In this document: positions 1 to 64,000 of the stretch, in pieces
Layout: every line of letters starts with the position of its first letter
Numbering within the stretch: position 1 is the stretch's first letter
DNA from: an uncultured bacterium
Lineage (GTDB): Bacteria > Krumholzibacteriota > Krumholzibacteriia > LZORAL124-64-63
Direction of reading: 5' to 3'
Assembly: GCA_963732385.1 (NCBI GenBank)
Contig: CAVSZB010000007.1
Span: 1,025,685 to 1,089,684 of the forward strand
Length of the DNA stretch: 64,000 nucleotides
Made by a program: the position numbers and the translations under genes
The notes under the pieces: generated by a model
The model's database searches: none
Told to the model about the DNA's origin: nothing
Seen by the model: only the letters and a program-made list of their open reading frames with translations

Positions 1-879
1 CTGGAACGGGTCTATAACTGGCTGGCGCGACGCGGGCTGCCGCGGGACGGCACCCTGGTCGGCGTGGGCGGAGGCGCACTGCTCGACCTGGCCGGCTTCG
101 CCGCAGCCACCTGGCAGCGCGGGGTTGACTTCGTGAGCGCGCCGACGACACTGCTGGCAATGGTAGACGCCTCGCTTGGCGGCAAGACCGCCCTCGACGT
201 CGCCGGCGTGAAAAACAACGTGGGCGCCTTCCACCCCGCGATCCATGTGCTGGCCGATCCGGGGTTCCTCGCCACGCTGCCGCGCCGCGAGTGGCGGAGC
301 GGACTCGCCGAGACGATCAAAGCCGCCGTGATCGCCTCACCGTCCCTCTTCGCCAACCTTGAGAGGCACGCCCCGGCTCTGCGCGCGGCGTTCGGCGAGG
401 CGGCTTCCCGTCCCCGCAGCCGCGATCTCGCCCCCGCCGCCGCGTTGCGCCTGCCCTGGACCGTCTGGATCGGCGGCGCGGCGCGGGTGAAGGCGCGCAT
501 CGTGGGACGGGACTTCCGCGAGGAGGGTCCGCGCCGCGCGCTGAATCTGGGTCACACGCTCGGACACGCTCTCGAGGCGTCCGGCGGGCTCAGTCACGGC
601 GAGGGGGTGGCCGCCGGCCTGGCGATGGCGGTGGCGATCGCCCACCTGCGCGGCCTCTGCCCGGCCCGCGACGCGGTGCGCATCCTCGCCCTGATCGAAG
701 CCTGCGGCCTGCCGATCGCGCCGCAACTCCCCCCTCTGGCCACGCTCGAGCGCCTGATCGCGGGCGACAAGAAACGTCGCCGCGGCGTCGTCGGCTGGGT
801 CCTGCCGGAGCGGATCGGCCGGGTCCGCCTGGACCAGCCGGTCGACCTGCGGAACGTGGCGGCGGTCCCGGCGCTGTGA
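1..879 (+). CDS. aroB: 3-dehydroquinate synthase, C-terminal ~290 aa (5' end lies upstream of the window)
   Basis: The frame is open from nt 1 (LERVYNWLARRGLP...). It has the glycine-rich NAD loop VGVGGGALLDLAGFAA, LGGKTALD, NLGHTLGHALE and HGEGVAAGLAMA, which are characteristic of AroB. The track ORF 64..879 is the same frame read from an internal Met. Confidence 0.85.
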   Translation: MERVYNWLARRGLPRDGTLVGVGGGALLDLAGFAAATWQRGVDFVSAPTTLLAMVDASLGGKTALDVAGVKNNVGAFHPAIHVLADPGFLATLPRREWRSGLAETIKAAVIASPSLFANLERHAPALRAAFGEAASRPRSRDLAPAAALRLPWTVWIGGAARVKARIVGRDFREEGPRRALNLGHTLGHALEASGGLSHGEGVAAGLAMAVAIAHLRGLCPARDAVRILALIEACGLPIAPQLPPLATLERLIAGDKKRRRGVVGWVLPERIGRVRLDQPVDLRNVAAVPAL

Positions 880-941
880 CCCGTCGCCGGCGCCGCCGAA
901 CGCGGTGCCGGCCGCCCGGCGCGCAGGACGGAACAGGCGGG

Positions 942-2948
942 TCAGTACAGACCGACCGGATCGATGTCCAGCATCACTTCCACCCCCCGCTCGCGCGCCT
1001 CGAGAGCGCGGGCGCAGGCGGCCAGCCAGCGTTTCCGCTCGGCGCCGAGCGATCCCTTCACCAGCAGTTGCCAACGGTAACGGTCCTGCAGCCGCTCGAA
1101 GACCGCGGGCGCCGGCCCGAGCAGTTCGCGCCCCTCGCCGGCCAGCCCCTCCCGCACCACTGCGGCCAAAGTCATGGCCGCCGCCTCGGCGACCGCCTGG
1201 CGACGCGCGCTGACGGCCAGTCGCAGCAGACGGCGAGCCGGGGGATAGCCGAGCACCTCGCGGGCAGCCAGTTCCGGCCCCGCGAAAGCATCGTAGTCGT
1301 GCCGCGCCGCCGCCTGGATCAGCGGGTGGTCCGGCCGGAAGGTCTGGAAGATCACCAGACCGGGCGTCAACCGACCGGTGCGACCCGCCACCTGGGTGAG
1401 GAGCTGGAACGCCCGCTCGTCGGCCCGGAAGTCCGGCAGCGTGAGGCCATCGTCGGCGGCCATCACCCCCACCACCGCCACCCCGGGGAAGTGATGCCCC
1501 TTGGCCACCATCTGCGTGCCGACGAGCAGTTGCGCCTCGCCGGCAGCGAACGCGCCGAGGATGCGGGCATGGCTGCCGCGACGACGGGTCGTGTCCTGAT
1601 CGAGGCGCAGCAGCCGCGCGGCGGGAAACGCCGCCGCCAGGGCGATCTCCAGCTTTTCGGTGCCGCCGCCGGCGGGCAGGAACTCCCGTCCGCCACAGTG
1701 CGGGCAGACCGGCGGGGCCGCCTGCGCGTAGCCGCAGTAGTGGCAGAGCAGCCGGCGGGGCCGCAGGTGCCAGGTGAGGCCGATGTCGCAGCGCGGACAG
1801 TTCTCCGCGACCCCGCAGGACGCGCACTGGAGCGCCCGCGCGAAACCGCGCCGGTTGTAGTAGAGGATCGCCTGCCGGCCGGCGCCCAGGGCCTCGTCGA
1901 GCGCGGCCAGCAGTCGTGGCGAAAAGCCGTCGGGCGCCGGTTCCCCGCGCATGTCCACGAGCTCGACCCGCGGCAGCTCCCCCACCGGACGGTCGGCGAG
2001 CGTGAACATCCGGTAGCGTCCTGACCGCCCGTTGGCCCAGCTCTCGAGGTCCGGCGTGGCGGAGCCGAGGATCACCACCGCCCCCGCGGCGCGCGCGCGC
2101 ACCAGGGCGGCATGCCGGGCGTGATAGCGCGGCTTCTCCTCCTGCCGGTACGAACTCTCGTGCTCTTCGTCGACGACGATGACGCCGAGATCGCGCACCG
2201 GCGCGAACAGGGCGGAGCGCGGTCCGACGACGAGACGAATCTCGCCGGCCGCCGCCGCCTCGTGCACGCGGCAGCGCTCCCCCGCCGGCAGCGCACTGTG
2301 GATGGCGGCGACCACGGGCCCGAAACGGCCCGTGATGCGCGCGATCGTCTGCGGTGTGAGGGCGATTTCCGGCAGCAGGAAGATGGCGCTGCGCCCGCGT
2401 GCGAGCGCTTCGCCGATCACCCTCAGGTAGACCTCGGTCTTGCCGCTCCCGGTCACCCCATGCAGCAGCAGGACGCCGCCGCCTCCCTCGCGGAGCTGGG
2501 TGAACGCCGCATCCGCGGCCGCCTGCTGCGCCGGGGTCAGCGCCACATTTTCGCTGTCGTGCAGCGGGAAGTCGACCGCCGCGGTGCGCGTGGCTCGGGC
2601 GCGTGTGCCGGGCGTCGGGGGATGGAAAAGCGGCACCACTTCGCCCAGCGGCAGGGCGTAGTACTCCGCCAGCCACCTCGCCAGTTGCCACCGATCTGGC
2701 GCCAGGGCGTAGGCGGGGGGCAGCAGCCGCCCGACGGGACGCACGGAGTGACCGTCGACCATCGGCGCCGGGTCGTGCGACGGGCTGACACCGGTCACCA
2801 GCCCGATGACCTCGCGTCGGCGCCCGAACGGCACCCCCACCAGGTCGCCAGGCGCGGGAGGGCGTGACGCCGCCCCCTCCTTGGCGGCATCCATTTCCCA
2901 GCGGTAGGTGAAGAACTGGTCCAGCGGCACGGGCAGGGCGACCTCCAC
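942..2948 (-). CDS. priA: primosomal protein N' (replication restart helicase PriA)
   Basis: It has a Walker A (HGVTGSGKTEVYL), a DEEH box (VIVVDEEHESSY) and a Cys-rich zinc-binding insert (CASCGVAENCPRCD...CHYCG...CPHCGG). The N-terminus (LLVEVALPVPLDQFFTY) fits PriA. I place the start at a GTG preceded by GGGGGAGGA 7-8 nt upstream, rather than the track Met at 3056. Confidence 0.85.
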   Translation of the reverse strand: MEVALPVPLDQFFTYRWEMDAAKEGAASRPPAPGDLVGVPFGRRREVIGLVTGVSPSHDPAPMVDGHSVRPVGRLLPPAYALAPDRWQLARWLAEYYALPLGEVVPLFHPPTPGTRARATRTAAVDFPLHDSENVALTPAQQAAADAAFTQLREGGGGVLLLHGVTGSGKTEVYLRVIGEALARGRSAIFLLPEIALTPQTIARITGRFGPVVAAIHSALPAGERCRVHEAAAAGEIRLVVGPRSALFAPVRDLGVIVVDEEHESSYRQEEKPRYHARHAALVRARAAGAVVILGSATPDLESWANGRSGRYRMFTLADRPVGELPRVELVDMRGEPAPDGFSPRLLAALDEALGAGRQAILYYNRRGFARALQCASCGVAENCPRCDIGLTWHLRPRRLLCHYCGYAQAAPPVCPHCGGREFLPAGGGTEKLEIALAAAFPAARLLRLDQDTTRRRGSHARILGAFAAGEAQLLVGTQMVAKGHHFPGVAVVGVMAADDGLTLPDFRADERAFQLLTQVAGRTGRLTPGLVIFQTFRPDHPLIQAAARHDYDAFAGPELAAREVLGYPPARRLLRLAVSARRQAVAEAAAMTLAAVVREGLAGEGRELLGPAPAVFERLQDRYRWQLLVKGSLGAERKRWLAACARALEARERGVEVMLDIDPVGLY

Positions 2949-3122
2949 CAGGAGTCCTCCCCCACCCGGCCGCGATCCGTCGGAGCGCGGCACGTGGCCC
3001 CGCCTTTCCGCGCCGGCGTGGCGCGCGCGGGGATGGTAACCCCGCGGCTCCGGCACGGCAACGCCCGCCCGCGTGATGCGGACGGGCGCGGTCCAGACGA
3101 GCGAGGGGCATTCGGGCGCGGC

Positions 3123-3497
3123 TCAGCCGTGCCGCACGCCGAGCAGTCCGTTGACTTTCTCCAGGAACCGCTGGGGACTGAACGGCTTGGTGATGTAGCC
3201 GTCGGCGCCCGCCTCCCGACCCTTGTCACGATCCTCGCGCCGGTCGCGGGCGGTCAGCAGGAGGACCGGAATGTCCGCCGTTTCCCGGCTAGCCTTGAGC
3301 AGGGCGCAGACCTCGAATCCGTCGCGCCGCGGCATCATCACGTCGAGCACGATAAGGTCGGGCAGCTCGCTGGCGGACAGCGCCAGGGCCTGCTCGCCGT
3401 CCGCGGCCTGAATGACCTGATAGCCCTCGGCGGTGAGACTGAAGTCGAGGATGTTCAGGATGGCGGACTCGTCGTCACAGATCAGGATCTTGCGCAA
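3123..3497 (-). CDS. single-domain response regulator (CheY-like receiver, no output domain)
   Basis: The receiver motifs are intact: DD pair (ICDDES), phospho-acceptor Asp in LIVLDVMMP, T in LLLTAR, K in ITKPF. It has a TTG start with a GGAGG RBS 8 nt upstream. It is the last gene of the c-di-GMP/TCS operon. Confidence 0.8.
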   Translation of the reverse strand: MRKILICDDESAILNILDFSLTAEGYQVIQAADGEQALALSASELPDLIVLDVMMPRRDGFEVCALLKASRETADIPVLLLTARDRREDRDKGREAGADGYITKPFSPQRFLEKVNGLLGVRHG

Positions 3498-3560
3498 GTT
3501 TCAACCTCCCGCGGGCGGCATCGCTCCAGCCGGACTGCTGCACACCCGGTTGTATCGGCC

Positions 3561-6500
3561 TCAGACGATTCCGCTTGAGACAGGCTCCGCGTCCCTGAGT
3601 TCCTGCGGCACCGGCATTCCGCGGCGCTGGCCCTGGAACCGCTCGATCCGGCAGGCTCTCAGCCCCGCCTCCTCGATGAACGGCTCCACCAGGCGCGGGC
3701 AGAACTGCGAACCGACGAGCGCGCCGATCTCCGCCGTCGCCGCGGCGAACGTCAGCGGAGAACGATAGGTGCGGCCCTGCAACATCGCGTTGAGCGCATC
3801 GGTCAGGCCGACCAGACGCGCGCCGATGGGGATCGCCTCGCCCTCCAGCCCGTCCGGATAACCCTGCCCGTCGAAGCGTTCGTGATGATGCAGAATGACC
3901 TGCCGCACCTTGGAAGAGGGCTCCAGCGGCGCCAGGATCTCGAGGCCCAGGTGTACGTGCTGGCGGATCAGTTCGCGTTCGTGGACCGAGAGCGGCGCCG
4001 CCTTGCGCAGCATCGGCTCGCTGAGCCGCGCCAGGCCCAGGTCGTAGGTCTTGAGCGCGAAGGCCAGGTTCTCGAGCTCCTCCTGAGGCAGCTTCAGCCG
4101 GCGCGCCGTCGCCAGACAGATCTCGTGGCAGATGTCCGTCAGCGCATCGTGCCGTTCACGGCGGACCGCGACGGCCGTGCGCATCGCGTCACGCAACGCC
4201 ACGAATTCGCGGGTCCGCTCCAGCCAGGCCCCCCGCCGCAGCAGCAGGTGACCGATGCGCGGCGCCATCGCCTCGAGGAGGGCCAGATCGTCGGCGGTGA
4301 AATGTCGCCCGTCGAGACGGTTGTTCACGTTGACGACTCCCACGCAATCGAGTCCGTCGAACAGCGGCACGCTCAGCAGCGAGGCGGTAACGTACTGCGG
4401 GTCGCTGGCGCGCTTGCCGAAGCGGCCGTCGCCGACGATGTCGTCCACCAGCAGACTGCGCCCGCTTGCCCACACCTTGCCCGCCACGCCCTCCCCGCGC
4501 CGCAGACGGCAGCCCTGCACGACGCTGTCGGACAGGCCGACCGCCGCCTCGATCAGCAGATGCTCGCCCGACTCCTCGGGGACCATCAGCGACACGTTGC
4601 GAACGCCCATCGTTTCGCCGATCCAGTGCACCAGCTTTTCGGTGAAGTCCAGGGGATCGGTGAACGCGGGCAGGGAGCCCTGCGGACGTCCCCGGTGCAC
4701 GACCTCGCCGGCGCGCGGGAGCACGATCTGCAGCCGCGCGCCGCTCGGCTGTCGCTTCTCGGCCCAGATGCGCCCCTCGTGCCACTGCACAATGTCGCGA
4801 CAGATGGTCAGTCCTACCCCCTGACCGCCATGCTCGCGGGTCGACGAACCATCCACCTGGTAGAAACGGTCGAAGATCAGTTCGAGCTGGCCGTCGGGAA
4901 TGCCGATGCCGGTGTCTTCCACGACGATCTTGACCGCGGTCAGGCCGTCGTAGAGCGCCAGGCGGACCGTGCCGCCCTCCGGCGTGAACTTGACGGCGTT
5001 GCTGAGCAGATGCTCGATCACCTGAGCCATCTGCGCCGCGTCGACGCTCAACCGCACGTCGTCCGCCGGCAGATCGAGCTGCAGGTTGATCGCCTTGGCG
5101 GCGATCGGGGCGGCGGCCGCCTCCGCCTGCCGTTTTACGACCTCCATCAGGCTGCATTCCTCGCGATGAACGCGCATGGTGCCGTCCTCGATCCGCGATA
5201 GATCGAGGATATCGTCCATGATGGCCGTAAGCTGCTCGCACTCCTGGTGGATGACCGTGAGGAACTCGTTGCGCACGGAATCGTCCATCGCCTGCTGATT
5301 GTGCACCAGCGTCTCGGTGTAGGCCCTGATGGAGGTCAGCGGCGTGCGCAGTTCGTGGCTGACGTTGGCCACGAAATTGCTCTTGAGTTCGTTCAGGTTC
5401 TTCAGCTGCTCCGAAGCGCGCGACAGCTCCAGGTTGTTGCGCGCCAGCTGATCATACAGTTCCGCCGATTCGATCGCGGTGCTGGCATGGCTGCCGAAAA
5501 CCTCCAGCTGATGAATGATCTCCACGGAGGGCAACCGGCGATCCACGGGATCGTCCACGCTCAGGTAACCGCGCACCTCTCCATCCGTCGACAGCAGCGG
5601 CACGATCAGCATGTCGTCCTCGTGCCATTCGTCGGCGGCGCGCTCGCCCAGATTCATGGTAAAGCCGTCCGCGGTGACCGCGGCCCACTCTTCGTCCTGG
5701 TGGCTTACGAAGTAGCTCGCCGAAACCCGGAATCTCGGCTGGGTCATCCGCCGGTACTCGTCCATCGCGATCTGCAGACCGATCAGGTGCGCCTTGCCCT
5801 CCTCCGTGATGCCGGCGAACGCGCGGGCCTCGAAGACCTGGGTGGAGGGGGACCAGATGCGCAGCAGCACCATCCGGAAACCGAGCGATTCGCGCACCGC
5901 TTCCGCCACCTGCTGCAGGACCGGGTTCAGGGAGCGGGTGGCATTGATGCGCGCAGTCAGCTGCAGGATGCGCTCGAGCGTCTGGGCGCGCCGCCCGAGC
6001 TGCTTTACCTGGGCCCGCTGCCCCTCCAGCAGACGCGCGCCCTCCTCGCCCGCGCGCCGCGCCTCATCGAGTTGCGCCACGGCCAGCGCGTATTCCGAGG
6101 CCAGCGTCACGGAACTGTCCCGCAGGGTCTGCAGGCTCTCCTGCCGCTCTCGCGCCAGCAGACCCGCGCCGGAACACAGCGCCGCGCCGAAAATCGCCGC
6201 GTGCGCCACGGCCGCCGGCCACCCGGCCGCGAAACCGAACCGGGCCGAAGCCCCCGTCAGGGCCGCCAGCAGGACCGCGGTCAGGGCGGTCGCGGCCCAC
6301 ACGCACCAGACCCGCCGGGACACCGCGCCGGCGCGCCACAGACGGCGTCCCCCCTCGACCAGGGCCGCCACGATCGCCAGTTCGACCAGGGCCAGCGGGA
6401 TCGGCAGGGCGGCGCCGTCCGCCACGCCGGTCACCACCCCCGTCAGCCGCGCCGCAGAGAACACGGCCTGCGCCTGACCGGCCAGTTCGACGCCGCGGTA

Positions 6501-6653
6501 CGTGCGCATCCCGGTCCGCAGGCGCGCCAGGCGGAAGACCTGCGCCAGCCCGAGGCCCAAAAACAACAACAGCGTCTGGTGGACGTCGAACACGCCGACC
6601 TCCACCAGAGGCCGGGTCAGCGGCTGCAGCAGCCATAAGGTGGCCGTCGGCAT
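3561..6653 (-). CDS. membrane sensor histidine kinase fused to GAF and a C-terminal HD-GYP domain (4-5 TM - coiled coil - GAF - HisKA - HATPase_c - GAF - HD-GYP), paralog 1
   Basis: The N-terminus has 4-5 hydrophobic helices. The H-box is SHELRTPLTSIRAYTETL. The N/G-box region reads VKFTPEGGTVRLAL...VEDTGIGIP...GGQGVGLTICRDIV. A second GAF follows, then the HD-GYP signature HHHERFDGQGYPDGL. The usual HD dyad appears as KTYDLG. Confidence 0.8.
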   Translation of the reverse strand: MPTATLWLLQPLTRPLVEVGVFDVHQTLLLFLGLGLAQVFRLARLRTGMRTYRGVELAGQAQAVFSAARLTGVVTGVADGAALPIPLALVELAIVAALVEGGRRLWRAGAVSRRVWCVWAATALTAVLLAALTGASARFGFAAGWPAAVAHAAIFGAALCSGAGLLARERQESLQTLRDSSVTLASEYALAVAQLDEARRAGEEGARLLEGQRAQVKQLGRRAQTLERILQLTARINATRSLNPVLQQVAEAVRESLGFRMVLLRIWSPSTQVFEARAFAGITEEGKAHLIGLQIAMDEYRRMTQPRFRVSASYFVSHQDEEWAAVTADGFTMNLGERAADEWHEDDMLIVPLLSTDGEVRGYLSVDDPVDRRLPSVEIIHQLEVFGSHASTAIESAELYDQLARNNLELSRASEQLKNLNELKSNFVANVSHELRTPLTSIRAYTETLVHNQQAMDDSVRNEFLTVIHQECEQLTAIMDDILDLSRIEDGTMRVHREECSLMEVVKRQAEAAAAPIAAKAINLQLDLPADDVRLSVDAAQMAQVIEHLLSNAVKFTPEGGTVRLALYDGLTAVKIVVEDTGIGIPDGQLELIFDRFYQVDGSSTREHGGQGVGLTICRDIVQWHEGRIWAEKRQPSGARLQIVLPRAGEVVHRGRPQGSLPAFTDPLDFTEKLVHWIGETMGVRNVSLMVPEESGEHLLIEAAVGLSDSVVQGCRLRRGEGVAGKVWASGRSLLVDDIVGDGRFGKRASDPQYVTASLLSVPLFDGLDCVGVVNVNNRLDGRHFTADDLALLEAMAPRIGHLLLRRGAWLERTREFVALRDAMRTAVAVRRERHDALTDICHEICLATARRLKLPQEELENLAFALKTYDLGLARLSEPMLRKAAPLSVHERELIRQHVHLGLEILAPLEPSSKVRQVILHHHERFDGQGYPDGLEGEAIPIGARLVGLTDALNAMLQGRTYRSPLTFAAATAEIGALVGSQFCPRLVEPFIEEAGLRACRIERFQGQRRGMPVPQELRDAEPVSSGIV

Positions 6654-6672
6654 CGATCCCCCTCGCGCCGGG

Positions 6673-7062
6673 TCAGACCGCCGGGCGCGCCCGCGCCACG
6701 AGCAGTCTCTGGATCAGGTCCACCAGCCGCGAAATCGTGAACGGCTTGCGCATGAAGTGGTTCGCTCCCGCCTGCAGGATGGTGTCGCGCGTCTGCGGAT
6801 CAGCGCGCGCCGACAACGCGACAATGATCGTGTCGGCGTAGGCGCGGTTGCGCCGGATGAGACGGGTGGTGTCCACTCCGTCAAGCTTCGGCATCATGAT
6901 ATCCATGACGATCACGTCGGGCCGGAACGTCGACACCTTGTTCATGCAATCGACACCGTCCCGCGCCGTCGCGACCTGGAAGCGCTCGTTGTTCAGGGCG
7001 TGGCTGAGCACGTTCACGAGCGGCAGTTCGTCGTCAACGATCAGGACCCTTGGGGCTGCCAT
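6673..7062 (-). CDS. single-domain response regulator (CheY-like receiver)
   Basis: The receiver motifs are VLIVDDELP, DVIVMDIMMPKLDG, IIVALSAR and FMRKPF. Its 5' end overlaps the stop of HK paralog 2 by about 22 nt. GAGGGGGA lies upstream of the next gene. Confidence 0.8.
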   Translation of the reverse strand: MAAPRVLIVDDELPLVNVLSHALNNERFQVATARDGVDCMNKVSTFRPDVIVMDIMMPKLDGVDTTRLIRRNRAYADTIIVALSARADPQTRDTILQAGANHFMRKPFTISRLVDLIQRLLVARARPAV

Positions 7063-10013
7063 CTACCCTCCTGTTCGTGATCGGCGGGCACTGTCGCGGC
7101 CGCCGGCGATCCGGCCGGAGACGCCCCGAACAGGCCCTCCTCGCGCAGGACGGCCACGAAGACCTCCACGACCTCGGCGTCGAACTGCCGACCCGCGTTG
7201 CCCCGCAACTCCCCCACGGCGTGCTCCGCGGAGCGGCTCTCATGCCACGGCCGTTCCTGGCTCATGGCGAAGAAGGCATCGACCACGGCCAGAATGCGCG
7301 CGCCGAGCGGGATATCGCTGCCGAGCAGGCCACGCGGGTAGCCGCTCCCGTCCACCCGCTCGTGATGGGCCATGATGATCTGACTCATCTCGGGCGCCTG
7401 GAGCAGCGGCGACACGAGATTGGCACCCTGCTCCGGGTGCTGAGTGACCTCGTCGTGCTCGTCCTCGGTGAGTGGCCCCGTCTTGTGCAGGATCTCGTCG
7501 TCCACCGCGACCATGCCGACGTCGTGCACCGAGGCTACGTACTGCAGCCGCCGGATCTCGGCGCGCGTCAGCCCGAGCCGACGCGCGGTCTCGACGAGCA
7601 GCCGACGCGCCAGCGGGGTGGCCGTGGGGATGGCGTTGCGCTTCATGACGATCAGCGCCTGCAGGGCATCGACGATCTTCTCGACCCGCCGCGCCGAGGA
7701 GTCGGCCTGCATCGCCTGCTCCAGCGCGGCCGACACCTTGTCGCTCAGGGTCGTCACCAGGGCCAGGTCGTCTTCATTGAAGGGAGCGCCCGACACCTTG
7801 TTATTGACGTTGATCACGCCGATCGCCTTGTCGCCGATGCGCAGAGGCACCGACACCAGGGAGTGCGTTTCGTACTGATCGCGGTTCCCCGACTCGATCA
7901 GGCCGTCTTTCACGACGTCCGCCACCAGCAGTGGCCGGCCCGACTGCAGCACGCGCCCGGCGATCCCCTTGCCGATCGCCACATGCGCGCTCTTGACGAT
8001 GCTCTCGTTCAGCCCGTAGGCCGACTGCACCACGAGATTCCGTCCGTCCTTGTCGAGCAGCATGAGCGACACGATCTTCGATTCGGTCATCTCTGCGACC
8101 ATGCGCACGGTCAGACGCAGCAGCTGCTGGAACTGTGGTCGCGTCGTGAGATCGCCGAGGATGGCGGCGGTGACCGGATTGAGCTGGTGCTCCTTGGGCA
8201 GGTGGAAGATGAAAGAAGACCCTTGCCCCACCGTGCTCTGCACGTCGATGTGCCCGCCGTGCAGGTCGATGATGTTCTTGACGATCGACAGTCCGAGACC
8301 CGCCCCCTCGACCCCCTCGCTCAGGCCGCTGACGCGGTAGAACTGCCGAAATATGCGGCGCAATTCGTCGGCGGGGATGCCGGGGCCGGTGTCGCTGACC
8401 GTCACGCGGATGGTGGCGGCGTCCTCGCTGGCGCTCACCGTGACGGTGCCCCCGCCCGGCGTGTACTTGATCGCGTTGTTGAGCAGGTTGATGAGGACCT
8501 GTCGGATGAGATCGGCGTCGATCTCCACGCGGGGCAGCAGGGCCGGCACATCCAGCGTCAGGCGCAACCCCTTGGCGTCGAGGAGCGGATCGAGCGTGCG
8601 CAACGTTTCGCGGATCAGCGGCTCCAGATCGAGCACGCAACGGTTCAGGAAACGCTGCCCGAATTCGAGGCGCGAAAAGTCGAGGATGCGATTCACCATC
8701 CGCAGCAGGCGCTCGGACTCCTCGCGGATGATGCCGAGGAATTCTCCGGTCTGCGCGAAGTCCGGCCGTGCGCGTTCGCTGAGCAACGCCTCTGTGTAGG
8801 CGCTGATCGAGGTGAGCGGCGTCTTGAGTTCGTGGCTGGCCACCGCCACGAAATCGCTCTGCATCTTGTTGATGCGCGTGAGCGTCTCGTTCTCGGCGTG
8901 CAGGGAGGCCAATTCGCCCCGCAGGCGGGCCAGATGCCCGCTCGCCGCAAGCAGCGGCGCCAGCTGGCTGCCCAGGCGGACCATGGTCATCTTCAGATAA
9001 GCCTCGTCGGCCTCGTGCGACCGCAGCCCCACGAGCACGGCCAGACCGGCGGCGCCGCGTCCGACGAGCGGGGCGAGCAGCCAGCGATCGAACACAGACC
9101 CGGCGGCCGGAGGGAAGTCGGCGTCGCGCAGCGCCGCGGCAGGACCGGCAGAGAAGGGGCGATCCAAATCGCGTGCGGCGGTCCCGAAGAAGGCGGCGCT
9201 ACGGGCCGTCAGATCGATCCACTGCGGCCAGGTCTGTCCGCCCCTTACGGCGATGCAGCGCGCCGGAGTCCCGCGCTCGTCATCCACATCCGCCGGCCAG
9301 CCCGGACTGGTGATCGCGGCCGCGAACGCCACGCCCGGCACCCGGGTGAGCACGAGCACCGTTTCCTCGAGCAGATCCGCGAAGTCGCCGTCCTCGCCCA
9401 GGGCAATGCCGGCGTTGTCGGCGGTGCGCCTGGCAAGGCTGTCCACCGGCTCCGGGGTCGCCACCCACCCCGGCAGCAGCACGCGCCTGGCCGTCCGGAC
9501 GAGATGCGTGACCGACAGGAGCAGGGCGCCCAGCATCAGGGTAACCCCCAGCACCAGCCGCCAGTCGAATTCGCTCGCAGGGTCGCCACCCGGCCAGGAG
9601 ACGCTCGCCATCGCCGCGAATCCGCCGAGCAGCCCCAGCGTGGCGCCGAGACTCGACCTCGCCGAGGCACAGAGCAGGCCGGCGTGACAGGCTGGGAAGA
9701 GCAGCAGGAAGAGGTAGGGGCTGGAAACCCCGCCGGTGAGCACGAGCAACGGCAGCCAGATCGCCGCGTCGGCGAGCAGGATCGGCAGCGCCGCCAGCGG
9801 CCGTCCGCCGGAGCGGAAACCGCCGGAGAACAGCGCGAGCAGTGCCTGCAGGACGGCCGCGACGGCGAACAGCACGAGGACGGGGGGCAGCGGGAAGCGG
9901 AGCGCGGCCAGTTCACGCGAGACGAGGACGACCAGGAGGCCGACCGTCAACTCCGCCCAGCGGACCTGTCGCAGCAGGTAATGGTTGATATCGGCCACGC
10001 GATCCAAGAGCAA
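7041..10013 (-). CDS. membrane sensor histidine kinase fused to GAF and a C-terminal HD-GYP domain (5 TM - GAF-like - HisKA - HATPase_c - GAF - HD-GYP), paralog 2
   Basis: It has about five N-terminal TM helices. The H-box is SHELKTPLTSISAYTEALL. HATPase_c reads NAIKYTPGGGTVTV...VSDTGPGIP...GAGLGLSIVKNII. A GAF follows, then an HD-GYP with an intact VHDVG dyad and HHERVDGSGYPRGL. It has the same architecture as 3561..6653. Confidence 0.8.
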   Translation of the reverse strand: MLLDRVADINHYLLRQVRWAELTVGLLVVLVSRELAALRFPLPPVLVLFAVAAVLQALLALFSGGFRSGGRPLAALPILLADAAIWLPLLVLTGGVSSPYLFLLLFPACHAGLLCASARSSLGATLGLLGGFAAMASVSWPGGDPASEFDWRLVLGVTLMLGALLLSVTHLVRTARRVLLPGWVATPEPVDSLARRTADNAGIALGEDGDFADLLEETVLVLTRVPGVAFAAAITSPGWPADVDDERGTPARCIAVRGGQTWPQWIDLTARSAAFFGTAARDLDRPFSAGPAAALRDADFPPAAGSVFDRWLLAPLVGRGAAGLAVLVGLRSHEADEAYLKMTMVRLGSQLAPLLAASGHLARLRGELASLHAENETLTRINKMQSDFVAVASHELKTPLTSISAYTEALLSERARPDFAQTGEFLGIIREESERLLRMVNRILDFSRLEFGQRFLNRCVLDLEPLIRETLRTLDPLLDAKGLRLTLDVPALLPRVEIDADLIRQVLINLLNNAIKYTPGGGTVTVSASEDAATIRVTVSDTGPGIPADELRRIFRQFYRVSGLSEGVEGAGLGLSIVKNIIDLHGGHIDVQSTVGQGSSFIFHLPKEHQLNPVTAAILGDLTTRPQFQQLLRLTVRMVAEMTESKIVSLMLLDKDGRNLVVQSAYGLNESIVKSAHVAIGKGIAGRVLQSGRPLLVADVVKDGLIESGNRDQYETHSLVSVPLRIGDKAIGVINVNNKVSGAPFNEDDLALVTTLSDKVSAALEQAMQADSSARRVEKIVDALQALIVMKRNAIPTATPLARRLLVETARRLGLTRAEIRRLQYVASVHDVGMVAVDDEILHKTGPLTEDEHDEVTQHPEQGANLVSPLLQAPEMSQIIMAHHERVDGSGYPRGLLGSDIPLGARILAVVDAFFAMSQERPWHESRSAEHAVGELRGNAGRQFDAEVVEVFVAVLREEGLFGASPAGSPAAATVPADHEQEGRWQPQGS

Positions 10014-10051
10014 CTCCGTTGCCGCCGTTCGGGGAACCCTGCTGCGCCCGG

Positions 10052-11038
10052 TCAGCGCGCCGTGTCCACAACGCCGGCAACGGTGGTGACGACGGGCGCC
10101 TCGTTCGGCGCGCGCCGCTCGCGGACGATCACGCTGCCGTTGATGGTCTTGCCGTAGCTCTTGAGCTCGGCGGCGATATCGCTCAGACGCGCGATGTGCT
10201 GGGCCTGTCCTGTGGCGTCGGTCACGAGCGCAATGGTCAGGGTGACGAACGGCATCATCTTCTCGAGGCCGGCGCGGCTGCGCACCTGGATGTAGCCCCG
10301 CTCGCGGTCGACCGGGTCATATAGGGCCGTTACGCCCTCGTCGAACCGCCGGATGATCTGTGCGGCGAGCGTGTCGGCATGCTCGGGGGCGGAGATGACC
10401 ACGAAGTCGTCGCCGCCGATGTGTCCGGTGAAGACCGATTGATCAACCGATTCGCGCCCGACATCGAGCAGCATCCGGGCCAGGAAACTGATCGCCTCGT
10501 CGCCCCGCGTATAACCGTAGTAGTCGTTGAAGCCCTTGAAATTATCGATGTCCAGATACAGGAAGCTGAACGGCTGCCCCTCCTGTGAACGCCGCTGCAC
10601 CTCCTGATCGATCGCCCGGTTCCCCGGCAGGCCGGTCAGCGGATTGGCGTCGCGCTGCGACTGGCTCCAGTCCAGCATGTTGCGCATGCGCAGCATCAGT
10701 TCTTCGTGGTTGAACGGCTTGGTCAGGTAGTCGTTCGCGCCCCCGCGCAGACCGCGCACCTTCTCGGAGCCCTCGCCCTTGGCGGTGAGCATGATGACCG
10801 GGATCCAGCTCGTGCGGAAGGCCTCGCGCAGTTTTTGCAGCAGCGTGAAGCCGTCCATCTTCGGCATCATCACGTCGAGCAGGATCAGGTCGGGCACGCT
10901 GCGTTCGATGAACTCGAGGGCGACCAAGCCGTTCTCCGCGAGCGTGACCTCGAAGCCCTCCTGCTCCAGCAGGAACTGGAGGATCTTCCGGATATGCGGC
11001 TCATCATCGACGACGAGAATTCTGCGGGCCGCGGACAT
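10052..11038 (-). CDS. response regulator with receiver and GGDEF (diguanylate cyclase) domains; the GGDEF motif reads GGDDF
   Basis: The REC domain reads RILVVDDEPHIRK...LILLDVMMPKMDG...LTAKG...YLTKPF. The GGDEF domain reads LYLDIDNFKGFNDYYGYTRGDEAI...RESVDQSVFTGHIGGDDFVV. I place the start at ATG 11038, which follows AGGGGGG. The track extension to 11182 (MGVRVPSMSP...) looks untranslated. Confidence 0.8.
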   Translation of the reverse strand: MSAARRILVVDDEPHIRKILQFLLEQEGFEVTLAENGLVALEFIERSVPDLILLDVMMPKMDGFTLLQKLREAFRTSWIPVIMLTAKGEGSEKVRGLRGGANDYLTKPFNHEELMLRMRNMLDWSQSQRDANPLTGLPGNRAIDQEVQRRSQEGQPFSFLYLDIDNFKGFNDYYGYTRGDEAISFLARMLLDVGRESVDQSVFTGHIGGDDFVVISAPEHADTLAAQIIRRFDEGVTALYDPVDRERGYIQVRSRAGLEKMMPFVTLTIALVTDATGQAQHIARLSDIAAELKSYGKTINGSVIVRERRAPNEAPVVTTVAGVVDTAR

Positions 11039-11194
11039 ATGCCCCCCTGACGGGCGTGCAATCTGAAGGCACGCCGCCACGATTTGGGATTTGGGGGCAT
11101 TTTTGGCAATTCGCATGCCATCGACGGGAAGAAGCGACCCCGGAATGGCGAGAGGGGACATTGAAGGAACCCGAACGCCCATTTGGGCCGATTC
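11039..11194 (-). promoter_or_regulatory. 156-bp lower-GC leader/promoter region upstream of the REC-GGDEF/HK/REC operon, with short direct repeats
   Basis: This is the only sizeable gap in the tsaD-to-priA gene run. It contains GATTTGGG-ATTTGGGGG-CATTTTTGG on plus, which is CCCAAAT repeats on the coding strand. The minus strand has a TTGCCA hexamer. The -10 is weak. Confidence 0.3.
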
Positions 11195-12214
11195 TCAGCG
11201 CCAGGAAGCCACGGGACCACGAGCGAAACTGTCCAGATTCCAGCCATCGACGTGCCCGGCGACCAGCCGGCACCACCCCGCGTAGGCGATCATGGCGGCA
11301 TTATCGGTGCAGTATGCCGGATCCGGGGGCAGGAAATGCAGTCCCTCGCGAGCGGCGGCTGCGGCCACCGCGCCCCGCAGCCGACGATTGGCCGCCACCC
11401 CGCCGGCGAGATAGACTGCCCGCGTCCGCCGCTCGCGCGCCGCCTGGATCAGACGCGCAACGAGAACCTCGACGATGGCCTCCTGGGTCTCGAGCGCCAG
11501 ATCGGCCACATCCTGCGGCAAATGCGGCCGGGGCAGCTTTTCCACCTCCAGGCGCGCCGCGGTCTTGAGGCCGCTGAAGCTGAAGACGATCCGCGGGTCG
11601 CGCAGCAGCGGCCGGGGGAACCGGAAATGTCCCGGCCGCCCCCCCTCCGCCGCCCGATCGATGGCCGGACCACCCGGATAGGGGAGGCCGAGCAGTTGGG
11701 CCACCTTGTCGAACGCCTCGCCCGCCGCGTCGTCGAGCGTCGCGCCGAGGCGCTCGTAACGCCCCACCTCCGACATCAGCACGACCTCGGTGTGACCACC
11801 TGAAACCACCAGCACCGCGGCCGGGAACTGCAGCGGGGCCGTGAGCGCATTGGCCAGGATGTGTCCTTCGATGTGGTGCACCCCGGCCAGCTTCAGGCCG
11901 GCCGTGTAGGCCAGCGCCTTGGCCGTGGAGAGACCGACCAGCAGCGCGCCGATCAAACCAGGGCCGGCGGTCACCGCCACGCCGTCGAGGTCCTTCAGCC
12001 CGAGCCTCTGGCCCGACAGCAGATGCTCGACCATCGGCAGCAGATTGACCAGATGGGCGCGTGACGCGAGTTCCGGCACGACCCCGCCGAAAGGTCCGTG
12101 CAGCCTCACCTGAGAGGAGACGAGGTTCGCCGTCACGCCACGACCCTCTTCGTAGAGCGCCACGCTCGTGTCGTCACAACTGGTTTCGATACCGAGCACG
12201 CGCACGGCGTTCAC
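11195..12214 (-). CDS. tsaD: tRNA N6-adenosine threonylcarbamoyltransferase (Kae1/YgjD family)
   Basis: It has MNAVRVLGIETSCDDTSVALYEEG, the metal-binding HxxGH (HIEGH), and is 339 aa. Its start overlaps the nnr stop (ATGA). Confidence 0.9.
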   Translation of the reverse strand: MNAVRVLGIETSCDDTSVALYEEGRGVTANLVSSQVRLHGPFGGVVPELASRAHLVNLLPMVEHLLSGQRLGLKDLDGVAVTAGPGLIGALLVGLSTAKALAYTAGLKLAGVHHIEGHILANALTAPLQFPAAVLVVSGGHTEVVLMSEVGRYERLGATLDDAAGEAFDKVAQLLGLPYPGGPAIDRAAEGGRPGHFRFPRPLLRDPRIVFSFSGLKTAARLEVEKLPRPHLPQDVADLALETQEAIVEVLVARLIQAARERRTRAVYLAGGVAANRRLRGAVAAAAAREGLHFLPPDPAYCTDNAAMIAYAGWCRLVAGHVDGWNLDSFARGPVASWR

Positions 12215-13791
12215 CTCTCCCCGGCAGGGGGGCGGGAACCGGATCGGGCTTCCAGTTCGGCGTACGCGGCCGGCAGGGCGGCGGCCACCTCGCGCGCCAG
12301 CACGCTGCGCCGCGAGCCGGGCACCGCCGCGATCTCCCCGGCCCGTCCGTGCAGCCAGGCGCCCAGCAGCGCCGCCTCGCGCGCGCCGAGCCCCTGCGCC
12401 AGCAGGCCGCCGATCAGGCCGGTCAGCACATCCCCCGTCCCGCCATGCGCGAGCGCGTCGTCTCCGGGAGGATTGAAGTGCAGAGCTCCGTCGGGCGTGG
12501 CCACGAGCGCGGGCGAACCCTTCAGGAGCAGCGTCACGCCCCAGCGCTCCGCCAGCTCCGGCGCCAGTTCGAGCCGCCGACTCTCCACCTCCGTGGCGGG
12601 AATGCCGATCAAGCCGGCCAGTTCCCCCGCATGCGGCGTGACCACGACCTCGCTTCCCCCGGTCCGCGGCGCCACGCCCAGACGGCCGAAGGCGGTGAAA
12701 GCATCCGCGTCCACGACCGCCGGCAGCGACAGATCGCCGAGGAAGTCGACGACCCAGCGGTCGGTCCCGGGATCGGCGCCCAGACCGGGCCCGATCGCCA
12801 CCGCATCGCGCCGCGCGAGCAGGCGCGCGGACAGGTCCGCGTCAAACGGGGCCAGGGTGCCGGCCGGGGTCACCGGCAGCGGCAGCAACAGCGCCTCGGG
12901 CAGCAGGGCCCGCAGCGATCCTTCGAGCAACTCCGGCGCCGCGACTGCGACCAGGCCGGCGCCGGAGCGCAGCGCGCCCAGACCCGCCAGCGCGGCCGCT
13001 CCCCCGAAGGCGCGCGACCCGGCCACGACGAGCACCGATCCGCAGCGGTACTTGTGGGTGTCGGACCGGCGCACCGGCAGCAGAGCCGCGTACTCCGCCG
13101 GCGCCAGCCAGTGTCGATCCGCCGTGCCCGCGCGCACGCGCCCGGCGTCAAAACCGATGTCGACGACCACCAGACGACCGACGTGGTCGCGCCCCGGCGG
13201 CAGCAGCAGACCGAGTTTCGGCAGGCCTACCGTCACTGTGGCGGCAGCGCGCACGGCGACGGGGTCGGCCAGGCCGGTGTCGCCCGCAACTCCCGAGGGG
13301 ATATCCACGGCCAGCACCGGCGCGCGCACCGCGGCGAATGCGGCCAGCAAAGCGACGTGCGGCGGCGCGATCGGCGGCACGACGCCGGTGCCGAACACGG
13401 CGTCCACGGCCAGACCGGCGCCGTCGCAGAGCGCCAGCCAGCGCTCCGCCCAGGCCTCCGGCCGGCACATCTCCACGCGCACCGACGACGGCAGGCGATC
13501 ATGGTTGAGCCGGGCGTCAGGGGTCAGTTCTTCCGGCGCCGCCAGCAGCAGCACGCCCACCTCGAAGCCACGCTGCGCGAAGTGACGCGCCATGACCAGA
13601 CCGTCGCCCCCGTTGTTCCCCCGGCCACAACAGAGCACCACCCGGGCCGGCGGGACCAGTCCGGGGAAGAGCGCCAGCGCCGCATGCGTAATCTCGCCGC
13701 CCGCGCGCTCCATCAGTTCGGCCCCCGGCACGCCGGCGGCGATGGCCCCGCGGTCGATGGCCGCCATTTCCCGTGCCGTGGCGACCCTCAT
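12211..13791 (-). CDS. nnr: bifunctional NAD(P)H-hydrate repair enzyme (N-terminal YjeF_N epimerase plus C-terminal ADP-dependent dehydratase)
   Basis: The N-terminal part reads VLCCGRGNNGGDGLVMARHF and the C-terminal part reads KYRCGSVLVVAGSRAFGGAAALAG...GTGDVLTGLIGGLLAQG. It is 526 aa. There are ATGA overlaps at both ends. Confidence 0.85.
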   Translation of the reverse strand: MRVATAREMAAIDRGAIAAGVPGAELMERAGGEITHAALALFPGLVPPARVVLCCGRGNNGGDGLVMARHFAQRGFEVGVLLLAAPEELTPDARLNHDRLPSSVRVEMCRPEAWAERWLALCDGAGLAVDAVFGTGVVPPIAPPHVALLAAFAAVRAPVLAVDIPSGVAGDTGLADPVAVRAAATVTVGLPKLGLLLPPGRDHVGRLVVVDIGFDAGRVRAGTADRHWLAPAEYAALLPVRRSDTHKYRCGSVLVVAGSRAFGGAAALAGLGALRSGAGLVAVAAPELLEGSLRALLPEALLLPLPVTPAGTLAPFDADLSARLLARRDAVAIGPGLGADPGTDRWVVDFLGDLSLPAVVDADAFTAFGRLGVAPRTGGSEVVVTPHAGELAGLIGIPATEVESRRLELAPELAERWGVTLLLKGSPALVATPDGALHFNPPGDDALAHGGTGDVLTGLIGGLLAQGLGAREAALLGAWLHGRAGEIAAVPGSRRSVLAREVAAALPAAYAELEARSGSRPPAGER

Positions 13792-14531
13792 GGGCTCACC
13801 GCCGCGGTTCCACCGTTGAGACGATCGAGAACGTCGAGCAGTTCCTGGAGATCGTCGATGATGAAGTCTGCGTCAGGCCGCGCCTCCGGCAAACGGTCGG
13901 TCGACTGGTAAGTGTCGCCGTACCGCGCGTAGACCGTGTGGATGCCCAGTTCCCCGGCGCCGGCGATATCGCGGGCGGGCCAGTCGCCCACCATCACCGC
14001 CTCGTGCGGCGCCACGCCGAGCCGATCGAGCGCCAGGCGGAACGGTTCGGGACTCGGTTTGCGATGGCCCGTGTCGTCGAAGGTGAGCACCACATCGAAG
14101 ACGTGGTGCAGTTGCAGCATGCAGAGCCGGATCCACGCTTCGAAACGGGGCGCGTCGCTCAGCACCGCCAGACCATAGCCGCCCTTCAGAAGACGATTGA
14201 GAGTCAGGAGCGCGTGCGGATAGAGCACGAGCGTGCCGTCGCGCGAGCGACGGTACGCCACCACGGCGGCGGCGAGCATGCGATCGTCGACCGCGCCGTG
14301 CACATCCTGAAGGAAGGCGTTGAACACCCGCTGGTATTCGATCCCCTTGCGATCGTAGATGCCATAAATGCGCCGATACGCCTCCTCGTGCGGCAGGCGC
14401 AGCCCGGCGTCGATCATGGCGTCGACCGCGGCCCGGATCGCCTGGTTCTTCGCCCCCATGAAGTCGTACAGCGTGTTGTCGAGATCGAAGATGATCGCCC
14501 GGATCGGGCTTCCACTCGGACGTTCAGGCAT
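13788..14531 (-). CDS. HAD-superfamily hydrolase (subfamily IA-like)
   Basis: It has the DxD nucleophile motif IIFDLDNTLYDF, VLSDAP, and the C-terminal GDWPARDIAGAGELGIHTVYA motif IV region. Confidence 0.7.
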   Translation of the reverse strand: MPERPSGSPIRAIIFDLDNTLYDFMGAKNQAIRAAVDAMIDAGLRLPHEEAYRRIYGIYDRKGIEYQRVFNAFLQDVHGAVDDRMLAAAVVAYRRSRDGTLVLYPHALLTLNRLLKGGYGLAVLSDAPRFEAWIRLCMLQLHHVFDVVLTFDDTGHRKPSPEPFRLALDRLGVAPHEAVMVGDWPARDIAGAGELGIHTVYARYGDTYQSTDRLPEARPDADFIIDDLQELLDVLDRLNGGTAAVSP

Positions 14532-14699
14532 GACACTCCTTTGCCGCCCCCTCTCCGGCCGCGCGATTCGCGACCAGGATATCAGCGCCCGGGGTGGCGC
14601 GTCGGGCCGACAGGAGGCATCTTAGGCGGTCAGGCGCGCCGTGCCAAGGGCGCCGCGCCGCGGGGCCGCACCGGCGCGGCGTCGCCTCCGGAGGAGCGC

Positions 14700-15578
14700 A
14701 TGCCCGAACCGACCCTGCCGCCCCCGGCACCGCCCGCTTTGCCCGACCCTCCCGCCGGGAATTCCGGTCCACCGCCCGGCCTCTGGACCGCCTGGAGCTC
14801 TGTCCGGCTGCTCGCCTGGGCCGGGGCCTGCCTGCTCGGCAACGCCGCGGTGCAGAGCGTGACCTTCGCGCTCACCGACGACATCTTCCTGCCGGTGGCC
14901 GCCGGCGGTCTGCTCGGCATGCTGCTGCCGACCTGGCTCGTCGCCCGCGCCCACGGCTGCGGACTCGCGCGCGACTTCGGCTTCGACCGCCCCCGCGCCG
15001 GCGTCCTGTTCTGGACCGCGGTCGCGGTCGCCGGCTCGTTCGCGCCCACCGCCCTGCTGGCGGCGCTCTCGGCGCGCATCCGACCGGTGCCGCCGGAATG
15101 GGAGGCGCTCTTCACCTCCCACCTGCCACGGACTGCGGCGGCGACCGGCGGGGCGTTTCTCGCGGTCGCGGTGGCGGTCCCGCTGGCGGAGGAGCTGCTT
15201 TTCCGCGGCATCCTGCAGCGGCTCGCCGCGCGCCGCTGGGGCGATCTGGCGGGCGTCGTGCTGGGGGCGCTCCTGTTCGCGATCCTGCATCTGGAACCGT
15301 GGTATCTGCTGGGGTTGCTCGGGGTGGGACTGCTGCTCGGCTACGTCTGGGCGGTCACGCGCTCCCTGACCGTCTGCGCGGTGGCGCACGGACTGCACAA
15401 CGCCGCGGCCCTGACCATGATGCTGCGCCAGGGCGGGGAGGCCGGCTCGCCGGCCGTCATCGAACGCGCCGACTGGCTCTGGCTCGCAGCGTCCTTGCCG
15501 ATCCTCGCGCTGGGGTGCGCGGGACTGGCGCGGGCGGTCCGGCGGGAGAACCCGCACGTCCCCGGCGCGGATAGCTGA
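14700..15578 (+). CDS. CPBP-family intramembrane metalloprotease (CAAX protease self-immunity type)
   Basis: It has EELLFRG (motif 1), FAILHLE and AVAHGLHNAAA (motifs 2/3) and 6-7 TM segments. ATG 14700 follows GGAGGAG. The track ORF 13773..15578 is inflated upstream by antisense reading through the HAD gene. Confidence 0.75.
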   Translation: MPEPTLPPPAPPALPDPPAGNSGPPPGLWTAWSSVRLLAWAGACLLGNAAVQSVTFALTDDIFLPVAAGGLLGMLLPTWLVARAHGCGLARDFGFDRPRAGVLFWTAVAVAGSFAPTALLAALSARIRPVPPEWEALFTSHLPRTAAATGGAFLAVAVAVPLAEELLFRGILQRLAARRWGDLAGVVLGALLFAILHLEPWYLLGLLGVGLLLGYVWAVTRSLTVCAVAHGLHNAAALTMMLRQGGEAGSPAVIERADWLWLAASLPILALGCAGLARAVRRENPHVPGADS

Positions 15579-15587
15579 TAGGCAATG

Positions 15588-15623
15588 AGCCGGTCCCGGC
15601 TCAGGTTTTCTGGGGTTTTTTGC
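15588..15623 (+). terminator. intrinsic terminator candidate 10 nt after the CPBP stop
   Basis: There is a perfect 7-bp stem GAGCCGG-tcc-CGGCTC followed by aggTTTTcTggggTTTTTTg. It overlaps the stop codon of the convergent gene 15601..16929. Confidence 0.45.
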
Positions 15624-16929
15624 GGGCGGCCGGAAAGAGAACATTGTTCAGGATCAGCCGGTAGCCGGGCGAGGTGGGGTAGAGGTCAAGATCGGTGGGC
15701 GGATCCCCCACCGCGTGCTGGTAGTCCTCGGGATCGTGCCCGCCGAGAAACGTGAACGTGCCCTGGCCATGCTTGCCGTGGAGGTAGCGCACCTCGTCAG
15801 TCCCCTCCACCTGCGCCAGCACGATCACCGGGCGCTTGAGAAACCGCCTGTGGAAGCCGGTGGTCTGGCCCATGAAACCGTTCAGCACGTTGACATGGTC
15901 CTGGGTCAGCATCGCCGGCACCGGGTCGATCTTCGCGGAAAAGCCGAAGAGGGTGAAATCGTCGCCTTCCGGACCGCGCAACTGCGCCTCCTCGGTGGTG
16001 TCGATCGTCGAGTACTCGTAGACCAGCGGGTTGACGACGAGACTCCAGCCCTGGAACGCGAAGGCGCGACCATCTTCCCGTTTCGCTTCGCGGGCCCCGT
16101 CGAGCCCGTCCCCGTCATATTCGACCGGCACGATGTCCACGACCAGATAGCTGAGCGCGATGTCGATCGTATCGGTGGCGGAACACATGGCGAACAGGAA
16201 GCCACCCGCCGACACGTAGTCCGAGATGCGCAACGCCACCGCCTGCTTGAGCTGCCAGACCTTCGCAAACCCTAGTTCGCGCGCCAGATTCTCATTGAAG
16301 TCCTTCTGCTCGAGATACCACGGTTCGAGCTGCAGGGAGTAGAACTTGCCCGACTGCCCGGTAAAATCCTCGTGGTGCAGGTGGATCCAGTCGAACTCGC
16401 GCAGCCCCCCCGCCAGCACCTCGCGGTCGTAGATCTTCGTGTAGGGGATGTCCGCATAGTCGAGCGCGAGCATCACGGCATCGTCCCACGGCTGCGCGTA
16501 GGGCGGCGTGTAGACCGCGATGCGCGGCGCGGCCTCCAGCAACACCTCTTCCATGTTCTCCCGCGCGACGGTCGCACGTACGACCGCCACATCCGCTTCG
16601 GACAACAGATCGAACCGCACGCCCATCACCCGCGCCTCGACCCGCGCACGCTCCGTCGCGCGCAGCAGGAAACTGCCGCCGCGGTAGTTCAGCAGCCAGC
16701 TGACCGGTTCATCCGCCTGCAGCGCGTGGTAGGCATACCCGTAGGCACGCAGGTGATTCGTCTGGCCCAGGTCCATCGGCACGAGCAGCCAGTCGGCGGC
16801 GCCGGCCGGGGCGGCGACACAGACGCAGACGAGCGCGAGCAGCCAGCCGGGCAGGCGTGTCGTCGCGCCGGGCGGCCCCCACGGCCGCGGACGCCCGCCG
16901 ACGCCGGAGAAGACGCAATGGCGTTTCAT
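15601..16929 (-). CDS. secreted hypothetical protein, possibly with a class-I glutamine-amidotransferase-like (ThuA/DUF4159-type) fold
   Basis: It is 442 aa. The N-terminal signal peptide reads LPGWLLALVCVCVAAPAGAA. It has a candidate nucleophile context LFAMCSATD. Its ATG overlaps the TPR gene stop (ATGA). The family assignment is tentative. Confidence 0.55.
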   Translation of the reverse strand: MKRHCVFSGVGGRPRPWGPPGATTRLPGWLLALVCVCVAAPAGAADWLLVPMDLGQTNHLRAYGYAYHALQADEPVSWLLNYRGGSFLLRATERARVEARVMGVRFDLLSEADVAVVRATVARENMEEVLLEAAPRIAVYTPPYAQPWDDAVMLALDYADIPYTKIYDREVLAGGLREFDWIHLHHEDFTGQSGKFYSLQLEPWYLEQKDFNENLARELGFAKVWQLKQAVALRISDYVSAGGFLFAMCSATDTIDIALSYLVVDIVPVEYDGDGLDGAREAKREDGRAFAFQGWSLVVNPLVYEYSTIDTTEEAQLRGPEGDDFTLFGFSAKIDPVPAMLTQDHVNVLNGFMGQTTGFHRRFLKRPVIVLAQVEGTDEVRYLHGKHGQGTFTFLGGHDPEDYQHAVGDPPTDLDLYPTSPGYRLILNNVLFPAARKKPQKT

Positions 16930-18965
16930 GGCCGACTCCGCAGGCGGTCGCGGACATCATCCGCGAACAGGTATTCCGGATACTGCACCAGCAGGCGCTC
17001 CCACGCCGCGCGCGCGCCGTCCGGATCGCCCCGGTCCAGCCTGATCTCCCCCTCCAGCGCCAGCGCCTCGGCGGGATAGCGACCGTCGGGGTGGTCGCGC
17101 ACGATTGCCGCGCACTGCGCGAGCGCTTCCGCAGAGCGGCCGGCGGTGCGATGGAGCCGCGCCAGTTCGTACCGGGCCTGCTCCAGCAGACGCGCGTCCG
17201 ACCCCGGATCGCCCGCCGCCACCGCAGTCGCCGCGTAACGCTCCAGGGCGAAGCACTGCGAATCCGGCTGCGCGGTGATCTGGAACAGCACGCTGCGAGC
17301 GTAGCGTCCCAGCGCCTCCGGCCCGCCGGCCGGATTTTCCAGCTCCTCGGCCACGATCAGGCCGAGCGCGAGAGCATCATTGGCGTAGTCGGCCAGCGGG
17401 TTCTCGAGCGCCACGGCGGCGAGCCGATCGCGGGCCGTCTCAAAGTGGCCCTCCGCCAGGTCGAGCCGCGCCAGCGCCCAGTGCGCGCTCCCGGCGGCGG
17501 CCCGCTGCGCGGTGTGGGGGGTGCGCCCGAGCTGCGTCAGCACGACCCGCCCGCGCGCCGTATCGCCCGCCGCGAGATAGCACTCCCCCAGCGCCAGGCG
17601 CGCCAGCGCGACCCCCTCAAGCGGCAGGTCCAGGTCCGTGAGCATCCGCTCGAGCCGCGCGGCCGCCTCCGCCGGACGGTGCAGCGCGTCGCGGGTGTGG
17701 CGGGCGAGCAGAATCTGCGCCGCATAGAGGTGGGACGAGCCGGGGCTTCCCTCCCGCACGAGGGCCAGCACCCGGTCGAACCTCTGCGCCGCCGCCTCGG
17801 GATCGGCGGCGAGCAGCTCCGCGCGCAGGGCGTCCTCAGCGCTCTGGGCCAGCAGGTCGAGCGCGCGCGGCCGAAATCCGGGCGAGAGCGCGCCGGGAGC
17901 GCCGAGCCGCTCGAGGAGGGTCAGCAGGAACCCGGTCATCGCGCCGCGCGCGGCGGGGTCGGACGTCAACGGCGCCTCCCGGACAAGAGTGGCGCAGAGC
18001 TGCAACACGGCAGCCGCCTGATTCGGCTCGCCCAGAAGCGGCGTTACGGTCGCGATCGCCGCCGCCTCCTCCCCCAGGCGCAACTGCAGGCTCGCGGCCA
18101 GGATTGCCACTCCGCTCGCCCCGATTGCGTCCGGGTCGCCGAGCGCGCGCAGGGCGTGGACGAGCCGCCGGGACAGGTCCGGCGTCAACACCATGTCCAG
18201 CAGGTCCGCGCGCAGCAGCGGCAGGTTCAGCGGATCGGCGAGGGCCTGGTCCCGCAGCGCCTGCGCCCCTTCCGCGAGGCGGTCGAGGGCCAGCAGGCTG
18301 GCCGTCCGCTGGCGCGCCAGCAGCCGGACGCCGCCCGGTCGGCTGCCCATACGATCGCACAGCGCCAGCGCCTCATCGTGCCGTCCCGCGCGCTGCCACA
18401 GATCGACGGCCACGAGGGCGCCGCTGAGCGGGTCGGGGCTGACCGCGAGAAAACTGTCCACGACGGCCCGCGCGGCCGGCACCTCCGTCATGATCATCAG
18501 CGCCCCGGCCAACTCCCGCAGGAAACGCGCACTGCCCGGCTGCCCGGCCAGACCCTCGCGGCACAGGCGCACGGTCCCGGCGGGATCGCCCTCGGCCCTG
18601 GACAGGGCGATCCAGCGCGGCAGCGATTCGCGCCGGGGAACACCCTCCGCCTCCACGCCGGCCAGGGTCTGACGGGCCCGCGCGACCTGACCCAGGGCGA
18701 GCAGCTTGTCGACCTCCGCCAGCCGCAACTGCCACTCGGCCAGCGGCATGGCTGGCGAGAGCCGCGAACGCGGCAGCGGGATCATCCCCGGCGGCAAAGA
18801 GAGCGGCGGCTGATCAGGACCAGGCACGACCGGAGCGGGCCGCAAAGCGGGGGGGGGCGTCACCGGCCGCGCCGTCGCCAGGCGGATCGTCCCCCCGGGC
18901 CCTCCGCAGACGACCGCCAACATCAGGCTCACAACCAGCGCGCGGCCGGACCGGGTCGGCGTCAT
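16926..18965 (-). CDS. tetratricopeptide-repeat protein with an N-terminal signal peptide (BatC/BatE-like context)
   Basis: It is 679 aa, rich in A/L/R, with repeated xLAxAxxxLGxxxxA TPR-like units throughout. The signal peptide is MTPTRSGRALVVSLMLAVVCGG. Its ATG overlaps the downstream stop. Confidence 0.7.
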   Translation of the reverse strand: MTPTRSGRALVVSLMLAVVCGGPGGTIRLATARPVTPPPALRPAPVVPGPDQPPLSLPPGMIPLPRSRLSPAMPLAEWQLRLAEVDKLLALGQVARARQTLAGVEAEGVPRRESLPRWIALSRAEGDPAGTVRLCREGLAGQPGSARFLRELAGALMIMTEVPAARAVVDSFLAVSPDPLSGALVAVDLWQRAGRHDEALALCDRMGSRPGGVRLLARQRTASLLALDRLAEGAQALRDQALADPLNLPLLRADLLDMVLTPDLSRRLVHALRALGDPDAIGASGVAILAASLQLRLGEEAAAIATVTPLLGEPNQAAAVLQLCATLVREAPLTSDPAARGAMTGFLLTLLERLGAPGALSPGFRPRALDLLAQSAEDALRAELLAADPEAAAQRFDRVLALVREGSPGSSHLYAAQILLARHTRDALHRPAEAAARLERMLTDLDLPLEGVALARLALGECYLAAGDTARGRVVLTQLGRTPHTAQRAAAGSAHWALARLDLAEGHFETARDRLAAVALENPLADYANDALALGLIVAEELENPAGGPEALGRYARSVLFQITAQPDSQCFALERYAATAVAAGDPGSDARLLEQARYELARLHRTAGRSAEALAQCAAIVRDHPDGRYPAEALALEGEIRLDRGDPDGARAAWERLLVQYPEYLFADDVRDRLRSRP

Positions 18966-20827
18966 CGCACGGCTCCCGGAACCGGGGCCGGCTCCGGCCG
19001 ATCCGGCACCGCCACCGGCGGCGAGAGTAGATTCTCCAGCGCCAGGTAGTACCGCCGCACCAGATCGCGATAGTCCGCCGGAGCCTTCGCCACGGACTCC
19101 TGACGGCGTTGGAAGAAGGGCGCCGCACCACCCGCCGAAGGGGCGTCCCCTTCGCCCTGCTGCCGCGCGAACGGCGTCCCCGCGGCGCGGCTCTCGCGTC
19201 GCCGGGTGAAATCGCGCTTGCGGACCGAATTGTGCGCATCGAGCAACCGGCCCAGGATCCGCTCCTGTCGCGCGAGCGTTTCGTCGTCGACGCGCCCCGC
19301 CCCCAGATCGTCGGCCACCCGTTCCATGTCTCGCGCCAGCTGGTCAAGATCGCCCAGCACCCGTTCGCCCGGAGGCGCGGTCCGCTCGCCACGCGCCAGC
19401 TCCTCCAGCCGGCCGGCGAGCCCCCCCTGCTCCGACTGCAGTCGCTGCATGCGGGCCCGCGCCTCCTGGCTCGGTCCCTGCTTCTGCATCTGGCGCTGCA
19501 GTTCCTGCGCCAGGGCGTTGAGTCCCGCCTGTTCCTGGGCCATCTGCTGCAACTGCCCGCTCGGCGTCGGCATGGCCCCCCCGCCGCCACTCCCCTGCCC
19601 GGTCTGCTGCGCGGCGGTGAGCAGATCGATCACGATCCGGTTGATCTTCCCGATGCTGTCCCGCGATTCGCGTCTGGCCATGGCGCCGGTCCGCTGCTCC
19701 AGCCCCTGCACGGCGCCGTTGAGCCCCCCCACGACGGCGTCCAGATCGCGCATCATCCGCATGGAGATCGCAGGCGATCGGGAGCCGACCTCCTGCATCC
19801 GGTCACGCACCCCGCGCGCCGCCCGCAGCACGCGGTTCTGGCGCCGCGCCAGATCCCCCAGCGCCACGCCACGCAACTCGGCCGGCACCGAGCCGGCGAT
19901 CTCCTCCTCGCGCTCGGAGAGGGCCAGCAGATCCGCGGCGATACGGCGCAGATTGACGGCGGTGTACTGCTGCATGGCCCCCTGCATCTGCATCTGTCCA
20001 CGCAGCAGGACGTGATAAAGCGCGGCCAGTTCGCGCAAAGCCTGCTGCTGCGGCTCCTGCGGCGGTGGCGACGGCGACGGCGGGGGGGGCGGCGGCGCGG
20101 AGAGTCGGCGCGACGCTTCCGCCATATCCTGATCGGGCCGCTGCTCCTGCAGCTGCTTCAGCGCCTCCTGCAGCGCCTCGCGCATCGCCTCGGCCGTTGG
20201 ACCGGCTTCCCGGTCAGGGGCGCGGTCACGGTCGCGCTCGAGCCGGTCGAGCGCCTCGCGCAGCCGCGCCTCGAGTTGGCGCACCTCCTCCGCAAGGGCG
20301 GTCTGGCGCTGCGCTTCCTCTGCCGACTGCGGCGACGGTATTGGCGCCGACTGCGGCGACGCCGGAGACGGCGCCTGCTCCGCCGACCCGGTCCGGCCCG
20401 CGTCGGTGCGCTTCCCTGTGCTGTCGGTCCCGGCGGCGTCGAGCAGGGCCTGTTGTTCTCGCAGCAGGCGCTCGACCACCGACGTCAGCCCCTCCATCTC
20501 CTGTTCCCGGGCCATCTCCTTCAGCAACCCGATGGCGCGGTCGAGACGCTCCTTGTACTCCTCCTGGTTCCGGGCGATCTGCTCCATGGCCTGCCGCACC
20601 TGCTCCGGAGACAGCCCGGCGGCCTGTTCACGCAACTGTTCCAGGAGCCGGTCCAGCTCCTCGCTGCGCACCTGTTCGATCAGCGCGGCGACCTCCTGCA
20701 TCTTCCCGAGCAGTTCGACCGAGTTCAGGTTGTCCTGCTCGAGGCGCGCGATATCCTGCTGCAGCGCCTGCGCCGCGTTCCGGTACTCGTCCTGCAGGGC
20801 GCGCTGCCGTTCGAGCGCCGCCTGCAC
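18962..20827 (-). CDS. Gln/Glu/Arg-rich coiled-coil protein; probably the 3' part of a frameshifted single gene together with 20725..22635
   Basis: It is 621 aa with heptad-like composition (ALERQRALQDEYRNAAQALQQDIARLEQ...). Upstream of the track start, the frame stays open and protein-like: ...QGEELTHELEKLDRDLRQDARAGWEQRQQ. Confidence 0.6.
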   Translation of the reverse strand: MQAALERQRALQDEYRNAAQALQQDIARLEQDNLNSVELLGKMQEVAALIEQVRSEELDRLLEQLREQAAGLSPEQVRQAMEQIARNQEEYKERLDRAIGLLKEMAREQEMEGLTSVVERLLREQQALLDAAGTDSTGKRTDAGRTGSAEQAPSPASPQSAPIPSPQSAEEAQRQTALAEEVRQLEARLREALDRLERDRDRAPDREAGPTAEAMREALQEALKQLQEQRPDQDMAEASRRLSAPPPPPPSPSPPPQEPQQQALRELAALYHVLLRGQMQMQGAMQQYTAVNLRRIAADLLALSEREEEIAGSVPAELRGVALGDLARRQNRVLRAARGVRDRMQEVGSRSPAISMRMMRDLDAVVGGLNGAVQGLEQRTGAMARRESRDSIGKINRIVIDLLTAAQQTGQGSGGGGAMPTPSGQLQQMAQEQAGLNALAQELQRQMQKQGPSQEARARMQRLQSEQGGLAGRLEELARGERTAPPGERVLGDLDQLARDMERVADDLGAGRVDDETLARQERILGRLLDAHNSVRKRDFTRRRESRAAGTPFARQQGEGDAPSAGGAAPFFQRRQESVAKAPADYRDLVRRYYLALENLLSPPVAVPDRPEPAPVPGAVR

Positions 20828-22635
20828 CTGCTGCCGCTGCTCCCACCCGGCGCGGGCGTCCTGCCGCAGATCCCGGTCGAGCTTCTCGAGTTCATGCGTG
20901 AGCTCTTCCCCCTGCGACGCAGCCCCTCCAGCGCCTCCACCCGGTCCCGGCCGCCACCCACCTCGTCGGCAAGGATCTCGGTCGCCGATGGCAGGGCCAG
21001 CCGCAGCACAGACGAACGGGTGCTGCCGGACGGGCCAGGCTCGCGGTTGTCGGTGACCTCGACACAGAGCGCGAGCACGTCCCCCGACCGGAGTTCAAGC
21101 CCCGCGGTTTCCAGCGCCAGCGGCAGGGCGAGCGGCCCGGCCGGGACGGCACCCGCGAGCGGTCCCGCGGCCACCGCGGCGGCGCCCCACGACGTTGCCA
21201 GGCCGAGGGCCCCTTCCCCGCCAGGGCCGTGCGGCGGCCAGATGGTGACGCGGCTCCAGTCCGGCCATTCACCGGCCGCCGTCTCCGCCGGCTCCCCCTC
21301 GCCACGTTCGCGGCGCAGCAGCAGATCGAGCCTGGTCACGCCATAGTCATCGCCGGCGCCGGCGACGAGCTCCACGTGCCCATCCCCCGGCAGGCGCCCG
21401 TCGTCGGCGGGACGCGTCAGAGTGGCCGCGGGCGGGGCGTCGGGAATCGCCTCGACGCCATAGGTCACGCGGGGGGAGTTCTCGAGACCGCGCCGATCGC
21501 GCAGCCGGACCGTGTAGACGAGCGCGTCCTTCACGACAGCGGCGCCGCGCAACGTGTCTCCCCGCACGACCAGCGGCACGGTATCGCCTCCGGCCGTGAC
21601 GACCACGGCGCGCGTGACCGCGCCCGCGGCGAGCCCCAGCCACGTCAGCCGGCTGCCGGAAGGCGCCTGCAGACGGCCCGGGAACCGCGCCATGGTCTGT
21701 GCCGGCAGGCGTGTGTAGGCGGGCGGCAGCAGCGTCCCGCCCCATACTCCCAGCAACGGCGGGTGGATGACAGTCACCGCGGCCTCGGCGGTGGTGGCGC
21801 CGTCACGACCGAAGCGGTAGACGAAGGACTCGCGCACATCCGGCAGAGTCGCCGACCAGGTTGTCCCCATCCGGCCGAACGGGGCGCGGGTCGGCGCGCA
21901 GGTCACCCGCTGCCACAGGCCGCTGCCGACACGCAGCTCGCAGGCCACCGGCGCACGATTGCGGCCGAGATCGCGCGCGGCAATGGTCACGTCGGCGCCG
22001 GCGATCACCTCGCGCGGTCCTTCGATCAGATAAATCCCTGCGCCGGGCGGGAGGCGTTCGTCGCGCAGCGGCAGCAGCAGCCGCAGGCCCCCGACCGCGA
22101 AGCGTTGCGGGGCCATCGCCCCGGCCCACAGGAGCAGACCGGCGGCCAGGGTCGCGCCGAGGATCGTCACCCAGGCGCCCGGCAGCGGCAGCCGTCGCCC
22201 CAGCCGGATTTCCAGCGTCCGGCCCAGCGCGGATGTGTACAGCCGGTCCACCAGCGCGGCCGACACGCCCGCCCCGGGGCCCCAGCGATCGGGCCGGCGG
22301 GCCGCCTCCTCCGCCGCCACGAGCAGGTTGTCCAGCCCGCCCCGCTGTTCGAGCTCGCGGCAGAGGGCGCCGCGATCCCGCAGACGCAGCAGAGGTCGCG
22401 CCAGTCGTGTCCAGGCCACGGCCGCCACGAGCGCCAGCGTGCAGACCAGCAGTCCGCCCCGCGCCGCCGCCGAAGGGGCAATCTCGCCACCGAGCGCCCA
22501 GGCGGCGACGATCCCGAGGAGCCCCGCCGCCGCCACGAGGGAGAGGACGCCGTGGAGCAGCACGCGGCGCCGCGCGGCGCCCAGCAGGCACCCGAGCTCA
22601 CGGTCGAATCGCCCCCGGGACTCTGTGTCGGCCAT
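20725..22635 (-). CDS. membrane protein (3 TM N-terminus plus large extracytoplasmic domain); probably the 5' part of a frameshifted gene continuing into 18962..20827
   Basis: The TM helices are VLLHGVLSLVAAAGLLGIVAAWALG, LLVCTLALVAAVAWT and AWVTILGATLAAGLLLWAGAM. The last ~60 residues (KSSRMNSRSSTGICGRTPAPGG...) are low-complexity, off-frame-looking sequence. They overlap the next ORF by 100 nt. Confidence 0.6.
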   Translation of the reverse strand: MADTESRGRFDRELGCLLGAARRRVLLHGVLSLVAAAGLLGIVAAWALGGEIAPSAAARGGLLVCTLALVAAVAWTRLARPLLRLRDRGALCRELEQRGGLDNLLVAAEEAARRPDRWGPGAGVSAALVDRLYTSALGRTLEIRLGRRLPLPGAWVTILGATLAAGLLLWAGAMAPQRFAVGGLRLLLPLRDERLPPGAGIYLIEGPREVIAGADVTIAARDLGRNRAPVACELRVGSGLWQRVTCAPTRAPFGRMGTTWSATLPDVRESFVYRFGRDGATTAEAAVTVIHPPLLGVWGGTLLPPAYTRLPAQTMARFPGRLQAPSGSRLTWLGLAAGAVTRAVVVTAGGDTVPLVVRGDTLRGAAVVKDALVYTVRLRDRRGLENSPRVTYGVEAIPDAPPAATLTRPADDGRLPGDGHVELVAGAGDDYGVTRLDLLLRRERGEGEPAETAAGEWPDWSRVTIWPPHGPGGEGALGLATSWGAAAVAAGPLAGAVPAGPLALPLALETAGLELRSGDVLALCVEVTDNREPGPSGSTRSSVLRLALPSATEILADEVGGGRDRVEALEGLRRRGKSSRMNSRSSTGICGRTPAPGGSSGSRCRRRSNGSAPCRTSTGTRRRRCSRISRASSRTT

Positions 22636-22663
22636 CGTTGCTCCCGCCGCGCCGCGCGTCGGT

Positions 22664-23359
22664 TCAGGGACTGGTCAGGGCGTACATGAGAACGTTCACG
22701 GCCATCCGGACCGCCGCCTCGCGGAGCGCGGGCGGATCGCCGTGCACCTCCGGATCTTCCAGCCCGTCCCCGATGTCGCTGGAGAAACTGTAGAAGACGA
22801 CCAGACGACCGCCACGATATACGCCGAACCCTTGCGCCGGTTCCCCGTCGTGTTCGTGGATCTTGGGCAGGCCCGGCAGATCATAGAAGGCGTGGTAGAT
22901 CGGATCGTCCGAGCCGACCCGCCGCAGCGGCGCGTCGGGATAGAGCCGCACCATCAATTCCCGGAACGACGCATCCAGACCATAGTTGTCGTCGGCCCAG
23001 AGGAAGCCCCCCGCCTCGAGGTAGCGCCGCAGGACCGTCAGTTCCGCCTCCGCGAGCGCAATGCGGCCGTGTCCGGTCAGATACAGCAGCGGATAGCGGT
23101 GGAGGTCCTCACTGTCGAGGGCGACGACCGCCTCCTCGCGCGCGGTCGGCAGCCCGGTGCGCGCGGCGAACTGCTCCAGCCAGTTCGGCAGCGAACTGGG
23201 ATTGGCGTACCAGTCACCCCCGCCCGGATAGCGCAGCCGTCCCACCTGGAGATCGGATTCGGCCGCCGCCGCGACCGGGATACCGGCCACGCCGGCGAGC
23301 AGGGCCAGCACGACCGCACCCGCCACCGCGAGGGCGGCCGCGGCGCGGCTGGGGGCCAT
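22664..23359 (-). CDS. DUF4159-like secreted protein (GATase1-like; a family I recall as associated with MoxR/vWA Bat-type operons)
   Basis: The signal peptide is MAPSRAAAALAVAGAVVLALLAGVAGIPVAAAAE. The conserved blocks are RYPGGGDWYANP, YPLLYLTGHG and GGFLWADDNYG. I chose the start as the Met giving a canonical signal peptide and no overlap with the HK upstream. Confidence 0.6.
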   Translation of the reverse strand: MAPSRAAAALAVAGAVVLALLAGVAGIPVAAAAESDLQVGRLRYPGGGDWYANPSSLPNWLEQFAARTGLPTAREEAVVALDSEDLHRYPLLYLTGHGRIALAEAELTVLRRYLEAGGFLWADDNYGLDASFRELMVRLYPDAPLRRVGSDDPIYHAFYDLPGLPKIHEHDGEPAQGFGVYRGGRLVVFYSFSSDIGDGLEDPEVHGDPPALREAAVRMAVNVLMYALTSP

Positions 23360-23372
23360 CCGCCGGGCGGCC

Positions 23373-26300
23373 TCAGGGCCGGTGCTCATCCTCCCCCACC
23401 TCCTCGCCGCCGGTACCGGCGCGGTCAAAACCCTGTGCCGCGCGCGGCAGGGTCACCGCCACCACCGCGCCGCCGCTATCGGCCCGATTGGAGAGCGCGA
23501 TGCGTCCCCCCATGCGGTCGAGCAGGCTGCGGCAGATCGCCAGGCCGAGTCCGGTGCCCTGGCTCTTGGTGGAGAAATACAGTTCGAACAGGCGGTCGGC
23601 CATGTCCGGCGGAACGCCGGGCCCGTTGTCCTCCCAGAGCAGCGTCACTTCGCGCTCCCCGATCTCCCACCGGACCCGCAACTCCAGGCGGGATGGCTCC
23701 CCCACCGCCTGCAGAGAGTTCTCCATCAGGTTGCCCAGCACCTTCCCGATCGCCTCGGCATCGGCCAGCACCGGCGGCACGGCATCGGGATCGATCGTGA
23801 CCCGCGGACCGACGCCCACTACTCCACCGGCGCGGTAGCGCGCCGTCACCTGTCGCGCGGCGTCCGGCAGGTCCAGTGGCGCCACCGGCAGCGCGCCCGG
23901 CTTGCCGAGCAGGCTGAACTCGATGGCGATAGCGCGCAACAGCGCCACCTGTTCCAGCACCTGGCGCACCGTGTCGCGCACGATCCCGTCCAGCTCCGGA
24001 GCACGGTCGCGGTAGGCCTGCTCCAGGAACTGGACCGAAAGCTGGATCGGCGTGAGCGGATTCTTGATCTCGTGCGCCACCTGTTGCGCCAGTTCGGAAT
24101 TCAGCGCCAGCCGCTTGTTGTCGAGAAACTCCGTCACATCCTCGCAGACAAGCAGCGTGTCCGAGCGTCCGTCCGGCAGACGCAGGGGGGCGACCCGGCC
24201 GCGCACGATGCGCCGGCCATCGGCCGCGCGCAGTTCAGCCTCCCCCTGCGGCACGTCACCCAGTCGGGCGCGCAGGCCGGCCAGCAGCGCCCGCACCCGC
24301 CCCTCGCGGCCCGCACCGGCGCCGCCCGCGAAGGCGTCCGCGATCGCAACGGCGGCCGGATTGAGCGCCGTCACGCCGCCGTCGGCGCCAAACACCGCCA
24401 CGCCGACCGGCACGTGCTCCAGAATCGTGGCGAGGAAGCGCTCCCGCTCGGCCACCGTCCGCTGCGCCTGGGCCAGATCGTCGCGCATGCTGCGGTAGGC
24501 CGCGCTCAACAGGCCGATCTCGTCGCCGCCGCTCTCTGGCAGCGGCGCCGCGAAGTCCCCTGTCGCGAGACTGCGCGTGGCGGTGACCAGCACGCGCACC
24601 GGGCCGAAGATCTTCCAGGCGAGCGCCAGCGCCAGGGCCGCGGCCGCCAGGAAGATGAGCGCCGCCAGGCCAACCAGGAAAAGCGCCATCCGCTCCCGCT
24701 GCCCTGCGAGGTCGCGCTCCCGGGCCGGGAACGTCACCGACAGGGCGGCCGGCACGGGACGGCGCCGCAGGCCCGGCGCGCCGGAATCGACCGCGAGGGC
24801 CGGCAGCGCCACAGTCGCCGTGTAGGAGAGCCACGTGCCAGGCGCCGCGGCCAGCGCGGGGCTGCCGGGGTAGAGCGCGATCTGGCGCGCCGTGACGGGC
24901 GGCAGGAGCGCCGGAACCGCCCCCGCGAACAGCCGCTCGGGGTGGCTGGCGAGCACCGTCGCACCGCCCGCGCTCAACGCCACCTCCCCCTGGATGATCT
25001 CGGCCAGGCCGTTCATCAGACCGGAATCGACCCGTTGCCGGTAGAAGAAGAAGCCGTCACGGCGTTCGTCGGCAAGGCTGTCGGCCGGCGCAGCACGGCC
25101 GGACGACGGCGCGAATCCGGACAGATCGACCGGCACGACGAGTCCCAGGTACAGGACATCGCCCGACTCCATGAGGATGAGCGGCGCCGCGCGCGCTGCC
25201 GCCAGGAACCGCCGCGCCTCTTCCGCGTCGAGATCGCTGAGGGTCTCGTCAAGCAGCAGTTCGCCATCGCCCGTGAATACCATCGCCTGGCGCACCGAGA
25301 ACGGCCCGAGCGGGCGCTGTCCGGCCAGCCGGCTCGCCAGCAGGTCGGCGATGTACTCGCTGCCGGCCAGGGCCCGCGCCTGTTCGCTCAGCAGGCCCTG
25401 CAACTGCGCGACGGCCGCCTCGATCCCGTCGCGGGTCTGCTCGCGTGCGCCCGCCGCCAGTCCCTGCACGGTGAGACGATCCATGAACAGTCCGGCCAGC
25501 AGCAGCGGCAGCAGGCCGAGCACCAGCACCGCCGCGAGGAACCGCTGCTGGAAACCGAGCGACGGCCGGGGCCGGCGCGCCAGCCGCAGCGGCAGCAGCG
25601 GCGCAACCAGGCACGCGGCGAGCAGCAGATCGAGCAGGACCAGGCGGGAGGCGTCGAGCAGGCGATCCGCCAGACGCGGTCGTTCGAGTCCGAGCAGGAA
25701 CCCCTCGCCGGGCGAGCCGGCGGCCGGCTCCGGCAGGCGTTTCCAGAGACAGCGGTACGCCAATCCGCCCGCGCGCACCGTGGCCCAGCGCGCGCGGCCG
25801 GCCTTGAGCACGCCGGTGACAGCGGTCTCGTCCGCGTCGGGAAAGAGGCCGGGGCCCGCGTCGAGCCAGCCGCGATCGTCTCCGCGCAGGAGCAGAATCG
25901 CGCGGTCCACCTCGGCTCGCGGCACGTAGCCGGACGCCCCCGCCGGCGACGGCGTCCCCTCCAGACGGGCCAGCAGCGTGCGGATGCGCCGCGACTGCAC
26001 CGGCAACTCGATCCTGATCCAGCCGCCCCCGCCGGCCCTGGGCACCTCTCCGCGCAGGATCCACTCCTCGCCGGAAGGATAGCGGCGCCGCTCCGTCTGC
26101 GTGCGCAGCCCGGCCGGGATCAGGCCGCCCTCCTCCGGCGAGACCACGGTCAGCCACACCCCACGCTCGCCGACTTCGTAACGGAAGTCGCGGAAGAAGC
26201 CGGAGGCGAACAGACTTTCCCGCTCCCCGTACGGGTCGATCAGTTCCACCAGGCAGGGCAGGCCGAGATCGCCAAGATCCGACCTCCGCCACAGTTCGTA

Positions 26301-28271
26301 AGCGGACCAGTCGCGCCAGACACCGGTGGGGGGCGGCGCGCCGCTCCCGGTCAAAGCGCTGACGCCCGGCTCGGCGCTGGCCATGCCAGACAGAGCGTCC
26401 CCCAGCAGGAACCGCGTCCACTCCTGCTGCGGGAGAACGATTTCGTCCCCCTTGCGTTCGAGCCAGGCCACTTCCGCACGCCCGTAGGCTCCGGCAAGCG
26501 CGGCGTAGTTCCAGACCACGATCACCACCGCCGCGGCGAGCAACGTCAGCCGCTGCGACGCAGTGTACGACACCCCGGCCGCTGCGAGCGCGGGACCGCG
26601 CGCGCGGCCGGTCACCCAGATGAGCAGCACCAGCAGCGGCAGGAGCGCACGCGTCACCAATTCCAGACCGGGAAACCCGACCCCCACGGCCACCGCGGAC
26701 AGCAGGACGGCGACCAGATCGGTGCGGCGACCACCCGCGCGGGCCAGACGTCGCGCACCGGCGTGCAGCAGAGTCAACAACGTCCCGGCGCCGAGCAGGA
26801 GCACCAGGTGCAACGCCCAGAAACTCAGCGACCGGTACGGGGCCTTCAATCCGATGAGCCGGGGATTGGCGTTTTCCGCCACGGTGAAGACGAACGCCCG
26901 CAGCAGCAGCAGACCGCCCGCAGCCAGCAGGCCCCAAACCACGGCGCGCCACAAGACGGCCGGTCGGGGCGCCCCCGTCGCGGCGTCGTCCGCCGGACCG
27001 CCACTCGCCAAACGCCGCGCGATCAGCACCGCCACGCCCGCCGCCAGCAGCACGGTGAGCACCGCGTCCGCCGACGACGCCAGGCCGCCGCCCAGCGTCG
27101 GGGTGGCGAAGTAGGCGGGGTCGAGCAGGCTGGACGGATCACCGGGCAACGCCGGCAGCTCTCCCCCGGGAAAGGCCGGTTGCACCCAGCGCACCGCGTC
27201 TGCCCGCGCCAGCAGCAGGCGCGCCCCTACCGCCCCGGTCAGCGCCAGCACAACGCCTCCCCGGGCCGCGCCCCAGGCGACGAACCCCACCGCCAGAATC
27301 AGCAGCCAGAGCAACAGCCGACGCGCAGCGGTCTGGTGGGTCTGGACGGCGAGGGACGGCGCGACCAGCGTCAGCCGCAGCCAGAGGGCGCGGCCCGCCT
27401 CGTCGGGATCCGGCAGCGGCAGATCCACGCCGGCGTACAGGCCGTTGGCGGCGTCATCGGCGACGAACGGCTGCTCGCCCGCGGGCGAATCGACGACGCG
27501 CGCCAGCCCGCCGGCCTGCGCCGCGATCTCCCGACCACCGGCCGGGTCGCGCCCGTCACCGGCGACCGTTGCCGGCGCCAAACGCACCTGCATCTCCAGC
27601 ACCGAGGAACCGCCGCCCGGCGTCACCGCGATCCGCCGGAAGCGGCGCCAGGTCCAGGCGTCGCGGTCCCGCTCGATGACCCCCGCCGCGCCTTCGGTCG
27701 CGGCCCGCGCCAGCGCCGGCATCGCCGCCAGCGGGGCCGCGCCGGCGTCCCAGGCAACCCGCTCCCCGTCGCGCCAGAGCGCGAGGCCAAGCGGGAAGCG
27801 AGCCGCCGCGCTGCCCCGGCGCGTCCAGCCCGCCGCCAGACGCTGCAGGACCGTGAAGGGATCGGCCGCCGCCACCTCGCGCACGGAAGCCGCGCTCGCC
27901 AGGGCGTCGAACGCGGCGGTCAGTTCCGTAAGTGTGGGAGCCAGCGTGCTGGCGCGCGCCGCGAGGGCTGCGCGATCGTGCCGGGCCCGCACGTCGGGTG
28001 GTTCCTGGCGCACCAAAGGGAGAGCGGCCACGGCCAGGGCGGCGAATTGCGCGAGTAGCAGCAGACCCAGCGCAGCGCGCCGACGTCCCGTAACAACCGG
28101 CCACCACAGCCAGACTCCGCCAAGGACGAACAACGTGGCGGCGAACAGCAGGGCCGGCGGATCGAGGCGCGGCAGATGACCACCGGCCACTGCAAGCGCC
28201 ACCGGCAGGGCCTGCAGGAGCAGACCGGCCACCGCGAGGCTGGCCCCGAGCCGCGCACGTCCGGGATTCAT
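23373..28271 (-). CDS. giant (1632 aa) polytopic sensor histidine kinase with no adjacent cognate regulator: about 18-20 TM segments with interspersed periplasmic domains, then HAMP, PAS, HisKA and HATPase_c
   Basis: HAMP is ALALAWKIFGPVRVLVTATRSLATGDF...IGLLSAAYRSMRDDL. The H-box is AHEIKNPLTPIQLSVQFLEQA. The N-box is LGNLMENSLQAV. G1/G2 are WEDNGPGVP...GTGLGLAICRSLL. The N-terminal 1150 aa alternate hydrophobic helices with soluble segments. Confidence 0.75.
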   Translation of the reverse strand: MNPGRARLGASLAVAGLLLQALPVALAVAGGHLPRLDPPALLFAATLFVLGGVWLWWPVVTGRRRAALGLLLLAQFAALAVAALPLVRQEPPDVRARHDRAALAARASTLAPTLTELTAAFDALASAASVREVAAADPFTVLQRLAAGWTRRGSAAARFPLGLALWRDGERVAWDAGAAPLAAMPALARAATEGAAGVIERDRDAWTWRRFRRIAVTPGGGSSVLEMQVRLAPATVAGDGRDPAGGREIAAQAGGLARVVDSPAGEQPFVADDAANGLYAGVDLPLPDPDEAGRALWLRLTLVAPSLAVQTHQTAARRLLLWLLILAVGFVAWGAARGGVVLALTGAVGARLLLARADAVRWVQPAFPGGELPALPGDPSSLLDPAYFATPTLGGGLASSADAVLTVLLAAGVAVLIARRLASGGPADDAATGAPRPAVLWRAVVWGLLAAGGLLLLRAFVFTVAENANPRLIGLKAPYRSLSFWALHLVLLLGAGTLLTLLHAGARRLARAGGRRTDLVAVLLSAVAVGVGFPGLELVTRALLPLLVLLIWVTGRARGPALAAAGVSYTASQRLTLLAAAVVIVVWNYAALAGAYGRAEVAWLERKGDEIVLPQQEWTRFLLGDALSGMASAEPGVSALTGSGAPPPTGVWRDWSAYELWRRSDLGDLGLPCLVELIDPYGERESLFASGFFRDFRYEVGERGVWLTVVSPEEGGLIPAGLRTQTERRRYPSGEEWILRGEVPRAGGGGWIRIELPVQSRRIRTLLARLEGTPSPAGASGYVPRAEVDRAILLLRGDDRGWLDAGPGLFPDADETAVTGVLKAGRARWATVRAGGLAYRCLWKRLPEPAAGSPGEGFLLGLERPRLADRLLDASRLVLLDLLLAACLVAPLLPLRLARRPRPSLGFQQRFLAAVLVLGLLPLLLAGLFMDRLTVQGLAAGAREQTRDGIEAAVAQLQGLLSEQARALAGSEYIADLLASRLAGQRPLGPFSVRQAMVFTGDGELLLDETLSDLDAEEARRFLAAARAAPLILMESGDVLYLGLVVPVDLSGFAPSSGRAAPADSLADERRDGFFFYRQRVDSGLMNGLAEIIQGEVALSAGGATVLASHPERLFAGAVPALLPPVTARQIALYPGSPALAAAPGTWLSYTATVALPALAVDSGAPGLRRRPVPAALSVTFPARERDLAGQRERMALFLVGLAALIFLAAAALALALAWKIFGPVRVLVTATRSLATGDFAAPLPESGGDEIGLLSAAYRSMRDDLAQAQRTVAERERFLATILEHVPVGVAVFGADGGVTALNPAAVAIADAFAGGAGAGREGRVRALLAGLRARLGDVPQGEAELRAADGRRIVRGRVAPLRLPDGRSDTLLVCEDVTEFLDNKRLALNSELAQQVAHEIKNPLTPIQLSVQFLEQAYRDRAPELDGIVRDTVRQVLEQVALLRAIAIEFSLLGKPGALPVAPLDLPDAARQVTARYRAGGVVGVGPRVTIDPDAVPPVLADAEAIGKVLGNLMENSLQAVGEPSRLELRVRWEIGEREVTLLWEDNGPGVPPDMADRLFELYFSTKSQGTGLGLAICRSLLDRMGGRIALSNRADSGGAVVAVTLPRAAQGFDRAGTGGEEVGEDEHRP

Positions 28272-28302
28272 CGGATGGCGGCCTCCCGCGTCACGCAGGG
28301 AC

Positions 28303-28773
28303 TCAACGGATGGCGCGGACGCCGGTCAGCCCCCATCCCGCCTCCCCGCGCGCCAGCGTGATGATCAACCGCTCTGGCGCCGCCCCGCTCTCGCCCGACC
28401 GCCGGCGGGTCCAGTCCGCCACCGCGTGCACGAGACCGGTCTCCAGTTCCTCGTTCAGCAGGCTGTAACGGAAAGAGACCGTCTCGGTGGACTGGAAGAG
28501 GTTCTTGAAAAAATAGAAGGCCTGACTCGCGCTGTAGTGGTTGCGCGCCCCCCCCTGCCCAAAGGCAATGTCCACACCGTCGGGTGCGACCCGCGCCGCC
28601 AGCGCCCCGTGATCCTCCGCTTCCCAGACCCGAGCGAGCGCGTCCAGCACCGGCCGCGCCGGTGGCGGTTCCTCGCGGACCGTTCCGGCCCCTGCCAGCC
28701 GACTCACCGCGAAAACCACCAGCAAGGCCGGCAAAAGACCGTTTCGGCAGGACCGGAGAACAGCGGAATTCAC
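28303..28773 (-). CDS. small secreted hypothetical protein (about 156 aa)
   Basis: A GTG start follows GAGGGGAGAAGG. The signal peptide is VNSAVLRSCRNGLLPALLVVFAVSRLAGAG. The conserved-looking core is YSASQAFYFFKNLFQSTETVSFRY. The track ORF up to 29007 would overlap secF. Confidence 0.5.
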   Translation of the reverse strand: MNSAVLRSCRNGLLPALLVVFAVSRLAGAGTVREEPPPARPVLDALARVWEAEDHGALAARVAPDGVDIAFGQGGARNHYSASQAFYFFKNLFQSTETVSFRYSLLNEELETGLVHAVADWTRRRSGESGAAPERLIITLARGEAGWGLTGVRAIR

Positions 28774-28899
28774 GAACCTTCTCCCCTCGGATCCCGGAAC
28801 ACGCTGAAGCGCCGGGGTCCAACCGCAAGGGGCATGCCAAGCCGGCGACTTCCCGCTCTCCCCTATTGTACAGCAGGGCGACCGGTCCGGAAAGACAGC

Positions 28900-28930
28900 G
28901 GGGCGGCCCGTGGCAAAAAAGGGCCGCCCC
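28900..28930 (-). terminator. strong GC stem-loop between secF and the downstream gene (terminator or REP-like element)
   Basis: There is a perfect 10-bp stem GGGGCGGCCC-gtggcaaaaaa-GGGCCGCCCC with an 11-nt loop. On the minus-strand transcript it is followed by GCUGUCUUUCC, a weak U tract. Confidence 0.35.
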
Positions 28931-28957
28931 GCGCTCCCGAGTGGACGTCGGCGCCGC

Positions 28958-29887
28958 CTACATGGTCGGCTGCGCGCGCCGCTTGTCGCCCGCGACCTGC
29001 CGCTCATGCCACAGGAGCAGGAGCGGGGCGGCGATGAAGACCGAGGAGAAGGTCCCGGTCAGCACGCCGAAGCTGAGACAGAACGCAAAATCGTGGATGA
29101 CCGGCCCGCCGAAGAAGTAGAGGACTAGCGACGTGAGCAGAGTCGTGCCGGCCGTCAGCACTGTGCGGCTGAGCGTCTCGTTGACCGAGCGGTTCAGCAC
29201 CTCGATGTACCCCTCGCGCCGACGCAGCTTCATGTTCTCACGGATACGGTCGAAGACGACGATCGTGTCGTTGAGCGAGTAGCCCAGGATCGTGAGGAAC
29301 GCCGCCACGATCTGCAGCGAGATCTCCTTGTTGAGCAGGGAGAACAGGCCGAAGGTGATGATCAGGTCATGCATGGTGGCCAGCAGGGCCGCCACGCCGA
29401 AGCGGAAGATGAACCGGAACGTCAGATAGACGACGACCAGCACGCACGAGGCGAGCACGGAGTTGATGGCCGAGGTCTTGAGCTCGCCGCCGATCTTCGG
29501 GCCGACCCGCTCCTCCCGGCGCAGTTCCACCTTGGCGTTGGGCAGCGCGGAATCGAGCGCGGCGCGCATTTTCTCCGCCCCGCTCAGGGTGCCCGACTCC
29601 ACCCCCTCGAGGGTGATCAGGAACTCGTCGGCCGCCCCGAAGTCCTGCACCTGGGCGCGCGGGAAACCAGCCTGGCCGAGCGCCCGCCGCACTTCGCCAA
29701 TGCCGGGCGAGGGGGCGATGCGCACCTGCAGAACCGAGCCGCCGGTGAAGTCGATGCTCCAGCGCGGCCCCCCCTTGGCGACCAGCGACACGAGACCGGC
29801 CAGAATGATCAGGCCGGAAATCAGGTAGGCGATCTTCCGCTTGCCCAGGATGTTGAACCGGGTATCGGGTGGGAAAAACTGGATCAT
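28958..29887 (-). CDS. secF: protein translocase subunit SecF
   Basis: It has MIQFFPPDTRFNILGKRKIAYLISGLIILAGLVSL..., the SecF periplasmic loop, and the 6-TM RND-like C-terminus. Confidence 0.9.
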   Translation of the reverse strand: MIQFFPPDTRFNILGKRKIAYLISGLIILAGLVSLVAKGGPRWSIDFTGGSVLQVRIAPSPGIGEVRRALGQAGFPRAQVQDFGAADEFLITLEGVESGTLSGAEKMRAALDSALPNAKVELRREERVGPKIGGELKTSAINSVLASCVLVVVYLTFRFIFRFGVAALLATMHDLIITFGLFSLLNKEISLQIVAAFLTILGYSLNDTIVVFDRIRENMKLRRREGYIEVLNRSVNETLSRTVLTAGTTLLTSLVLYFFGGPVIHDFAFCLSFGVLTGTFSSVFIAAPLLLLWHERQVAGDKRRAQPTM

Positions 29888-29929
29888 CTCGTCCCGACCT
29901 TTCCTGGCGCCCGCCGGGCGCCGGCGGCG

Positions 29930-31618
29930 TCAGATACTCAGCGACGTGCGCCGCGGATCGCGCGCGATGGCTTCCAGGATGAAGCGGTTGGCGACCAGCG
30001 CCACGAACACCGTCGTCACGATACCGATGGTCAGCGTCACGGCGAATCCCTTGATCGCGCCGGTTCCGAACCAGAGCAGGATCACCGAGGTAATGACCGT
30101 GGTGACGTTCGCGTCGATGATCGTCCGCGTGGCGTTTCCGAAGCCGGCGTCGATCGCGGCGCGCACGGTCTTCTTCTTGCGCAGTTCCTCGCGGATCCGC
30201 TCGTTGATCAGCACGTTCGCGTCCACCGCCATGCCGACCGTGAGCACGATGCCCGCGATGCCGGGCAGCGTCAGCACCAGACCGAACTGAGCCAGCACCG
30301 CCATCATGATCAGCAGGTTGATCATCAGGGTCACGACCGCAATGACCCCGCAGAGCCGGTAGTAGAAGAGCATGAACAGCACGACCACGATCGCGCCGAT
30401 CAGGGCGGCGTTCACCCCCTGCCGGATCGAGTCGCGCCCGAGACCGGGACCGACCGTGCGCTCCTCCTCGATGCGGATGTTGGCCGGCAGGGCGCCGGCG
30501 CGCAACAGCAGCGAGAGGTCGCTGGCCTGCTCGTGCGTGAAGGTGCCGGTGATGGAGGCCTTGCCGCTGGGGATCTTGCCGCGGATGTTCGGCGCCGAGG
30601 AGACGCGGCCATCGAGCGTGATCGCCAGATTGCGACCGACGTTCTCGCCGGTGACCTTCGAGAACTGGCGCGCCCCCTTGCGGTCGAGCGACATCTCAAC
30701 CTGCCAGCCGCCCGGCCGCTCCGAATCGGGCGACGTGCGGGCGTTGGTCAGCCGATCGCCGGTCAGGCTGGCCGCGGCGTTGAGGAGATACAGCGGACGC
30801 GCCTTCAGCGCCCCGTAGCTGACCGCCTCACTGTCGAACTGCAGCTCCACCGACGCCCCCATCGCGCGGGCGGCCGGACGGGCGAGCAGCTGCTCGACGA
30901 TGGCCACTTCGTCCTCCTGCACGAACATCGACGTGCCGAAACTCCGCGCGAAGTTCTCGTCCTGCTGGACATAGGCGGTGAGCGGATGATCCTTCACGTA
31001 CTGGTCGTCTTCGCTCCTGTTGTCGGCCGTGGGCAGCGACGGCAGGGACTTGAAGGGATCGCCCGGAACGCTGTCGGTCGCCGCCGGCATCGCCGCCGGC
31101 GTGGCGGCCGCGGCACCCGAGCCGGTGGCCCGGAACGCCTCGTCGAGGCGCGCGAGCACCCCCGCGACCTCCTCCTCCGGACGCACCAGGCGGAACTCCA
31201 GGCGGGCGGTCCGCCCGATCAGATCCTTGGCGCGCTGCGGGTCGAGCAGGCCGGGTAGCTGGACGATGATCCGCCCGGTCCCCTGCGTCTGGATGACCGG
31301 CTCGCTCACGCCGAACTGGTCGATACGGTTGCGGATGATCTCCACGACCCGCTTGAGGGCGTCAGCCTGCTGTTCCGCAGTCATCCCCTCCTGCTCCACC
31401 TCGAGCACCAGATACATGCCGCCCTGAAGATCGAGTCCGCGCCGGATCGCCTTCGCATCGATGCGCGCGATCCGCGCCTTGAGGGCCGGGTCGTTCGCCG
31501 ACGCCACGCGTTCCGCCGGGGAGATGGAGGCCGCCCGGAAGGTCGGCAGAAGGAGATACAGGGACAGCAGGGTCAGCACCAGGGTGACCCCCGCCCTGAT
31601 CTGCTGGGTTCTGTTCAT
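29930..31618 (-). CDS. secD: protein translocase subunit SecD
   Basis: The start is MNRTQQIRAGVTLVLTLLSLYLLLP at ATG about 31618. The large periplasmic domain reads LDLQGGMYLVLEV...VSEPVIQTQGTGRIIVQLPG, and a 6-TM C-terminus follows. The track start 31741 is an antisense-inflated extension. Confidence 0.9.
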   Translation of the reverse strand: MNRTQQIRAGVTLVLTLLSLYLLLPTFRAASISPAERVASANDPALKARIARIDAKAIRRGLDLQGGMYLVLEVEQEGMTAEQQADALKRVVEIIRNRIDQFGVSEPVIQTQGTGRIIVQLPGLLDPQRAKDLIGRTARLEFRLVRPEEEVAGVLARLDEAFRATGSGAAAATPAAMPAATDSVPGDPFKSLPSLPTADNRSEDDQYVKDHPLTAYVQQDENFARSFGTSMFVQEDEVAIVEQLLARPAARAMGASVELQFDSEAVSYGALKARPLYLLNAAASLTGDRLTNARTSPDSERPGGWQVEMSLDRKGARQFSKVTGENVGRNLAITLDGRVSSAPNIRGKIPSGKASITGTFTHEQASDLSLLLRAGALPANIRIEEERTVGPGLGRDSIRQGVNAALIGAIVVVLFMLFYYRLCGVIAVVTLMINLLIMMAVLAQFGLVLTLPGIAGIVLTVGMAVDANVLINERIREELRKKKTVRAAIDAGFGNATRTIIDANVTTVITSVILLWFGTGAIKGFAVTLTIGIVTTVFVALVANRFILEAIARDPRRTSLSI

Positions 31619-31781
31619 GGACACCTCTCCAGGCTGCATGGCGATAATAATCACGCCGGGTGGCGGGTGGCCCAGGCGCGCCCCGAACACAAAAAAACAC
31701 GCCCTGACGCGATTTCCCGACCGAGCTGCAAGCCGGTCCAAGGCGTAGCGCGAGCCTCACTACCCCGCCGCGGAACTTACA

Positions 31782-31809
31782 ATTATAGCAACCGGCCGGA
31801 TTCTGTCAA
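31782..31809 (-). promoter_or_regulatory. near-perfect sigma-70 consensus promoter upstream of secDF
   Basis: The minus strand reads TTGACA-16 nt-TATAAT (plus strand tgtcaa at 31804-31809 and attata at 31782-31787). It lies about 165 nt upstream of the secD ATG in an unusually AT-rich 280-bp gap. Confidence 0.4.
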
Positions 31810-31902
31810 TCCCTGCGCACCTCCGCAACCGGCCGACGCCTCTGGACGACCTTACCGCTACCGCCTACATTCCCCGCTTCGCCTCTGCACGACAGGAGTG
31901 GC

Positions 31903-32688
31903 ATGACCCTGGTGACCGCCTTTGCGCCCGGCCTCTGGCCGCGGAAATTGCGTCTGACGATCTCCGCCCTCGGCCTGTGCGGTCTGGCCGGCACCCTGTC
32001 GCCGCTGCTGGCCGGTCCGCGCGCCCCGGCCTGGATCGCCCCAGCCGTCGCCAACGCCGTGGCGAGCCCCCTGCGCGCCGACCTGGCCGATTCCACGTTC
32101 GCGCGCCTGCACCGGGAATACGTGTCCGAGATCGATTTCGCGGCCAACGGCTTCACGCGCGCCCTGAGCGCCGCGCACCGCCACCCCGACCGCTGGCTCG
32201 CCCTGCCGCTCTTTCTGGTCGCCGCGGTGGCCCCCTGGTCCGGCCGGAGATCCCCCGTGGCGCGCCCCGCACCCCCCGCTGACGGCGCCGTCCGCTTGTC
32301 CGCCCTGCCAGGGGGCGAAGCGACCCGCGGCGCCCTGCTCGGCCTCATCCCACTGCAGTTGCTGTTCCACGGCACCTCCATCCAGCCGCTCCTGGGGGCC
32401 TGGACAGACCTGCTCGGCAACCTCTCCCGCTCCCTGCTGATGATCCAGATCCAGGCCTACAGCTATTTCGTCCCCGCGACCATGCGCGCCGTGGCGCTGT
32501 TCTTCGCCGAGGAATCGCCGCAGCTGGAAGCGCAGCTCCAGCGCCAGTTGTGGCTGCTGCGGGGGATGGATCTGCTGCTGGCGGCGGGCGAGGCGTTCCT
32601 GCTGCTCTGGCTGGCGCGGGCAGTGCACCGCGCCGCGGAACCGTCAGCCCCCGCCGCGCCCGGCGCCGGCGCCTCCGCCGACGACTGA
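31903..32688 (+). CDS. hypothetical membrane protein; the only plus-strand gene in a 32-kb minus-strand run
   Basis: ATG follows AGGAG at a 4-nt spacing. GC3 is strongly biased. There are several hydrophobic segments (LALPLFLVAAVAPW, ALLGLIPLQLLF, LLLAAGEAFLLLWLA). Its 3' end overlaps the convergent yibQ-like gene by about 45 nt. Confidence 0.5.
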   Translation: MTLVTAFAPGLWPRKLRLTISALGLCGLAGTLSPLLAGPRAPAWIAPAVANAVASPLRADLADSTFARLHREYVSEIDFAANGFTRALSAAHRHPDRWLALPLFLVAAVAPWSGRRSPVARPAPPADGAVRLSALPGGEATRGALLGLIPLQLLFHGTSIQPLLGAWTDLLGNLSRSLLMIQIQAYSYFVPATMRAVALFFAEESPQLEAQLQRQLWLLRGMDLLLAAGEAFLLLWLARAVHRAAEPSAPAAPGAGASADD

Positions 32689-33645
32689 GGTGTCCCGCAG
32701 CGCCCGCAACTCCGACAAGGTGACCAGCCTGACACCGGCGGCCCGCAGCCGCGGCAGTTCCGCGGCCAGGACCTCGGCCGTGGCAGGCTTGGGGTGTCCG
32801 ATGCCGATCGCCACCCCGTTGCGTCGCGCCGCGCGCTCCAGTTGCACCAGACGCTGCCGGATCTGGTCCGGCTCGGGATCCCCCTCGTCGATGAAGAGCT
32901 GGTTGGCGAGGCACGGCACGCCGTGGCGCACAGCCGCCGCCGTCGCCACCGAGCGGGGGGTGGTCAGGCTGTCGAGAAACGGCAGCCGTCGCGCCGCCAG
33001 CGCCCCCATCAGGGCGTCCATGAGGGTCGAGTCGGCGGTGGCCCGGCTGCCGCGGTGGCTGCTCACCCCGGTCGCCCCCGGCACGTCGCCCAGCGCCTCG
33101 TCGAGACGACGCGCCACCTCGTCGGTCGTCAGGCCGACCCGCAATTCGTCGGGACCGGCCGCCGCCTCGCCCACGGGGTGCCCCTCGGCCTCCATCGGCA
33201 GGTGCAGGAGCACCTCGCGCTTCCCCGGCGCCGCGGCGGCGGCGTAGCGTCGCGAGTGCGGCTGGCCCGGAATGATGGCCAGGGTCAGCGGCGCGTCGAG
33301 CGCCAGGATCGCCCGCGCCGCCGCGGTGTCGCAGCACCCCCAGTCGTCGATGACCAGCGCGAGCAGCGGACCGTCGGCTCCGGGGAGCCGGCCGTGCGTG
33401 GTGTCGGGCAGGGCCCGGGCCGGCGCAACGGCGGCGACGCCTTGCGGCGGCGTCGCGCGTTGCCCCGCCGGGTCGTGCCGCGCCTGCGCCACGCTCCGCC
33501 CCCGCGAAACGCGCGCCCGCCGCAGCGCCAGTCCGCCCCCCACCGCCACCAGCACGGCGACGCCGAGCAGCCAGAGTGTGATCGCGCGCCGCCCGCCGGG
33601 GCGGCGTCTGCTGGTCCGGGATGGTTTGCGCATGGGGCGCAGCAT
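32644..33645 (-). CDS. divergent polysaccharide deacetylase family protein (YibQ-like)
   Basis: It has an N-terminal TM anchor, then LALVIDDWG, LLHLPME and SSHRGSRAT blocks typical of the YibQ/divergent-4-fold deacetylase family. It is 333 aa. Confidence 0.65.
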   Translation of the reverse strand: MLRPMRKPSRTSRRRPGGRRAITLWLLGVAVLVAVGGGLALRRARVSRGRSVAQARHDPAGQRATPPQGVAAVAPARALPDTTHGRLPGADGPLLALVIDDWGCCDTAAARAILALDAPLTLAIIPGQPHSRRYAAAAAPGKREVLLHLPMEAEGHPVGEAAAGPDELRVGLTTDEVARRLDEALGDVPGATGVSSHRGSRATADSTLMDALMGALAARRLPFLDSLTTPRSVATAAAVRHGVPCLANQLFIDEGDPEPDQIRQRLVQLERAARRNGVAIGIGHPKPATAEVLAAELPRLRAAGVRLVTLSELRALRDTSVVGGGAGAGRGGG

Positions 33646-33744
33646 AACCGCTCGACCGGCGAAAGCCAGCCCGGCCTCGGGGGAAAAAGAAAAAGGGGGC
33701 CCGTCGGGGCCCCCTCGATGAACCGGTCGGCCAGGCGCCGTGGT

Positions 33745-34353
33745 CTACGGGGTCGATCGGGTCATGTCGACCTGGCCGCGCAGCTGGAAGTACTGCCTGG
33801 TCAAGCCGTTGGCTACCGAGTCCCGGCTGGCTACGTAGAACTCCTGCTCGCCGTTCACGATGATGGTGTTCGCATCGGGGCGCGAGAAGGTGATCTGGAT
33901 TTCGTACAGCCCTTTCCGGGTATTAGGAAAATTGGTATCGCTCGGACCGACGTCGATCCAGATGCCCAGCCGGTTGAGCACGGCGATCGAGATGCTCGAA
34001 ATGGCCGGCACAGTCGTGTCCCCGGGCCGCTCGATCGGCAGGCCGGAGAACATGTTCTCCGTCACCGCGAGTTCCTCGGCGTAGGTGAAGCGATCGCTCC
34101 CGCCAGGTGGCACATCCTCAGCGCGGAGGATGAAGAGATAATCCGGATGCAGCACGGGGCGGTAGTTGTCGATGTTCATGCTGGTGTAGGCTGTCTTGAA
34201 GTTGGCGATCAACTGGTCTTCGCTGTCCGGAAATGGGATCACGGGCGGAGGAGGCGGCGGCTGAGTGTCGTTGTCCGGCGAAAAGAGGCAGCCGGAGCCC
34301 GTCAGGACGGCGAGCAACAGCGGCATCAGGAAGGCAAGTCTGAGGATCCGCAT
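33745..34353 (-). CDS. lipoprotein, paralog B (lipobox LTGSGC)
   Basis: The start is MRILRLAFLMPLLLAVLTGSGC-LFSP, followed by a Pro-rich linker (PPPPPPV) and a ~170-aa domain. It is a paralog of 34454..35092. Confidence 0.6.
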   Translation of the reverse strand: MRILRLAFLMPLLLAVLTGSGCLFSPDNDTQPPPPPPVIPFPDSEDQLIANFKTAYTSMNIDNYRPVLHPDYLFILRAEDVPPGGSDRFTYAEELAVTENMFSGLPIERPGDTTVPAISSISIAVLNRLGIWIDVGPSDTNFPNTRKGLYEIQITFSRPDANTIIVNGEQEFYVASRDSVANGLTRQYFQLRGQVDMTRSTP

Positions 34354-34453
34354 GGAGAAACCTCCGTTTGCTGACGCATGCACCGTGACGGGGCCACGGC
34401 GCACGAAACCCTGTCCACGAGGTTTGCTATGAGTATAGCCTATCAAGGAGCGG

Positions 34454-35092
34454 CTAGCCACCCCCCGCGATAATGGCGCCGCGCAGGATGCCCGCCGTGG
34501 GCAGGGTGGCGCCCGAAATCGGGTCGGCCTCCCCCTGCACGTCCCGCCACTCCGTCAGCTTCCAGAAGCTGCCTTCCAGGGCCAGCTTGAAGAACGCCCG
34601 CCCACGGTAAGGGGTCGGCTGCGACGAGCCGGGGCTGGTCACCCCCAGGGCGTAGATGAACTCCCACTCCACGGCCGTGGCCCCCTCGCCGTCAAAGATC
34701 ACGACCTCGCGCAGGCTCGCCGCGATGGCGTCGGTGTTGTTGAACAACGCCGTGATAAAGACCTGCTCCCTGGTGTAGTCCCAGTTCGGCCAGTCCACGT
34801 CGGGATACTCGGTCGTGGTCTGCCCGTCCGGCACGTAGTGGAAGGTCTCCCCGAGCTGGTCCATGTAGCCGACCGCATCGCGGGCGCGCAGCGCCTTGTC
34901 GAGATTCTCCATCACGGCGGCCGCGCTCAGGCGCGGGATGTACTGCACCACGCTGCCGCTGGCGGGCGGTTCCGCCCCGCGCGGCGCGAACAGGCAGCCA
35001 CCGACGCCAGGCGCCAGGGCCAGCGCCAGCAGCAGCGCTGCCGGCGCGCGCCGCGCCACCCCCCGGCCCGTACTGTCGAATCCGTTTCGCAT
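34454..35092 (-). CDS. lipoprotein, paralog A (lipobox APGVGGC)
   Basis: The start is MRNGFDSTGRGVARRAPAALLLALALAPGVGGC-LFAP. Its ATG overlaps the OMP stop as TGATG (translational coupling). Confidence 0.6.
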   Translation of the reverse strand: MRNGFDSTGRGVARRAPAALLLALALAPGVGGCLFAPRGAEPPASGSVVQYIPRLSAAAVMENLDKALRARDAVGYMDQLGETFHYVPDGQTTTEYPDVDWPNWDYTREQVFITALFNNTDAIAASLREVVIFDGEGATAVEWEFIYALGVTSPGSSQPTPYRGRAFFKLALEGSFWKLTEWRDVQGEADPISGATLPTAGILRGAIIAGGG

Positions 35093-37179
35093 CAGAATTT
35101 CCACCCCAGGGCGATGTCCGCGTCCCAATAGTCGCTGTTGGCCACCTGCACGTTCGGACCGTAGGCGTAGTACTTCTTCACGCGCGCGGTCAGGTTCCGG
35201 CCATCCTCAGACGCACCGAGCGTGCGGCTGTAGGTTCCGCCCACCCAGACCTGTCCGCCCAGCCGCGACCGGCTGCTCCCCCGCGCGCCAAAGGTCGTAT
35301 TCACGTCTTTCGTCCGTTGCGTGGCGCCCTCCAGCGTGAACCCGGGCTGCACCTGATAGGTGAGCCCGCAACTGACCGTGGAGATGCGCTGCTCGAGATC
35401 GCGCGCGTAGACCGCATCGCCGGCGGCGTTCTCGGACGACTTGCCGGCGTTGAACCGCGCGCTGTACTCCTGGACCAGATTGAATCTGAGCCGGGAGGAC
35501 GGCTTGAGGGTCACCCTGGTGCTCAGGTTGCCCCGCTTGTTGTAATCGTCACGCAGCGTGATCGACGGCAGGGCGTCATACACATAGTCGGTGAACTGAA
35601 TTTCCAGCCGGTAGTCCTGACTCAGCTGCAGCCACGATTCCAGCGGCCAGAAATAGCCGGCGCGCATCTCGTAGGTGTCCTTGAAGTTGTTGTTCGCGGA
35701 TCGGTTGCGCCGGATCGCGATGTCCTCGACGTGGCGATAGGCGAACGTTCCGACCGTGCGAAAAACGTTCGCCCAGTCGGTCGCGAGGGTCGCCGACCAG
35801 TTGCTCTCGAGCCGATCCCGATCGTTGTCGTTGAACTGCCGTTCGGCGATCTGCTGATTGAGGATCTGCTGCCCGCGCAGGCGCAACGACGAACGGCGAA
35901 ACAGTCGGTGCGACCAGACGGAAGTGAGCTCCCGGTTCTTCGCGATCTGTCGTCCGCGCGGAACGGTCGCGTTGCGGTATGTCTGATCGTCCCAGCGCCA
36001 CATGTAATTGTAGGAAAGACTGAGGGTGTCGGTCGCGGAGGTCCAGTCGGCGCCGAGCTGCACGCGATCCTGGTGATCCTCGCGGCGTCCCGCCCCGCTC
36101 GTGGCGAAACTGTTCTTCCTCAGGTCTCGCCCCAGGGTCGCGTCCAGGCTCAGGCCGCCCCACCTGGCGGCATTGCGCCACTCGAGCGCCATGGCGTCGT
36201 TCTGCTCCAGCTCCTGCACGATCTTCTGGACCGCGCCGAGCGTGTCGATAATGCCATTGGCGTTGCGGCGATAGTCCAGGTAGCGGCGGTCGAAGTTGGC
36301 CAGGCGGGCAGAGACCGAACCGGTCAACATGCGACGGGTGTAACCGACAAACGCGCCGAGGGTGTCGCCGTTGGCAGAGGACGAACTGGTCTCGTTGCCC
36401 AGCGTGCGGTTGCCTCCGGAGCGTTCGCCATAGGCGCTCGTTACGACCACCACGCCCCGCGCCGGCTGGTAGCGACTGCTCAGCCCCGCGCTCCCGAGCC
36501 GCTCGCGAAAATCGTTGGGAATGCCCAGACTCGACTGCTTCTGGTCGTCCAGGCGTCCCGCCAACCGCAGCGCATGACGGACCCCGCCCGTGTTCGCGAC
36601 CAGGCTGTCCACGTTCGCCCGTGCCTGCTTGAAGTCGAGCCGGTTGATGTTGGCGTTGCCGGCGGTGTTCACGGTCCGGTCTTCACTCCAGTTGCGGGTC
36701 AGCGAGAGGGTCTTGCAGAATCGCGGGCCGGACAGGTCGCTGAAAAGCAGGCTGCCGTCGCGCGCTTCGACCGTCTTGTCCTGCTGGCGATAGTCCTCCA
36801 GCGACCAGCCGACCTTCGCATTCAGAACGGAGTGGTTGCGCAACACCAGATCGCTCGCCAGCCCGGCGTCATAGCGGACGGTGCGCACACCGGAGGACAG
36901 GTGAGCGGTCGGCGACTGGGTCCAGATCACGATGGCCGGGTCGGTGGCCGGTGGCGCCGCCTCCCCGCTCAAGCTGTCCGCGACCGCGTTCGTACTGTCC
37001 GACGCGGCGAATTCGGTCGGCGCCGGAACGGAGTCGCCCGGCGCCGCGGCCAGCATCACCGTTATCGCCTCGCCACGTGCGGCCCCGGCCGGCGGGGAGA
37101 ACGCCAGACCGTCGCAGAGCAGCAAAGCCAGCGCGGCGATCCCGGCCCCCCGGACCTTGTCGCGCGGACCGCCACTCAC
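35092..37179 (-). CDS. outer-membrane beta-barrel protein (about 695 aa)
   Basis: Its GTG start overlaps the ksgA stop (GTGA). The signal peptide is GAGIAALALLLCDGLAFSPPAGAA. It has alternating amphipathic beta-strand composition rich in Y/N/S/T/R and a C-terminal ...IALGWKF (terminal Phe). The track ORF 35092..37800 is inflated through ksgA. Confidence 0.65.
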   Translation of the reverse strand: MSGGPRDKVRGAGIAALALLLCDGLAFSPPAGAARGEAITVMLAAAPGDSVPAPTEFAASDSTNAVADSLSGEAAPPATDPAIVIWTQSPTAHLSSGVRTVRYDAGLASDLVLRNHSVLNAKVGWSLEDYRQQDKTVEARDGSLLFSDLSGPRFCKTLSLTRNWSEDRTVNTAGNANINRLDFKQARANVDSLVANTGGVRHALRLAGRLDDQKQSSLGIPNDFRERLGSAGLSSRYQPARGVVVVTSAYGERSGGNRTLGNETSSSSANGDTLGAFVGYTRRMLTGSVSARLANFDRRYLDYRRNANGIIDTLGAVQKIVQELEQNDAMALEWRNAARWGGLSLDATLGRDLRKNSFATSGAGRREDHQDRVQLGADWTSATDTLSLSYNYMWRWDDQTYRNATVPRGRQIAKNRELTSVWSHRLFRRSSLRLRGQQILNQQIAERQFNDNDRDRLESNWSATLATDWANVFRTVGTFAYRHVEDIAIRRNRSANNNFKDTYEMRAGYFWPLESWLQLSQDYRLEIQFTDYVYDALPSITLRDDYNKRGNLSTRVTLKPSSRLRFNLVQEYSARFNAGKSSENAAGDAVYARDLEQRISTVSCGLTYQVQPGFTLEGATQRTKDVNTTFGARGSSRSRLGGQVWVGGTYSRTLGASEDGRNLTARVKKYYAYGPNVQVANSDYWDADIALGWKF

Positions 37180-38060
37180 GAGCCACCTCCGACGCGCGGC
37201 TCCGGCAGCCCGGCGGCAAGCGCCCGCAGGCGCGCCACCGCCAGCGTTTCCGGTCGCGCACCGGGATCGATGCCGGCCCGCTCCGCCGCCTCGACCGCCT
37301 GCGCCGCTGTCAGATCGAACTGCGACCGCAACAGGGTTCCCACCTTCTTGCGACGCTGTCCGAACAGCGCCTTCACTGTCGCCTCGTACTGCCGCCACTC
37401 CGGCTCCGGCCAACTCTCCGCCACGGGGATCAACCGCACCACCGCCGACGCCACCTCGGGCCGCGGCCAGAACACGGTCGGCGGCACCGTGCGCACTATC
37501 CGGGAGGTGAACACGGCCCCCAGCAGCGCCGCCAACACACCGTAGCTGCGCCCTCCCGGCGCAGCGCAGAGGCGATCGGCCACCTCCCGCTGCATCATCA
37601 GGACCGCCCCCGCCACCCGCTCCCGCTGCTCCACCAGCGCAAACAGCACTACGCTGGTAAGCAGGTACGGCAGATTGCCGGCCACCACCGGTCGCGGACC
37701 GGCCGCGGCCAGCGTGGCGGCCCAGTCGAGCCGCGCCAGATCCGCCTCGACCAGCCGCAGACCCGGCTGCGCGCCCAATTCCTCCCGCAGGACGGCACAC
37801 AGCAGGCGATCGACCTCGATCGCGGTCACGGACGCGTGGCCGGCGAGCAGCGGTCCGGTCAGCGCCCCCGCCCCCGCCCCCAGCTCCAGGACGTCCCGCC
37901 CCAGCGCCAGGATCTCCGCCGCGATCGCCTGCGCGATGTTGGCGTCGAGCAGGAAGTTCTGGCCGCGCCGCTTGACCGGCCGGATCCCGTGGGCACGCAA
38001 CAGGGCCGACTGGCTGCGGGTCACGGACGACCCCTCCTGCTGCACGTTATAAATCGTCAC
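37176..38060 (-). CDS. rsmA: 16S rRNA (adenine1518/1519-N6)-dimethyltransferase
   Basis: It has the RRGQNFLLD motif, the SAM-binding VLELGAGAGALT, is 294 aa, and has a GTG start. Confidence 0.9.
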   Translation of the reverse strand: MTIYNVQQEGSSVTRSQSALLRAHGIRPVKRRGQNFLLDANIAQAIAAEILALGRDVLELGAGAGALTGPLLAGHASVTAIEVDRLLCAVLREELGAQPGLRLVEADLARLDWAATLAAAGPRPVVAGNLPYLLTSVVLFALVEQRERVAGAVLMMQREVADRLCAAPGGRSYGVLAALLGAVFTSRIVRTVPPTVFWPRPEVASAVVRLIPVAESWPEPEWRQYEATVKALFGQRRKKVGTLLRSQFDLTAAQAVEAAERAGIDPGARPETLAVARLRALAAGLPEPRVGGGS

Positions 38061-38222
38061 GCCGCGCCGGCGATGATCGCCGCACGGTCAGAACAGCGAC
38101 TGTCCGCTGTCAATAATCGACGCAAGGAACCACGGATCGAGCAAAAACGCGATAGCGAAGGGACGTGCGGGCCATCCTCCAGGGAGGGGCTCGTGTTGAG
38201 GCAGAAGCGCGAATGCTGCATA

Positions 38223-38252
38223 AATACTACCATTTTTACACACCCTGTGTCA
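38223..38252 (-). promoter_or_regulatory. candidate promoter for rsmA/ksgA with an extended -10
   Basis: The minus strand reads TTGACA-18 nt-TGgTAGTAT, inside a lower-GC gap (38061..38249) between tatD and rsmA. Confidence 0.3.
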
Positions 38253-39047
38253 ATCGACAGCCCCGAACAGCGCGGCGCAGGCGGCAGTGGTCCGCTCGGC
38301 CAGGGCTTCCAGGGAGAGGCCGCACACCTGCGCCACGGCCGCCGCGGTCAGGCACAACCAGGCCGGCTCATTGCGCCGGCCGCGCTGCGGGTGCGGCGGC
38401 AGCCAGGGGGCGTCGGTCTCGAGCAGCAGATCGTCCGTCGGGATGCCGCGCAGCAGGTCCGGCAGGGCGCTGCTCCGGTAGGTGACCGGGCCGCCGATGC
38501 CGAGCCGGAAACCGTGCCGCCGCGCCCAGGCCGCCGTCGCGGCGTCCCCCGCGAACGCATGCAGCACGCCGCGGCGCTCCGGCAGCCCCTCCGCCTCAAG
38601 CAGCGCGAGCGCCTCCGGGTAGGCGTCGCGCACGTGCAGGATGACCGGCAGGCCGAGTCGTTTCGCCAGCGCCAGTTGTGCGCGGAAGGCGGCCACCTGC
38701 GCCGGCCGGGGCGAGAGATCGCGGCAGAAATCGAGGCCGATCTCTCCGATCGCCACCACCCGCGGACCGGCCGCCAGCGCGGCGAGCCGGGCCAGCACTG
38801 CGTCGGCGTCGGGTGTGGGGCGGCCGTCCGGATCGGCGAGCCGCGTGGCATCATGCGGATGAATCCCCACGGCGGCCAGGAACCGGCGGTCCTCCCGGGC
38901 AAGCGCGGCAGCGCGTTCGCTGGTCTCGGAGTCATAGCCGACTTCGAGAAAACGGGTCACACCGGCCGCTTCCGCCCGCTCCAGAACCTGCTCGCGATCA
39001 TCATTGTATTCGGCGCGGCCAATATGGAGGTGGCTGTCAACGAGCAA
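38250..39047 (-). CDS. TatD-family metal-dependent hydrolase/DNase
   Basis: The N-terminal His pair is MLVDSHLHI. The conserved E and H/D positions are present (IGEIGLD, HVRDA). It is 265 aa. Confidence 0.85.
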   Translation of the reverse strand: MLVDSHLHIGRAEYNDDREQVLERAEAAGVTRFLEVGYDSETSERAAALAREDRRFLAAVGIHPHDATRLADPDGRPTPDADAVLARLAALAAGPRVVAIGEIGLDFCRDLSPRPAQVAAFRAQLALAKRLGLPVILHVRDAYPEALALLEAEGLPERRGVLHAFAGDAATAAWARRHGFRLGIGGPVTYRSSALPDLLRGIPTDDLLLETDAPWLPPHPQRGRRNEPAWLCLTAAAVAQVCGLSLEALAERTTAACAALFGAVD

Positions 39048-39055
39048 ACGGCCCC

Positions 39056-39916
39056 CTAGCCCCGCTTGCGCGCGCAGCGCCTGCCGGGACGGGAGCGGGA
39101 CGCCGGCAGATCCTGGTCGCGTTCCCAGGCCAGTCGCTCCGGCGGCAGGACTGCCATCTCATCCTCGGCGGCAAAGTGGACCGTCAACTGCTCGCGCATC
39201 AGGTCGACCTTGCGCACGATTCCCGTCCGCTCGCCGTCGCGCACCGTCGCCCCCACGCGCGGCAGGCGCGTCTGCGCCTCCCGGTAGCCGGCATGCTCAT
39301 AGGCGAGGCAGCAACGCAATCGGCCGCACAGGCCCGACAGCTTCTGGGGCGAAAGCGGCAACATCTGTTCCTTGGCCATCTTCAGGGAGACAGGCACGAA
39401 ATCGTCGAGAAACCCGCTGCAACAGAGCTCCCGGCCGCAGACTCCCAGCCCCCCCTTGAAGCGCGCCTCGTCGCGCACCCCGATCTGCCGCAGCTCGATG
39501 CGCGTGCGGAACACCCCGGCCAGATCCTTGACCAGATCGCGGAAATCGACCCGTTTCTCGGCGGTGAAGAAGAAGGTGATCTTGTTGTGATCGAACTGCC
39601 GTTCCGCGGAAACCAGATCCATCTCCAGACCGAACTGCTGGATCTTCTCCCGGCAGATGTCGTAGAACTGCCATTCGTCGCCGCGGTTCTCCTGCAGCTT
39701 CGCCAGATCCGCCGGCTCCGCCAGCGCCAGCACCCCCTGCTCGCCCGCCTGCCGCCGCCAGTGCGCCTTCCCGGGACCGACGTAGGTCACCCGGCCGAGG
39801 TCCCGACCCCGGTCGGCCTCCACGATGCAGTAGTCGCCTGCACAGACCGGCACCTGCCGCCGGTTGTGATAGTACGACTTGCGGCGTCCCTTGAACTGGA
39901 CGAGCACCACCGGCTC
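39056..39916 (-). CDS. PSP1 C-terminal domain protein (YaaT/RicT-like)
   Basis: It has the VVLVQFKGRRKSYYHN, DYCIVEADRGRDLG and ELRQIGVRD PSP1 blocks. I moved the start to GTG about 39916 to remove the overlap with holB. The upstream Arg/Pro-rich track N-terminus looks untranslated. Confidence 0.7.
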   Translation of the reverse strand, partial: EPVVLVQFKGRRKSYYHNRRQVPVCAGDYCIVEADRGRDLGRVTYVGPGKAHWRRQAGEQGVLALAEPADLAKLQENRGDEWQFYDICREKIQQFGLEMDLVSAERQFDHNKITFFFTAEKRVDFRDLVKDLAGVFRTRIELRQIGVRDEARFKGGLGVCGRELCCSGFLDDFVPVSLKMAKEQMLPLSPQKLSGLCGRLRCCLAYEHAGYREAQTRLPRVGATVRDGERTGIVRKVDLMREQLTVHFAAEDEMAVLPPERLAWERDQDLPASRSRPGRRCARKRG

Positions 39917-39989
39917 GTCGACCGACAGAGCGGACTCCGCCGCCGCTTCCCGCCGCGGCGGACGCGGGCGACGCGGGCGTTGCGGAGCA

Positions 39990-41180
39990 TCAGGGGCCGG
40001 TTGCGGCCCGGTCCTGTTCGGCATTGCTGACCAGTCCTTGCAGCAGAGCGGCCATGGTGAGGCCGAGGTTCAGATTGCGATCGATGTCGCCCTTGGCCCG
40101 TTCGAGACGCGTGATGTCGTCGAGCAGGCTCCGGGTGCTGCGCCGACCGGCAAGATCGCGCAACCGCGCCGCCTTCGCGGGCCGCCGCGGCTGCCAGTCG
40201 GCACCGCGCGCCCGGCAGGCGAGCAGGTCACCATAATACAGATTGAGCATCTCGCACAACTGCAGGGCGCGCCCCCGGCGTTCCGCCAGATCGGCCGCGA
40301 CCGGCGGCGCCGGCAACGACACACCTTCATCGTCCTCCCCCTCGGGCACGATCCCCTTGTGCAGCATCTCGGCAGCCAGGTACGCGGACGAGGCGACGCC
40401 CGCGTGGATCCTCTCCAGGATCTCGCCCGCCCAGACGTACACCGCCGCCACATCCGGCTCGCACAGCGCGAGCGCCTTGCGCACGCTCCCGTCAGCCGCG
40501 CGCGCCAGCGCGGCGGCCCGGATCGGGGATTCGCCGCGGGCGGCCAGCAGCGCTGCCAGTTCCTCCTCCGGGTACGGTTCGAACCGCACCGCCTGGCAGC
40601 GGGAGACCAGCGTCGGCAGCATGGCGGCACGGTTAGAGGTCAGCAGGAGGATGAGGGCGCTCGGGGGGGGTTCTTCAAGGGTCTTGAGGAAGGCGTTCGC
40701 CGCTTCGGCCGTGAACCGGTGGGCATTCATCACGATCGCCACCTTGAACCGCCCCTGGAACGGCTGCAGCCGCAGGAAACGCAGCAGGGCGCGCACCGTC
40801 AGCGGCGCGGGGTCGTCCACGGCGCCGATGGTGACGTCAGACGAGGCGGCGAAAGGGGGTTGGTAGAAGCAATCGTCCCGCTTGGCGGCCAGCAGTTCGG
40901 CCGTTTCGGCCTCCCCGAGGGAGGCCGGCGCAGGCCCGATCCAGCGGATGTCGGGATGCTGGAAACTGACCGCCTTGGCGCAGCTCTCGCAGAGCGGCAC
41001 GGCGGCGCAGGCCGGCGAGCGGGCACAGTTGGCCAGCCGCGCCAGCTCGAGCGCGGTCACCTCCTTGCCCGACCCTTCGGGGCCATGAAAAAGGTGGGCC
41101 TGGCCGAGCGTGCCGGCATCGACAGCCTGGCGCAGGCGCGCCAGGACCGCCGCTCGCGCGGGAAAACCGATCTGTGGCAA
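39990..41180 (-). CDS. holB: DNA polymerase III delta-prime subunit
   Basis: It has an AAA+ fold with a degenerate Walker A (HGPEGSGKE), the Cys zinc module (CxxxxC...CxxC), and the sensor-2/Box VII region LVSRCQAVRF. Confidence 0.8.
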   Translation of the reverse strand: MPQIGFPARAAVLARLRQAVDAGTLGQAHLFHGPEGSGKEVTALELARLANCARSPACAAVPLCESCAKAVSFQHPDIRWIGPAPASLGEAETAELLAAKRDDCFYQPPFAASSDVTIGAVDDPAPLTVRALLRFLRLQPFQGRFKVAIVMNAHRFTAEAANAFLKTLEEPPPSALILLLTSNRAAMLPTLVSRCQAVRFEPYPEEELAALLAARGESPIRAAALARAADGSVRKALALCEPDVAAVYVWAGEILERIHAGVASSAYLAAEMLHKGIVPEGEDDEGVSLPAPPVAADLAERRGRALQLCEMLNLYYGDLLACRARGADWQPRRPAKAARLRDLAGRRSTRSLLDDITRLERAKGDIDRNLNLGLTMAALLQGLVSNAEQDRAATGP

Positions 41181-41195
41181 GACAGCCCCCGTCGA

Positions 41196-42458
41196 TCAGC
41201 CGCGGGCCCGCAGCCAGGGCAGCGGGTCCACGGGCGTGCGTCCGCGCCGGATCTCGAAGTAGAGCTGGGGTTTGCCCCCGCCCTCCGGCTCGCCCACCTC
41301 GGCCACGACCTGCCCCGACGCCACCTGGTCGCCACGCGCCACGAAGACGCGGGCGGCGTGAGCGTACAGGGAGTAGAAGCCGTCGCCGTGGTCAACGATA
41401 ACGCACTGGCCGTAGCCGGGCAATCGATCGACGAAAACAACCGCACCGGCGGCCACGGTCCGGACCGGAGCGCCGAGAGAGGCGCCGATGGCGATTCCGT
41501 TGTGTACGGTGACCGTTTTGAATTCCGGATGCACGGAACGTCCGAACGGTCGCAGCACCGGGCCGTCGACCGGCCACTGCAGACGGCCGGCCGCCTCGCC
41601 GAACGGCGACACTCCGGAGGGCGGAGTCGGCTCGGCCCCGCCCAGGCGACGGCTCTCGAGCGCCGACAATACGTCGGTCAGACGGCGGGCGTTGGCTTCG
41701 AGTTCGGCCAGACTCGATTCTACCTGCCGCCGCTCCTGTCGCACCCCGCGCAGGCCCTCCTGCCGCTCCGCTTCGATCTCCTCCAGACGAGACCGCTCAC
41801 GGCGCGCCTCCTCGCGGGCCTCCCAGATTCCCGACAGAGCCGCCCGCAGTTCCCCTTCCTGCGCCAGGACCGCCGTGCTCTGCTCGCGCGTGCGATCGAG
41901 CAGCCGGCGGTCGAGACGGGACATCAGCGTGGCGTACTTCAGACGCGCCACAAGCGCCGTGTAGCTGTTCGCAGTGAGAACCGCCTCGAGGTCGCTGCGC
42001 GGTCCCCGCACATAGAGCGCACGCAGACGCCGCGCCAGATCGGTCCGGCGCCGGCCGAATTCCGTCTGATGGCGCGCCAGTTCGGCGCTCAGGGTGTCGC
42101 TGCGCTGCTGCAGGATCCGTTCGCGGGCGTCGAGATTGCCAAGCAGGGTGCGGACGAGACCGACCTCTTCCTCGATGTTGCGCAACCGCGCCGCGGCATC
42201 GCGTTCGCGGTCGGCCAGCGCGGCCGCGCGTTCCCGGTGGACCTGGATGCGCTCGCGCAGCGCGGCGAGCTGCCGGGAGCTCTCCTCCACTTCGCGCTCG
42301 CTGACCGGAGCCGTCGGTCCCGACGCCGGTCCCGGCGCCTGCGCCCACGAACGCGCGCCGACCGAGAGGATCAACAACAGCGCGGCGGCGACCGCGGCCA
42401 CGGCCGTCGTCGATCGGCAGCGACCGGCGGCGCTCACGCCAGGGCCGGACAGACGCAC
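41196..42458 (-). CDS. murein hydrolase activator EnvC-like (coiled coil plus M23 peptidase domain)
   Basis: It has a signal peptide and a long coiled coil (LRERIQVHRERAAALADRERDAAARLRNIEEE...). The C-terminal M23 region reads HNGIAIGASLGAPVRTVAAGAVVF...YAHAARVFV. Confidence 0.75.
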   Translation of the reverse strand: MRLSGPGVSAAGRCRSTTAVAAVAAALLLILSVGARSWAQAPGPASGPTAPVSEREVEESSRQLAALRERIQVHRERAAALADRERDAAARLRNIEEEVGLVRTLLGNLDARERILQQRSDTLSAELARHQTEFGRRRTDLARRLRALYVRGPRSDLEAVLTANSYTALVARLKYATLMSRLDRRLLDRTREQSTAVLAQEGELRAALSGIWEAREEARRERSRLEEIEAERQEGLRGVRQERRQVESSLAELEANARRLTDVLSALESRRLGGAEPTPPSGVSPFGEAAGRLQWPVDGPVLRPFGRSVHPEFKTVTVHNGIAIGASLGAPVRTVAAGAVVFVDRLPGYGQCVIVDHGDGFYSLYAHAARVFVARGDQVASGQVVAEVGEPEGGGKPQLYFEIRRGRTPVDPLPWLRARG

Positions 42459-42467
42459 AGGATCCTC

Positions 42468-43350
42468 CTAGAGGCGCAGATACTTGTGCAGGGCCGCCCA
42501 GCTCCCGATCAGGCCCAGCCCGACGCAGAAGACCACGAAACCGGCGATCTGGCCCGGCGCGAAGAAGAGCAGGCCGGCGATCTGCGGGCGCAGGATCTCG
42601 TGGGCGACGATCAGGACGGTCATCGCCAGCAGACCGCCGAGCAGCCCCTCCAGCGCCCCCTCGAACAGGAACGGCGTGCGGATGAAGGCGTTGGTGGCCC
42701 CCACCTGTTTCATGATCTCGACCGCGCGCGCCGACGAGGCCACCGTCAACTTGACCGTGTTCGAGATGACGAACACCGCGGATACGAAGACCACCAGACC
42801 GACGATCAGCGTGGCGGTGGCGAATACGTTCTGCCAGCGATCGAGCAGCCGCGACCACTCCTCGCTGAAAGCCACCTCGGCCACGCCCGGCCAGCGCCGG
42901 ATGTCCTCCGCCACGTTCCGCTGGCTGCCGGAAGCCAAAGCCGCGTCCGTGAGGATGACATGGAACGAGGCCGGCAGCGGATTTTCCTCGAGCGCGTCGA
43001 GCAACTCGGTCTGATCCCCCAGCTCACGACGGAACTCCGCCAGCGCCGCCTCCTTCGAGACGTAGTCGACCCGTTTGACACCGGGCAACCCGGTCAGGTG
43101 ACGATGCAGCGCGGAGGCGTCGGCGTCGCTCATGCTGTCGTCGAGGAATACGCGCACGTCGATGCCGGTGCGCGCGCGTTCGAGCAGCGCGCCGATGTTG
43201 ATCGTGATGATCGAAAACAGGGCCAGCACCAGCAGCGCCGACCCCATGATCAGAATCGTGACGCCGGTGGTCAACTTCCGGCGCCGGAAGCCGGCGACCG
43301 ACTCCCGGAGGACATAGCCGGTCTGGGTGCGGTTAAACAGGGGAACCACC
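42468..43350 (-). CDS. ftsX: cell-division ABC transporter permease FtsX
   Basis: It has four TM helices with a large periplasmic loop between TM1 and TM2. Its position after ftsE fits ftsX. The start is probably GTG near 43343-43350, because the track Met at 43421 overlaps ftsE. Confidence 0.8.
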
Positions 43351-44196
43351 TCCCGGCGTGGTGTCGGCCGGCGCCGCTGCGGCGGCCGCGTCTGCCGCCT
43401 GGCGCTCCGCGCGCCGCTCACGCTCGACGACCTCCCGCGGGCGATACATGCGATCGGTAAGGCGGGAGGTGCGCCGATCGGCCAGGTAGCGTTCCTCGTC
43501 CGATACCAGCCGCCCCGCCTCGAGCACCAGCACTCGCTGGCCGAAGGTCTTGACGATTTCGTGATCGTGGGTGCTGAACAGGACGCAGGTGCCCGCCTCG
43601 TTGATCCGGAACAACAGATCCACGATCTCCTGGGCCACCGCCGGATCGAGATTGCCGGTCGGCTCGTCGGCCAGCAGGATCTTGGGACTGTTGACGATGG
43701 CGCGCGCGATCGCCACGCGCTGCTGTTCGCCCCCGGAAAGGGTCTGCGGCCGCTGCTCCCGCTTGGACCACAGTCCCACCTGCGTCAGGGCGCGGGTGAC
43801 GTTGCGCTTGATCTCCGCCCCAGGCACCCCCACCACGAGTTGGGCGAAGGCGACGTTGGCGAAGACGCTGCGATCTTCAAGCAGGCGGAAATCCTGGAAT
43901 ACGAAGCCGATCTCGCGCCGCAGGCGGGGGATCAGCCGTCGGTTCATGCGCGTGGCGATCATGCCGCGCACGATGATCTGGCCGTTCGTCGGGAAGGCGT
44001 CCATGGTGATCAGTCGCAGGATGCTGCTCTTGCCGGCGCCGCTCGGGCCGGTGATGCAGACGAATTCCCCGTTGGCAAGGTTGAAGGAAACCTCTTCAAG
44101 AGCCTTCGTCCGACCGTACGCCAGCTCGACATGGTGGAAGGATACGATCGTCCGCGGATCGAGCGGGCCCTTGAGGAACTGACTGTCGGCTTTCAC
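43333..44196 (-). CDS. ftsE: cell-division ABC transporter ATP-binding protein FtsE, with a ~60-aa low-complexity C-terminal tail
   Basis: It has Walker A GPSGAGKSS, Q-loop, signature LSGGEQQRVAIARA, Walker B ILLADEPTGNLD and H-loop. The tail reads ...RRAERQAADAAAAAAPADTTPGGGSPV. Confidence 0.85.
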   Translation of the reverse strand: MKADSQFLKGPLDPRTIVSFHHVELAYGRTKALEEVSFNLANGEFVCITGPSGAGKSSILRLITMDAFPTNGQIIVRGMIATRMNRRLIPRLRREIGFVFQDFRLLEDRSVFANVAFAQLVVGVPGAEIKRNVTRALTQVGLWSKREQRPQTLSGGEQQRVAIARAIVNSPKILLADEPTGNLDPAVAQEIVDLLFRINEAGTCVLFSTHDHEIVKTFGQRVLVLEAGRLVSDEERYLADRRTSRLTDRMYRPREVVERERRAERQAADAAAAAAPADTTPGGGSPV

Positions 44197-44309
44197 CTGC
44201 GTTGAGCCTCCGTGCCGCGCGCCCCGCGCCCTCCTGGCGCAACCTGCCCGGGCTTGCCGGTCCGCGTGGCTCCGGCAGGCATGCAGGACTCGTGCCCGTC
44301 TCGGCCGTC

Positions 44310-45698
44310 TCAGCCCTTCAACTGGACGTAGAAACGCTCCCGCAGACCGGCCACGTACCGGGCAAGCTCCACCTGGAGCTTCTCCGACTCCACGGCCCGG
44401 CGCACGTTGTCATGCACCTCTTCGTATGTCGGCAGGCGTCCCGGCCGCCGCGCCCGTACCTCGAAGATATAGAATCCGGCGGGGGTCTGGACCGGATCGG
44501 TCACCTGTCCGGGCAGGCGTCCGGAGAGTGCCTCCTGAAAACGGGCCGAAAGGTCATCGACCGGGAAAGTGCCGAGCGCGCCACCACGGGCCGCGCTCGG
44601 TTCGGCGGAGACCTCGGCGGCCACTGTCGCGAAAGCCTCGCCGGCCAGCAGCCGGGCATGCGCGGCGTCGGCGCGGGCACGGGCCGCGTCCACATCGGCC
44701 GCCGCGACCTGGAGCGGGAAGAAAATCTGGCTGACGAGGCGCCCCTCGCCCTCGACCGCGTCGACATGCATGACGTGCAGACCACGCTCGGTCACGATGG
44801 GCCGACTCGTCTCGCCCGGACCCAGGGCGAACACCGTCTCCTCGAGTCGCCGGTCGTACAGGTCTCCCCGCCTGAGCTTGCCGAGACTGCCGCCCCGCTC
44901 CCGGCCGGGCCCCTCCGTGTGACGGGCGGCGACCTCGGCGAAGGGGCGGCCGGCGCCCAGCTCCTGCATGACGCCGCCCAGCTTGCGCTGGAGGTCGCGC
45001 TGCGCCTCTTCGGAAGGCTGAATCGGCACGAGAATGCTGCCGAGCGTAACGCTGTCGGGCGCCGCGCCGATCTCGGCCTGGTGCGCCGCGTAGTAGGCTG
45101 CGACCTCGTCTTCCCGTACCTCGATCCCGCTGCGCACGAAACGGTTGACCACGGCCGACATGAAGCGCCGGTCCCGCAGTTGCGCCGTCGTCCGTGCGCG
45201 GTAGTCGGCCAGGTTCATGCCGCTGCGTTCGAGTTCGCTCTCGAGGGCTTCCTGCGAGCCGAAATGACGCACCAGTTCCGCGATGTTCGACTCCACATCC
45301 TCCTGGACCGCCGCGTCCTCCACCTCGATTTCCGCCTCCCGCGCGGCCGCGATCATCAGCTTGCTCTCGATCAGCCGATCGAGAACCTCCTGGCGGGTGC
45401 CCGCTTCGTCGCCGGTGTCCGTGTCGCCGCTCCCCTGGGTCCGCTCCAGCCTGTACAGCGCGATTTCGCGCTCGAGCTCGCTCATGAGCACCGGTTCCTC
45501 ATCCACGATGGCGATCACGCGGTCGAGCAGGACCGGTCCGGAGGGGAGTGCGCTGACGCCGGGGGCGACCGCCGCCGCGGGCGGTTCCTGAGCACGCGCG
45601 GTGCCCGCGGGAGCGAGCGGAACCGACAACAGCCCGGCCAGCGCGGCGGCACCGGCGACGCACCCGACGGCGCGGAGCTGCAGGCTGTTCATACGCAT
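44310..45698 (-). CDS. periplasmic chaperone/PPIase, SurA-like (SurA_N plus PpiC parvulin domain)
   Basis: I place the start at MRMNSLQL... after a GGAGG RBS. It has a signal peptide and the parvulin block GSLGKLRRGDLYDRRLEETVFALGPGETSRPIVTERGLHVMHV. Confidence 0.7.
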   Translation of the reverse strand: MRMNSLQLRAVGCVAGAAALAGLLSVPLAPAGTARAQEPPAAAVAPGVSALPSGPVLLDRVIAIVDEEPVLMSELEREIALYRLERTQGSGDTDTGDEAGTRQEVLDRLIESKLMIAAAREAEIEVEDAAVQEDVESNIAELVRHFGSQEALESELERSGMNLADYRARTTAQLRDRRFMSAVVNRFVRSGIEVREDEVAAYYAAHQAEIGAAPDSVTLGSILVPIQPSEEAQRDLQRKLGGVMQELGAGRPFAEVAARHTEGPGRERGGSLGKLRRGDLYDRRLEETVFALGPGETSRPIVTERGLHVMHVDAVEGEGRLVSQIFFPLQVAAADVDAARARADAAHARLLAGEAFATVAAEVSAEPSAARGGALGTFPVDDLSARFQEALSGRLPGQVTDPVQTPAGFYIFEVRARRPGRLPTYEEVHDNVRRAVESEKLQVELARYVAGLRERFYVQLKG

Positions 45699-45765
45699 GA
45701 CCGTACGCCTCCGGCGGGGGAACGGAAATAAGGACGCCGGGGCCGCAGCCCCGGCGCCCGGAAAA

Positions 45766-47601
45766 TCACTTCGCCACCGGCTTGCCGGTCGGGTTTTCAA
45801 CCGGCGGCAAGGAGGTCAACTGCACCCAGGAGCGAGCCTTGTCGAGCCGGCGGGCGTGGACCTTCACCGGGAACTGCTGGCGCCACTCCGCGAGCATCTG
45901 CTGCAGCTTCTCCTCCTGGTGGCGCCGATTCAGGAAATCGCCCACTTCGTTGGCGACTTCGTCCAGCTCGCGCGCACGCGGCGCCACGATGCTGTCGACA
46001 CGGGCGACCGCCCAGGCTCGACCGAACTTGAAGACGGCCGACAGATCTCCCCGCGCCACCGCGAAGATCGGCTTGACATGCGAGCCCTCCGCGTTGGCGA
46101 GCACCGGACCGTAGTTGCCGCGATTCTGCCTGTTGGTCTGGTCGCTCGACCAGCGATTAAGCAACTCATCCCATGGCTTGCCGGCCGCCGCCTCGGTTCG
46201 TACCTGCTCGGCGATCTGTTCGCTCTCACAGAGAATGATTTTGCCGTAGCGCTGTTCCGGCAGGTCCAACTGGGCCCGGTTGTCGCGCCAGTAGGACGCC
46301 ACCTCCTCCGGCGACACCGACATGTCCTCCGGCACAACCTGATCGTGCAGGCGAGTGACGAGCATCTGCTCGCGCTTCTCGTTGACGAACGCATCGACAC
46401 GCGAATCGTCCAGAAAACCGCGCTCCCTGGCCTCCTCCTTCAGCAACTGCTGCTCGACAACCTGGGTGATTTTGAACCTGACCCCCCCCAGGAGTTCGGT
46501 GCGCTTGGGCCGCTCGAAGACGTTCAGCTTGTCGTAAAACTGTTTGTAGTCGCCCACCGTCCACGTTTCGAGCTTGTTATCGCGGCGCACCTGATAGAGA
46601 AACTTGTCGAAGTCTCCGAGCGGGATGTTGAGCGGCTTGAGCTCCTCGCGCGGGGTCGGTTTGTTGGTCGCGGGATCGATCATGACCTCGCTCTCCGGCA
46701 AACCCTGGAAAACGATCCAGAGCCCCGTCTCATCCAGCTTGAAGTCGTGCTTGCGCCGGCTATCCTCGAAGAACGTGCGCTGCGCGAGGTTCATCTTGCG
46801 GTTCCGAATGCTGTTGAGAACCTTCTCCTTGAACTCCCCCTCGAGGGGCTGCACCCGCACCGTATCGAGACGATCCACCCGCACCAGCCAATAGCCGTAC
46901 ACGGAGAGGTAGGGCTGGCTGATCTCCCCCTGCTTGAGGCTCCAGATGGCCCGCTCGAACGAGTCATCCATCCGACCCCACTGAAATTCGACCGTATAGT
47001 CGCCGGCCGGACCGCGGGAGCCATCGTTGTACTCGTCCGCCACGTCCTCCCACGGCTTCCCGGCGACGATCTCCTGGCGCGCCTTCAAAGCGTCATCGAG
47101 GAAATTGCAGATGATGAAGCTGCACTTCCGCTTGGTTTGCAGGTTGGCATAGTAATCGGCAAGTTCCGCGTCGGAAATCTGGCTGCCTGTCTTCTCGATC
47201 AGATCTTCTTTCATGACCTTGGTCGCCATGTATTCCCGCAGCGCCTTGGCGCCCTGGGAGACCTGCTGATCGGCACCCAGGCCGAGATCCTCCGCTTTCA
47301 GGGCCATGAGCTCTTTGTTGATGATCACATTGAGAAAGGCGAGCCGACCCTCGGGCGTGGCGGTATCGACGAGCTGACCCTTGTCATCGCGCGGCAGATC
47401 AATCTCCTGCAGCTTCGCGAGATTGCGTTCGTAATCGGCCTGGGTCACCGACTTGGGACCGACAGTGGCGACCACGTTCTTCTCAGGCGACCTGCTGCAC
47501 CCCCCTCCCGCCAGCGCGAGCAGGGCAACGAGCACGAGCAGGGTCAGCCGGACGGCAAAGGTGGACCGACCAGCCTGCGGATTCACTCGGCATACAGTCA
47601 T
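45766..47601 (-). CDS. lipoprotein peptidyl-prolyl isomerase, SurA/PpiD-like (lipobox LAGGGC plus parvulin domain)
   Basis: The start is [35 protein letters not shown]. The PpiC block is GPAGDYTVEFQWGRMDDSFERAIWSLKQGEISQPYLSVYGYWLV. Its ATG overlaps the mfd stop (ATGA). Confidence 0.7.
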   Translation of the reverse strand: MTVCRVNPQAGRSTFAVRLTLLVLVALLALAGGGCSRSPEKNVVATVGPKSVTQADYERNLAKLQEIDLPRDDKGQLVDTATPEGRLAFLNVIINKELMALKAEDLGLGADQQVSQGAKALREYMATKVMKEDLIEKTGSQISDAELADYYANLQTKRKCSFIICNFLDDALKARQEIVAGKPWEDVADEYNDGSRGPAGDYTVEFQWGRMDDSFERAIWSLKQGEISQPYLSVYGYWLVRVDRLDTVRVQPLEGEFKEKVLNSIRNRKMNLAQRTFFEDSRRKHDFKLDETGLWIVFQGLPESEVMIDPATNKPTPREELKPLNIPLGDFDKFLYQVRRDNKLETWTVGDYKQFYDKLNVFERPKRTELLGGVRFKITQVVEQQLLKEEARERGFLDDSRVDAFVNEKREQMLVTRLHDQVVPEDMSVSPEEVASYWRDNRAQLDLPEQRYGKIILCESEQIAEQVRTEAAAGKPWDELLNRWSSDQTNRQNRGNYGPVLANAEGSHVKPIFAVARGDLSAVFKFGRAWAVARVDSIVAPRARELDEVANEVGDFLNRRHQEEKLQQMLAEWRQQFPVKVHARRLDKARSWVQLTSLPPVENPTGKPVAK

Positions 47602-50600
47602 CGTTTCTCCTTGAAGGTCGGAATCCCGACCGAGCGCCCGCCGGGCATCTCCCCGGGCTCCGCCCGATGCAAACGGTCAAGCAGGTCGAGCACGGCATGC
47701 GCAGCCGCGAGCACCTGCTCGCGCGCCGCAGGAACCTTCATGACGAACTGATCGGCGGCCTTGAACATCAGGCCCTTCGGCCCGGTTCCCATCAAGCCAC
47801 GAATTATAGCTGGTGTGGGTTCCCTCCCGCCAGCGAAAAACAGGGCGATCCCGCCGCGCTCGGCGCGCACCTCCTCCACACCGCAGACGGCCGCCAGCAC
47901 CCTGACCCGCTGCACCCCCAGCAGATTCTCCACCTCGCCCGGCAGCGGGCCGTAACGATCGCGGAGCTCCTCGCGCAGTCGCGCGAAGTCGCGCCCCTCC
48001 CGCAGCCGCGCAAGCCGGCGGTAGAGGTCCATTTTCTGCTCCGGATCGCCGATCCAGTCGTCGGGCAGATAAGCCGCCAGCCGGAGATCGACCTTCACCT
48101 CGAGCGCGACCGCGCCGCCACCCCCCTTGAGTTCCAGAACCGTCTCCTCAAGCAGCCGGCAATACAGGTCGAATCCGATCGCCTCCATGTGACCGTGCTG
48201 CTCCTCGCCCAGCAGATTGCCCGCGCCGCGGATCTCCAGGTCGCGCATGGCGATATGATATCCGGACCCGAGCGCCTGGAACTCCTCGAGCGCAGCCAGC
48301 CGCCGGCGGGCCTCAGGGGTGAGCGCCTCGCCAGGCGGGGTCATCAGGTAGGCATAGGCGCGCTGGCTGGAGCGGCCGACCCGCCCGCGCAGCTGGTACA
48401 GTTGAGCCAGGCCGAGCCGGTCGGCGCGATCGATGACGATGGTATTGACGCGCGGCATGTCGAGACCCGATTCGATGATGGCCGTCGTGACCAGGACATC
48501 GAACTCGTGCGCCAGGAAGGCGGTCATGACCCGGTCGAGCCGGTCCTCGGGCAGTTGCCCGTGGGCGATGCCCAGGCGCACGCCCGGCACGATGTCGCGC
48601 ACCCGGGCCGCCGTGGCCTCGATGGTCTCGATGCGATTGTGCACGAAGAATACCTGCCCGCCCCGGTGCAGTTCGCGCAGGATCGCCTCAGCCAGCGTCT
48701 CCTCGCTGAACTGGCAGAGCTCGGTGTGGATCGGCAGCCGGTCGCGGGGCGGCGTGTTGATCACCGACATGTCGCGCGCGCCCATGAGCGCGAGGTAGAG
48801 CGTGCGCGGAATCGGCGTGGCGCTGAGCGTCATGACATCCACCAGCCGGCGCAGTTCCTTGAGCCGCTCCTTGTGCCGGACCCCGAAACGGTGTTCCTCG
48901 TCGATCACCAGCAGGCCCAGGTTGCGGAAACGCACGTCGCGCGAAAGCAGGCGATGCGTGCCGATCAGGATATCCACCCTGCCCTCACGGGCCGCTTCGG
49001 CCACCGCCTTCGCCTCGCGCGGGGACCGGAAACGGCTGAGGGTCTCCACGCGGACGGGAAAATCGCGGAAACGCTCCGCGAACGTATCCCCGTGCTGGCG
49101 GGCGAGAAGCGTGGTGGGACAGAGCACCGCCACCTGCCGCCCCGCCATGACCGCCTTGAAGGCGGCCCGCATGGCCACCTCGGTCTTGCCATAGCCGACA
49201 TCCCCGCAGACAAGACGGTCCATCGGCCGCGCCGACTCCATGTCGCGTTTGACGTCGTCGATGGCGGTGAGCTGGTCGGGGGTTTCGTCGTAGAGGAAGG
49301 AATCCTCGAGAGCCCTCTGCAGCGGGTCGTCGGGTGGAAAGGCGTGGCCCTCGAGCGCCTGGCGCGAGGCGTAGAGCTCGATCAGTTCCGCCGCCATCGC
49401 CCGGATCGCCTTGCGCGCCCGCTTCGTCACCCGCGTCCACTGGGCCGCGCCGAGCTTGCTCAGATCCGGATGCGCCTCGCTGTCGGACGTGAACCGCTCG
49501 ACCTGATCGATCTTGTCCACGGGGACGTAGACTCTGTCCCCCTCCGCATACTCGATGAGCAGGCACTCGCGCTCGGCGCCGTCGGCGGTGATGCGCCGCA
49601 GGCCGCGATAGACGCCGATCCCGTAATCGATGTGCACGACGAACTGGCCGCCCTGCAGGGCGCGGGCATCGCGGACGACGCCTGCCGCCTGGCGACGCGC
49701 GCGCGCCGGGCGCTGGTAGCGCTCGAAGAACTCGTGATCGGTGAAGCAGGCGAGGCCCGCCTCGGGCCACAGGAAGCCGCCCGACACCGCGCCCACGGCG
49801 GGGCGCGACGTCAGGGAACCGCCGTCGGTCTCATCGAGCAGTTCGCCGAGGCGCTCCGCCTGGCCGGCATTGTCGCAGAGCATCAGGACCCGTTCACCGG
49901 CCGCCTCGCGTCGGGCAACTTCCGCGTGGAGACGCCGCACGTCGCCGCCGCGCAGATCGGGCCGCGCCGTGGCGAACCGCACCTCGGCCGACGGGGCGCC
50001 CAGGAGCCAGTGCCCGCTCGTATCGCCCGCGATCCACGCTCCGGTCACGAGGACATGCGGACGCGCGGCGTCGGCCAGCGCGGCGGGCGGGGCCACCAGT
50101 TCGTCCGGTTCGGGCAGCGCCGGATCGCGCCGGAGACGCACCTCGCGCGACCGCGGCAATTCGGCGTCGAGCAGCTCCGACTGGGCGCCGAGCGAGACCG
50201 GATCGAGCCAGAAGACCGGGGCGCCGGCCGACAGGTGATCGGTCAGCAGGGCCGTCGGACCGAACCAGGGCAGGAACGCCTCCAGCCCCTCGCCATGCCC
50301 CCGATCCTCGAGATGCGCCTCGAGGTCGGCCCGTTCGCCGGCGTCCAGATCGGCGGCGACCGCAGCCGACTCCGCGCGCGCGAGCGCCGACAGACGCGCG
50401 TCGTCGTCCAGGACCAGATGGCTGACCGGCAGAATGCGGACCGTGTCGAACCGGTCCACCGAGCGCTGCGATTCCACGTCGAAGGTGCGCAGCGAAACGA
50501 TTTCGTCGTCGAAGAACTCCAGTCGCAGCGGACGTCCGCCGGGTGCGTACAGGTCGATCAGACCGCCGCGCCGCGCCAGATCGCCCGGCCGCGCCACCAG

Positions 50601-51122
50601 GCCGGCGCTCCGGTAGCCGCGTGCGGTGAGGCGGGCGCACAGATCGTCGCGATCGTGTCGCTCGCCCACCGCCAGTTCGATCGCCGCCGCGGCCAGGCCC
50701 GCCGGCGACATGACGCGCTGGCGCACGCCGTACAGCGAGGTCACCGCCAGTCGCGCCGGTCCCCGCGCGAGACGATCGAGGCCGTCGAGGAAGAGTCCGA
50801 CGCCATCCGGGTCGGGCGACTGCCGGTCGAAGGCGAGTACCTCCTGCTGCGGAAGGTAGACGACCGCCTCCGATCCCAGCCACTCCTCCAGATCGTCGGC
50901 CAGCCCCTGCGCCAGCTCGCGCGTCGGCGCGACCAGCAAAGCGGCGCGGGGCGCGGACCGCCACCAGGCGGCCAGCAACAGCGGCGCAGCACCCCCGTGG
51001 AGTCCCGACAAAAGGACCGCCGTCCCGCCCGGCGCGCCAGGCGGCGCCACCACGGACCGCACCCGCGCGACGCTCCCGGCCAGCGCCTCGTCGGGCAGCA
51101 GTCGTCCCAGCAGCCCGCTCAA
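47598..51122 (-). CDS. mfd: transcription-repair coupling factor
   Basis: It has UvrB-homology N-terminal domains, an RNAP-interaction domain, helicase motifs ([19 protein letters not shown], the TRG motif region) and a C-terminal autoinhibitory domain. The most likely start is TTG about 51122 overlapping the pspC-domain gene stop. The track start 51545 reads through nifS and pspC in another frame. Confidence 0.85.
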
Positions 51123-51325
51123 TCGCTTGCCGCCGCCGGCAGGGCGGTCCAGAAGATGAGGTAGACGAGCAGTCCGGGCAAAAGCAGGGAAAGGATGGTC
51201 AGCGCCACCCAGCCGGCGCGCACGATCGCGGGCGAAGCGCCGAAGTAGGCGGCCAGGCCGCCGCAGACGCCGCCGATGAGGCGGTCCGCGGAGCGATGCA
51301 GCTTTCTCTCCCCGTCGCCGACCAC
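51119..51325 (-). CDS. PspC-domain small membrane protein (68 aa)
   Basis: It has the RSADRLIGGVCGGLAAYFGASPAIVRAGWVALTIL signature of the phage-shock-protein-C domain, followed by one TM helix. Confidence 0.6.
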   Translation of the reverse strand: MVGDGERKLHRSADRLIGGVCGGLAAYFGASPAIVRAGWVALTILSLLLPGLLVYLIFWTALPAAASD

Positions 51326-51343
51326 AGCGCCTCCTGGGGACGG

Positions 51344-52594
51344 TCAGAACGTCGCGCGCTGGCGTCCGAACGGGGTGATCGCGCGCAACCGCTCCACCAC
51401 GCGCGGCACGACCGCCGCGACATGGTCGATCTCCTCGCGCGTGTTGTAGCGGCTCAGCGAGAAGCGCACGGAGCCATGCGCCGACGTGAACGGGATGCCC
51501 ATCGCCTTCAGCACATGCGACGGCTCGAGACTGCCCGAGGTGCACGCCGAACCGCTGGAGGCACCGATACCGACGCGGTCCATCAGCAACAGGATCCCCT
51601 CGCCCTCGATGAAATCGAAGCTGACGTTGCAGGTGTTGGACAGGCGGCGCGCGCGATCGCCGTTCACGCGGCAGTCGGGCACGGCCGCCAGCAGCGCCGC
51701 CTCGAGACGGTCGCGCAGTTCGCGCACCTGGCCGTTCTCCTCGCCGAGGCTCTGTCCGGCCAGCACACAGGCGGCGCCGAAGCCGACGATGCCCGGCACG
51801 TTCTCCGTGCCGGCGCGACGCCCGCGCTCCTGGTGCCCGCCCATGATCAGGGGCCGCAGCTTGGTTCCCTTGCGCACGTACAGCGCGCCGACCCCCTTGG
51901 GACCGTGCAGCTTGTGCCCGGAGAGCGCAAGCAGGTCGATCGTCGAAGCCTGCATGTCCAGGGGCAGCTTGCCCGCGGCCTGCACGGCGTCGACATGGAA
52001 GACCGCGCCGGCCTCCTTCACGATCCGGCCCAGTTCCTCCACGGGGAAGACCACGCCGGTTTCGTTGTTGGCGGCCATGACCGACACCAGCGCCGTGTCG
52101 GGACGGAGCGCCCGGCGCAGTTCGTCCGGATCGAGCGCCCCCGACCCGTCCACGTCGAGCCAGCTCACCGCGTAGCCGTGACGGCCTTCGAGTTCACGGC
52201 AGAGACCGAGCACGGCCGGATGTTCCACCTTCGTCGTGACGAGGTGCTTCCGGTCGGGGTAGGCGCGAAGGGTGCCCCAGATGGCCAGGCTGTCGCTTTC
52301 GGACCCACCCGCGGTGAACACGATCTCGCCCGGCGTCGCGGCGCCGATCAGCGCCGCCACCCGGCCGCGCGCCTCGATCACGCCCTGCTCGGCCAGGGAA
52401 CCGAAATGGTGCATGCTCGACGGATTGCCGTACCGCTCGGTGAAGTACGGCAGCATCGCCGCGAGCGCCTCGGGCGCAACCTGCGTCGTGGCGTTGTTGT
52501 CCAGATAGACCCCGTTCGCGGGCGCGGGAGGCAGACCGTCGAGCAGGCTGAAACCGCCCGGCGTCCGGACGCCACCGTCAGGATCCGAATTCAT
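51344..52594 (-). CDS. nifS: cysteine desulfurase (NifS/IscS class I)
   Basis: It has VYLDNNATTQVAPE, the PLP-lysine region SGHKLHGPKGVGALYV, and the active-site Cys loop SSGSACTSGS. The start is either the track ATG at 52594 (ATGA overlap with nifU) or an internal GTG near 52510. Confidence 0.85.
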   Translation of the reverse strand: MNSDPDGGVRTPGGFSLLDGLPPAPANGVYLDNNATTQVAPEALAAMLPYFTERYGNPSSMHHFGSLAEQGVIEARGRVAALIGAATPGEIVFTAGGSESDSLAIWGTLRAYPDRKHLVTTKVEHPAVLGLCRELEGRHGYAVSWLDVDGSGALDPDELRRALRPDTALVSVMAANNETGVVFPVEELGRIVKEAGAVFHVDAVQAAGKLPLDMQASTIDLLALSGHKLHGPKGVGALYVRKGTKLRPLIMGGHQERGRRAGTENVPGIVGFGAACVLAGQSLGEENGQVRELRDRLEAALLAAVPDCRVNGDRARRLSNTCNVSFDFIEGEGILLLMDRVGIGASSGSACTSGSLEPSHVLKAMGIPFTSAHGSVRFSLSRYNTREEIDHVAAVVPRVVERLRAITPFGRQRATF

Positions 52595-53460
52595 GACTTC
52601 ACCTCGATGACATCCACCTCGTCGCCGAGATGTTCACGCAGCTGACTCTCCACCCAGCCCTTGATGGTGGCCTGCGACGCCGGGCAGCTGGCGCAGGTGC
52701 CGATGAGGCGAACGAACACCTCGTGCCCGCGCACCTCGACCAGTTCGATGTCGCCGCCGTCGTTGCGCAGCGCGCGCGCGATGTCGTGCTCGATGACTTC
52801 GCGGATGCGGGCCTCCCTCGCCGGCGGCGCCAGCGGCAACGCGCCGGGCACCGCCCCGCCACCGCTGGCGGCCTCCTGGTCCAGCTTCTCCCAGAACTCG
52901 TCGATGAGATGCCGAATCTCCGGATGACAGTCCTGGCAGCCGCCGCCCGCTTTCGTGTAGTGCGTCACGTCTTCGATGGTCCGCAGGCGGTTCTGCCTGA
53001 CGGCGTGGCGGATCGTGTCCCGCTCAACCTGGTAGCAGTGGCAGACCAGCACGCCCTGGGAGAGCAGTTCGCACGGGACCTGCTTCCCCTGCCGCTTGTA
53101 GTAATCGATCATGGCGGCCTCGAGCGCTTCGCGCCCCATGACCGAGCAGTGCATCTTCTCACGGGGCAGCCCGCCCAGTTCGCCGGCGATGTCCTCGTTC
53201 GTGATTCGCGCGGCCTCCTCAAGCGTCTTCCCCCTGAGCATCTCCGTGAGGATGGACGAAGAGGCGATGGCGCTGCCGCAGCCGAAGGTCTGGAACTTCA
53301 CTTCGGCGATCCGGCCCGCGTCGTCGAGCCGGAACGAAAGGCGCAGGGCATCGCCGCAGGCCATCGACCCGACCTCGCCCACGCCGTCGGCGTTCTCGAC
53401 CGTGCCGACGTTGCGCGGATTGAAGAAGTGGTCGTAGACCTGATCGCTGTACTTCCACAT
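52591..53460 (-). CDS. nifU: three-domain NifU Fe-S cluster scaffold (IscU-like N-terminus, central [2Fe-2S] BFD-like domain, C-terminal NifU/Nfu domain)
   Basis: It is 289 aa and starts MWKYSDQVYDHFFNPRNVG. The three IscU Cys are present (ACGD..., FGCGSAI, HCS). The central region reads CHCYQV...CQDC. The C-terminal part has CASCP. The track ORF to 53919 is an N-terminal artefact. Confidence 0.85.
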   Translation of the reverse strand: MWKYSDQVYDHFFNPRNVGTVENADGVGEVGSMACGDALRLSFRLDDAGRIAEVKFQTFGCGSAIASSSILTEMLRGKTLEEAARITNEDIAGELGGLPREKMHCSVMGREALEAAMIDYYKRQGKQVPCELLSQGVLVCHCYQVERDTIRHAVRQNRLRTIEDVTHYTKAGGGCQDCHPEIRHLIDEFWEKLDQEAASGGGAVPGALPLAPPAREARIREVIEHDIARALRNDGGDIELVEVRGHEVFVRLIGTCASCPASQATIKGWVESQLREHLGDEVDVIEVKS

Positions 53461-53585
53461 GAGGCCGGTGATCCTCTCGCGGGGCGGAATGGGCAGGCGC
53501 GCGAACCGGCGCCGCAGCGCACGGGCGCGGGCGGCCAGCCGACAGCGGACGGACCAGGCTAACCTAAGCGCAAACCACGCGTCGA

Positions 53586-55754
53586 TCAAGCGGTGCGGGA
53601 CGCGCCGCCGCCGCGCGAAACGACCGACTCCGCCATCAGCAGGCCGAGCGCCAGCAGCAGGCACCAGGGAGTCAGATCGCGCCCGGCGAACGCGCTCCCG
53701 AGTCGCCCGGCCGGCAGGGCGGCAAGAGCGTGGGCCGGCAGGCCGGCGGAGGCCGCGAGGGCGGTGCGGAACGCGGCCGGTTCCCAGACCTCCGGATCCC
53801 CTTCGGCCGACGGCGGCGCCACCGCCACCAGCCCCAGGGTCTCGGCGCCGGCGGTGAAGATGTGGAAACCGCGCCGCAGCGCCGGCGCTCCCGCCAGCCA
53901 CGGTTTCTCCCCGCGCCACACGAGACGGGCCATCGCGTCCCGTTCACCCGGGAACGACCGCGGCGCCAGGATCCGCAACCGCGCCGGATCGGCCGCCAGC
54001 CCCGCTACCACGGCGCCCCGTGGCAGACGCAGCGCCGGCGTTTCCCCGACCATGATGTCCCCGCCCCCCTCCCCGCCCGGAGCGGCCAGCCAGGCGACCA
54101 GTCGCTGTGCGAGCGGGAGAAACATCGGCGAGAGCGGCAGATCGCTCGCCGAAGGAGACAGATCGGCGGACAGCACTGCGAGCGTGCCCGCGCCCAGACG
54201 TCGCTCCGTGAGCAGAGGCGCCCGTCCCGCCAGCGCCAGCAGGACCTGGCCCGAATCCCCCTCGTCCAGCGTGAAGAACCGGCGCCACCGCACCTCCTGC
54301 AGCGTGGCGAGCGCCTCATCCCCGAAACCGGCGAACAGCGGATGCGACGGGGTCGGGATCAGCGCCCGCTCCTGCGCCGCCGCTTCGCGGACCGTCCAGT
54401 CAGCCCGCCCCGGCAGGCCGAGCCCTGGCAGGAGATGTGCAGCCCACTCGCGGGCCAGCGTCGGGTCGCCCAGGAGGAACAGGGCCCCGCCCCCCGCCTC
54501 CAGCCAGTCACGCAGGCCCGCGGCCAGCAGCGGACCGAGAGGACCGGGGTTCACGAAGCAGACAACGTCGGTGTCCGCCAGATCGCCCGCGCCGACGGTG
54601 CCGTCGCCCACGTCCCGCACGCTAAAGAGAGCCGGCGGGACCGGCGCGGCGGCAGCGTCCGGCCCCGGGTCAAGCGCGCGCGCCAAAAAACGCCACCCGC
54701 CGCGCCCGGCCGGTTCGTCGCGATCGGGGCCATGCACGACGAGCACGTCGAGACGCTCGCGCACGGTCAGCGTGAACGGCCGCTCGTCATCCACCGGCAG
54801 GCGATCGCTCCGCTTGATGACCCGTCCGCGGTGCCGTCCGGCGGCCGGCGCCGTGAGCGGGAACTCCACACGCACCAGGGCGCCGTCCGCCCCCTGCGCC
54901 ACCGCTTCGGCGACGCGCTGCCCGTCCACCTCGAGCAGACAGACCTCCGGGGCGTGCTCCACCCGCACCTCCGCCACCACGCGCAACGCCTCGCCCGCAC
55001 GCAGGGCGCGCAGCGGGAGGGCCACGGCGCGCACGCCACCGTTGGGCGTTTCCCGACCGACCGGCCGCACGAGCAGTCGCGGACCGCCGCCCCTGGTCAG
55101 CGCCCGCCCCGCCCCGCCGAGCGCCACGCTGTCGGGCAGGACCGCCGAACGCTGCAGATCGGAGAAGAGGACGATTTCGGCCGGCGTGTACCGCGCGGAA
55201 GCGGCCCAGCGCACCGCCTCGCGCAACGCCGCCGCCAGATCACAGGCGCCATCCGTGGGCGCCACGGCGGCGAGCGCCGGTCCCACCGCGAGGGTCGCCG
55301 GCAGCCAGTCGGCCAACAGGGTCCGCGGCGCCGGGCCGGCGAGCACCACCTGCAGCTCGCTGCCGGCGGGGAGGCCCCGGGCCAGCTCGTCGACCGCCCG
55401 CACGGCCGCCGCGAAGCGGGTGCCGCCATCCTCCTGCGTCTGCATCGAGGCGCTCGCGTCGAGCAGGCAGACGACCGACAGCGCGCCGCTGGCCGTGCGC
55501 GCCATCCCGGCCAGGCGTGGCCGCGCCGCCGCCGCGACGATCGCCAGGATCGCCAGCACGCGCAGCAACAGCAGCAACCACCGCCGCAAAGCCACGCGCC
55601 GCGCCCGCCGCGCCTGCCCCGCCTCCAGGAAGCGCAGATCGCTGAAGGCGATCTGGCGGGGACGCCGCCGCTGCCAGAGGTGCAGCACGATCGGCACGGC
55701 CGCCACGAGCGCGCCCCACCAGAGGCCAGGATTGAGAAAAACGAACGGTCCCAC
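53586..55754 (-). CDS. BatA-like protein: N-terminal double-TM aerotolerance-regulator domain plus von Willebrand factor A domain, with an unusually long C-terminal extension (722 aa)
   Basis: It starts MGPFVFLNPGLWWGALVAAVPIVLHLWQRRRP...FSDLRFLE, a second TM follows, then the vWA MIDAS context VVCLLDASASM. Confidence 0.7.
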   Translation of the reverse strand: MGPFVFLNPGLWWGALVAAVPIVLHLWQRRRPRQIAFSDLRFLEAGQARRARRVALRRWLLLLLRVLAILAIVAAAARPRLAGMARTASGALSVVCLLDASASMQTQEDGGTRFAAAVRAVDELARGLPAGSELQVVLAGPAPRTLLADWLPATLAVGPALAAVAPTDGACDLAAALREAVRWAASARYTPAEIVLFSDLQRSAVLPDSVALGGAGRALTRGGGPRLLVRPVGRETPNGGVRAVALPLRALRAGEALRVVAEVRVEHAPEVCLLEVDGQRVAEAVAQGADGALVRVEFPLTAPAAGRHRGRVIKRSDRLPVDDERPFTLTVRERLDVLVVHGPDRDEPAGRGGWRFLARALDPGPDAAAAPVPPALFSVRDVGDGTVGAGDLADTDVVCFVNPGPLGPLLAAGLRDWLEAGGGALFLLGDPTLAREWAAHLLPGLGLPGRADWTVREAAAQERALIPTPSHPLFAGFGDEALATLQEVRWRRFFTLDEGDSGQVLLALAGRAPLLTERRLGAGTLAVLSADLSPSASDLPLSPMFLPLAQRLVAWLAAPGGEGGGDIMVGETPALRLPRGAVVAGLAADPARLRILAPRSFPGERDAMARLVWRGEKPWLAGAPALRRGFHIFTAGAETLGLVAVAPPSAEGDPEVWEPAAFRTALAASAGLPAHALAALPAGRLGSAFAGRDLTPWCLLLALGLLMAESVVSRGGGASRTA

Positions 55755-55787
55755 GTCACGTCCCCGTGCCGGCGGGCAGGCCGGCGG

Positions 55788-56680
55788 TCACACCAGTCGA
55801 CGGCGCCGGCCGAGGAACGCGTGCAGCGCGCTCTCCAGCGGCGCCTCTGTCCCCACCTCGACCAGGTCCACCAGGTGGCGGCGACACTCGCGGCGCAGGC
55901 CGTCCCGCCAGGCGTCGAACCTGACCCGGTACTCGGCCGCCGCCAGGGCCGGTTCGACCCGCACCTTCCGCCCCGGGTGCTCCAGGTCGGTCAGCTCCAG
56001 TTCGCGGCGGAAGTCGAGGTCGCGCTCGCGCGGGTCGAGCAGGTGGAAAACGACCACCTCGTGGCCGCGGTGCCGGAAGTGCTTCAGCCCCGACAGCACC
56101 TCGGCCGGCTCGTCCAGCAGATCGGAGAAGAGCACGATCAACCCGCGGCGGTGCACCCGCTCCGCCACGCCGTGCAGGACCGGACCGAGGCGCGTGCCGG
56201 CCCCCTGCGGCGCCGCCTCGAGTTCCCGCAGGATCTGGAACAGCTGCCGCCGCACCGAGCGGGCCGGCACGATCGCCAGCGGTTTCTCGTCGAAGGTGAC
56301 CAGGCCGACGGCGTCGTTCTGGCGCAGCAGCAGGTAGGCGAACGAGGCCGCCAGCAGGCGCGCATACGCCAGCTTGGTCGGACGCTCCGGATCGGAGGTG
56401 AACGCCATGCTCGCCGAACAGTCGAGCAGCAGGGTCGCGCGGAGATTCGTCTCCTCGGCAAAGACCTTCAGGTAGTGGCGATCGCTGCGGGCGTAGAGCC
56501 GCCAGTCGAGGTGGGTGGTCGGTTCGCCCGGGATGTACTGGCGATACTCGGCGAACTCCACGGAGAAGCCGTGGTACGGACTCCTGTGCCGGCCGGTGAG
56601 GAAGCCCTCCACGACGAGCCGCGCCACGAGGTCGAGCCGCCCCAGACGGCTCGCCAGCTCCGGCGTCAGCAGGGGCCTCG

Positions 56681-56684
<4 letters not shown>
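55788..56684 (-). CDS. DUF58-family protein (MoxR-associated vWA-like)
   Basis: It has the GFLTGRHRSPYHGFSVEFAEYRQYIPGEP...LLLDCSASMAF blocks. I place the start at a GTG overlapping the moxR stop by 4 nt. The track Met at 56867 would overlap moxR by 187 nt. Confidence 0.75.
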
Positions 56685-57670
<986 letters not shown>

Positions 57671-57886
57671 ACCTCCGTCCGAATCCGGTACCCCGCCCGC
57701 ACCGCGGCGCGCGGGCGGTCCGGCTCAATCTACAGGCGGCGCCCCGGCGACACAACCGGCGGCGCAAGCCGCGCGCCAGTCGCGCGCCGGACCCGGCTCA
57801 TCGGAATTGAATGTTGCGCCCCCGGCGCGCCGGCGTCATTCTTGTATGTTCAGCCGCGCAAGCCGCGCGGCCCCGGAGGGGACTGC

Positions 57887-59245
57887 GTGTACAAGAAGCT
57901 GTATCGCGACATCGAGAAACTGCTCCGCCAGATCGACAATTCCACCGGCACCGAGGACATGCTGCGCATGACGGTGCGCGGCATCGTCGAGACCTGCGCC
58001 CAGGTCTACGGGATCGAAAGCGGCCGCCTCTACCGGGAACAACCGCACGAGTACCTGCTGATCGAGAGCATCGGCGGGCACGGTTCGCGCATCGTCGGCA
58101 AAACCGTGAGCAAGGACTACCCGGTCGTGCAGACCCTCGAGCGGGAGTTCGTCGTCATGATCTCGCGCGACTATCCCGGCTTCGATCCGGAGCTTGAGGC
58201 GCAGTTCTCCACGCATGACTACGCAGCGATCCTGGTCGATTCCACGCCCGCCTACATCCTCAGCTTCGGCGTGCGGCGCACCGAACTGGACGAGGCGGAG
58301 GAGAACCTCCACCTCATCCTGGAGACGATCCGCACCGCGGTCGGGCTGAAGCTGCGGCAGAGCGTGCTCGAGAACCAGCTGCGCCAGGCGCAGACGATCC
58401 AGCTCTCTTTGCTGCCGCGCGAACTGCCGAAGCTGGCCGGCTTCGAACTGGCCGCGGCCACCTTCCCCGCCGAGGAGGTCGGCGGCGACATCTACGACGC
58501 ACAAACCATGGAGACCGGCACGATCACGGTCGCCGTGGCCGACGCCAGCGGCCACGGCCTGCCGGCGGCCCTGCAGGCGCGCGACGTGATCACCGGCCTG
58601 CGGATGGGCGTGGCGCGCGACTTCAAGATCACCGCCACAATCCGCCGTTTGAACAAGGTCATCAACGCCAGCGGCCTGTCGAGCCGCTTCGTGTCGCTCT
58701 TCTACGCGGAGATCGAGGAGACCGGCAACGTCATCTACGTCAACTGCGGCCACTGCCCGCCGCTGATCGTCAACCCCGAGGGCGCCGTCTTCGAGTTGCC
58801 GAGCAACGGCCCGGTGCTCGGCCCGCTGCCCGACATGGCTTACCGCCGCAGCTTCGCCCAGCTACGCCCCGGCGAGGTGCTGCTCATCTACTCCGACGGC
58901 CTCACCGAACGCAAACGACGCCTGCCGCCCGGAACATCGGAGCCCGCCCCCGGCGGGCTAGAACCGGAACCGGCGTCCGATGCCGATCACGAGGAGTTCG
59001 GCACCGAGCGCCTGATCCGGATCGCAAGCGAGCACGCCCATCGCTCCGCGCGGGACCTGCTCGCCGCGATCCTGACCGAAGTGCGCGATTTCGGCGCTGG
59101 CGAACCGTGGGAGGACGACGCCACCCTGTTCGTCGTCCGCCGCCTGCCGGCCCACGAGTTCAAACCGAAGCGCACGCTCGGCACGGTGCTCAACTTCGAT
59201 CAGGCGCGCATCGGCGCCGCGAAGAAGCCGGCGGACGGGAAGTAG
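57887..59245 (+). CDS. GAF-domain PP2C-type serine phosphatase (SpoIIE/RsbU family)
   Basis: I place the start at GTG after GGAGGGG. The N-terminal GAF reads YKKLYRDIEKLLRQIDNSTGTEDMLRMTV.... The PP2C metal-binding blocks are GGDIYD, VADASGHG and YSDGLTE. A TTG at about 57842 is an alternative start. Confidence 0.75.
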   Translation: MYKKLYRDIEKLLRQIDNSTGTEDMLRMTVRGIVETCAQVYGIESGRLYREQPHEYLLIESIGGHGSRIVGKTVSKDYPVVQTLEREFVVMISRDYPGFDPELEAQFSTHDYAAILVDSTPAYILSFGVRRTELDEAEENLHLILETIRTAVGLKLRQSVLENQLRQAQTIQLSLLPRELPKLAGFELAAATFPAEEVGGDIYDAQTMETGTITVAVADASGHGLPAALQARDVITGLRMGVARDFKITATIRRLNKVINASGLSSRFVSLFYAEIEETGNVIYVNCGHCPPLIVNPEGAVFELPSNGPVLGPLPDMAYRRSFAQLRPGEVLLIYSDGLTERKRRLPPGTSEPAPGGLEPEPASDADHEEFGTERLIRIASEHAHRSARDLLAAILTEVRDFGAGEPWEDDATLFVVRRLPAHEFKPKRTLGTVLNFDQARIGAAKKPADGK

Positions 59246-59269
59246 GGCGAGCGGACGGCCACCGGCGCG

Positions 59270-60802
59270 TCAGTACCGGTCCAGCCGGTACAACGACACC
59301 GTCCACCGCTGCGGCTCGGTCACCCCGAGCCCCGGCACCATGCAGTCGCGCAACCGTGTGAAGGTGACGCCGCGCACGACCCGCCCGTCCCAGCGGGGGG
59401 GGCCGTCGGTGCGGTCGACGAGATAGTCCGGCGTGACGACGTCGAGCCAGGCACCGCTCTCCACCATCGCCGGAAATCCCCGGGCCCGGCCGAGGTCCAG
59501 CAGTTCGGGACTGACGAGCCCCGCGAGATCGACGATCCGCCGCTCGCTCGACCAGCCAAGCGCCCCGATGTCGAGGCAGGCCACCTTGGCATCCGTCGGC
59601 GTGTGCGTTCCCAGCCACTCCCCCAGCGGCACGAGGCACTCGCGCAGCCCACGGCCGAGGTCCTGGGCGTGCGGCCGCACCCGCGCCACGAGCAGCCAGC
59701 CGTTCAGCCCGACGGTCGCCAGGCAGGCGCCGACCAGAAGCGCCGACCGCCACCGCGCCAGCCGCCCCCCCGGACGCACGCCGGGACCTGGCCGGAGCGG
59801 CGCGGCGAACAGCGCGACCGCCAGCAGGATCGCCGGCGAAAGCGGGCTCAGGTAACGCGAGATCACCCACACCTGTTTGACGGCGTAGCCGCCGCACAGG
59901 ACGGCGACCCAGGTGATCGCGATGGCCGGCACGATGAATCGCGGCGCCGGCGAGACACCGGGGTCGCCCCCGCGCGGAGCCAGCCATCTACCCAGCACGA
60001 TCAGCGCGAGCAGCCCCGCCCAGAGCGGCGCCTGGGTCGCGCCCAGTTGCACCGCGGAACGCAGCAACGACGCGCCGACGACGCCGGGCACCAGGGTCAG
60101 AGCGTAACTCTTCGCCGTGGCCGTCTCGGGCGTGAACCGGCCGAACGCCTCACGGGCGTAGAACAGCCACGGCCCAAGCACCAGCGCCGCCCCCAGCGCC
60201 GCCGGCAGACCGGCACGCTTCCAGAGCGGCCGCTCCCCGCGCCACGCCAGCCACGGCCAGGCCAGCGGGCCAAGCAGCAGGAACTCCGGCCGGGTCAGCC
60301 CGGCCAGTCCCGCCGCGAGTCCCCAGCCGAGCCAGAGCCGCGGCGGCGTCGGCCGCGCCACCGCCGGCCAGAGCAGCATCAAAAGCAGCGCCGTCGCCAG
60401 CGGGGTCTCCATGCCGGACCAGGTCCAGCGGAGGAACCAGGCGTCGGCGGCAAACAGCAGCAGCAGCGGCAGGCGCCACGCCGCCGGCAGCGGCAGCCGG
60501 GTCAGGATGGCGTCGAACACGAGCAGCGCCAGCAGCGCCGCCGCCACCCCCAGCACCCACGGCGCCACGAGCGCCGGCAGACCGAACCGCAGCAACAGCC
60601 CCAGCCCGCAAACCCAGAGCGGGCTCGTGCAGCCGTAGGTCGGATCGCCGGGGTTGAAGGACAGTTCGCCGCGCTCGACCAGGTGCCGCGCGTACCGCAG
60701 ATGGATGTAGGTGTCGTCGGTGATGTAGCCGCGCAGCAGCAGACCGCCGCCCGCCAGGACGGCGACGGCCAGGGCGAGACGAATCAGTCGGGCGCGGTCC
60801 AT
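59270..60802 (-). CDS. polytopic membrane protein, GT-C-like glycosyltransferase fold (about 12 TM)
   Basis: It starts MDRARLIRLALAVAVLAGGGLLL. It is rich in W/L/A helices and has an early cytoplasmic-face DDTYIHLRY motif resembling GT-C acidic motifs. The family assignment is tentative. Confidence 0.5.
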   Translation of the reverse strand: MDRARLIRLALAVAVLAGGGLLLRGYITDDTYIHLRYARHLVERGELSFNPGDPTYGCTSPLWVCGLGLLLRFGLPALVAPWVLGVAAALLALLVFDAILTRLPLPAAWRLPLLLLFAADAWFLRWTWSGMETPLATALLLMLLWPAVARPTPPRLWLGWGLAAGLAGLTRPEFLLLGPLAWPWLAWRGERPLWKRAGLPAALGAALVLGPWLFYAREAFGRFTPETATAKSYALTLVPGVVGASLLRSAVQLGATQAPLWAGLLALIVLGRWLAPRGGDPGVSPAPRFIVPAIAITWVAVLCGGYAVKQVWVISRYLSPLSPAILLAVALFAAPLRPGPGVRPGGRLARWRSALLVGACLATVGLNGWLLVARVRPHAQDLGRGLRECLVPLGEWLGTHTPTDAKVACLDIGALGWSSERRIVDLAGLVSPELLDLGRARGFPAMVESGAWLDVVTPDYLVDRTDGPPRWDGRVVRGVTFTRLRDCMVPGLGVTEPQRWTVSLYRLDRY

Positions 60803-60904
60803 GCTCACGGCTTCCCCCGGCTGGAGACCGGGCCGAGGATACAGCCACGGCCGTTCGCCGTCACGGGCGCAGGCCCGGGTGGACATGCGTCGGGGCACGC
60901 GCCC

Positions 60905-62071
60905 CTACCGCAGGAACATCGGCACGCCCTGCACTCCCCGCACGCGGGGACGGTACTCCTTCTTGTCGTAGAACTTGTCCACCTCGACCCGCTTGACCCC
61001 CTCGACGACGGCGTTGAGGCCGACCGTAGTGTACTTGCCCTCCTGCAGCGCAACCATCACGCCGGAGGCGCCGTGCAGGAGCATGTCCATGGCGAGGTTC
61101 GCGAAGTTCATCGCGACCATGCGGTCGAGCGCGTCGGGCGCGCCGCAGCGCATCAGGTAGCCGAGCGCCTGGTAGGTGACATCCTCCCCGGTCAGCTTCT
61201 TGAGCACCTCGGCCGTGTGCAGGCCGACGCCGCCGAGCTTCTTGTGGCCGTAGGCGTCCTCCTCGCCGCGCTCGACGATATCGCCTCCCTCGATCGTCGC
61301 CCCTTCGCTGATCGTGCAGATGGCGTAGTTGCTCGGGTTGTCGCGCTTGTCGCGCACGAGCATTTCGGCCAGCGTTTCGACGTTGAACGGCACCTCGGAG
61401 ATCAGCGCGCGGTCCACGCCCGCGAGATAGCTGGCGATGAGCGCGGTCTCGCCGCTGTTGCGTCCGAAAAGCTCCACCAGGCCGAGGCGCTCGTGGCTGC
61501 CGACCGGCGTGCGCAGCTGCGTGATGTACTCGACACTGCGGCTGACGGCGGTGCCAAAGCCGATGCAGTAATCGGTGCCGAAGACGTCGTTGTCCATCGT
61601 CTTGGGGATGGCGATCTGCGGAAAACGTTCCTGGTTCAGACGCGCCGCGTAGCTGAGGGTGTCGTCGCCGCCGATCGGGATCAGCGCGTCCACCCCCGCA
61701 TCCTCGAGATTTTTCAGGATCTGCGGCGTGATGTCGGCCGGGTACTTCCGCTCGGGCGAGCGCAGATGCTCCGGCATGTCATTTTCCCGCACCTTCTGCG
61801 GATTCGTGCGTGAGGTGTGCAGGACGGTGCCGCCGGTACGGTCGATCGTACGCACGTCGTTGGGCGTGAGGGTCCGCACACAATGCTTGTTCCACTCCGC
61901 GTCGCCGACGCGGTACGCGGCCAGGCCGCCCCAGCCGCGCAGGAACCCGACCGCCTCCCAGCCGGCTTCGTACGCGCGCAGCACGACCTGCTTCATGCAC
62001 GGATTCAGGCCGGGGACATCGCCCCCGCCGGTCAGGACGCCGATCCTCTTCTTCCTCGCCATGTGATCCAC
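60905..62071 (-). CDS. pfp: 6-phosphofructokinase, pyrophosphate-dependent type
   Basis: It belongs to the PfkA family ([18 protein letters not shown]-like region). It has GGDDT in place of the GGDGS of ATP-PFKs and PKTMDND in place of PGTIDND. My recollection is that D and K at these positions mark PPi-PFKs. Confidence 0.8.
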
Positions 62072-62167
62072 TCCCTGGCAGGGCGGCCGCGGGGCCGCAA
62101 AACCGTGTTCAAGCGGGCCGGCCGAATCTACGGTGCGGAACGGGGCCGGGCAAGGCCGGCCCCCGCG

Positions 62168-63211
62168 CTACGCCGACATCCATTTCGCCACGCGCGCGCC
62201 GTCGGGTCCCCCGGCCAGGAAGGTGCCGCGGCGCGACATCTCGACCAGACGACGCACATCGCTCTCGCTGAAGTCGAAAGCCTCCATGGCCAGTTCGTAC
62301 TCGCGGGAGATGGTCGTGGCCGACACGGTCGGGTTGTCGGTGCAGAGGGCGACCTTCATCCCGGCGTCGAGGAAACGAGGCAGCGGGTGGTCCCGCAGGC
62401 CGGCGACCGCGCCGGTCTGCACGTTCGAGGAGAGGCAGACCTCCACGTACACGCCGTCCCGGGCGAGACGCTTCATCAGGGCCGGATCGCGACCGGCGCT
62501 GGTGCCGTGCCCGATCCGCCGCGGTCCGAGGTTGTCGAGTGCCTCCCAGATGCGCTCCGGGCCCTCGCTCTCTCCGGCATGCACTGTGCACTTGAGCCCC
62601 ATCCTGTGCGCAAGCGTGTACGCCTCGCGGAACAGGACGGGCGGGAAGGGGGCCTCCGGACCGGCAATATCGAAGCCGCACACGCCGACCCCGGCGTGGT
62701 ACTCCTCCTTCTCGCCGATCACTTCGCGCAGGAGGATGCGCGCCATGTTGCCACCGTGGCTGCGCATGGCGATCACGATGATGCCGGCGCGAAACTCCGG
62801 GTGCTCGCCGCCGAACTTCGACAATCCCTTGCGCGTGGCATGAATGACCTGCCGCGTGGTCAGCCCGGCGCGCCGGTGGATGAGCGGGTTGATGCGCAGT
62901 TCGAGCAGCTTCACGCCGTCGGCCCAGGCATCCGCCGCGATCTCGTAGGCGATGCGCTTGATGTTGTCGTAGAACTGCGTGTACTGCAGCGGGACATGAA
63001 ACTTGTCGAGGTAGTCGAGCAGCGAGCGGTCCTGCTTGTCGTCCCATTCGAGATAGCGGCGGAACTGCTCGAAATGAAGGCCCGGAACCGCCGAATAGTA
63101 CATTTCCGACAGTTCCCAGAGCGTGGCGGGGCGGATCGAGCCGTCGAAGTGGCGGTGCAGGTCGGACAGCGGCAGGGTCTGCAGGAAGTCGCGGCGGTCT
63201 GCGGGGGTCAA
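62168..63211 (-). CDS. add: adenosine/adenine deaminase family protein
   Basis: It has SDLHRHFDGSIRP (HxHxDG), TVHAGE and ALCTDNP metal and active-site motifs. I place the start at TTG about 63209-63211, directly after AAAGGAGGA. The Arg-rich track N-terminus (to 63364) is not credible. Confidence 0.8.
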   Translation of the reverse strand: MTPADRRDFLQTLPLSDLHRHFDGSIRPATLWELSEMYYSAVPGLHFEQFRRYLEWDDKQDRSLLDYLDKFHVPLQYTQFYDNIKRIAYEIAADAWADGVKLLELRINPLIHRRAGLTTRQVIHATRKGLSKFGGEHPEFRAGIIVIAMRSHGGNMARILLREVIGEKEEYHAGVGVCGFDIAGPEAPFPPVLFREAYTLAHRMGLKCTVHAGESEGPERIWEALDNLGPRRIGHGTSAGRDPALMKRLARDGVYVEVCLSSNVQTGAVAGLRDHPLPRFLDAGMKVALCTDNPTVSATTISREYELAMEAFDFSESDVRRLVEMSRRGTFLAGGPDGARVAKWMSA

Positions 63212-63381
63212 AGGGATCCTCCTTTTGCGGGGAATATGATAGCCCTTCAGCGCCCGGCTGTCGACCGGGCGGCCCTGGCGAGGCTTCACCCCTCGACGCC
63301 GCGCGTCCGTGCCCTTACCCTGTGGCCTCGATTGCGACCGGTTTCGCGACCGCACGCGGACCACCAGGCAGGAGGAACGGG

Positions 63382-64000
63382 ATGTTCGACCGTGGTGTGC
63401 TGGATATCGACCTCGAGCGGGAAGCGGATCACATCGCCGAGCGGCTGCGGCATCTGGTTGGGCACGGGCTCAAACGCCGGGGCCTCGTGGTCGCCGTGAG
63501 CGGCGGCATCGACAGCAGCGTGTCGTGCGCGCTGGCTGTGCGCGCGTTCGGCGCGGCGAAAGTGTTCGCGTTGCAACTGCCAGAGCGCGACTCCTGCGCC
63601 GAGACCGGCCGGCGCGGCCGGCTGCTGATCGGGCACCTGGGCGTGCAGAGCGCCGTCGAGGACATCGCCCCCACGCTCGAGGCGATCGGCTGCTATCGCC
63701 GCCGGGACGCGGCGTTCCAATCGGTCTTCCCGGGGTACGGACCAGGCTGGAAGAGCAAGATCGTGCTGCCCGCCGACCTGCTCGATTCCGACCGCATGAA
63801 TGTCTATCGGCTGGTTGTGCAGGACCCGCTGGGCGGGACCCAAGAAGCCCGGCTGCCGCTGCAGGCCTATCTGGAAATTGTCGCGGCGACGAATTTCAAA
63901 CAGCGGATTCGCAAGACCTTCGAGTACTACTACGCTGACAAGCTCAACTATGCGGTGATCGGCACTCCCAACCGGCTCGAGTACGATCAGGGCTTCTTCG
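63382..64000 (+). CDS. nadE: NH3-dependent NAD+ synthetase, N-terminal ~206 aa (3' end beyond the window)
   Basis: ATG follows AGGAGGAA. It has the PP-loop VVAVSGGIDSSV (SGGxDS). The frame is open to the window end. It is absent from the ORF track because it has no stop in the window. Confidence 0.8.
   Translation, partial: MFDRGVLDIDLEREADHIAERLRHLVGHGLKRRGLVVAVSGGIDSSVSCALAVRAFGAAKVFALQLPERDSCAETGRRGRLLIGHLGVQSAVEDIAPTLEAIGCYRRRDAAFQSVFPGYGPGWKSKIVLPADLLDSDRMNVYRLVVQDPLGGTQEARLPLQAYLEIVAATNFKQRIRKTFEYYYADKLNYAVIGTPNRLEYDQGFF

What the first reader, a model, noticed from the sequence alone, without database searches (positions are those of the whole stretch)
3123..11194. Five-gene c-di-GMP/two-component operon with a rare histidine kinase-GAF-HD-GYP fusion in two tandem copies
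Five genes are co-oriented with gaps of -22 to +63 nt. They run REC-GGDEF (10052-11038), HK-GAF-HD-GYP (7041-10013), stand-alone REC (6673-7062), a paralogous HK-GAF-HD-GYP (3561-6653) and a second stand-alone REC (3123-3497). HD-GYP phosphodiesterases are normally fused to receiver domains (RpfG type). Here each one sits where a hybrid kinase would carry its receiver, behind a second GAF domain, and each kinase is followed by its own CheY-like single-domain regulator. The module has been duplicated. One transcript therefore appears to encode c-di-GMP synthesis, two degradation or sensing units and three phospho-acceptors. I do not recall this wiring as a described pathway.
Basis: partly seen in the sequence, partly recalled or inferred. 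Interest (0 to 1): 0.75.

Follow-up and report, generated by a model that had tools for sequence, protein, structure and literature searches.

The report
Kinase-fused HD-GYP c-di-GMP operon
A five-gene cluster conserved in an uncultured bacterial lineage joins two sensor kinases, each ending in a domain of the type that degrades c-di-GMP, to a regulator that probably makes c-di-GMP and to two small receiver proteins; every part is a known kind, but I found no description or study of this combination.

Summary
Five co-oriented minus-strand genes encode REC-GGDEF-like, HisKA-HATPase_c-GAF-HD-GYP, REC, a paralogous kinase-GAF-HD-GYP, and REC. Gaps run from -22 to +63 nt, and each start has its own ribosome-binding site.

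Four corrections apply:
- The cyclase motif is GGDDF. It is invariant in a very large, multi-phylum family.
- Both HD-GYP domains are non-canonical. All 96 kinase-fused HD-GYP domains examined lack the first metal-binding His (PmGH H189), and most lack the HDxGK Lys. The downstream kinase has YD instead of HD. The remaining metal ligands, the GYP motif and RxxR/K are nearly invariant.
- The duplication is ancient (35% identity). Related genomes carry 3-, 4- and 5-gene versions, almost always between tsaD and priA.
- The fusion is not vanishingly rare. At least 83 clusters at 50% identity carry it, all from uncultured bacteria labelled Krumholzibacteriota, Eisenbacteria or similar.

The HD-GYP census and my literature searches do not mention this architecture.

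Best reading: a phosphorylation-activated cyclase works with kinases that degrade c-di-GMP (upstream kinase) or sense it (downstream kinase). This would be a self-limiting c-di-GMP circuit. It is a new variant of known kinds, of moderate interest, and the mechanism is inferred, not shown.

The parts
10052..11038 (-). Response-regulator cyclase (328 aa). It has REC (phospho-acceptor D55, window 10874-10876), a helical linker and a GGDEF-fold domain with the GGDDF motif (aa 208-212, window 10403-10417). The guanine-recognising N171 and D180 are kept. There is no RxxD inhibitory site.
   Evidence: Pfam. Ortholog alignment with GH(V/I)GGDDF invariant. Family survey. The AF2 model (pLDDT 83.8) best matches WspR, DgcR and PleD.
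7041..10013 (-). Upstream kinase HKa (990 aa). About five N-terminal hydrophobic segments are followed by an unassigned region of about 180 aa. Then come HisKA (8661-8861, H394), HATPase_c (8190-8519), GAF (7719-8132) and HD-GYP (7170-7658). The HD-GYP has HD at 7521-7526, HHERVDGSGYP at 7335-7370, D912 and RPWH at 7242-7253. Ala798 (7620-7622) sits where PmGH has H189.
   Evidence: Pfam. Alignments. Hydropathy and motif coordinates. The AF2 model of GAF-HD-GYP (pLDDT 83.4) has PmGH 4mcw as top hit, E 1e-14.
6673..7062 (-). Single-domain receiver RECa (129 aa, D54). Its start overlaps the HKa stop by 22 nt, with an AGGAGG site 5 nt upstream.
   Evidence: Pfam, junction sequence, orthologs.
3561..6653 (-). 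Downstream kinase HKb (1030 aa). N-terminal hydrophobic segments and a coiled-coil-like stretch are followed by a weak GAF (5472-5930). Then come HisKA (5181-5384, H433), HATPase_c (4713-5042), GAF (4251-4652) and HD-GYP (3702-4184). The HD-GYP has YD instead of HD (4041-4046), HHHERFDGQGYP (3855-3890), D952 and RTYR (3762-3773).
   Evidence: Pfam. Alignments. Coordinates.
3123..3497 (-). Single-domain receiver RECb (124 aa, TTG start, D52). It is the receiver type that also accompanies the single kinase in the 3-gene versions of the cluster.
   Evidence: Pfam. Typing of receivers in related loci. It is 43% identical to the cyclase REC, against 33% for RECa.
11195..12214 (-). tsaD, the conserved upstream neighbour. 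A 156-nt gap separates it from the cyclase gene, so the cluster's promoter probably lies there.
   Evidence: Pfam TsaD 3e-90. Synteny.
942..3056 (-). priA, the conserved downstream neighbour. It lies 66 nt after RECb. A 12-bp GC hairpin at 3061-3089 sits in the gap.
   Evidence: Pfam PriA domains. Synteny. Hairpin fold, not significant against shuffles.

Best explanation
SHOWN. This is a vertically inherited five-gene signalling cluster between tsaD and priA in a Krumholzibacteriota-like genome of about 70% GC. It encodes:
- a WspR/DgcR-type response regulator whose GGDEF-fold domain carries an invariant GGDDF motif and keeps the guanine-specific Asn and Asp;
- two membrane histidine kinases with intact PhoR/WalK-type cores, whose C-terminus is a PmGH-like GAF-HD-GYP module instead of a receiver;
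- one single-domain receiver after each kinase.

INFERRED MECHANISM.
1. Signals reach the membrane/N-terminal parts and the GAF domains and set kinase activity.
2. The kinases phosphorylate the cyclase receiver and the small receivers. The cyclase REC and RECb look like one specificity class. RECa looks like a private partner of HKa.
3. The phosphorylated cyclase dimerises and makes c-di-GMP.
4. The HD-GYP tail of HKa keeps HD and all other metal ligands except the H189 equivalent. The active enzyme RpfG shows the same loss. This tail most likely still hydrolyses c-di-GMP.
5. The YD tail of HKb most likely only binds c-di-GMP and feeds that information back to its kinase core through the helical stalk.
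6. The small receivers act as competing phospho-acceptors: sinks or separate outputs.

The net effect would be a self-limiting c-di-GMP pulse or homeostat, with synthesis, removal and sensing encoded on one transcript.
For: - Domains and catalytic boxes are confirmed.
- The GGDDF motif and the N/D specificity residues are invariant. A GGDDF domain has been shown to be active (GSU1937 chimera, PMC8835794).
- The cyclase model matches WspR, DgcR and PleD. The kinase tail model matches PmGH over both domains, then PA4781 and DvhD.
- Metal-ligand and substrate residues are nearly invariant in 96 fused domains: D222, H250, H276/277, E278, GYP, D305, R314 and K/R317. This argues for a retained metal and nucleotide site.
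- RpfG naturally lacks the H189 and E185 equivalents (PMC4159591).
- A degenerate HD-GYP is a proven c-di-GMP receptor that signals through its stalk helix (DvhD, PMC13090378).
- In distant phyla the same cyclase family sits beside an ordinary kinase. The adjacent kinase is therefore the expected phospho-donor.
- A 3-gene core (cyclase, one kinase with HD, RECb-type receiver) exists in related lineages.
- The cyclase REC is closer to RECb than to RECa.
- Gaps are tight, start and stop overlap in one case, RBSs are present and there is no internal terminator. In orthologous loci the gaps are short inside the cluster and longer before priA and after tsaD.
Against: - No activity, binding, phosphotransfer or transcript has been measured.
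- In PmGH, H189A, H221A and K225A each abolish hydrolysis. All fused domains lack H189, and 87 of 96 have Met or Leu for K225. HKa may therefore be inactive too.
- Conversely, Tyr at the H221 position is conserved rather than random (32 of 96) and could still ligate iron, so HKb might be active.
- GGDDF activity is documented only for one engineered chimera of a Hypr-type relative. The family also replaces PleD R366 by an invariant His.
- Partner assignment rests on overall identity and gene order, not on a specificity analysis.
- The N-terminal sensor regions have no recognisable family and vary between orthologues.
Confidence: 0.42

Rival explanations
1. Both HD-GYP tails are non-catalytic c-di-GMP receptors. 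Binding of c-di-GMP made by the REC-GGDDF protein switches each kinase between kinase and phosphatase modes. The precedents are CckA, SgmT and DvhD. The cluster would then contain no degrading activity.
For: The H189 equivalent is absent in 96 of 96 fused domains, and the HDxGK Lys is replaced in 87 of 96. The corresponding Ala mutants kill PmGH. Substrate-contact residues (GYP Tyr, R314, K/R317) are kept. The DvhD precedent stands, and structural similarity is 2.0 A rmsd over 164 columns.
Against: A pure receptor such as DvhD has lost HD and HH altogether. Here D222, H250, H276, H277 and D305 are nearly invariant over phylum-level divergence, which suggests a functional metal centre. RpfG is active without H189.
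Confidence: 0.27
2. This is a split RpfG. The single-domain receiver encoded after each kinase, once phosphorylated, docks on that kinase's HD-GYP tail and activates hydrolysis in trans. The three separate pieces would reproduce REC-HD-GYP logic.
For: REC-HD-GYP is the commonest HD-GYP architecture. A receiver gene follows nearly every fused kinase, and the pair is translationally coupled here.
Against: 4-gene variants have two fused kinases but only one receiver (L012, L017, L020, L022). No similarity to RpfG receivers beyond generic REC matches was found. A GAF, not a REC, occupies the regulatory position next to HD-GYP, as in PmGH.
Confidence: 0.1
3. The nucleotide handled is not c-di-GMP, or not only c-di-GMP. 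The GGDDF enzyme or the HD-GYP tails could act on 3'3'-cGAMP or pGpG.
For: The only GGDDF enzyme shown to be active makes cGAMP as well as c-di-GMP. A few family members have Ser or Asn at the specificity position. Window HKa has RxxH, and 5 of 96 fused domains have RxxQ, a change linked to cGAMP preference.
Against: The window cyclase and 83 of 93 relatives keep Asp at the guanine-specificity position. 86 of 96 fused domains keep RxxR/K, the c-di-GMP signature.
Confidence: 0.08
4. The genes are neighbours but not one functional unit. The kinases would signal to regulators elsewhere, and the cluster would be held together only by chromosomal inertia between two housekeeping genes.
For: No experimental link exists. 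The flanks tsaD and priA are conserved too, so synteny alone could be inherited.
Against: The set expands and contracts as a unit (2- to 5-gene versions) while always combining the same families. One gene pair overlaps and the other gaps are very short. In other phyla the cyclase family is again adjacent to a kinase.
Confidence: 0.05

Closest known systems
PleC/DivJ - DivK - PleD of Caulobacter crescentus (from my own knowledge of the literature)
   Same: Two histidine kinases serve a single-domain receiver and a receiver-GGDEF cyclase. Phosphorylation activates c-di-GMP synthesis. The small receiver modulates the kinases.
   Different: The Caulobacter kinases carry no c-di-GMP domain, and feedback goes through a separate kinase (CckA). 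PleD is REC-REC-GGEEF with an inhibitory site. Here the kinases themselves carry GAF-HD-GYP, the cyclase is REC-GGDDF without RxxD, and all genes sit in one cluster.
RpfC/RpfG (REC-HD-GYP response regulator family)
   Same: It is a two-component system coupled to an HD-GYP domain. Like the domains here, RpfG lacks the H189 and E185 equivalents.
   Different: In RpfG the HD-GYP is the output of the response regulator. Here it is fused to the kinase behind a GAF, and the receivers are separate proteins. The membership feature 'REC fused to HD-GYP' is not met.
PmGH (GAF-HD-GYP, PDB 4mcw)
   Same: It is the best structural match to the kinase tail over both domains (E 1e-14, 25% identity), with the same GAF-then-HD-GYP order.
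   Different: PmGH is a stand-alone soluble enzyme with a trinuclear iron site. The tails here lack E185, H189 and K225 (HKb also H221) and are appended to a kinase core.
DvhD of Desulfovibrio vulgaris (degenerate HD-GYP c-di-GMP receptor, PDB 9rbz/9rc0)
   Same: Its HD-GYP fold is used to sense c-di-GMP and to transmit through the preceding stalk helix. It is a close structural match.
   Different: DvhD has lost HD (SQ) and HH (MN) completely and is a LapD-like inside-out receptor, not a kinase. The domains here keep most metal ligands.
Kinases that carry or bind c-di-GMP modules: SgmT (kinase with degenerate GGDEF), CckA (binds c-di-GMP), kinase-EAL fusions in Caulobacterales and Rhizobiales (the first two from my own knowledge)
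   Same: The principle is the same: c-di-GMP information is integrated directly in a histidine kinase polypeptide.
   Different: The module is of a different type (GGDEF, CA-domain site or EAL). None of these uses HD-GYP.
GSU1937 of Geobacter sulfurreducens (GGDDF-motif Hypr GGDEF enzyme)
   Same: It has the GGDDF active-site variant and is the only one shown to be catalytically competent. Ser-variant members of the same GHxGGDDF family occur in Syntrophus, Thermodesulfovibrionia and Actinomycetota loci.
   Different: GSU1937 has a membrane N-terminus and the Hypr Ser. The window protein has REC and the canonical Asp. I could not align GSU1937 itself, so the relationship is inferred.

Membership tests
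HD-GYP domain (PROSITE PS51832 sense; Galperin & Chou) | HD superfamily fold plus the HHExxDGxGYP motif | tested here: met
   HKa has AHHERVDGSGYP and HKb has HHHERFDGQGYP. Pfam HD_5 scores are 2e-34 and 9e-29. The model matches PmGH, PA4781 and DvhD.
HD-GYP domain (catalytically competent c-di-GMP phosphodiesterase) | Full set of metal ligands: H189, H221, D222, H250, H276, H277, D305, plus the supporting K225 (PmGH numbering) | tested here: not met
   The H189 position is Ala in HKa and Leu in HKb, and no His occurs at that column in 96 of 96 fused domains. K225 is Met or Leu. H221 is Tyr in HKb. D222, H250, H276/277 and D305 are kept. In PmGH, H189A, H221A and K225A abolish activity, yet RpfG lacks H189 and is active.
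HD-GYP domain (c-di-GMP recognition) | GYP Tyr, RxY[K/R] motif, KPG loop | tested here: met
   Tyr is kept in 87 of 96, R314 in 85 of 96 and K/R317 in 86 of 96. Window HKa has RPWH and HKb has RTYR. The KPG loop is only loosely kept: KTG in HKa and KAA in HKb.
RpfG family (REC-HD-GYP response regulator) | Receiver domain fused N-terminally to HD-GYP | tested here: not met
   There is no REC in either kinase polypeptide. The receivers are separate genes.
PmGH family (GAF-HD-GYP) | GAF immediately N-terminal to HD-GYP | tested here: met
   Pfam GAF covers residues 628-765 in HKa and 668-801 in HKb, directly before HD_5. Foldseek's top hit is 4mcw over 342 columns. The module is embedded in a kinase, so it is a fusion and not a plain family member.
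Class I (HisKA-type) sensor histidine kinase | H-box His in the DHp, plus N, G1, F and G2 boxes in the CA domain | tested here: met
   HKa has SHELKTPL (H394), NNAIKYTP, DTGPGI, FRQFYR and GAGLGL. HKb has SHELRTPL (H433), SNAVKFTP, DTGIGI, FDRFYQ and GQGVGL. The best NCBIfam cores are PnpS, WalK and PhoR, all below their cut-offs.
Hybrid histidine kinase | Receiver domain fused C-terminal to the kinase core | tested here: not met
   GAF-HD-GYP occupies that position.
GGDEF diguanylate cyclase | GG[D/E]EF active-site motif | tested here: not met
   The motif is GGDDF in the window and in 6 of 6 orthologues, and a regex finds it in 111 of 120 homologues. One GGDDF enzyme is active as a chimera, so failing the motif does not exclude activity.
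GGDEF diguanylate cyclase | GGDEF fold with the guanine-binding Asn and Asp (PleD N335, D344) and the Mg-binding Asp | tested here: met
   DIDNFKGFNDYYGYTRGD carries N171 and D180, which are invariant in alignments A1 and A3. Pfam GGDEF scores 2e-16 but covers only profile positions 5-129 of 161. The AF2 model matches WspR, DgcR and PleD.
GGDEF diguanylate cyclase | RxxD allosteric inhibitory site five residues before the motif (common but not universal) | tested here: not met
   There is no RxxD upstream of GGDDF in the window or in the orthologues.
CheY-like receiver domain (all three) | Acidic pocket, phospho-acceptor Asp, conserved Thr/Ser and Lys | tested here: met
   The cyclase has DDE, D55, T and K. 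RECa has DDE, D54, S and K. RECb has DDE, D52, T and K. Pfam scores range from 1e-27 to 5e-33.
Single operon | Co-transcription of the five genes | not testable with these tools
   Only indirect support exists: gaps of -22 to 63 nt, an RBS at each start, no intergenic terminator-like site and conserved order.

The most novel reading that the evidence does not exclude
The kinase-fused HD-GYP domains form a distinct, deliberately remodelled subclass: the H-site of the metal centre is removed while the rest is kept. They would work as in-cis c-di-GMP receptors or slow enzymes that flip the attached kinase between kinase and phosphatase states. One operon would then form a closed loop: phosphorelay, then c-di-GMP synthesis, then c-di-GMP perception by the kinase itself. 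This would be a second, independent example of an HD-GYP-type receptor and the first inside a histidine kinase.
Probability: 0.3. Interest if true: 0.65.

Novelty: new variant of a known kind. Interest (0 to 1): 0.5.

Why it matters
c-di-GMP and two-component signalling usually meet at the response regulator (PleD, WspR, RpfG). Here the c-di-GMP-degrading-type domain sits on the kinase, and it does so consistently across candidate phyla that have no cultured members. If the tails hydrolyse or sense c-di-GMP, the cluster is a compact, genetically self-contained feedback circuit. It would also be a natural test case for how HD-GYP domains work with a reduced metal site.

The work also shows that GGDDF is not a decayed motif. 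It is the invariant signature of a very large, multi-phylum family of receiver-linked GGDEF-fold proteins, and only one member of that family has been tested. Domain censuses that score GGDDF as 'degenerate' may therefore undercount cyclases.

Tried and rejected
- NCBIfam gave only sub-threshold generic kinase and receiver matches, and no specific family.
- Pfam found nothing in the N-terminal 371 residues of HKa, even at E 0.1.
- Direct PDB sequence alignments start after the H189 region and could not settle that residue. I resolved it by aligning against canonical GAF-HD-GYP proteins recovered in the representative search. My first column assignment was off by one and was corrected.
- The first word-indexed homologue search returned only about 24 fused clusters and suggested extreme rarity. 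The exhaustive HMMER search and the genome scan showed this was a sensitivity limit.
- I considered a recent tandem duplication and rejected it (35% identity, separate orthologue sets).
- I considered horizontal acquisition, because GC dips inside the cluster. I rejected it because synteny is conserved across phyla.
- The long ORFs 337-3111(-) and 7050-10157(+) are high-GC shadow frames with no Pfam hit.
- The hairpin before priA is not significant against shuffles.
- Looking up the window's own RECa did not identify the source organism.
- I could not fetch GSU1937, RpfG or PmGH sequences to align them directly.

Full report
**Observation**

The 64-kb window has about 70% GC. On the minus strand between 3123 and 11038 lie five ORFs.
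- REC plus GGDEF (10052-11038; the longest ORF runs to 11182);
- HisKA-HATPase_c-GAF-HD_5/HD (7041-10013);
- REC (6673-7062);
- a second HisKA-HATPase_c-GAF-HD_5/HD (3561-6653);
- REC (3123-3497).

E-values range from 1e-16 to 1e-34. The gaps are 38, -22, 19 and 63 nt. Every start is preceded by a purine-rich ribosome-binding motif, and the RECa start lies inside the end of the upstream kinase gene. A consensus scan finds no terminator-like site in any gap.

The flanking genes are tsaD and a YjeF/Nnr gene upstream, and priA downstream. Two very long overlapping ORFs in other frames have no family match and are high-GC artefacts.

**Fine anatomy of the kinases**

Both kinases have about five N-terminal hydrophobic segments. 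Both have complete catalytic boxes: H-box His, N, G1, F and G2. Their cores resemble PnpS, WalK and PhoR but stay below every NCBIfam cut-off.

They are 35% identical from the DHp to the end of the HD-GYP. Only the downstream kinase (HKb) has an additional weak N-terminal GAF. An AlphaFold model of the HKa tail (pLDDT 83.4) has the stand-alone GAF-HD-GYP enzyme PmGH as its best PDB match over both domains. PA4781 and the c-di-GMP receptor DvhD follow. The GAF alone is closest to the cAMP-bound GAF of Lcd1.

**The HD-GYP active site**

I aligned the window proteins, five sets of orthologues and 83 further fused proteins with canonical GAF-HD-GYP sequences. Canonical proteins carry DxYTxGHSxRV, where the His is PmGH H189. 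None of the 96 kinase-fused domains has His at that column; they have Ala, Leu, Ser, Arg or a gap. The Lys of HDxGK is Met or Leu in 87 of 96.

The HD His (H221) is His in 56 and Tyr in 32. The window's HKa has HD. HKb has YD, as do 5 of its 6 orthologues.

By contrast, the following are each kept in 85-96 of 96: D222, H250, H276, H277, E278, the DG..GYP motif, D305, R314 and K/R317.

In PmGH, H189A, H221A and K225A abolish hydrolysis. The same paper notes that the active enzyme RpfG naturally has Phe at H189 and Gly at E185, and probably runs on a binuclear site (PMC4159591). A fully degenerate HD-GYP (DvhD, with SQ and MN in place of HD and HH) is a proven c-di-GMP receptor that signals through its stalk helix (PMC13090378).

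The fused domains lie between these extremes. One corner of the metal centre has been removed in a coordinated way, and the rest is under strong constraint.

**The cyclase**

The motif is GGDDF. It is invariant in the six orthologues, found by regex in 111 of 120 database homologues, and present in 90 of 93 domains from genome loci. The guanine-recognising Asn and Asp are kept. There is no RxxD inhibitory site, and the Arg before the motif is replaced by an invariant His.

The AlphaFold model (pLDDT 83.8) matches WspR, DgcR and PleD over the whole length. The only experimental datum for GGDDF is GSU1937 of Geobacter, whose domain made cGAMP and c-di-GMP when grafted onto GacA (PMC8835794). A few family members here carry the Hypr-type Ser or an Asn at the specificity position. 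The window protein does not.

The family is very large. It has at least 1441 database clusters and at least 596 species-level genome loci from many phyla.

**Comparative genomics**

Contigs encoding kinases 37-70% identical to HKa all show the same order. That order is HAD, yjeF, tsaD, then cyclase, HKa, RECa, HKb, RECb, then priA. Cyclase homologues at about 54% identity lie in the same cluster.

I scanned 80 genome loci with HMMs built from my alignments. The results were:
- 5-gene clusters: L010, L015 and L021 are complete; L013 is cut by the contig end.
- 4-gene clusters with two fused kinases and one receiver (L012, L017, L020, L022).
- 3-gene clusters with one HD-type fused kinase and a RECb-type receiver (L018, L019, L023-L025).
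- One locus with only cyclase and receiver between tsaD and priA (L026).
- One Limnocylindrales-labelled contig with tsaD, cyclase and fused kinase (L035).

The records are labelled Krumholzibacteriota/-ia, Eisenbacteria, Latescibacteria or simply 'bacterium'. All are MAGs.

In Omnitrophota, Eremiobacterota, Planctomycetota and others, the same cyclase family sits directly after an ordinary kinase (L027-L034 and others). The probable history therefore runs in four steps:
1. a kinase plus REC-GGDDF pair;
2. acquisition of a GAF-HD-GYP tail and a small receiver;
3. duplication of the kinase;
4. insertion of a second receiver, and the H-to-Y change in one paralogue.

Receiver comparison fits this history. 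The cyclase REC is 43% identical to RECb and 33% to RECa.

**How rare, and is it known?**

An exhaustive HMMER search of 1.84 billion representatives used the HKa core-to-tail segment as query. In 83 of the best 150 hits my HMMs detect both a kinase core and an HD-GYP. The list was still at 296 bits when it was cut off. The architecture is therefore a populated family, confined as far as I can see to uncultured lineages.

The dedicated census of HD-GYP architectures lists REC, GAF, PAS, DUF3391, DUF3369, Cache, PBPb, CHASE2 and MASE partners. It mentions histidine kinases only as sharing sensor domains. The 2005 signalling census, an alphaproteobacterial survey (which reports kinase-EAL fusions) and two full-text searches gave no description of a kinase-HD-GYP fusion. 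The library does not cover most subscription journals.

**Mechanism**

The shown parts are the parts list, the residue patterns and the conservation. The inferred part is the following sequence:
1. The kinases phosphorylate the cyclase receiver and the small receivers.
2. The phosphorylated cyclase makes c-di-GMP.
3. HKa's RpfG-like HD-GYP removes c-di-GMP.
4. HKb's YD domain reports c-di-GMP back to its kinase.
5. The small receivers compete for phosphate or carry a separate output.

I put this at about 0.4. The main rival (0.27) is that both tails are receivers only. Smaller rivals are trans-activation of the tails by the small receivers (a split RpfG), a different nucleotide, and mere neighbourhood.

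**Comparison and verdict**

The circuit works like PleC/DivJ-DivK-PleD with the c-di-GMP feedback moved onto the kinases. Its tail is a PmGH-type module. Its active-site remodelling recalls RpfG on one side and DvhD on the other.

It fails the defining feature of the RpfG family and of hybrid kinases, because no receiver is fused. It also fails the strict motif definitions of active GGDEF and HD-GYP enzymes. It is therefore best filed as a new variant of known kinds.

The finding deserves moderate interest. It is not a new principle. It is an undescribed, deeply conserved and experimentally tractable wiring, and it raises two side issues of wider relevance: the GGDDF family and the H-site-less HD-GYP subclass.

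Noticed in passing
window 23376-28325 (-): An ORF of about 1650 aa ends in HAMP-PAS_4-HisKA-HATPase_c. Its N-terminal part of about 1230 residues has no Pfam match. It is a giant sensor kinase unrelated to the cluster.
   Followed up: partly
window 3061-3089 (-): A perfect 12-bp GC hairpin lies between the RECb stop and the priA GTG start, with no U-tract. The fold energy is not significant against shuffles (z -1.15). It could mark the 3' end of the cluster transcript.
   Followed up: partly
window 3000-11500: GC content falls to 0.645-0.69 inside the cluster, against 0.72-0.75 in the flanks. Because synteny is conserved across phyla, this more likely reflects protein composition than recent transfer.
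   Followed up: partly
window 7719-8132 (-) and 4251-4652 (-): The GAF between kinase core and HD-GYP has the cAMP-bound GAF of Lcd1 (5w10) as its best single-domain structural match. It also contains an N-[KR]-x5-F-x3-D stretch that resembles the NKFDE signature of cyclic-nucleotide GAFs. This hints at cNMP control, as in Tlr0485.
   Followed up: no
loci L010-L089 (genome-contig scan): GH(V/I)GGDDF with PLTGLPGN defines a very large GGDEF-fold family in many phyla. Members are usually REC-linked and usually lie next to a kinase. A minority have Ser or Asn at the guanine-specificity position. Apart from one Geobacter chimera, the family appears uncharacterised.
   Followed up: partly
L026 (Eisenbacteria MAG) and L035 (Limnocylindrales-labelled MAG): L026 has only cyclase plus receiver between tsaD and priA, with no kinase. 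L035 carries tsaD, cyclase and fused kinase under a Chloroflexota label, which suggests either transfer or mis-binning.
   Followed up: no
window 6673-7062 (-) and orthologues: RECa orthologues share an invariant DG(V/I)DCMNK stretch. They also have Ser instead of Thr at the conserved switch position (ALSAR). These features set them apart from RECb and the cyclase receiver.
   Followed up: no
window 10052-11038 (-), residues 1-120: The cyclase receiver is 45% identical to Thermotoga RR468 and superposes on it at 0.7 A rmsd. RR468 is the partner of the HisKA-type kinase HK853.
   Followed up: no

What the first reader, a model, noticed from the sequence alone, without database searches (positions are those of the whole stretch)
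15601..28271. Envelope gene cluster resembling the MoxR/vWA Bat (aerotolerance-type) system, but lacking the ATPase and vWA core
Six genes are consecutive and mostly translationally coupled. They are a secreted GATase-like protein, a TPR protein, the split membrane/coiled-coil protein, a DUF4159-like secreted protein, a 1632-aa polytopic kinase and a small secreted protein. The TPR and DUF4159 partners are typical companions of MoxR-DUF58-BatA/BatB operons in Bacteroidota and Planctomycetota. Here the MoxR-DUF58-BatA trio sits 25 kb away (53586-57670). The system appears split into two loci and expanded with a giant sensor kinase. I am not aware of this arrangement having been characterised.
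Basis: partly seen in the sequence, partly recalled or inferred. Interest (0 to 1): 0.55.

Follow-up and report, generated by a model that had tools for sequence, protein, structure and literature searches.

The report
Conserved envelope operon with secreted amidotransferase-like enzyme
This is a real, conserved but uncharacterised cell-envelope operon of uncultured FCB-group bacteria: a giant sensor kinase plus four exported proteins, one of them a very highly conserved secreted enzyme-like protein that databases wrongly call asparagine synthetase B; its proposed link to the MoxR/Bat system is only partly supported.

Summary
The gene cluster at 15601-28773 (minus strand) is real. Profile searches confirm DUF4159, DUF4175, a TPR protein and a 1632-aa HAMP-PAS-HisKA-HATPase kinase. 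An AlphaFold model of the 442-aa protein (pLDDT 85.5) has a class I glutamine-amidotransferase-like fold. The "split" membrane/coiled-coil protein is one DUF4175 gene broken by a 1-nt deletion at 20914/20913. Relatives encode one 1185-1234 aa protein.

The core is a four-gene module, DUF4159-DUF4175-TPR-GATase-like protein. It lies upstream of the 442-aa gene in 16 of 55 informative genome loci from several FCB phyla. The kinase was found only in the window's own lineage.

The 442-aa family occurs in at least 596 species genomes at 52-65% cross-phylum identity. It has no Pfam or NCBIfam model. Its public name, "asparagine synthetase B", is unsupported.

The MoxR-DUF58-BatA locus is confirmed. 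It sits 37-46 kb from the 442-aa gene, on the same strand, in three genomes of this lineage. In Latescibacterota, MoxR directly follows the 442-aa gene. None of 30 multidomain DUF4159 proteins carries a BatA domain.

Verdict: a new variant of Bat/MoxR-associated envelope clusters, of moderate interest. The mechanism is inferred, not shown.

The parts
28303..28773 (-). Small (about 156 aa) predicted secreted protein upstream of the kinase, with a signal-peptide-like N-terminus (LLPALLVVFAVSRLAGAG). Possibly NTF2/SnoaL-like.
   Evidence: GC3 of 0.80-0.90 in this frame, and a GTG start preceded by GGAGAAGG. The only Pfam hints are non-significant: SnoaL_2 E 0.13 and DUF4783 E 0.17. Conservation in relatives could not be tested.
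23373..28271 (-). 1632-aa polytopic sensor histidine kinase. It has about 13 TM segments and three loops of about 250 aa (85-317, 594-870, 930-1196), followed by HAMP-PAS-HisKA-HATPase_c.
   Evidence: Pfam HAMP 3.4e-12, PAS_4 1.1e-4, HisKA 2.2e-6, HATPase_c 3.3e-21. Best NCBIfam match is AtoS-like. Hydropathy. The N-terminal 1200 aa match no Pfam family or PDB sequence. Orthologues of 1550-1634 aa occupy the same position in L001, L002, L086 and L088, and an end-truncated one (>=1402 aa visible) does so in L003.
22664..23389 (-). DUF4159 protein (241 aa from the start used in L001), with an N-terminal signal or anchor helix.
   Evidence: Pfam PF13709 E 3.1e-58, full-length match. The nearest solved structure is the uncharacterised Hoch_4089, PDB 4i66, E 2e-16. 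Invariant His/Asp positions are listed.
18962..22635 (-). DUF4175 membrane/coiled-coil protein (about 1224 aa when repaired). It has three N-terminal TM segments, a beta-rich region, a long Glu/Gln/Arg-rich coiled-coil with a Pro-rich linker, and a conserved C-terminus. Here it is interrupted by a 1-nt deletion between 20914 and 20913.
   Evidence: Pfam PF13779 at 35.6-37.1 bits against a cut-off of 27.3. The two reading frames join at RRR|GEELTHELEKL. Single-base gap against L001. Single genes of 1185-1234 aa in relatives.
16926..18965 (-). 679-aa TPR protein with an N-terminal hydrophobic segment. Its C-terminal repeats are YbgF/CpoB-like.
   Evidence: TPR_19 E 4.5e-13 and TPR_6 E 4.8e-6. 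Weak tol_pal_ybgF match at aa 592-669. Conserved in this position in 19 of 55 loci.
15601..16929 (-). 442-aa secreted class I glutamine-amidotransferase-like protein ('GAT442'). Invariant residues include C249, H398 and E401, plus a His-rich HxHHED motif at 183-188.
   Evidence: AF2 model with pLDDT 85.5 and pTM 0.85. Foldseek PDB hits to STM3548 (2gk3, E 1e-7), STM1381 (3soz), the GH42 middle domain, SpuA and CTP synthase. Invariant columns in 92 sequences. No Pfam, NCBIfam or PDB sequence match. At least 596 species genomes carry it.
56681..57670 (-). MoxR-type AAA+ ATPase (distant locus).
   Evidence: AAA_3 E 3.4e-64 and AAA_lid_2. 58-61% identical to the MoxR that follows GAT442 in Latescibacterota.
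55788..56684 (-). DUF58 (vWA-like) protein. The start is inferred from the 298-aa orthologue.
   Evidence: DUF58 E 7.3e-45. Orthologues of 298-301 aa overlap the MoxR stop.
53586..55754 (-). 722-aa BatA-type protein: an N-terminal double-TM domain, a vWA domain and a long C-terminal region with a C-terminal TM segment.
   Evidence: BatA E 8.1e-20 and VWA_2 E 8e-11. TIGR02226 E 2.3e-18. A few homologues carry precomputed DUF4350 or ThuA hits.

Best explanation
The region is one operon, conserved by descent, that encodes an envelope-facing protein set.

The core is a four-gene module: DUF4159, DUF4175, a TPR protein and a secreted class I GATase-like protein (GAT442). In this lineage a giant 13-TM histidine kinase and a small secreted protein have been added between secDF and the module.

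Inferred mechanism:
- DUF4175 has three TM helices and a very long coiled coil. Together with signal-anchored DUF4159 it forms a scaffold anchored in the inner membrane and reaching into the periplasm.
- The TPR protein bridges the partners.
- GAT442 is the catalytic subunit, most likely a cysteine (Cys-His-Glu) amidohydrolase or peptidase acting on an envelope substrate.
- The kinase senses the state of this assembly or of the envelope through its three periplasmic loops, and signals to a response regulator encoded elsewhere.
- The MoxR-DUF58-BatA locus probably supplies the AAA+/vWA maturation function for the module. It is co-linear with the module in Latescibacterota and lies 37-46 kb away here.

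Shown: gene content, order and conservation, the fold of GAT442, the frameshift, and the adjacency to MoxR in one phylum. Inferred: complex formation, catalysis, what the kinase senses, and dependence on MoxR.
For: - Domain assignments.
- Tight spacing and overlapping stop/start codons.
- Same order, HK-DUF4159-DUF4175-TPR-GAT442, in L001, L002, L003, L086 and L088. GAT442 identity is 64-93% while DUF4175 is only 32-37% identical in L002 and L003.
- The four-gene module without the kinase occurs in MAGs labelled Eisenbacteria, Krumholzibacteriota, Latescibacterota, Neomarinimicrobiota and 'FCB group'. It is present in 16 of 55 loci that have at least 6 kb of upstream sequence.
- All module proteins have N-terminal hydrophobic signal or anchor segments.
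- GAT442 has a GATase1-like fold. Invariant C249 sits directly after strand 244-248 and at the start of helix 250-260. Invariant H398 and E401 sit just after strand 390-395. These are the canonical places for the class I GATase triad (established knowledge of the fold).
- MoxR directly follows GAT442 in L027, L064 and L068. In L043 one gene intervenes. GAT442 identity between these lineages is only 66-71% and the other flanking genes differ.
- DUF4159 is repeatedly fused to, or next to, transmembrane signalling parts: ECF sigma, FecR and Reg_prop, including a Reg_prop protein just upstream of DUF4159 in L027. A sensor partner is therefore a recurring theme.
Against: - There are no experimental data on any component.
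- Literature searches for DUF4159 and DUF4175 found nothing functional.
- In 39 of 55 informative loci (Bacteroidota, Ignavibacteria, Cloacimonadota, Calditrichota and others) GAT442 stands alone in varied contexts. It can therefore work without adjacent module genes.
- MoxR adjacency is confined to one phylum. The 37-46 kb spacing in the window's lineage may be plain synteny.
- None of the 30 multidomain DUF4159 proteins examined has a BatA domain.
- Profile-profile comparisons among GAT442, DUF4159 and the BatA C-terminus are not significant.
- No response regulator lies next to the kinase.
- The DUF4175 gene is frameshifted in this window, so the module may be defective here.
Confidence: 0.5

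Rival explanations
1. The DUF4159-DUF4175-TPR-GAT442 module is a self-contained envelope system with no functional tie to MoxR/DUF58/BatA. On this reading, the adjacency in Latescibacterota and the 37-46 kb spacing here are inherited synteny only.
For: Only 4 of 82 loci have MoxR within 10 kb. None of 30 multidomain DUF4159 proteins has a BatA domain. MoxR-DUF58 is itself followed by Fe-S assembly genes in both phyla (NifU-NifS here, SufBDS in Latescibacterota), which points to a different partner.
Against: The GAT442-MoxR junction persists in three Latescibacterota lineages with 66-71% GAT442 identity, while the genes downstream of MoxR differ (DUF58-SufB versus MurD-like). In L068 the upstream module genes are absent and an integrase plus a restriction-modification system lie upstream of GAT442. 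Gaps of 38 nt suggest co-transcription.
Confidence: 0.33
2. The two DUF4175 ORFs are a genuine biological split: two subunits, or a programmed -1 frameshift.
For: The two ORFs overlap in the way a split gene would. From memory only, the TIGR02302 curators noted a naturally split homologue in Bradyrhizobium.
Against: A 93%-identical relative has one extra A at exactly this point and an intact gene. All five relatives examined have one gene. The tail of the upstream ORF reads as out-of-frame Arg/Ser-rich sequence. There is no X XXY YYZ slippery heptamer at CGCAGGGGGAAG.
Confidence: 0.08
3. The 442-aa protein is asparagine synthetase B, as public records name it.
For: NCBI and UniRef records carry that name.
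Against: There is no match to any Pfam or NCBIfam model, including the AsnB domains, even at E <= 10. The protein has a signal peptide and its fold is class I GATase-like. AsnB instead uses an N-terminal nucleophile (class II) domain plus a synthetase domain (established knowledge).
Confidence: 0.01
4. GAT442 is a non-catalytic GATase1-like binding or scaffold domain, like the GH42 middle domain or ThuA-like proteins, or a metal-binding protein that uses its invariant His cluster. On this reading it is not a Cys hydrolase.
For: The best fold matches (STM3548, STM1381, GH42 middle domain) have no proven triad chemistry. The invariant HxHHED at 183-188 and H345, H384 and H405 suggest a metal site.
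Against: Invariant C249 lies at the nucleophile-elbow position and invariant H398/E401 at the expected C-terminal loop. About 110 invariant columns across phyla is typical of an enzyme.
Confidence: 0.3

Closest known systems
Bacteroides aerotolerance (Bat) / MoxR-vWA operons (MoxR, DUF58, BatA, BatB, BatC-TPR, BatD, BatE), as described for Bacteroides, Leptospira and Francisella (PMC3557215)
   Same: Both are envelope-facing sets of membrane-anchored, signal-peptide and TPR proteins thought to form a periplasmic complex. A MoxR-DUF58-BatA trio exists in the same genome, and in Latescibacterota MoxR is contiguous with the module. In both cases the function is still elusive.
   Different: The cluster itself has no ATPase, no vWA protein and no BatD. 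It has DUF4159, DUF4175 and a GATase1-like protein instead, plus a giant histidine kinase.
DUF4159 (PF13709; structure 4i66, Hoch_4089) and DUF4175 (PF13779 / TIGR02302) proteins, uncharacterised families
   Same: The window proteins pass the Pfam thresholds. The DUF4175 layout (N-terminal TM helices plus a long low-complexity, coiled C-terminal region) matches the family description, which I recall from memory.
   Different: The DUF4175 match covers only about 140 of 825 profile positions, and TIGR02302 does not match. DUF4159 here is a stand-alone protein rather than a fusion.
Class I glutamine amidotransferase-like superfamily: STM3548/STM1381 (2gk3, 3soz), GH42 beta-galactosidase middle domain, SpuA/PuuD-type gamma-glutamyl hydrolases, CTP synthase GATase domain
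   Same: The fold matches (Foldseek E 1e-7 to 5e-4, TM about 0.5 on the target). A Cys follows the central strand and a His/Glu pair lies near the C-terminus.
   Different: There is no detectable sequence similarity. GAT442 is secreted, has an extra N-terminal alpha/beta subdomain and a roughly 100-aa insertion (about 260-365), and has an H-D-P-E rather than an H-x-E motif.
Kinase + MoxR + DUF58 + transglutaminase-like Cys enzyme clusters, e.g. the bifidobacterial PFNA cluster pkb2-fn3-aaa-atp-duf58-tgm (PMC8430577)
   Same: The same logic applies: a membrane sensor kinase, a MoxR ATPase, DUF58 and an envelope enzyme with a catalytic-Cys fold, plus large secreted partners.
   Different: The kinase class differs (Ser/Thr versus His), as does the Cys-enzyme fold (transglutaminase versus GATase1-like). 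The parts are in one cluster there and in two loci here. There is no homology between the non-MoxR parts.

Membership tests
Bat / MoxR-vWA aerotolerance-type operon | MoxR (AAA_3) ATPase encoded in the cluster | tested here: not met
   No AAA_3 hit among the cluster proteins. MoxR is at 56681-57670, about 28 kb from the cluster edge. It is contiguous with the module only in Latescibacterota loci.
Bat / MoxR-vWA aerotolerance-type operon | DUF58 and BatA/BatB vWA membrane proteins in the cluster | tested here: not met
   No DUF58, BatA or VWA hits in 15601-29007. They are present at 53586-56684.
Bat / MoxR-vWA aerotolerance-type operon | TPR partner (BatC/BatE-like) | tested here: met
   TPR_19, TPR_6 and a YbgF-like C-terminus in 16926-18965. 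Orthology to BatC was not tested.
Bat / MoxR-vWA aerotolerance-type operon | Role in oxidative or aerotolerance stress | not testable with these tools
   This needs expression or mutant data. Even for canonical Bat proteins the role is disputed (PMC3557215).
DUF4159 (PF13709) | Score above the Pfam gathering threshold over the whole domain | tested here: met
   197.1 bits against 25.9, profile positions 2-202 of 202.
DUF4175 (PF13779) / TIGR02302 | Score above the gathering threshold; N-terminal TM helices plus a long low-complexity C-terminal region | tested here: inconclusive
   35.6-37.1 bits against 27.3, but only profile positions 189-327 of 825 are matched. TIGR02302 gives no hit. TM helices at 30-48, 56-74 and 151-169.
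Class I glutamine amidotransferase-like superfamily (for the 442-aa protein) | Flavodoxin-like alpha/beta fold shared with GATase1 domains | tested here: met
   Model pLDDT 85.5. 36 PDB matches with E <= 1e-3, all GATase1-like domains.
Class I glutamine amidotransferase-like superfamily (for the 442-aa protein) | Cys-His-Glu catalytic triad in correct geometry | tested here: inconclusive
   C249, H398 and E401 are invariant in 92 sequences and placed at the expected secondary-structure positions. Distances in the model could not be measured, and the motif is H-D-P-E.
Class I glutamine amidotransferase-like superfamily (for the 442-aa protein) | Sequence membership in a curated GATase1-clan family | tested here: not met
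   No Pfam or NCBIfam hit even at E <= 10. No PDB sequence hit with a single sequence or a profile.
Asparagine synthetase B | N-terminal class II (Ntn) GATase domain plus Asn_synthase domain; cytoplasmic | tested here: not met
   No such domains found. An N-terminal signal peptide is present.
Two-component sensor histidine kinase | HisKA H-box and HATPase_c N/G boxes | tested here: met
   HisKA E 2.2e-6 and HATPase_c E 3.3e-21. HEIKNPL, DNGPGV and GTGLGL are readable in the translation.
Two-component sensor histidine kinase | Cognate response regulator encoded next to it | tested here: not met
   No Response_reg domain in the cluster. The nearest is the RR-GGDEF at 10052-11194, which belongs to another signalling cluster.

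The most novel reading that the evidence does not exclude
DUF4159-DUF4175-TPR-GAT442 would be a previously unrecognised envelope machine of the FCB superphylum. Its catalytic subunit would be a periplasmic Cys-His-Glu amidohydrolase, the GAT442 family, which has no Pfam model and is present in at least 596 species including cultured Bacteroidota. A MoxR-DUF58 AAA+/vWA chaperone pair would mature or remodel it, and lineage-specific sensors (a giant 13-TM kinase here, Reg_prop or FecR/ECF modules elsewhere) would monitor it. That would give the enigmatic MoxR/Bat systems a defined enzymatic client.
Probability: 0.25. Interest if true: 0.7.

Novelty: new variant of a known kind. Interest (0 to 1): 0.45.

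Why it matters
MoxR/Bat envelope systems are widespread, but their function has remained elusive for more than 20 years (PMC3557215). This cluster offers a concrete candidate client: a conserved four-gene module that is physically joined to MoxR in one phylum and contains a probable enzyme.

Separately, the 442-aa family is one of the more strongly conserved unknown proteins of the FCB superphylum. It shows 52-65% identity across phyla and about 110 invariant positions. It is secreted, has no domain model, and carries a misleading public name, so correcting that annotation is useful in itself. Homologues in cultured Bacteroidota such as Owenweeksia hongkongensis make the family experimentally tractable.

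Tried and rejected
- The first AF2 run, with 32 close homologues, gave pLDDT 54 and was discarded. Adding Bacteroidota homologues fixed it.
- PDB sequence searches found nothing for GAT442 (single sequence and profile), the kinase N-terminus or the small protein.
- hhalign comparisons of GAT442, DUF4159 and the BatA C-terminus gave only a short, non-significant match around the 'LRxYLxxGGFL' strand. Common ancestry of the three is not claimed.
- A tblastn of DUF4159 against annotated plasmids, meant to find annotated MoxR contexts, gave only a resistance-island copy in Corynebacterium and an unannotated Gemmatirosa megaplasmid with no MoxR or BatA nearby.
- The promoter/terminator scan was uninformative at 70% GC. 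It found 0 promoters and no more terminators than in shuffled sequence. The only notable hairpins lie at 15586-15614, between the convergent GAT442 and Rce1-like genes.
- Programmed frameshifting was considered and rejected (no slippery site, and close relatives are intact).
- The idea that the kinase is a core member was rejected. It is absent from most module-bearing loci.

Full report
**Observation**

The window is about 70% G+C, so raw ORF lists are noisy. A GC3 filter and profile searches leave a run of minus-strand genes downstream of secD (29930-31741) and secF (28958-29887):
- A small ORF at 28303-28773. GC3 reaches 0.80-0.90 in its frame, a GTG start follows GGAGAAGG, and the N-terminus looks like a signal peptide.
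- A 1632-aa histidine kinase at 23373-28271.
- A DUF4159 protein at 22664-23389 (Pfam E 3e-58).
- Two overlapping ORFs, 20725-22635 and 18962-20827. The first hits DUF4175 above the Pfam threshold.
- A 679-aa TPR protein at 16926-18965.
- A 442-aa protein at 15601-16929 with no family hit.

Stop and start codons overlap by 4 nt at the DUF4175/TPR and TPR/442-aa junctions. The overlap is 17 nt at kinase/DUF4159 if the start used in the relative L001 is taken. The other gaps are 28-31 nt. A convergent Rce1-like gene ends the unit.

**The 'split' protein**

Translating both frames shows that they join smoothly at ...EALEGLRRR | GEELTHELEKL.... Alignment with L001, a JGI metagenome contig 92.7% identical over 11.3 kb, shows one missing A between window 20914 and 20913: CGC-AGGGGG against CGCAAGGGGG. 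L001, L002, L086 and L088 encode a single protein of 1185-1234 aa, and L003 has a single open frame of about 1118 codons. The split is therefore an assembly error or a recent frameshift, not an architecture. No slippery heptamer is present. The repaired 1224-aa protein has three N-terminal hydrophobic segments. It also has a long Glu/Gln/Arg-rich region with a Pro-rich linker. It matches only positions 189-327 of the 825-position DUF4175 profile and does not match TIGR02302. It is a distant member of that family.

**The 442-aa protein (GAT442)**

It has a signal peptide. It matches no Pfam or NCBIfam model even at E <= 10 and no PDB sequence.

It nevertheless has more than 8000 relatives at the 90% cluster level. 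The listed ones are 65-93% identical, and some are named 'asparagine synthetase B'. They are 52-65% identical across MAGs labelled Fibrobacteraceae, Krumholzibacteriota, Eisenbacteria, Latescibacterota, Cloacimonadota, Calditrichaceae, Zixibacteria, Neomarinimicrobiota, Ignavibacteria, Chlorobiota, Kapabacteria and Bacteroidota. The cultured Owenweeksia hongkongensis also carries it.

A first AlphaFold model from 32 close homologues was poor, with pLDDT 54. Adding Bacteroidota homologues (92 sequences) raised it to pLDDT 85.5 and pTM 0.85. Foldseek against the PDB returned only class I glutamine-amidotransferase-like domains: STM3548 (2gk3, E 1e-7), STM1381 (3soz), GH42 beta-galactosidase middle domains, SpuA, lin1909 and CTP synthase.

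About 110 columns are invariant in the 92 sequences. C249 follows strand 244-248 and opens helix 250-260, which is the nucleophile-elbow position. H398 and E401 (GGHDPED) follow strand 390-395. There is also a His-rich HxHHED at 183-188. I read this as a probable Cys-His-Glu hydrolase. The geometry could not be measured, and a metal site is a live alternative.

**Conservation of the cluster**

tblastn and iterated HMMs built from the window proteins were run on 82 loci centred on GAT442.
- The order kinase-DUF4159-DUF4175-TPR-GAT442 recurs in L001, L002, L003, L086 and L088.
- A kinase C-terminal fragment precedes DUF4159 at the contig edge in L005 (Krumholzibacteriota).
- The four-gene module without the kinase occurs in Eisenbacteria (L008, L020, L023), Krumholzibacteriota (L018), Latescibacterota (L027, L043, L064), Neomarinimicrobiota (L034), an 'FCB group' MAG (L059) and unclassified MAGs (L007, L036, L053).
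- In total, 16 of the 55 loci with at least 6 kb of upstream sequence have the module.
- In L007, L036 and L053, SecD-SecF directly precede DUF4159. The kinase and the small ORF are thus inserted between secDF and the module in the window's lineage.
- In the other 39 loci (Bacteroidota, Ignavibacteria, Cloacimonadota, Calditrichota, Zixibacteria and others) GAT442 stands in unrelated contexts, next to M48 peptidases, DnaB, MlaD or tricorn protease.

**Link to MoxR/Bat**

The second locus is as described: MoxR (AAA_3, E 3e-64), DUF58, and a 722-aa BatA_N/TIGR02226 + vWA protein.

Evidence for a link:
- In Latescibacterota, MoxR follows GAT442 after 38-160 nt in L027, L064 and L068, and after one HEAT/PhyH gene in L043.
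- DUF58 comes next in L027 and L043.
- GAT442 is only 66-71% identical among the three independent lineages.
- The downstream genes differ (SufB/D/S in two loci, a MurD-like ligase in two).
- L068 lacks the upstream module genes and has an integrase and a restriction-modification system upstream of GAT442.
- In three genomes of the window's own lineage, both loci lie on the same strand, 36.7, 37.8 and 45.5 kb apart (GAT442 to BatA). This holds even where BatA identity falls to 45%.

Evidence against a link:
- Only 4 of 82 loci show adjacency.
- Of 3442 DUF4159 cluster representatives, I examined the 30 multidomain ones among the best 150. None has a BatA domain.
- Those 30 carry squalene-hopene-cyclase-like toroid domains (7), Reg_prop (3), FecR or ECF sigma (2) or subtilase (1).
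- The claim that DUF4159 is a typical Bat companion therefore remains a recollection, not a result.

Those fusions do show something else. DUF4159 repeatedly pairs with transmembrane signalling parts, and L027 has a Reg_prop/PorZ-like protein just upstream of DUF4159. This makes the giant kinase here look like one version of a recurring sensor partner.

**The kinase**

Hydropathy predicts three TM segments, a loop of about 230 aa, about six TM segments, a loop of about 275 aa, two TM segments, a loop of about 265 aa and a last TM segment. HAMP, PAS, HisKA and HATPase_c follow. The H, N, G1 and G2 boxes are readable in the translation. The first 1200 aa match nothing in Pfam or the PDB. No response regulator is adjacent. 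The nearest one (RR-GGDEF, 10052-11194) belongs to a separate HisKA-GAF-HD cluster.

**Mechanism (inferred)**

All module proteins are exported or membrane-anchored. The most economical reading is a complex anchored in the inner membrane and facing the periplasm. DUF4175 and DUF4159 would form the scaffold, the TPR protein would bridge partners, and GAT442 would be the enzyme. A lineage-specific sensor would monitor the assembly, and MoxR-DUF58(-BatA) would assist its maturation. This follows the general role proposed for MoxR with vWA partners (PMC3557215, PMC8430577). The bifidobacterial PFNA cluster (kinase, MoxR, DUF58, transglutaminase-like Cys enzyme; PMC8430577) is a functional analogue, not a homologue. 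Nothing here is experimentally shown. Literature searches for DUF4159 and DUF4175 returned no functional work.

**Verdict**

I rate this a new variant of the loosely defined Bat/MoxR-associated envelope clusters, of moderate interest. The most valuable by-product is the definition of the GAT442 family as a widespread, mis-annotated, probably enzymatic secreted protein.

Noticed in passing
window 51344-57670; L085 8106-14382; L087 8116-14363; L027 11390-18537; L043 12790-16223: MoxR-DUF58(-BatA) is followed on the same strand by Fe-S cluster assembly genes in two phyla that use different systems. These are NifU-NifS in the window and its relatives, and SufB/SufD/SufS in Latescibacterota. MoxR-DUF58 may therefore be tied to Fe-S biogenesis rather than, or as well as, the envelope module.
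   Followed up: partly
window 20913-20914: A single-base deletion relative to the 93%-identical contig L001 splits the DUF4175 gene into two ORFs. It is either an assembly error or a recent pseudogenisation.
   Followed up: yes
window 3561-11194: A signalling cluster holds two roughly 1050-1090-aa HisKA-HATPase_c-GAF-HD_5 proteins and a response regulator-GGDEF protein. It is syntenic in L002 and L086.
   Followed up: no
window 57533-59245 (+): A SpoIIE/PP2C-type phosphatase is transcribed divergently from MoxR. The arrangement is conserved in L085 and L087.
   Followed up: no
proteins P0292, P0308, P0317, P0322, P0331, P0347, P0376 (DUF4159 representatives): DUF4159 is fused to subtilase, squalene-hopene-cyclase-like alpha/alpha toroid, FecR, an ECF sigma factor and Reg_prop propeller domains, often as tandem DUF4159 copies. 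This hints at a role in extracytoplasmic sensing.
   Followed up: partly
L083 11965-13152 (Corynebacterium crudilactis plasmid pCRULAC1): A stand-alone DUF4159 gene, 40% identical to the window protein, sits beside a dihydrofolate reductase gene inside an IS26/IS6-rich multiresistance island.
   Followed up: no
L068 2806-7776: L064 carries DUF4159-DUF4175-TPR upstream of GAT442. The 97%-identical L068 instead has an integrase and an Eco57I/TaqI-type restriction-modification gene upstream, while GAT442-MoxR stay adjacent.
   Followed up: partly
window 59270-60898 (-); L087 4939-6594: A 542-aa protein with no Pfam hit is conserved between phosphofructokinase and the SpoIIE gene.
   Followed up: no
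window 28958-31741; L007, L036, L053: secD-secF lie immediately upstream of the module. In the window the small ORF and the kinase sit in between; in three other lineages secF abuts DUF4159 directly.
   Followed up: partly

What the first reader, a model, noticed from the sequence alone, without database searches (positions are those of the whole stretch)
20700..20990. Probable frameshift at a C5/G5 homopolymer splitting one ~1200-aa membrane/coiled-coil gene into two overlapping ORFs
ORF 20725..22635 ends in about 60 residues of off-frame-looking Ser/Arg/Cys junk and overlaps ORF 18962..20827 by about 100 nt. In the other frame, the downstream ORF stays open and protein-like upstream of its annotated start (...QGEELTHELEKLDRDLRQDARAGWEQRQQ|VQAALERQ...). 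The two frames meet at the run CCCCC, about 20907-20912 on plus, which is cagGGGGGaag on the coding strand. One extra G gives the continuous reading ...VEALEGLRRRGEELTHELEKLDRDLRQD.... That would fuse a 3-TM membrane protein with a large extracytoplasmic domain to a ~600-aa Q/E/R coiled coil. It is either a homopolymer sequencing error, a genuine pseudogene, or a phase-variable or programmed shift in a Bat-like envelope protein.
Basis: seen in the sequence. Interest (0 to 1): 0.55.

Follow-up and report, generated by a model that had tools for sequence, protein, structure and literature searches.

The report
One-base frameshift splitting an envelope gene
A single missing G in a short run of Gs cuts one conserved 1,224-residue membrane protein gene into two overlapping reading frames; this is an ordinary recent lesion or base-count error, because the intact version occurs in the same organism elsewhere and in every relative.

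Summary
Minus-strand ORFs 20725..22635 and 18962..20827 are two halves of one DUF4175-family gene. Restoring one base at CAGGGGGAA (G run 20908-20912) gives a 1,224-aa protein. It is colinear with 13 single-ORF orthologs, and 53 of 57 related loci carry one open frame of at least 1,000 codons.

The shift is not conserved. The G run exists only in the four closest relatives, where it is in frame. There is no canonical slippery heptamer, no unusual downstream RNA structure and no Rfam hit. Both halves show equal purifying selection (omega 0.27 and 0.22), so the lesion is very recent or not real.

It is the only mid-gene frame switch in the 64 kb. An independent assembly (ERR15459710) that encodes identical flanking proteins carries the gene as one ORF exactly 1 nt longer. 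In a second run (ERR12035938) two contigs end exactly on the G run, as a G5/G6 bubble would predict, while ten G/C runs of 6-9 nearby cause no break.

My preferred reading, at confidence 0.5, is a real G6-to-G5 deletion allele that coexists with the intact allele. A consensus miscount remains possible at about 0.33. Programmed frameshifting and a dedicated phase-variation switch are unlikely. This is an ordinary finding.

The parts
18962..22635 (-). The whole disrupted gene. It is 3,674 nt and would encode a 1,224-aa DUF4175-family membrane protein if one base were restored.
   Evidence: Pfam DUF4175 scores 37.1 bits against a cutoff of 27.3. Thirteen orthologs of 1,163-1,259 aa cover 90-100% of the repaired protein. 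The same gene is 3,675 nt with a 1,224-aa product on the ERR15459710 contig.
20908..20914 (-). The lesion site. The coding strand reads C-A-GGGGG (G run 20912..20908). One base is missing relative to all relatives.
   Evidence: This is the only indel whose length is not a multiple of 3 in the gene alignment with L001. L001, L040, L002 and L075 read CGC AAG GGG GA. The ERR12035938 contigs end at 20908 and start at 20912.
20725..20907 (-). The out-of-frame tail of the upstream ORF: 60 Ser/Arg/Cys-rich codons and a stop. In the other frame the same DNA encodes conserved residues 577-637.
   Evidence: Codon-position GC periodicity changes between 20960 and 20870.
20825..20827 (-). The GTG that the ORF listing takes as the start of the downstream ORF. 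It is an internal Val codon, not a conserved start.
   Evidence: Orthologs have V, A, L, I or M at this column inside a continuous alignment.
22114..22548 (-). The N-terminal membrane anchor. It holds three hydrophobic segments (residues 30-48, 56-79, 151-174) with Arg-rich stretches on the inferred cytoplasmic side.
   Evidence: Kyte-Doolittle scan and K/R counts. The topology is inferred from the positive-inside rule.
20986..22038 (-). The extracytoplasmic all-beta region (about residues 200-550), predicted as tandem Ig-like beta sandwiches.
   Evidence: The AlphaFold2 model of residues 176-575 has mean pLDDT 84.7. Foldseek PDB hits are generic multi-Ig chains.
18965..20985 (-). The long helical Q/E/R/A-rich region (residues about 551-1224). 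It starts 25 residues before the lesion, so the frameshift falls inside a predicted continuous helix.
   Evidence: A helix spans residues 376-399 of the 400-residue model, which is protein residues 551-574. The C-terminal motifs RILGRLLDAHNSVRKRDF and YRDLVRRY are conserved.
22664..23389 (-). The upstream neighbour, a DUF4159 protein of 241 aa that ends 28 nt before the gene.
   Evidence: Pfam E = 3e-58. The exact protein is on the two Logan contigs. Synteny is kept in L001.
16926..18965 (-). The downstream neighbour, a 679-aa TPR protein. Its ATG overlaps the stop of the split gene (ATGA).
   Evidence: The exact protein is on the Logan contigs of ERR15459710 and ERR12035938.

Best explanation
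The window carries a one-G deletion allele of a conserved single-copy DUF4175-family envelope gene. The run is G5 where the intact allele most likely has G6 (CGC AGG GGG GAA = Arg-Arg-Gly-Glu).

Shown: the gene is one ORF in all relatives. The lesion is a single missing base at 20908-20914. It is unique to this sequence. An intact copy exactly one base longer exists in an independent assembly that encodes identical neighbours.

Inferred: the deletion arose by ordinary replication slippage on a run that became six Gs through an AAG-to-AGG change in this lineage. It is very recent and coexists with the intact allele in nature.

Inferred effect on the protein: translation yields the 3-TM anchor and the Ig-like ectodomain, then 60 junk residues and a stop. 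The helical C-terminal 650 residues are lost, because the only in-frame start is an internal GTG and no signal peptide precedes a region that is normally extracytoplasmic. The allele is therefore a null or severe hypomorph, not a designed recoding or switching device.
For: Orthologs are single ORFs colinear through the junction, and 53 of 57 related loci have one open frame of at least 1,000 codons. The only frame-breaking indel against L001 in the gene is at 20914, and it is the only uncompensated 1-nt coding indel across 23.6 kb of synteny. It is the only mid-gene frame switch in the 64-kb window. dN/dS is 0.27 upstream and 0.22 downstream of the lesion, so there is no decay. The ERR15459710 contig carries the identical DUF4159 and TPR proteins, the same 28-nt spacer, and the gene at 1430-5104, which is 3,675 nt and 1,224 aa against 3,674 nt here. 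In ERR12035938 the left contig ends at the position matching window 20908 and the right contig starts at 20912. These are exactly the flanks of a de Bruijn bubble between G5 and a longer run, and they do not fit an A/AA variant (arithmetic in the report). Ten G/C runs of 6-9 nt in the same 7.4 kb cause no break, and none is out of frame in the window. That argues against a generic homopolymer-calling problem.
Against: No reads could be inspected, and the DNA of the two Logan contigs was not available. The allele inference therefore rests on gene coordinates and assumes no other indels. The sequencing platforms of the runs and of the window's assembly are unknown. If ERR12035938 is the read set behind this assembly, the two G5 observations are not independent. 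The exact repaired protein, with R or K at residue 575, was not found by exact look-up, so the intact copy differs somewhere or is not indexed there. The four nearest relatives have AAG GGG, which on its own would favour a lost A.
Confidence: 0.5

Rival explanations
1. Consensus or base-calling error. The organism has six Gs and an intact gene, and the assembly under-called the run by one.
For: The lesion lies at a homopolymer. Both halves are under equal purifying selection and nothing else in the gene is damaged. An intact copy one base longer exists with identical neighbours. A related long-read MAG (L040) shows how badly such assemblies can be affected: about 45 single-base insertions in 15.6 kb. 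Four of 57 related MAG loci are broken at other positions.
Against: The window is otherwise clean. There is no other mid-gene frame switch in 64 kb, and no uncompensated coding indel against L001 in 23.6 kb. This holds despite 39 G/C runs of 6 or more, including 14 of 7-9 nt. An error-prone platform should fail first on the longer runs. The ERR12035938 graph breaks only at this run, which implies both lengths are well represented there.
Confidence: 0.33
2. Phase variation. The G tract is a contingency locus that reversibly switches an envelope protein on (G6) and off (G5) by slipped-strand mispairing.
For: The product is a membrane-anchored protein with a large exposed domain. The evidence points to G5 and a longer allele in one run and the intact form in another. 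The window itself has G5.
Against: The tract is only 5/6 nt, whereas known contingency tracts are usually 7 or more (established knowledge). There are 187 G/C runs of 5 or more in this window, so the tract is not special. It is absent from 51 of 55 orthologous sites and is G5 in frame in the other four. Longer runs (G7, C8) in the same gene show no heterogeneity. A single segregating mutation explains the data equally well.
Confidence: 0.08
3. Programmed -1 ribosomal frameshifting or transcriptional slippage at G GGG AAG makes the full-length protein from the G5 sequence.
For: The required shift is -1. A P-site tRNA-Gly on GGG can re-pair perfectly one base back (G GGG). Low-level spontaneous slippage could therefore leak some full-length protein (inference only).
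Against: None of about 55 orthologous sites needs a shift. The heptamer is not of the X XXY YYZ type. The 116-nt stretch spanning the shift site and its downstream flank folds no better than shuffles (z = +0.81). There is no Rfam match. G5 is far shorter than the A/T runs known to drive transcriptional slippage (established knowledge).
Confidence: 0.02
4. Two genuinely separate genes, each with its own start, function as a split version of the protein.
For: Both ORFs are long, and a GTG exists at 20827 with a GGAG 12-16 nt upstream.
Against: No relative is split here. The GTG is an internal, non-conserved codon. Sixty codons of ORF1 are out-of-frame junk over conserved sequence. The break lies inside a predicted continuous helix. 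The C-terminal half lacks any export signal although it follows an outward-facing TM3 (inference).
Confidence: 0.02

Closest known systems
Frameshifted genes at short homopolymers ('frameshifted' pseudogene calls in genome annotation; homopolymer indel artefacts in assemblies)
   Same: There is a single 1-nt length change in a G/C run, with two overlapping ORFs that together match one ortholog. There is no other damage.
   Different: Nothing differs in kind. There is indirect evidence that the short and long alleles coexist in environmental read sets.
Pfam DUF4175 (PF13779) family of long bacterial membrane proteins
   Same: The score is above the gathering threshold. The protein has N-terminal TM helices followed by about 1,000 residues outside the membrane. 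Distant family members (Hyphomicrobiales P0014, and P0015) align across the junction.
   Different: Only profile positions 189-327 of 825 match the Pfam model. This clade (Krumholzibacteriia-like MAGs) is divergent, with its own conserved C-terminal motifs. No function is known; the only mention found in the literature searched is a DUF4175 region in Acinetobacter AdvA (PMC7481262).
Slipped-strand phase variation at poly-G/C tracts (contingency loci; the reversible glpK 7C frameshifts of M. tuberculosis, cited from my own knowledge)
   Same: The reading frame of an envelope protein gene is set by the length of a G run, with apparent length heterogeneity among samples.
   Different: The tract is only 5/6 nt and is not conserved. 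It is not the longest run in the gene. No reversibility or elevated rate has been shown.
dnaX-type programmed -1 ribosomal frameshifting
   Same: A -1 shift would be needed, and a P-site GGG could re-pair.
   Different: There is no canonical heptamer, no stimulatory structure and no conservation of the shift. The long product, not the short one, is the ancestral form.
Bat/MoxR aerotolerance-type module (MoxR AAA_3, DUF58, BatA-VWA)
   Same: The window encodes MoxR, DUF58 and BatA_N-VWA on the same strand at 53586-57670. The split gene's neighbour is DUF4159, which often travels with such modules (my own knowledge).
   Different: The split gene is about 33 kb from that module. It has no BatA or BatD Pfam match.

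Membership tests
DUF4175 (PF13779) | Pfam match above the gathering score | tested here: met
   ORF1 scores 37.1 bits against a cutoff of 27.3, E = 1.4e-9. Ten of 14 aligned family members match.
DUF4175 (PF13779) | A single long polypeptide: N-terminal TM helices plus about 1,000 extracytoplasmic residues | tested here: met
   This is met only after one base is restored. The repaired protein is 1,224 aa, has 3 hydrophobic segments, and is colinear with orthologs of 1,163-1,259 aa and with distant members.
Programmed -1 ribosomal frameshift | The frameshift requirement is conserved in orthologs | tested here: not met
   Orthologous sites read through in one frame in about 55 loci.
Programmed -1 ribosomal frameshift | Canonical slippery heptamer X XXY YYZ | tested here: not met
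   The site is G GGG AAG in the zero frame. The A-site Lys codon cannot re-pair canonically.
Programmed -1 ribosomal frameshift | Downstream stimulatory hairpin or pseudoknot | tested here: not met
   MFE is -47.1 against a shuffle mean of -50.0, z = +0.81. No Rfam hit at E <= 1.
Homopolymer contingency locus (phase variation) | Long tract, typically 7 nt or more | tested here: not met
   The tract is G5 here, with G6 inferred for the intact allele. There are 148 G/C 5-runs and 39 runs of 6 or more in the window.
Homopolymer contingency locus (phase variation) | Tract-length heterogeneity within populations | tested here: inconclusive
   The contig ends in ERR12035938 fit a G5/longer bubble, and ERR15459710 is intact. 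No reads were seen.
Homopolymer contingency locus (phase variation) | The tract is maintained in related strains or species | tested here: not met
   A G5 run occurs in 4 closest relatives, in frame. The longest G run is 4 or less in the other 51.
Decayed pseudogene | Multiple disabling mutations or relaxed selection | tested here: not met
   There is one lesion only. Omega is 0.22 downstream and 0.27 upstream.
Bat aerotolerance operon protein | Homology to BatA-E, or adjacency to MoxR/DUF58/BatA | tested here: not met
   There is no Bat Pfam hit on either half or on the fusion. The MoxR-DUF58-BatA genes are at 53586-57670.

The most novel reading that the evidence does not exclude
The G5/G6 tract is a real on/off switch. 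Under this reading, populations of this uncultured Krumholzibacteriia-like bacterium keep both lengths and toggle expression of the full-length DUF4175 envelope protein. That would be the first hint of contingency-type variation, and of a selectable phenotype, for this uncharacterised family.
Probability: 0.07. Interest if true: 0.4.

Novelty: already known. Interest (0 to 1): 0.12.

Why it matters
The main consequence is for annotation. The two ORFs should be merged and flagged as one frameshifted DUF4175-family gene, not reported as two proteins. If the G5 allele is real, it is a natural knockout or hypomorph of a protein conserved across Krumholzibacteriia-like MAGs and more widely among bacteria, yet with no known function. 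Comparing G5 and G6 abundance across samples could then hint at when the protein is dispensable. No new mechanism is implied.

Tried and rejected
- **Source of the window.** Exact look-ups of both window ORFs found nothing. The genome-contig scan found only relatives of 93% identity or less.
- **DNA pattern scan.** A scan of metagenome contigs for either allele returned 0 matches, not even L001's contig, so that collection simply lacks these sequences.
- **Protein-guided scan.** This added one 87%-identical relative, L075, which is also in frame.
- **Exact look-ups of repaired proteins.** The repaired proteins (R575 and K575) and the two partial products were not in the collection. The sequence of the intact 1,224-aa copy could therefore not be read.
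- **Run accessions.** They were not found in the literature library.
- **Parsimony on the missing base.** I first concluded from the relatives that the missing base was an A (AAG GGG). I revised this after the contig-end arithmetic, which fits G5/G6 and not A/AA.
- **GC3 frame plot.** On its own it was not crisp, because the helical half is rich in GAG/CAG/CGG. Second-position GC and a codon-usage Viterbi resolved the switch.
- **Structure and function.** The PDB sequence search gave nothing meaningful. Foldseek gave only generic tandem Ig-like matches, so no functional assignment was made.
- **NCBIfam.** It gave no hit for either half.
Full report
**What is in the sequence**

Two long ORFs lie on the minus strand. 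One is 20725..22635 (636 aa, ATG start). The other is 18962..20827 (621 aa, GTG start). They overlap by 103 nt.

The frame of the downstream ORF stays open upstream to 21094. The only C5 run in the overlap zone is 20908-20912, which reads cgcaGGGGGaagag on the coding strand.

After this run the upstream ORF continues for 60 codons that are 25% Ser, 25% Arg and 7% Cys. The other frame reads GEELTHELEKLDRDLRQDARAGWEQRQQVQAALERQ.

Inserting one base at the run gives an uninterrupted 1,224-aa product. Going from the first frame to the second needs a -1 shift (or +2).

Codon-position GC periodicity changes between 20960 and 20870. A codon-usage Viterbi places the switch at 20919/20920.

**It is one gene**

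- The upstream half matches Pfam DUF4175 above its gathering score.
- The repaired protein finds 13 proteins of 1,163-1,259 aa that cover 90-100% of it. The best is 90% identical and 1,219 aa long.
- All of them align without a gap through the junction...LRR[KR]G[ED][ED]L....
- Distant DUF4175 members also give single alignments that span the junction, covering query residues 206-734 and 268-1202.
- A scan of species-representative genomes returned 73 related loci, mostly Krumholzibacteriia-like MAGs. In 53 of the 57 examined, one open frame of at least 1,000 codons covers the match. The four broken ones (L034, L040, L042, L047) are broken at other places.
- The GTG taken as the start of the downstream ORF is an internal codon. 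Orthologs have V, A, L, I or M there.

**Where the lesion is**

The window's gene is 91% identical in DNA to L001, a 176-kb JGI contig that is syntenic over 23.6 kb. That alignment has three indels. Two are in frame (9 and 6 nt). The third is a 1-nt gap at 20914.

L001, L040, L002 and L075 all read CGC AAG GGG GA(A/C), whereas the window reads CGC AGG GGG AAG. The missing base is therefore one of C-[A]-A-GGGGG-[G].

The G run is not a conserved feature. Only these four closest relatives have it, and in them it is in frame. In the 51 other orthologous sites the longest G run is 4 or less.

**Is the assembly generally unreliable?**

It is not.

- Over the 23.6 kb shared with L001, every other 1-nt gap is either intergenic or one of a compensating pair a few bases apart. 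Position 20914 is the only uncompensated coding indel.
- Over the whole window there are 32 same-strand frame switches. All coincide with the stop of the upstream gene, or are blips shorter than 60 nt between genes, except the one at 20919.
- This holds despite 148 G/C runs of 5 and 39 of 6 or more, including 14 of 7-9 nt.
- By contrast L040, a MAG with long-read-style contig names, carries about 45 single-base insertions relative to the window in 15.6 kb.

**Age of the lesion**

Nei-Gojobori dN/dS against L001 is 0.27 for codons 1-575 and 0.22 for codons 576-1224. The part downstream of the frameshift has been under the same purifying selection as the rest. The lesion is therefore either very recent or not real.

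**Independent assemblies of the same organism**

The window's exact 679-aa TPR protein and its exact 241-aa DUF4159 protein both occur on Logan contigs from two public runs.

In ERR15459710 a 7,396-nt contig carries:

| Gene | Contig coordinates |
|---|---|
| DUF4159 | 676-1401 |
| One gene with a DUF4175 hit and a 1,224-aa product | 1430-5104 |
| TPR | 5101-7140 |

The 28-nt spacer and the 4-nt stop/start overlap are the same as in the window. The gene is 3,675 nt there against 3,674 nt here (22635 down to 18962). The intact form therefore exists in an organism with identical neighbouring proteins.

In ERR12035938 the same stretch is in two contigs with the same outer ends:

- The left contig is 3,157 nt, and the gene runs from 1430 to the contig end (576 codons).
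- The right contig is 4,243 nt, with a partial gene at 2-1951 (649 codons).

Converted to window coordinates, the left contig ends at 20908, the last G of the run. The right contig starts at 20912, the first G of the run.

These are the flanks a de Bruijn graph leaves around an unresolved bubble between a G5 allele and a longer-run allele. The last shared k-mer ends ...CGCAGGGGG and the first shared k-mer begins GGGGGAAG....

In the coordinates of the intact contig, the two pieces overlap at 3154-3157. That is what G5 versus G6 predicts if the intact gene reads AGG GGG GAA. An A/AA difference would put the ends at 3152 and 3153, and it does not fit.

The same 7.4 kb contains ten G/C runs of 6-9 nt in the window, and none of them breaks the contigs. 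This is inference from coordinates. The DNA of these contigs was not available, and exact look-ups of the repaired or partial proteins found nothing.

**What the protein looks like**

- Three hydrophobic segments lie at residues 30-48, 56-79 and 151-174. Arg-rich stretches occupy the N-terminus and the 77-150 loop. By the positive-inside rule, everything after residue 175 would be outside the cytoplasm.
- An AlphaFold2 model of residues 176-575 has mean pLDDT 84.7. It shows tandem beta sandwiches and then a helix from residue 551 that runs into the junction.
- Foldseek returns only generic multi-Ig chains.
- The remaining 650 residues are A/R/L/Q/E-rich and carry conserved C-terminal motifs.
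- No solved relative was found, and no functional literature beyond a mention of a DUF4175 region in Acinetobacter AdvA.
- The gene sits between a DUF4159 gene and a TPR gene, downstream of a 1,632-aa histidine kinase and SecDF. This order is kept in L001.
- MoxR, DUF58 and BatA-VWA genes lie 33 kb away on the same strand.

**Mechanism**

Programmed recoding is very unlikely:

- No relative needs a shift.
- The site G GGG AAG is not a canonical heptamer.
- The 116-nt RNA that spans the shift site and its downstream flank folds no better than shuffles (z = +0.81).
- Rfam finds nothing.

A dedicated phase-variation tract is also unlikely. The run is short and lineage-specific. It is one of 187 G/C runs of 5 or more in the window, and it is shorter than other runs in the same gene.

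Two ordinary explanations remain. One is a real G6-to-G5 deletion allele that coexists with the intact allele. The other is a consensus miscount.

I favour the real allele, at about 0.5. The window is otherwise free of homopolymer problems. The one run that breaks the ERR12035938 graph is this one, not the longer ones.

The artefact reading keeps about 0.33. No reads were seen, the platforms are unknown, and the window may derive from the same sample as ERR12035938.

If the allele is real, the cell makes a truncated protein: anchor, Ig-like domains and 60 junk residues. It loses the helical half, which has no independent export signal. At most, spontaneous -1 slippage on G GGG could leak a trace of full-length product (inference).

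**Verdict**

The finding is correct but ordinary. It is a single-base frameshift in a short G run of a conserved gene of unknown function. It should be annotated as one frameshifted gene.

Noticed in passing
window 53586-57670 (-): A MoxR (AAA_3) gene at 56681-57670, a DUF58 gene at 55788-56867 and a BatA_N+VWA gene at 53586-55754 form a classic MoxR-DUF58-BatA module. It lies 33 kb upstream of the DUF4159/DUF4175 pair on the same strand.
   Followed up: partly
L040:1-15661 (CAVYVY010000019.1, MFD01299.bin.2.49): This related MAG contig carries about 45 single-base insertions relative to the window in 15.6 kb, many of them outside homopolymers. Its DUF4175 ortholog is broken into at least three frames, so the assembly is noisy.
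   Followed up: partly
L034, L042, L047 (match regions): Three further related MAGs have the ortholog interrupted at positions other than the window's site. Sporadic breaks of this long gene occur in about 7% of MAGs.
   Followed up: no
window 24064 and 16670: The Logan contigs from two different runs start and end at identical positions. The left end falls in the H-box motif (HEIKNPL) of the histidine kinase, probably a k-mer shared with paralogous kinases. The cause of the right end is not obvious.
   Followed up: no
window 3561-6653 and 7041-10013 (-): Two tandem paralogous genes each encode a HisKA-HATPase-GAF-HD_5 protein (1,030 and 990 aa). A response-regulator-GGDEF gene follows at 10052-11182.
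   Followed up: no
window 20060-20100 and 20362-20370 (-): A Pro/Ser-rich low-complexity linker (PPPPPPSPSPPP, C8 on the coding strand) and a nearby segment differ from relatives by in-frame 3-9 nt indels. The linker length is variable within the family.
   Followed up: no
window 946-57670: Almost every gene over about 57 kb is on the minus strand, and cumulative GC skew falls steadily. This is consistent with one replichore arm and strong co-orientation.
   Followed up: no
window 15601-16929, 33745-35128, 35092-37800, 59270-60898 (-): Several sizeable ORFs with coding-like codon usage have no Pfam match: 442, 238, 224, 902 and 542 aa. The 442-aa one is conserved next to the TPR gene in L001.
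   Followed up: no
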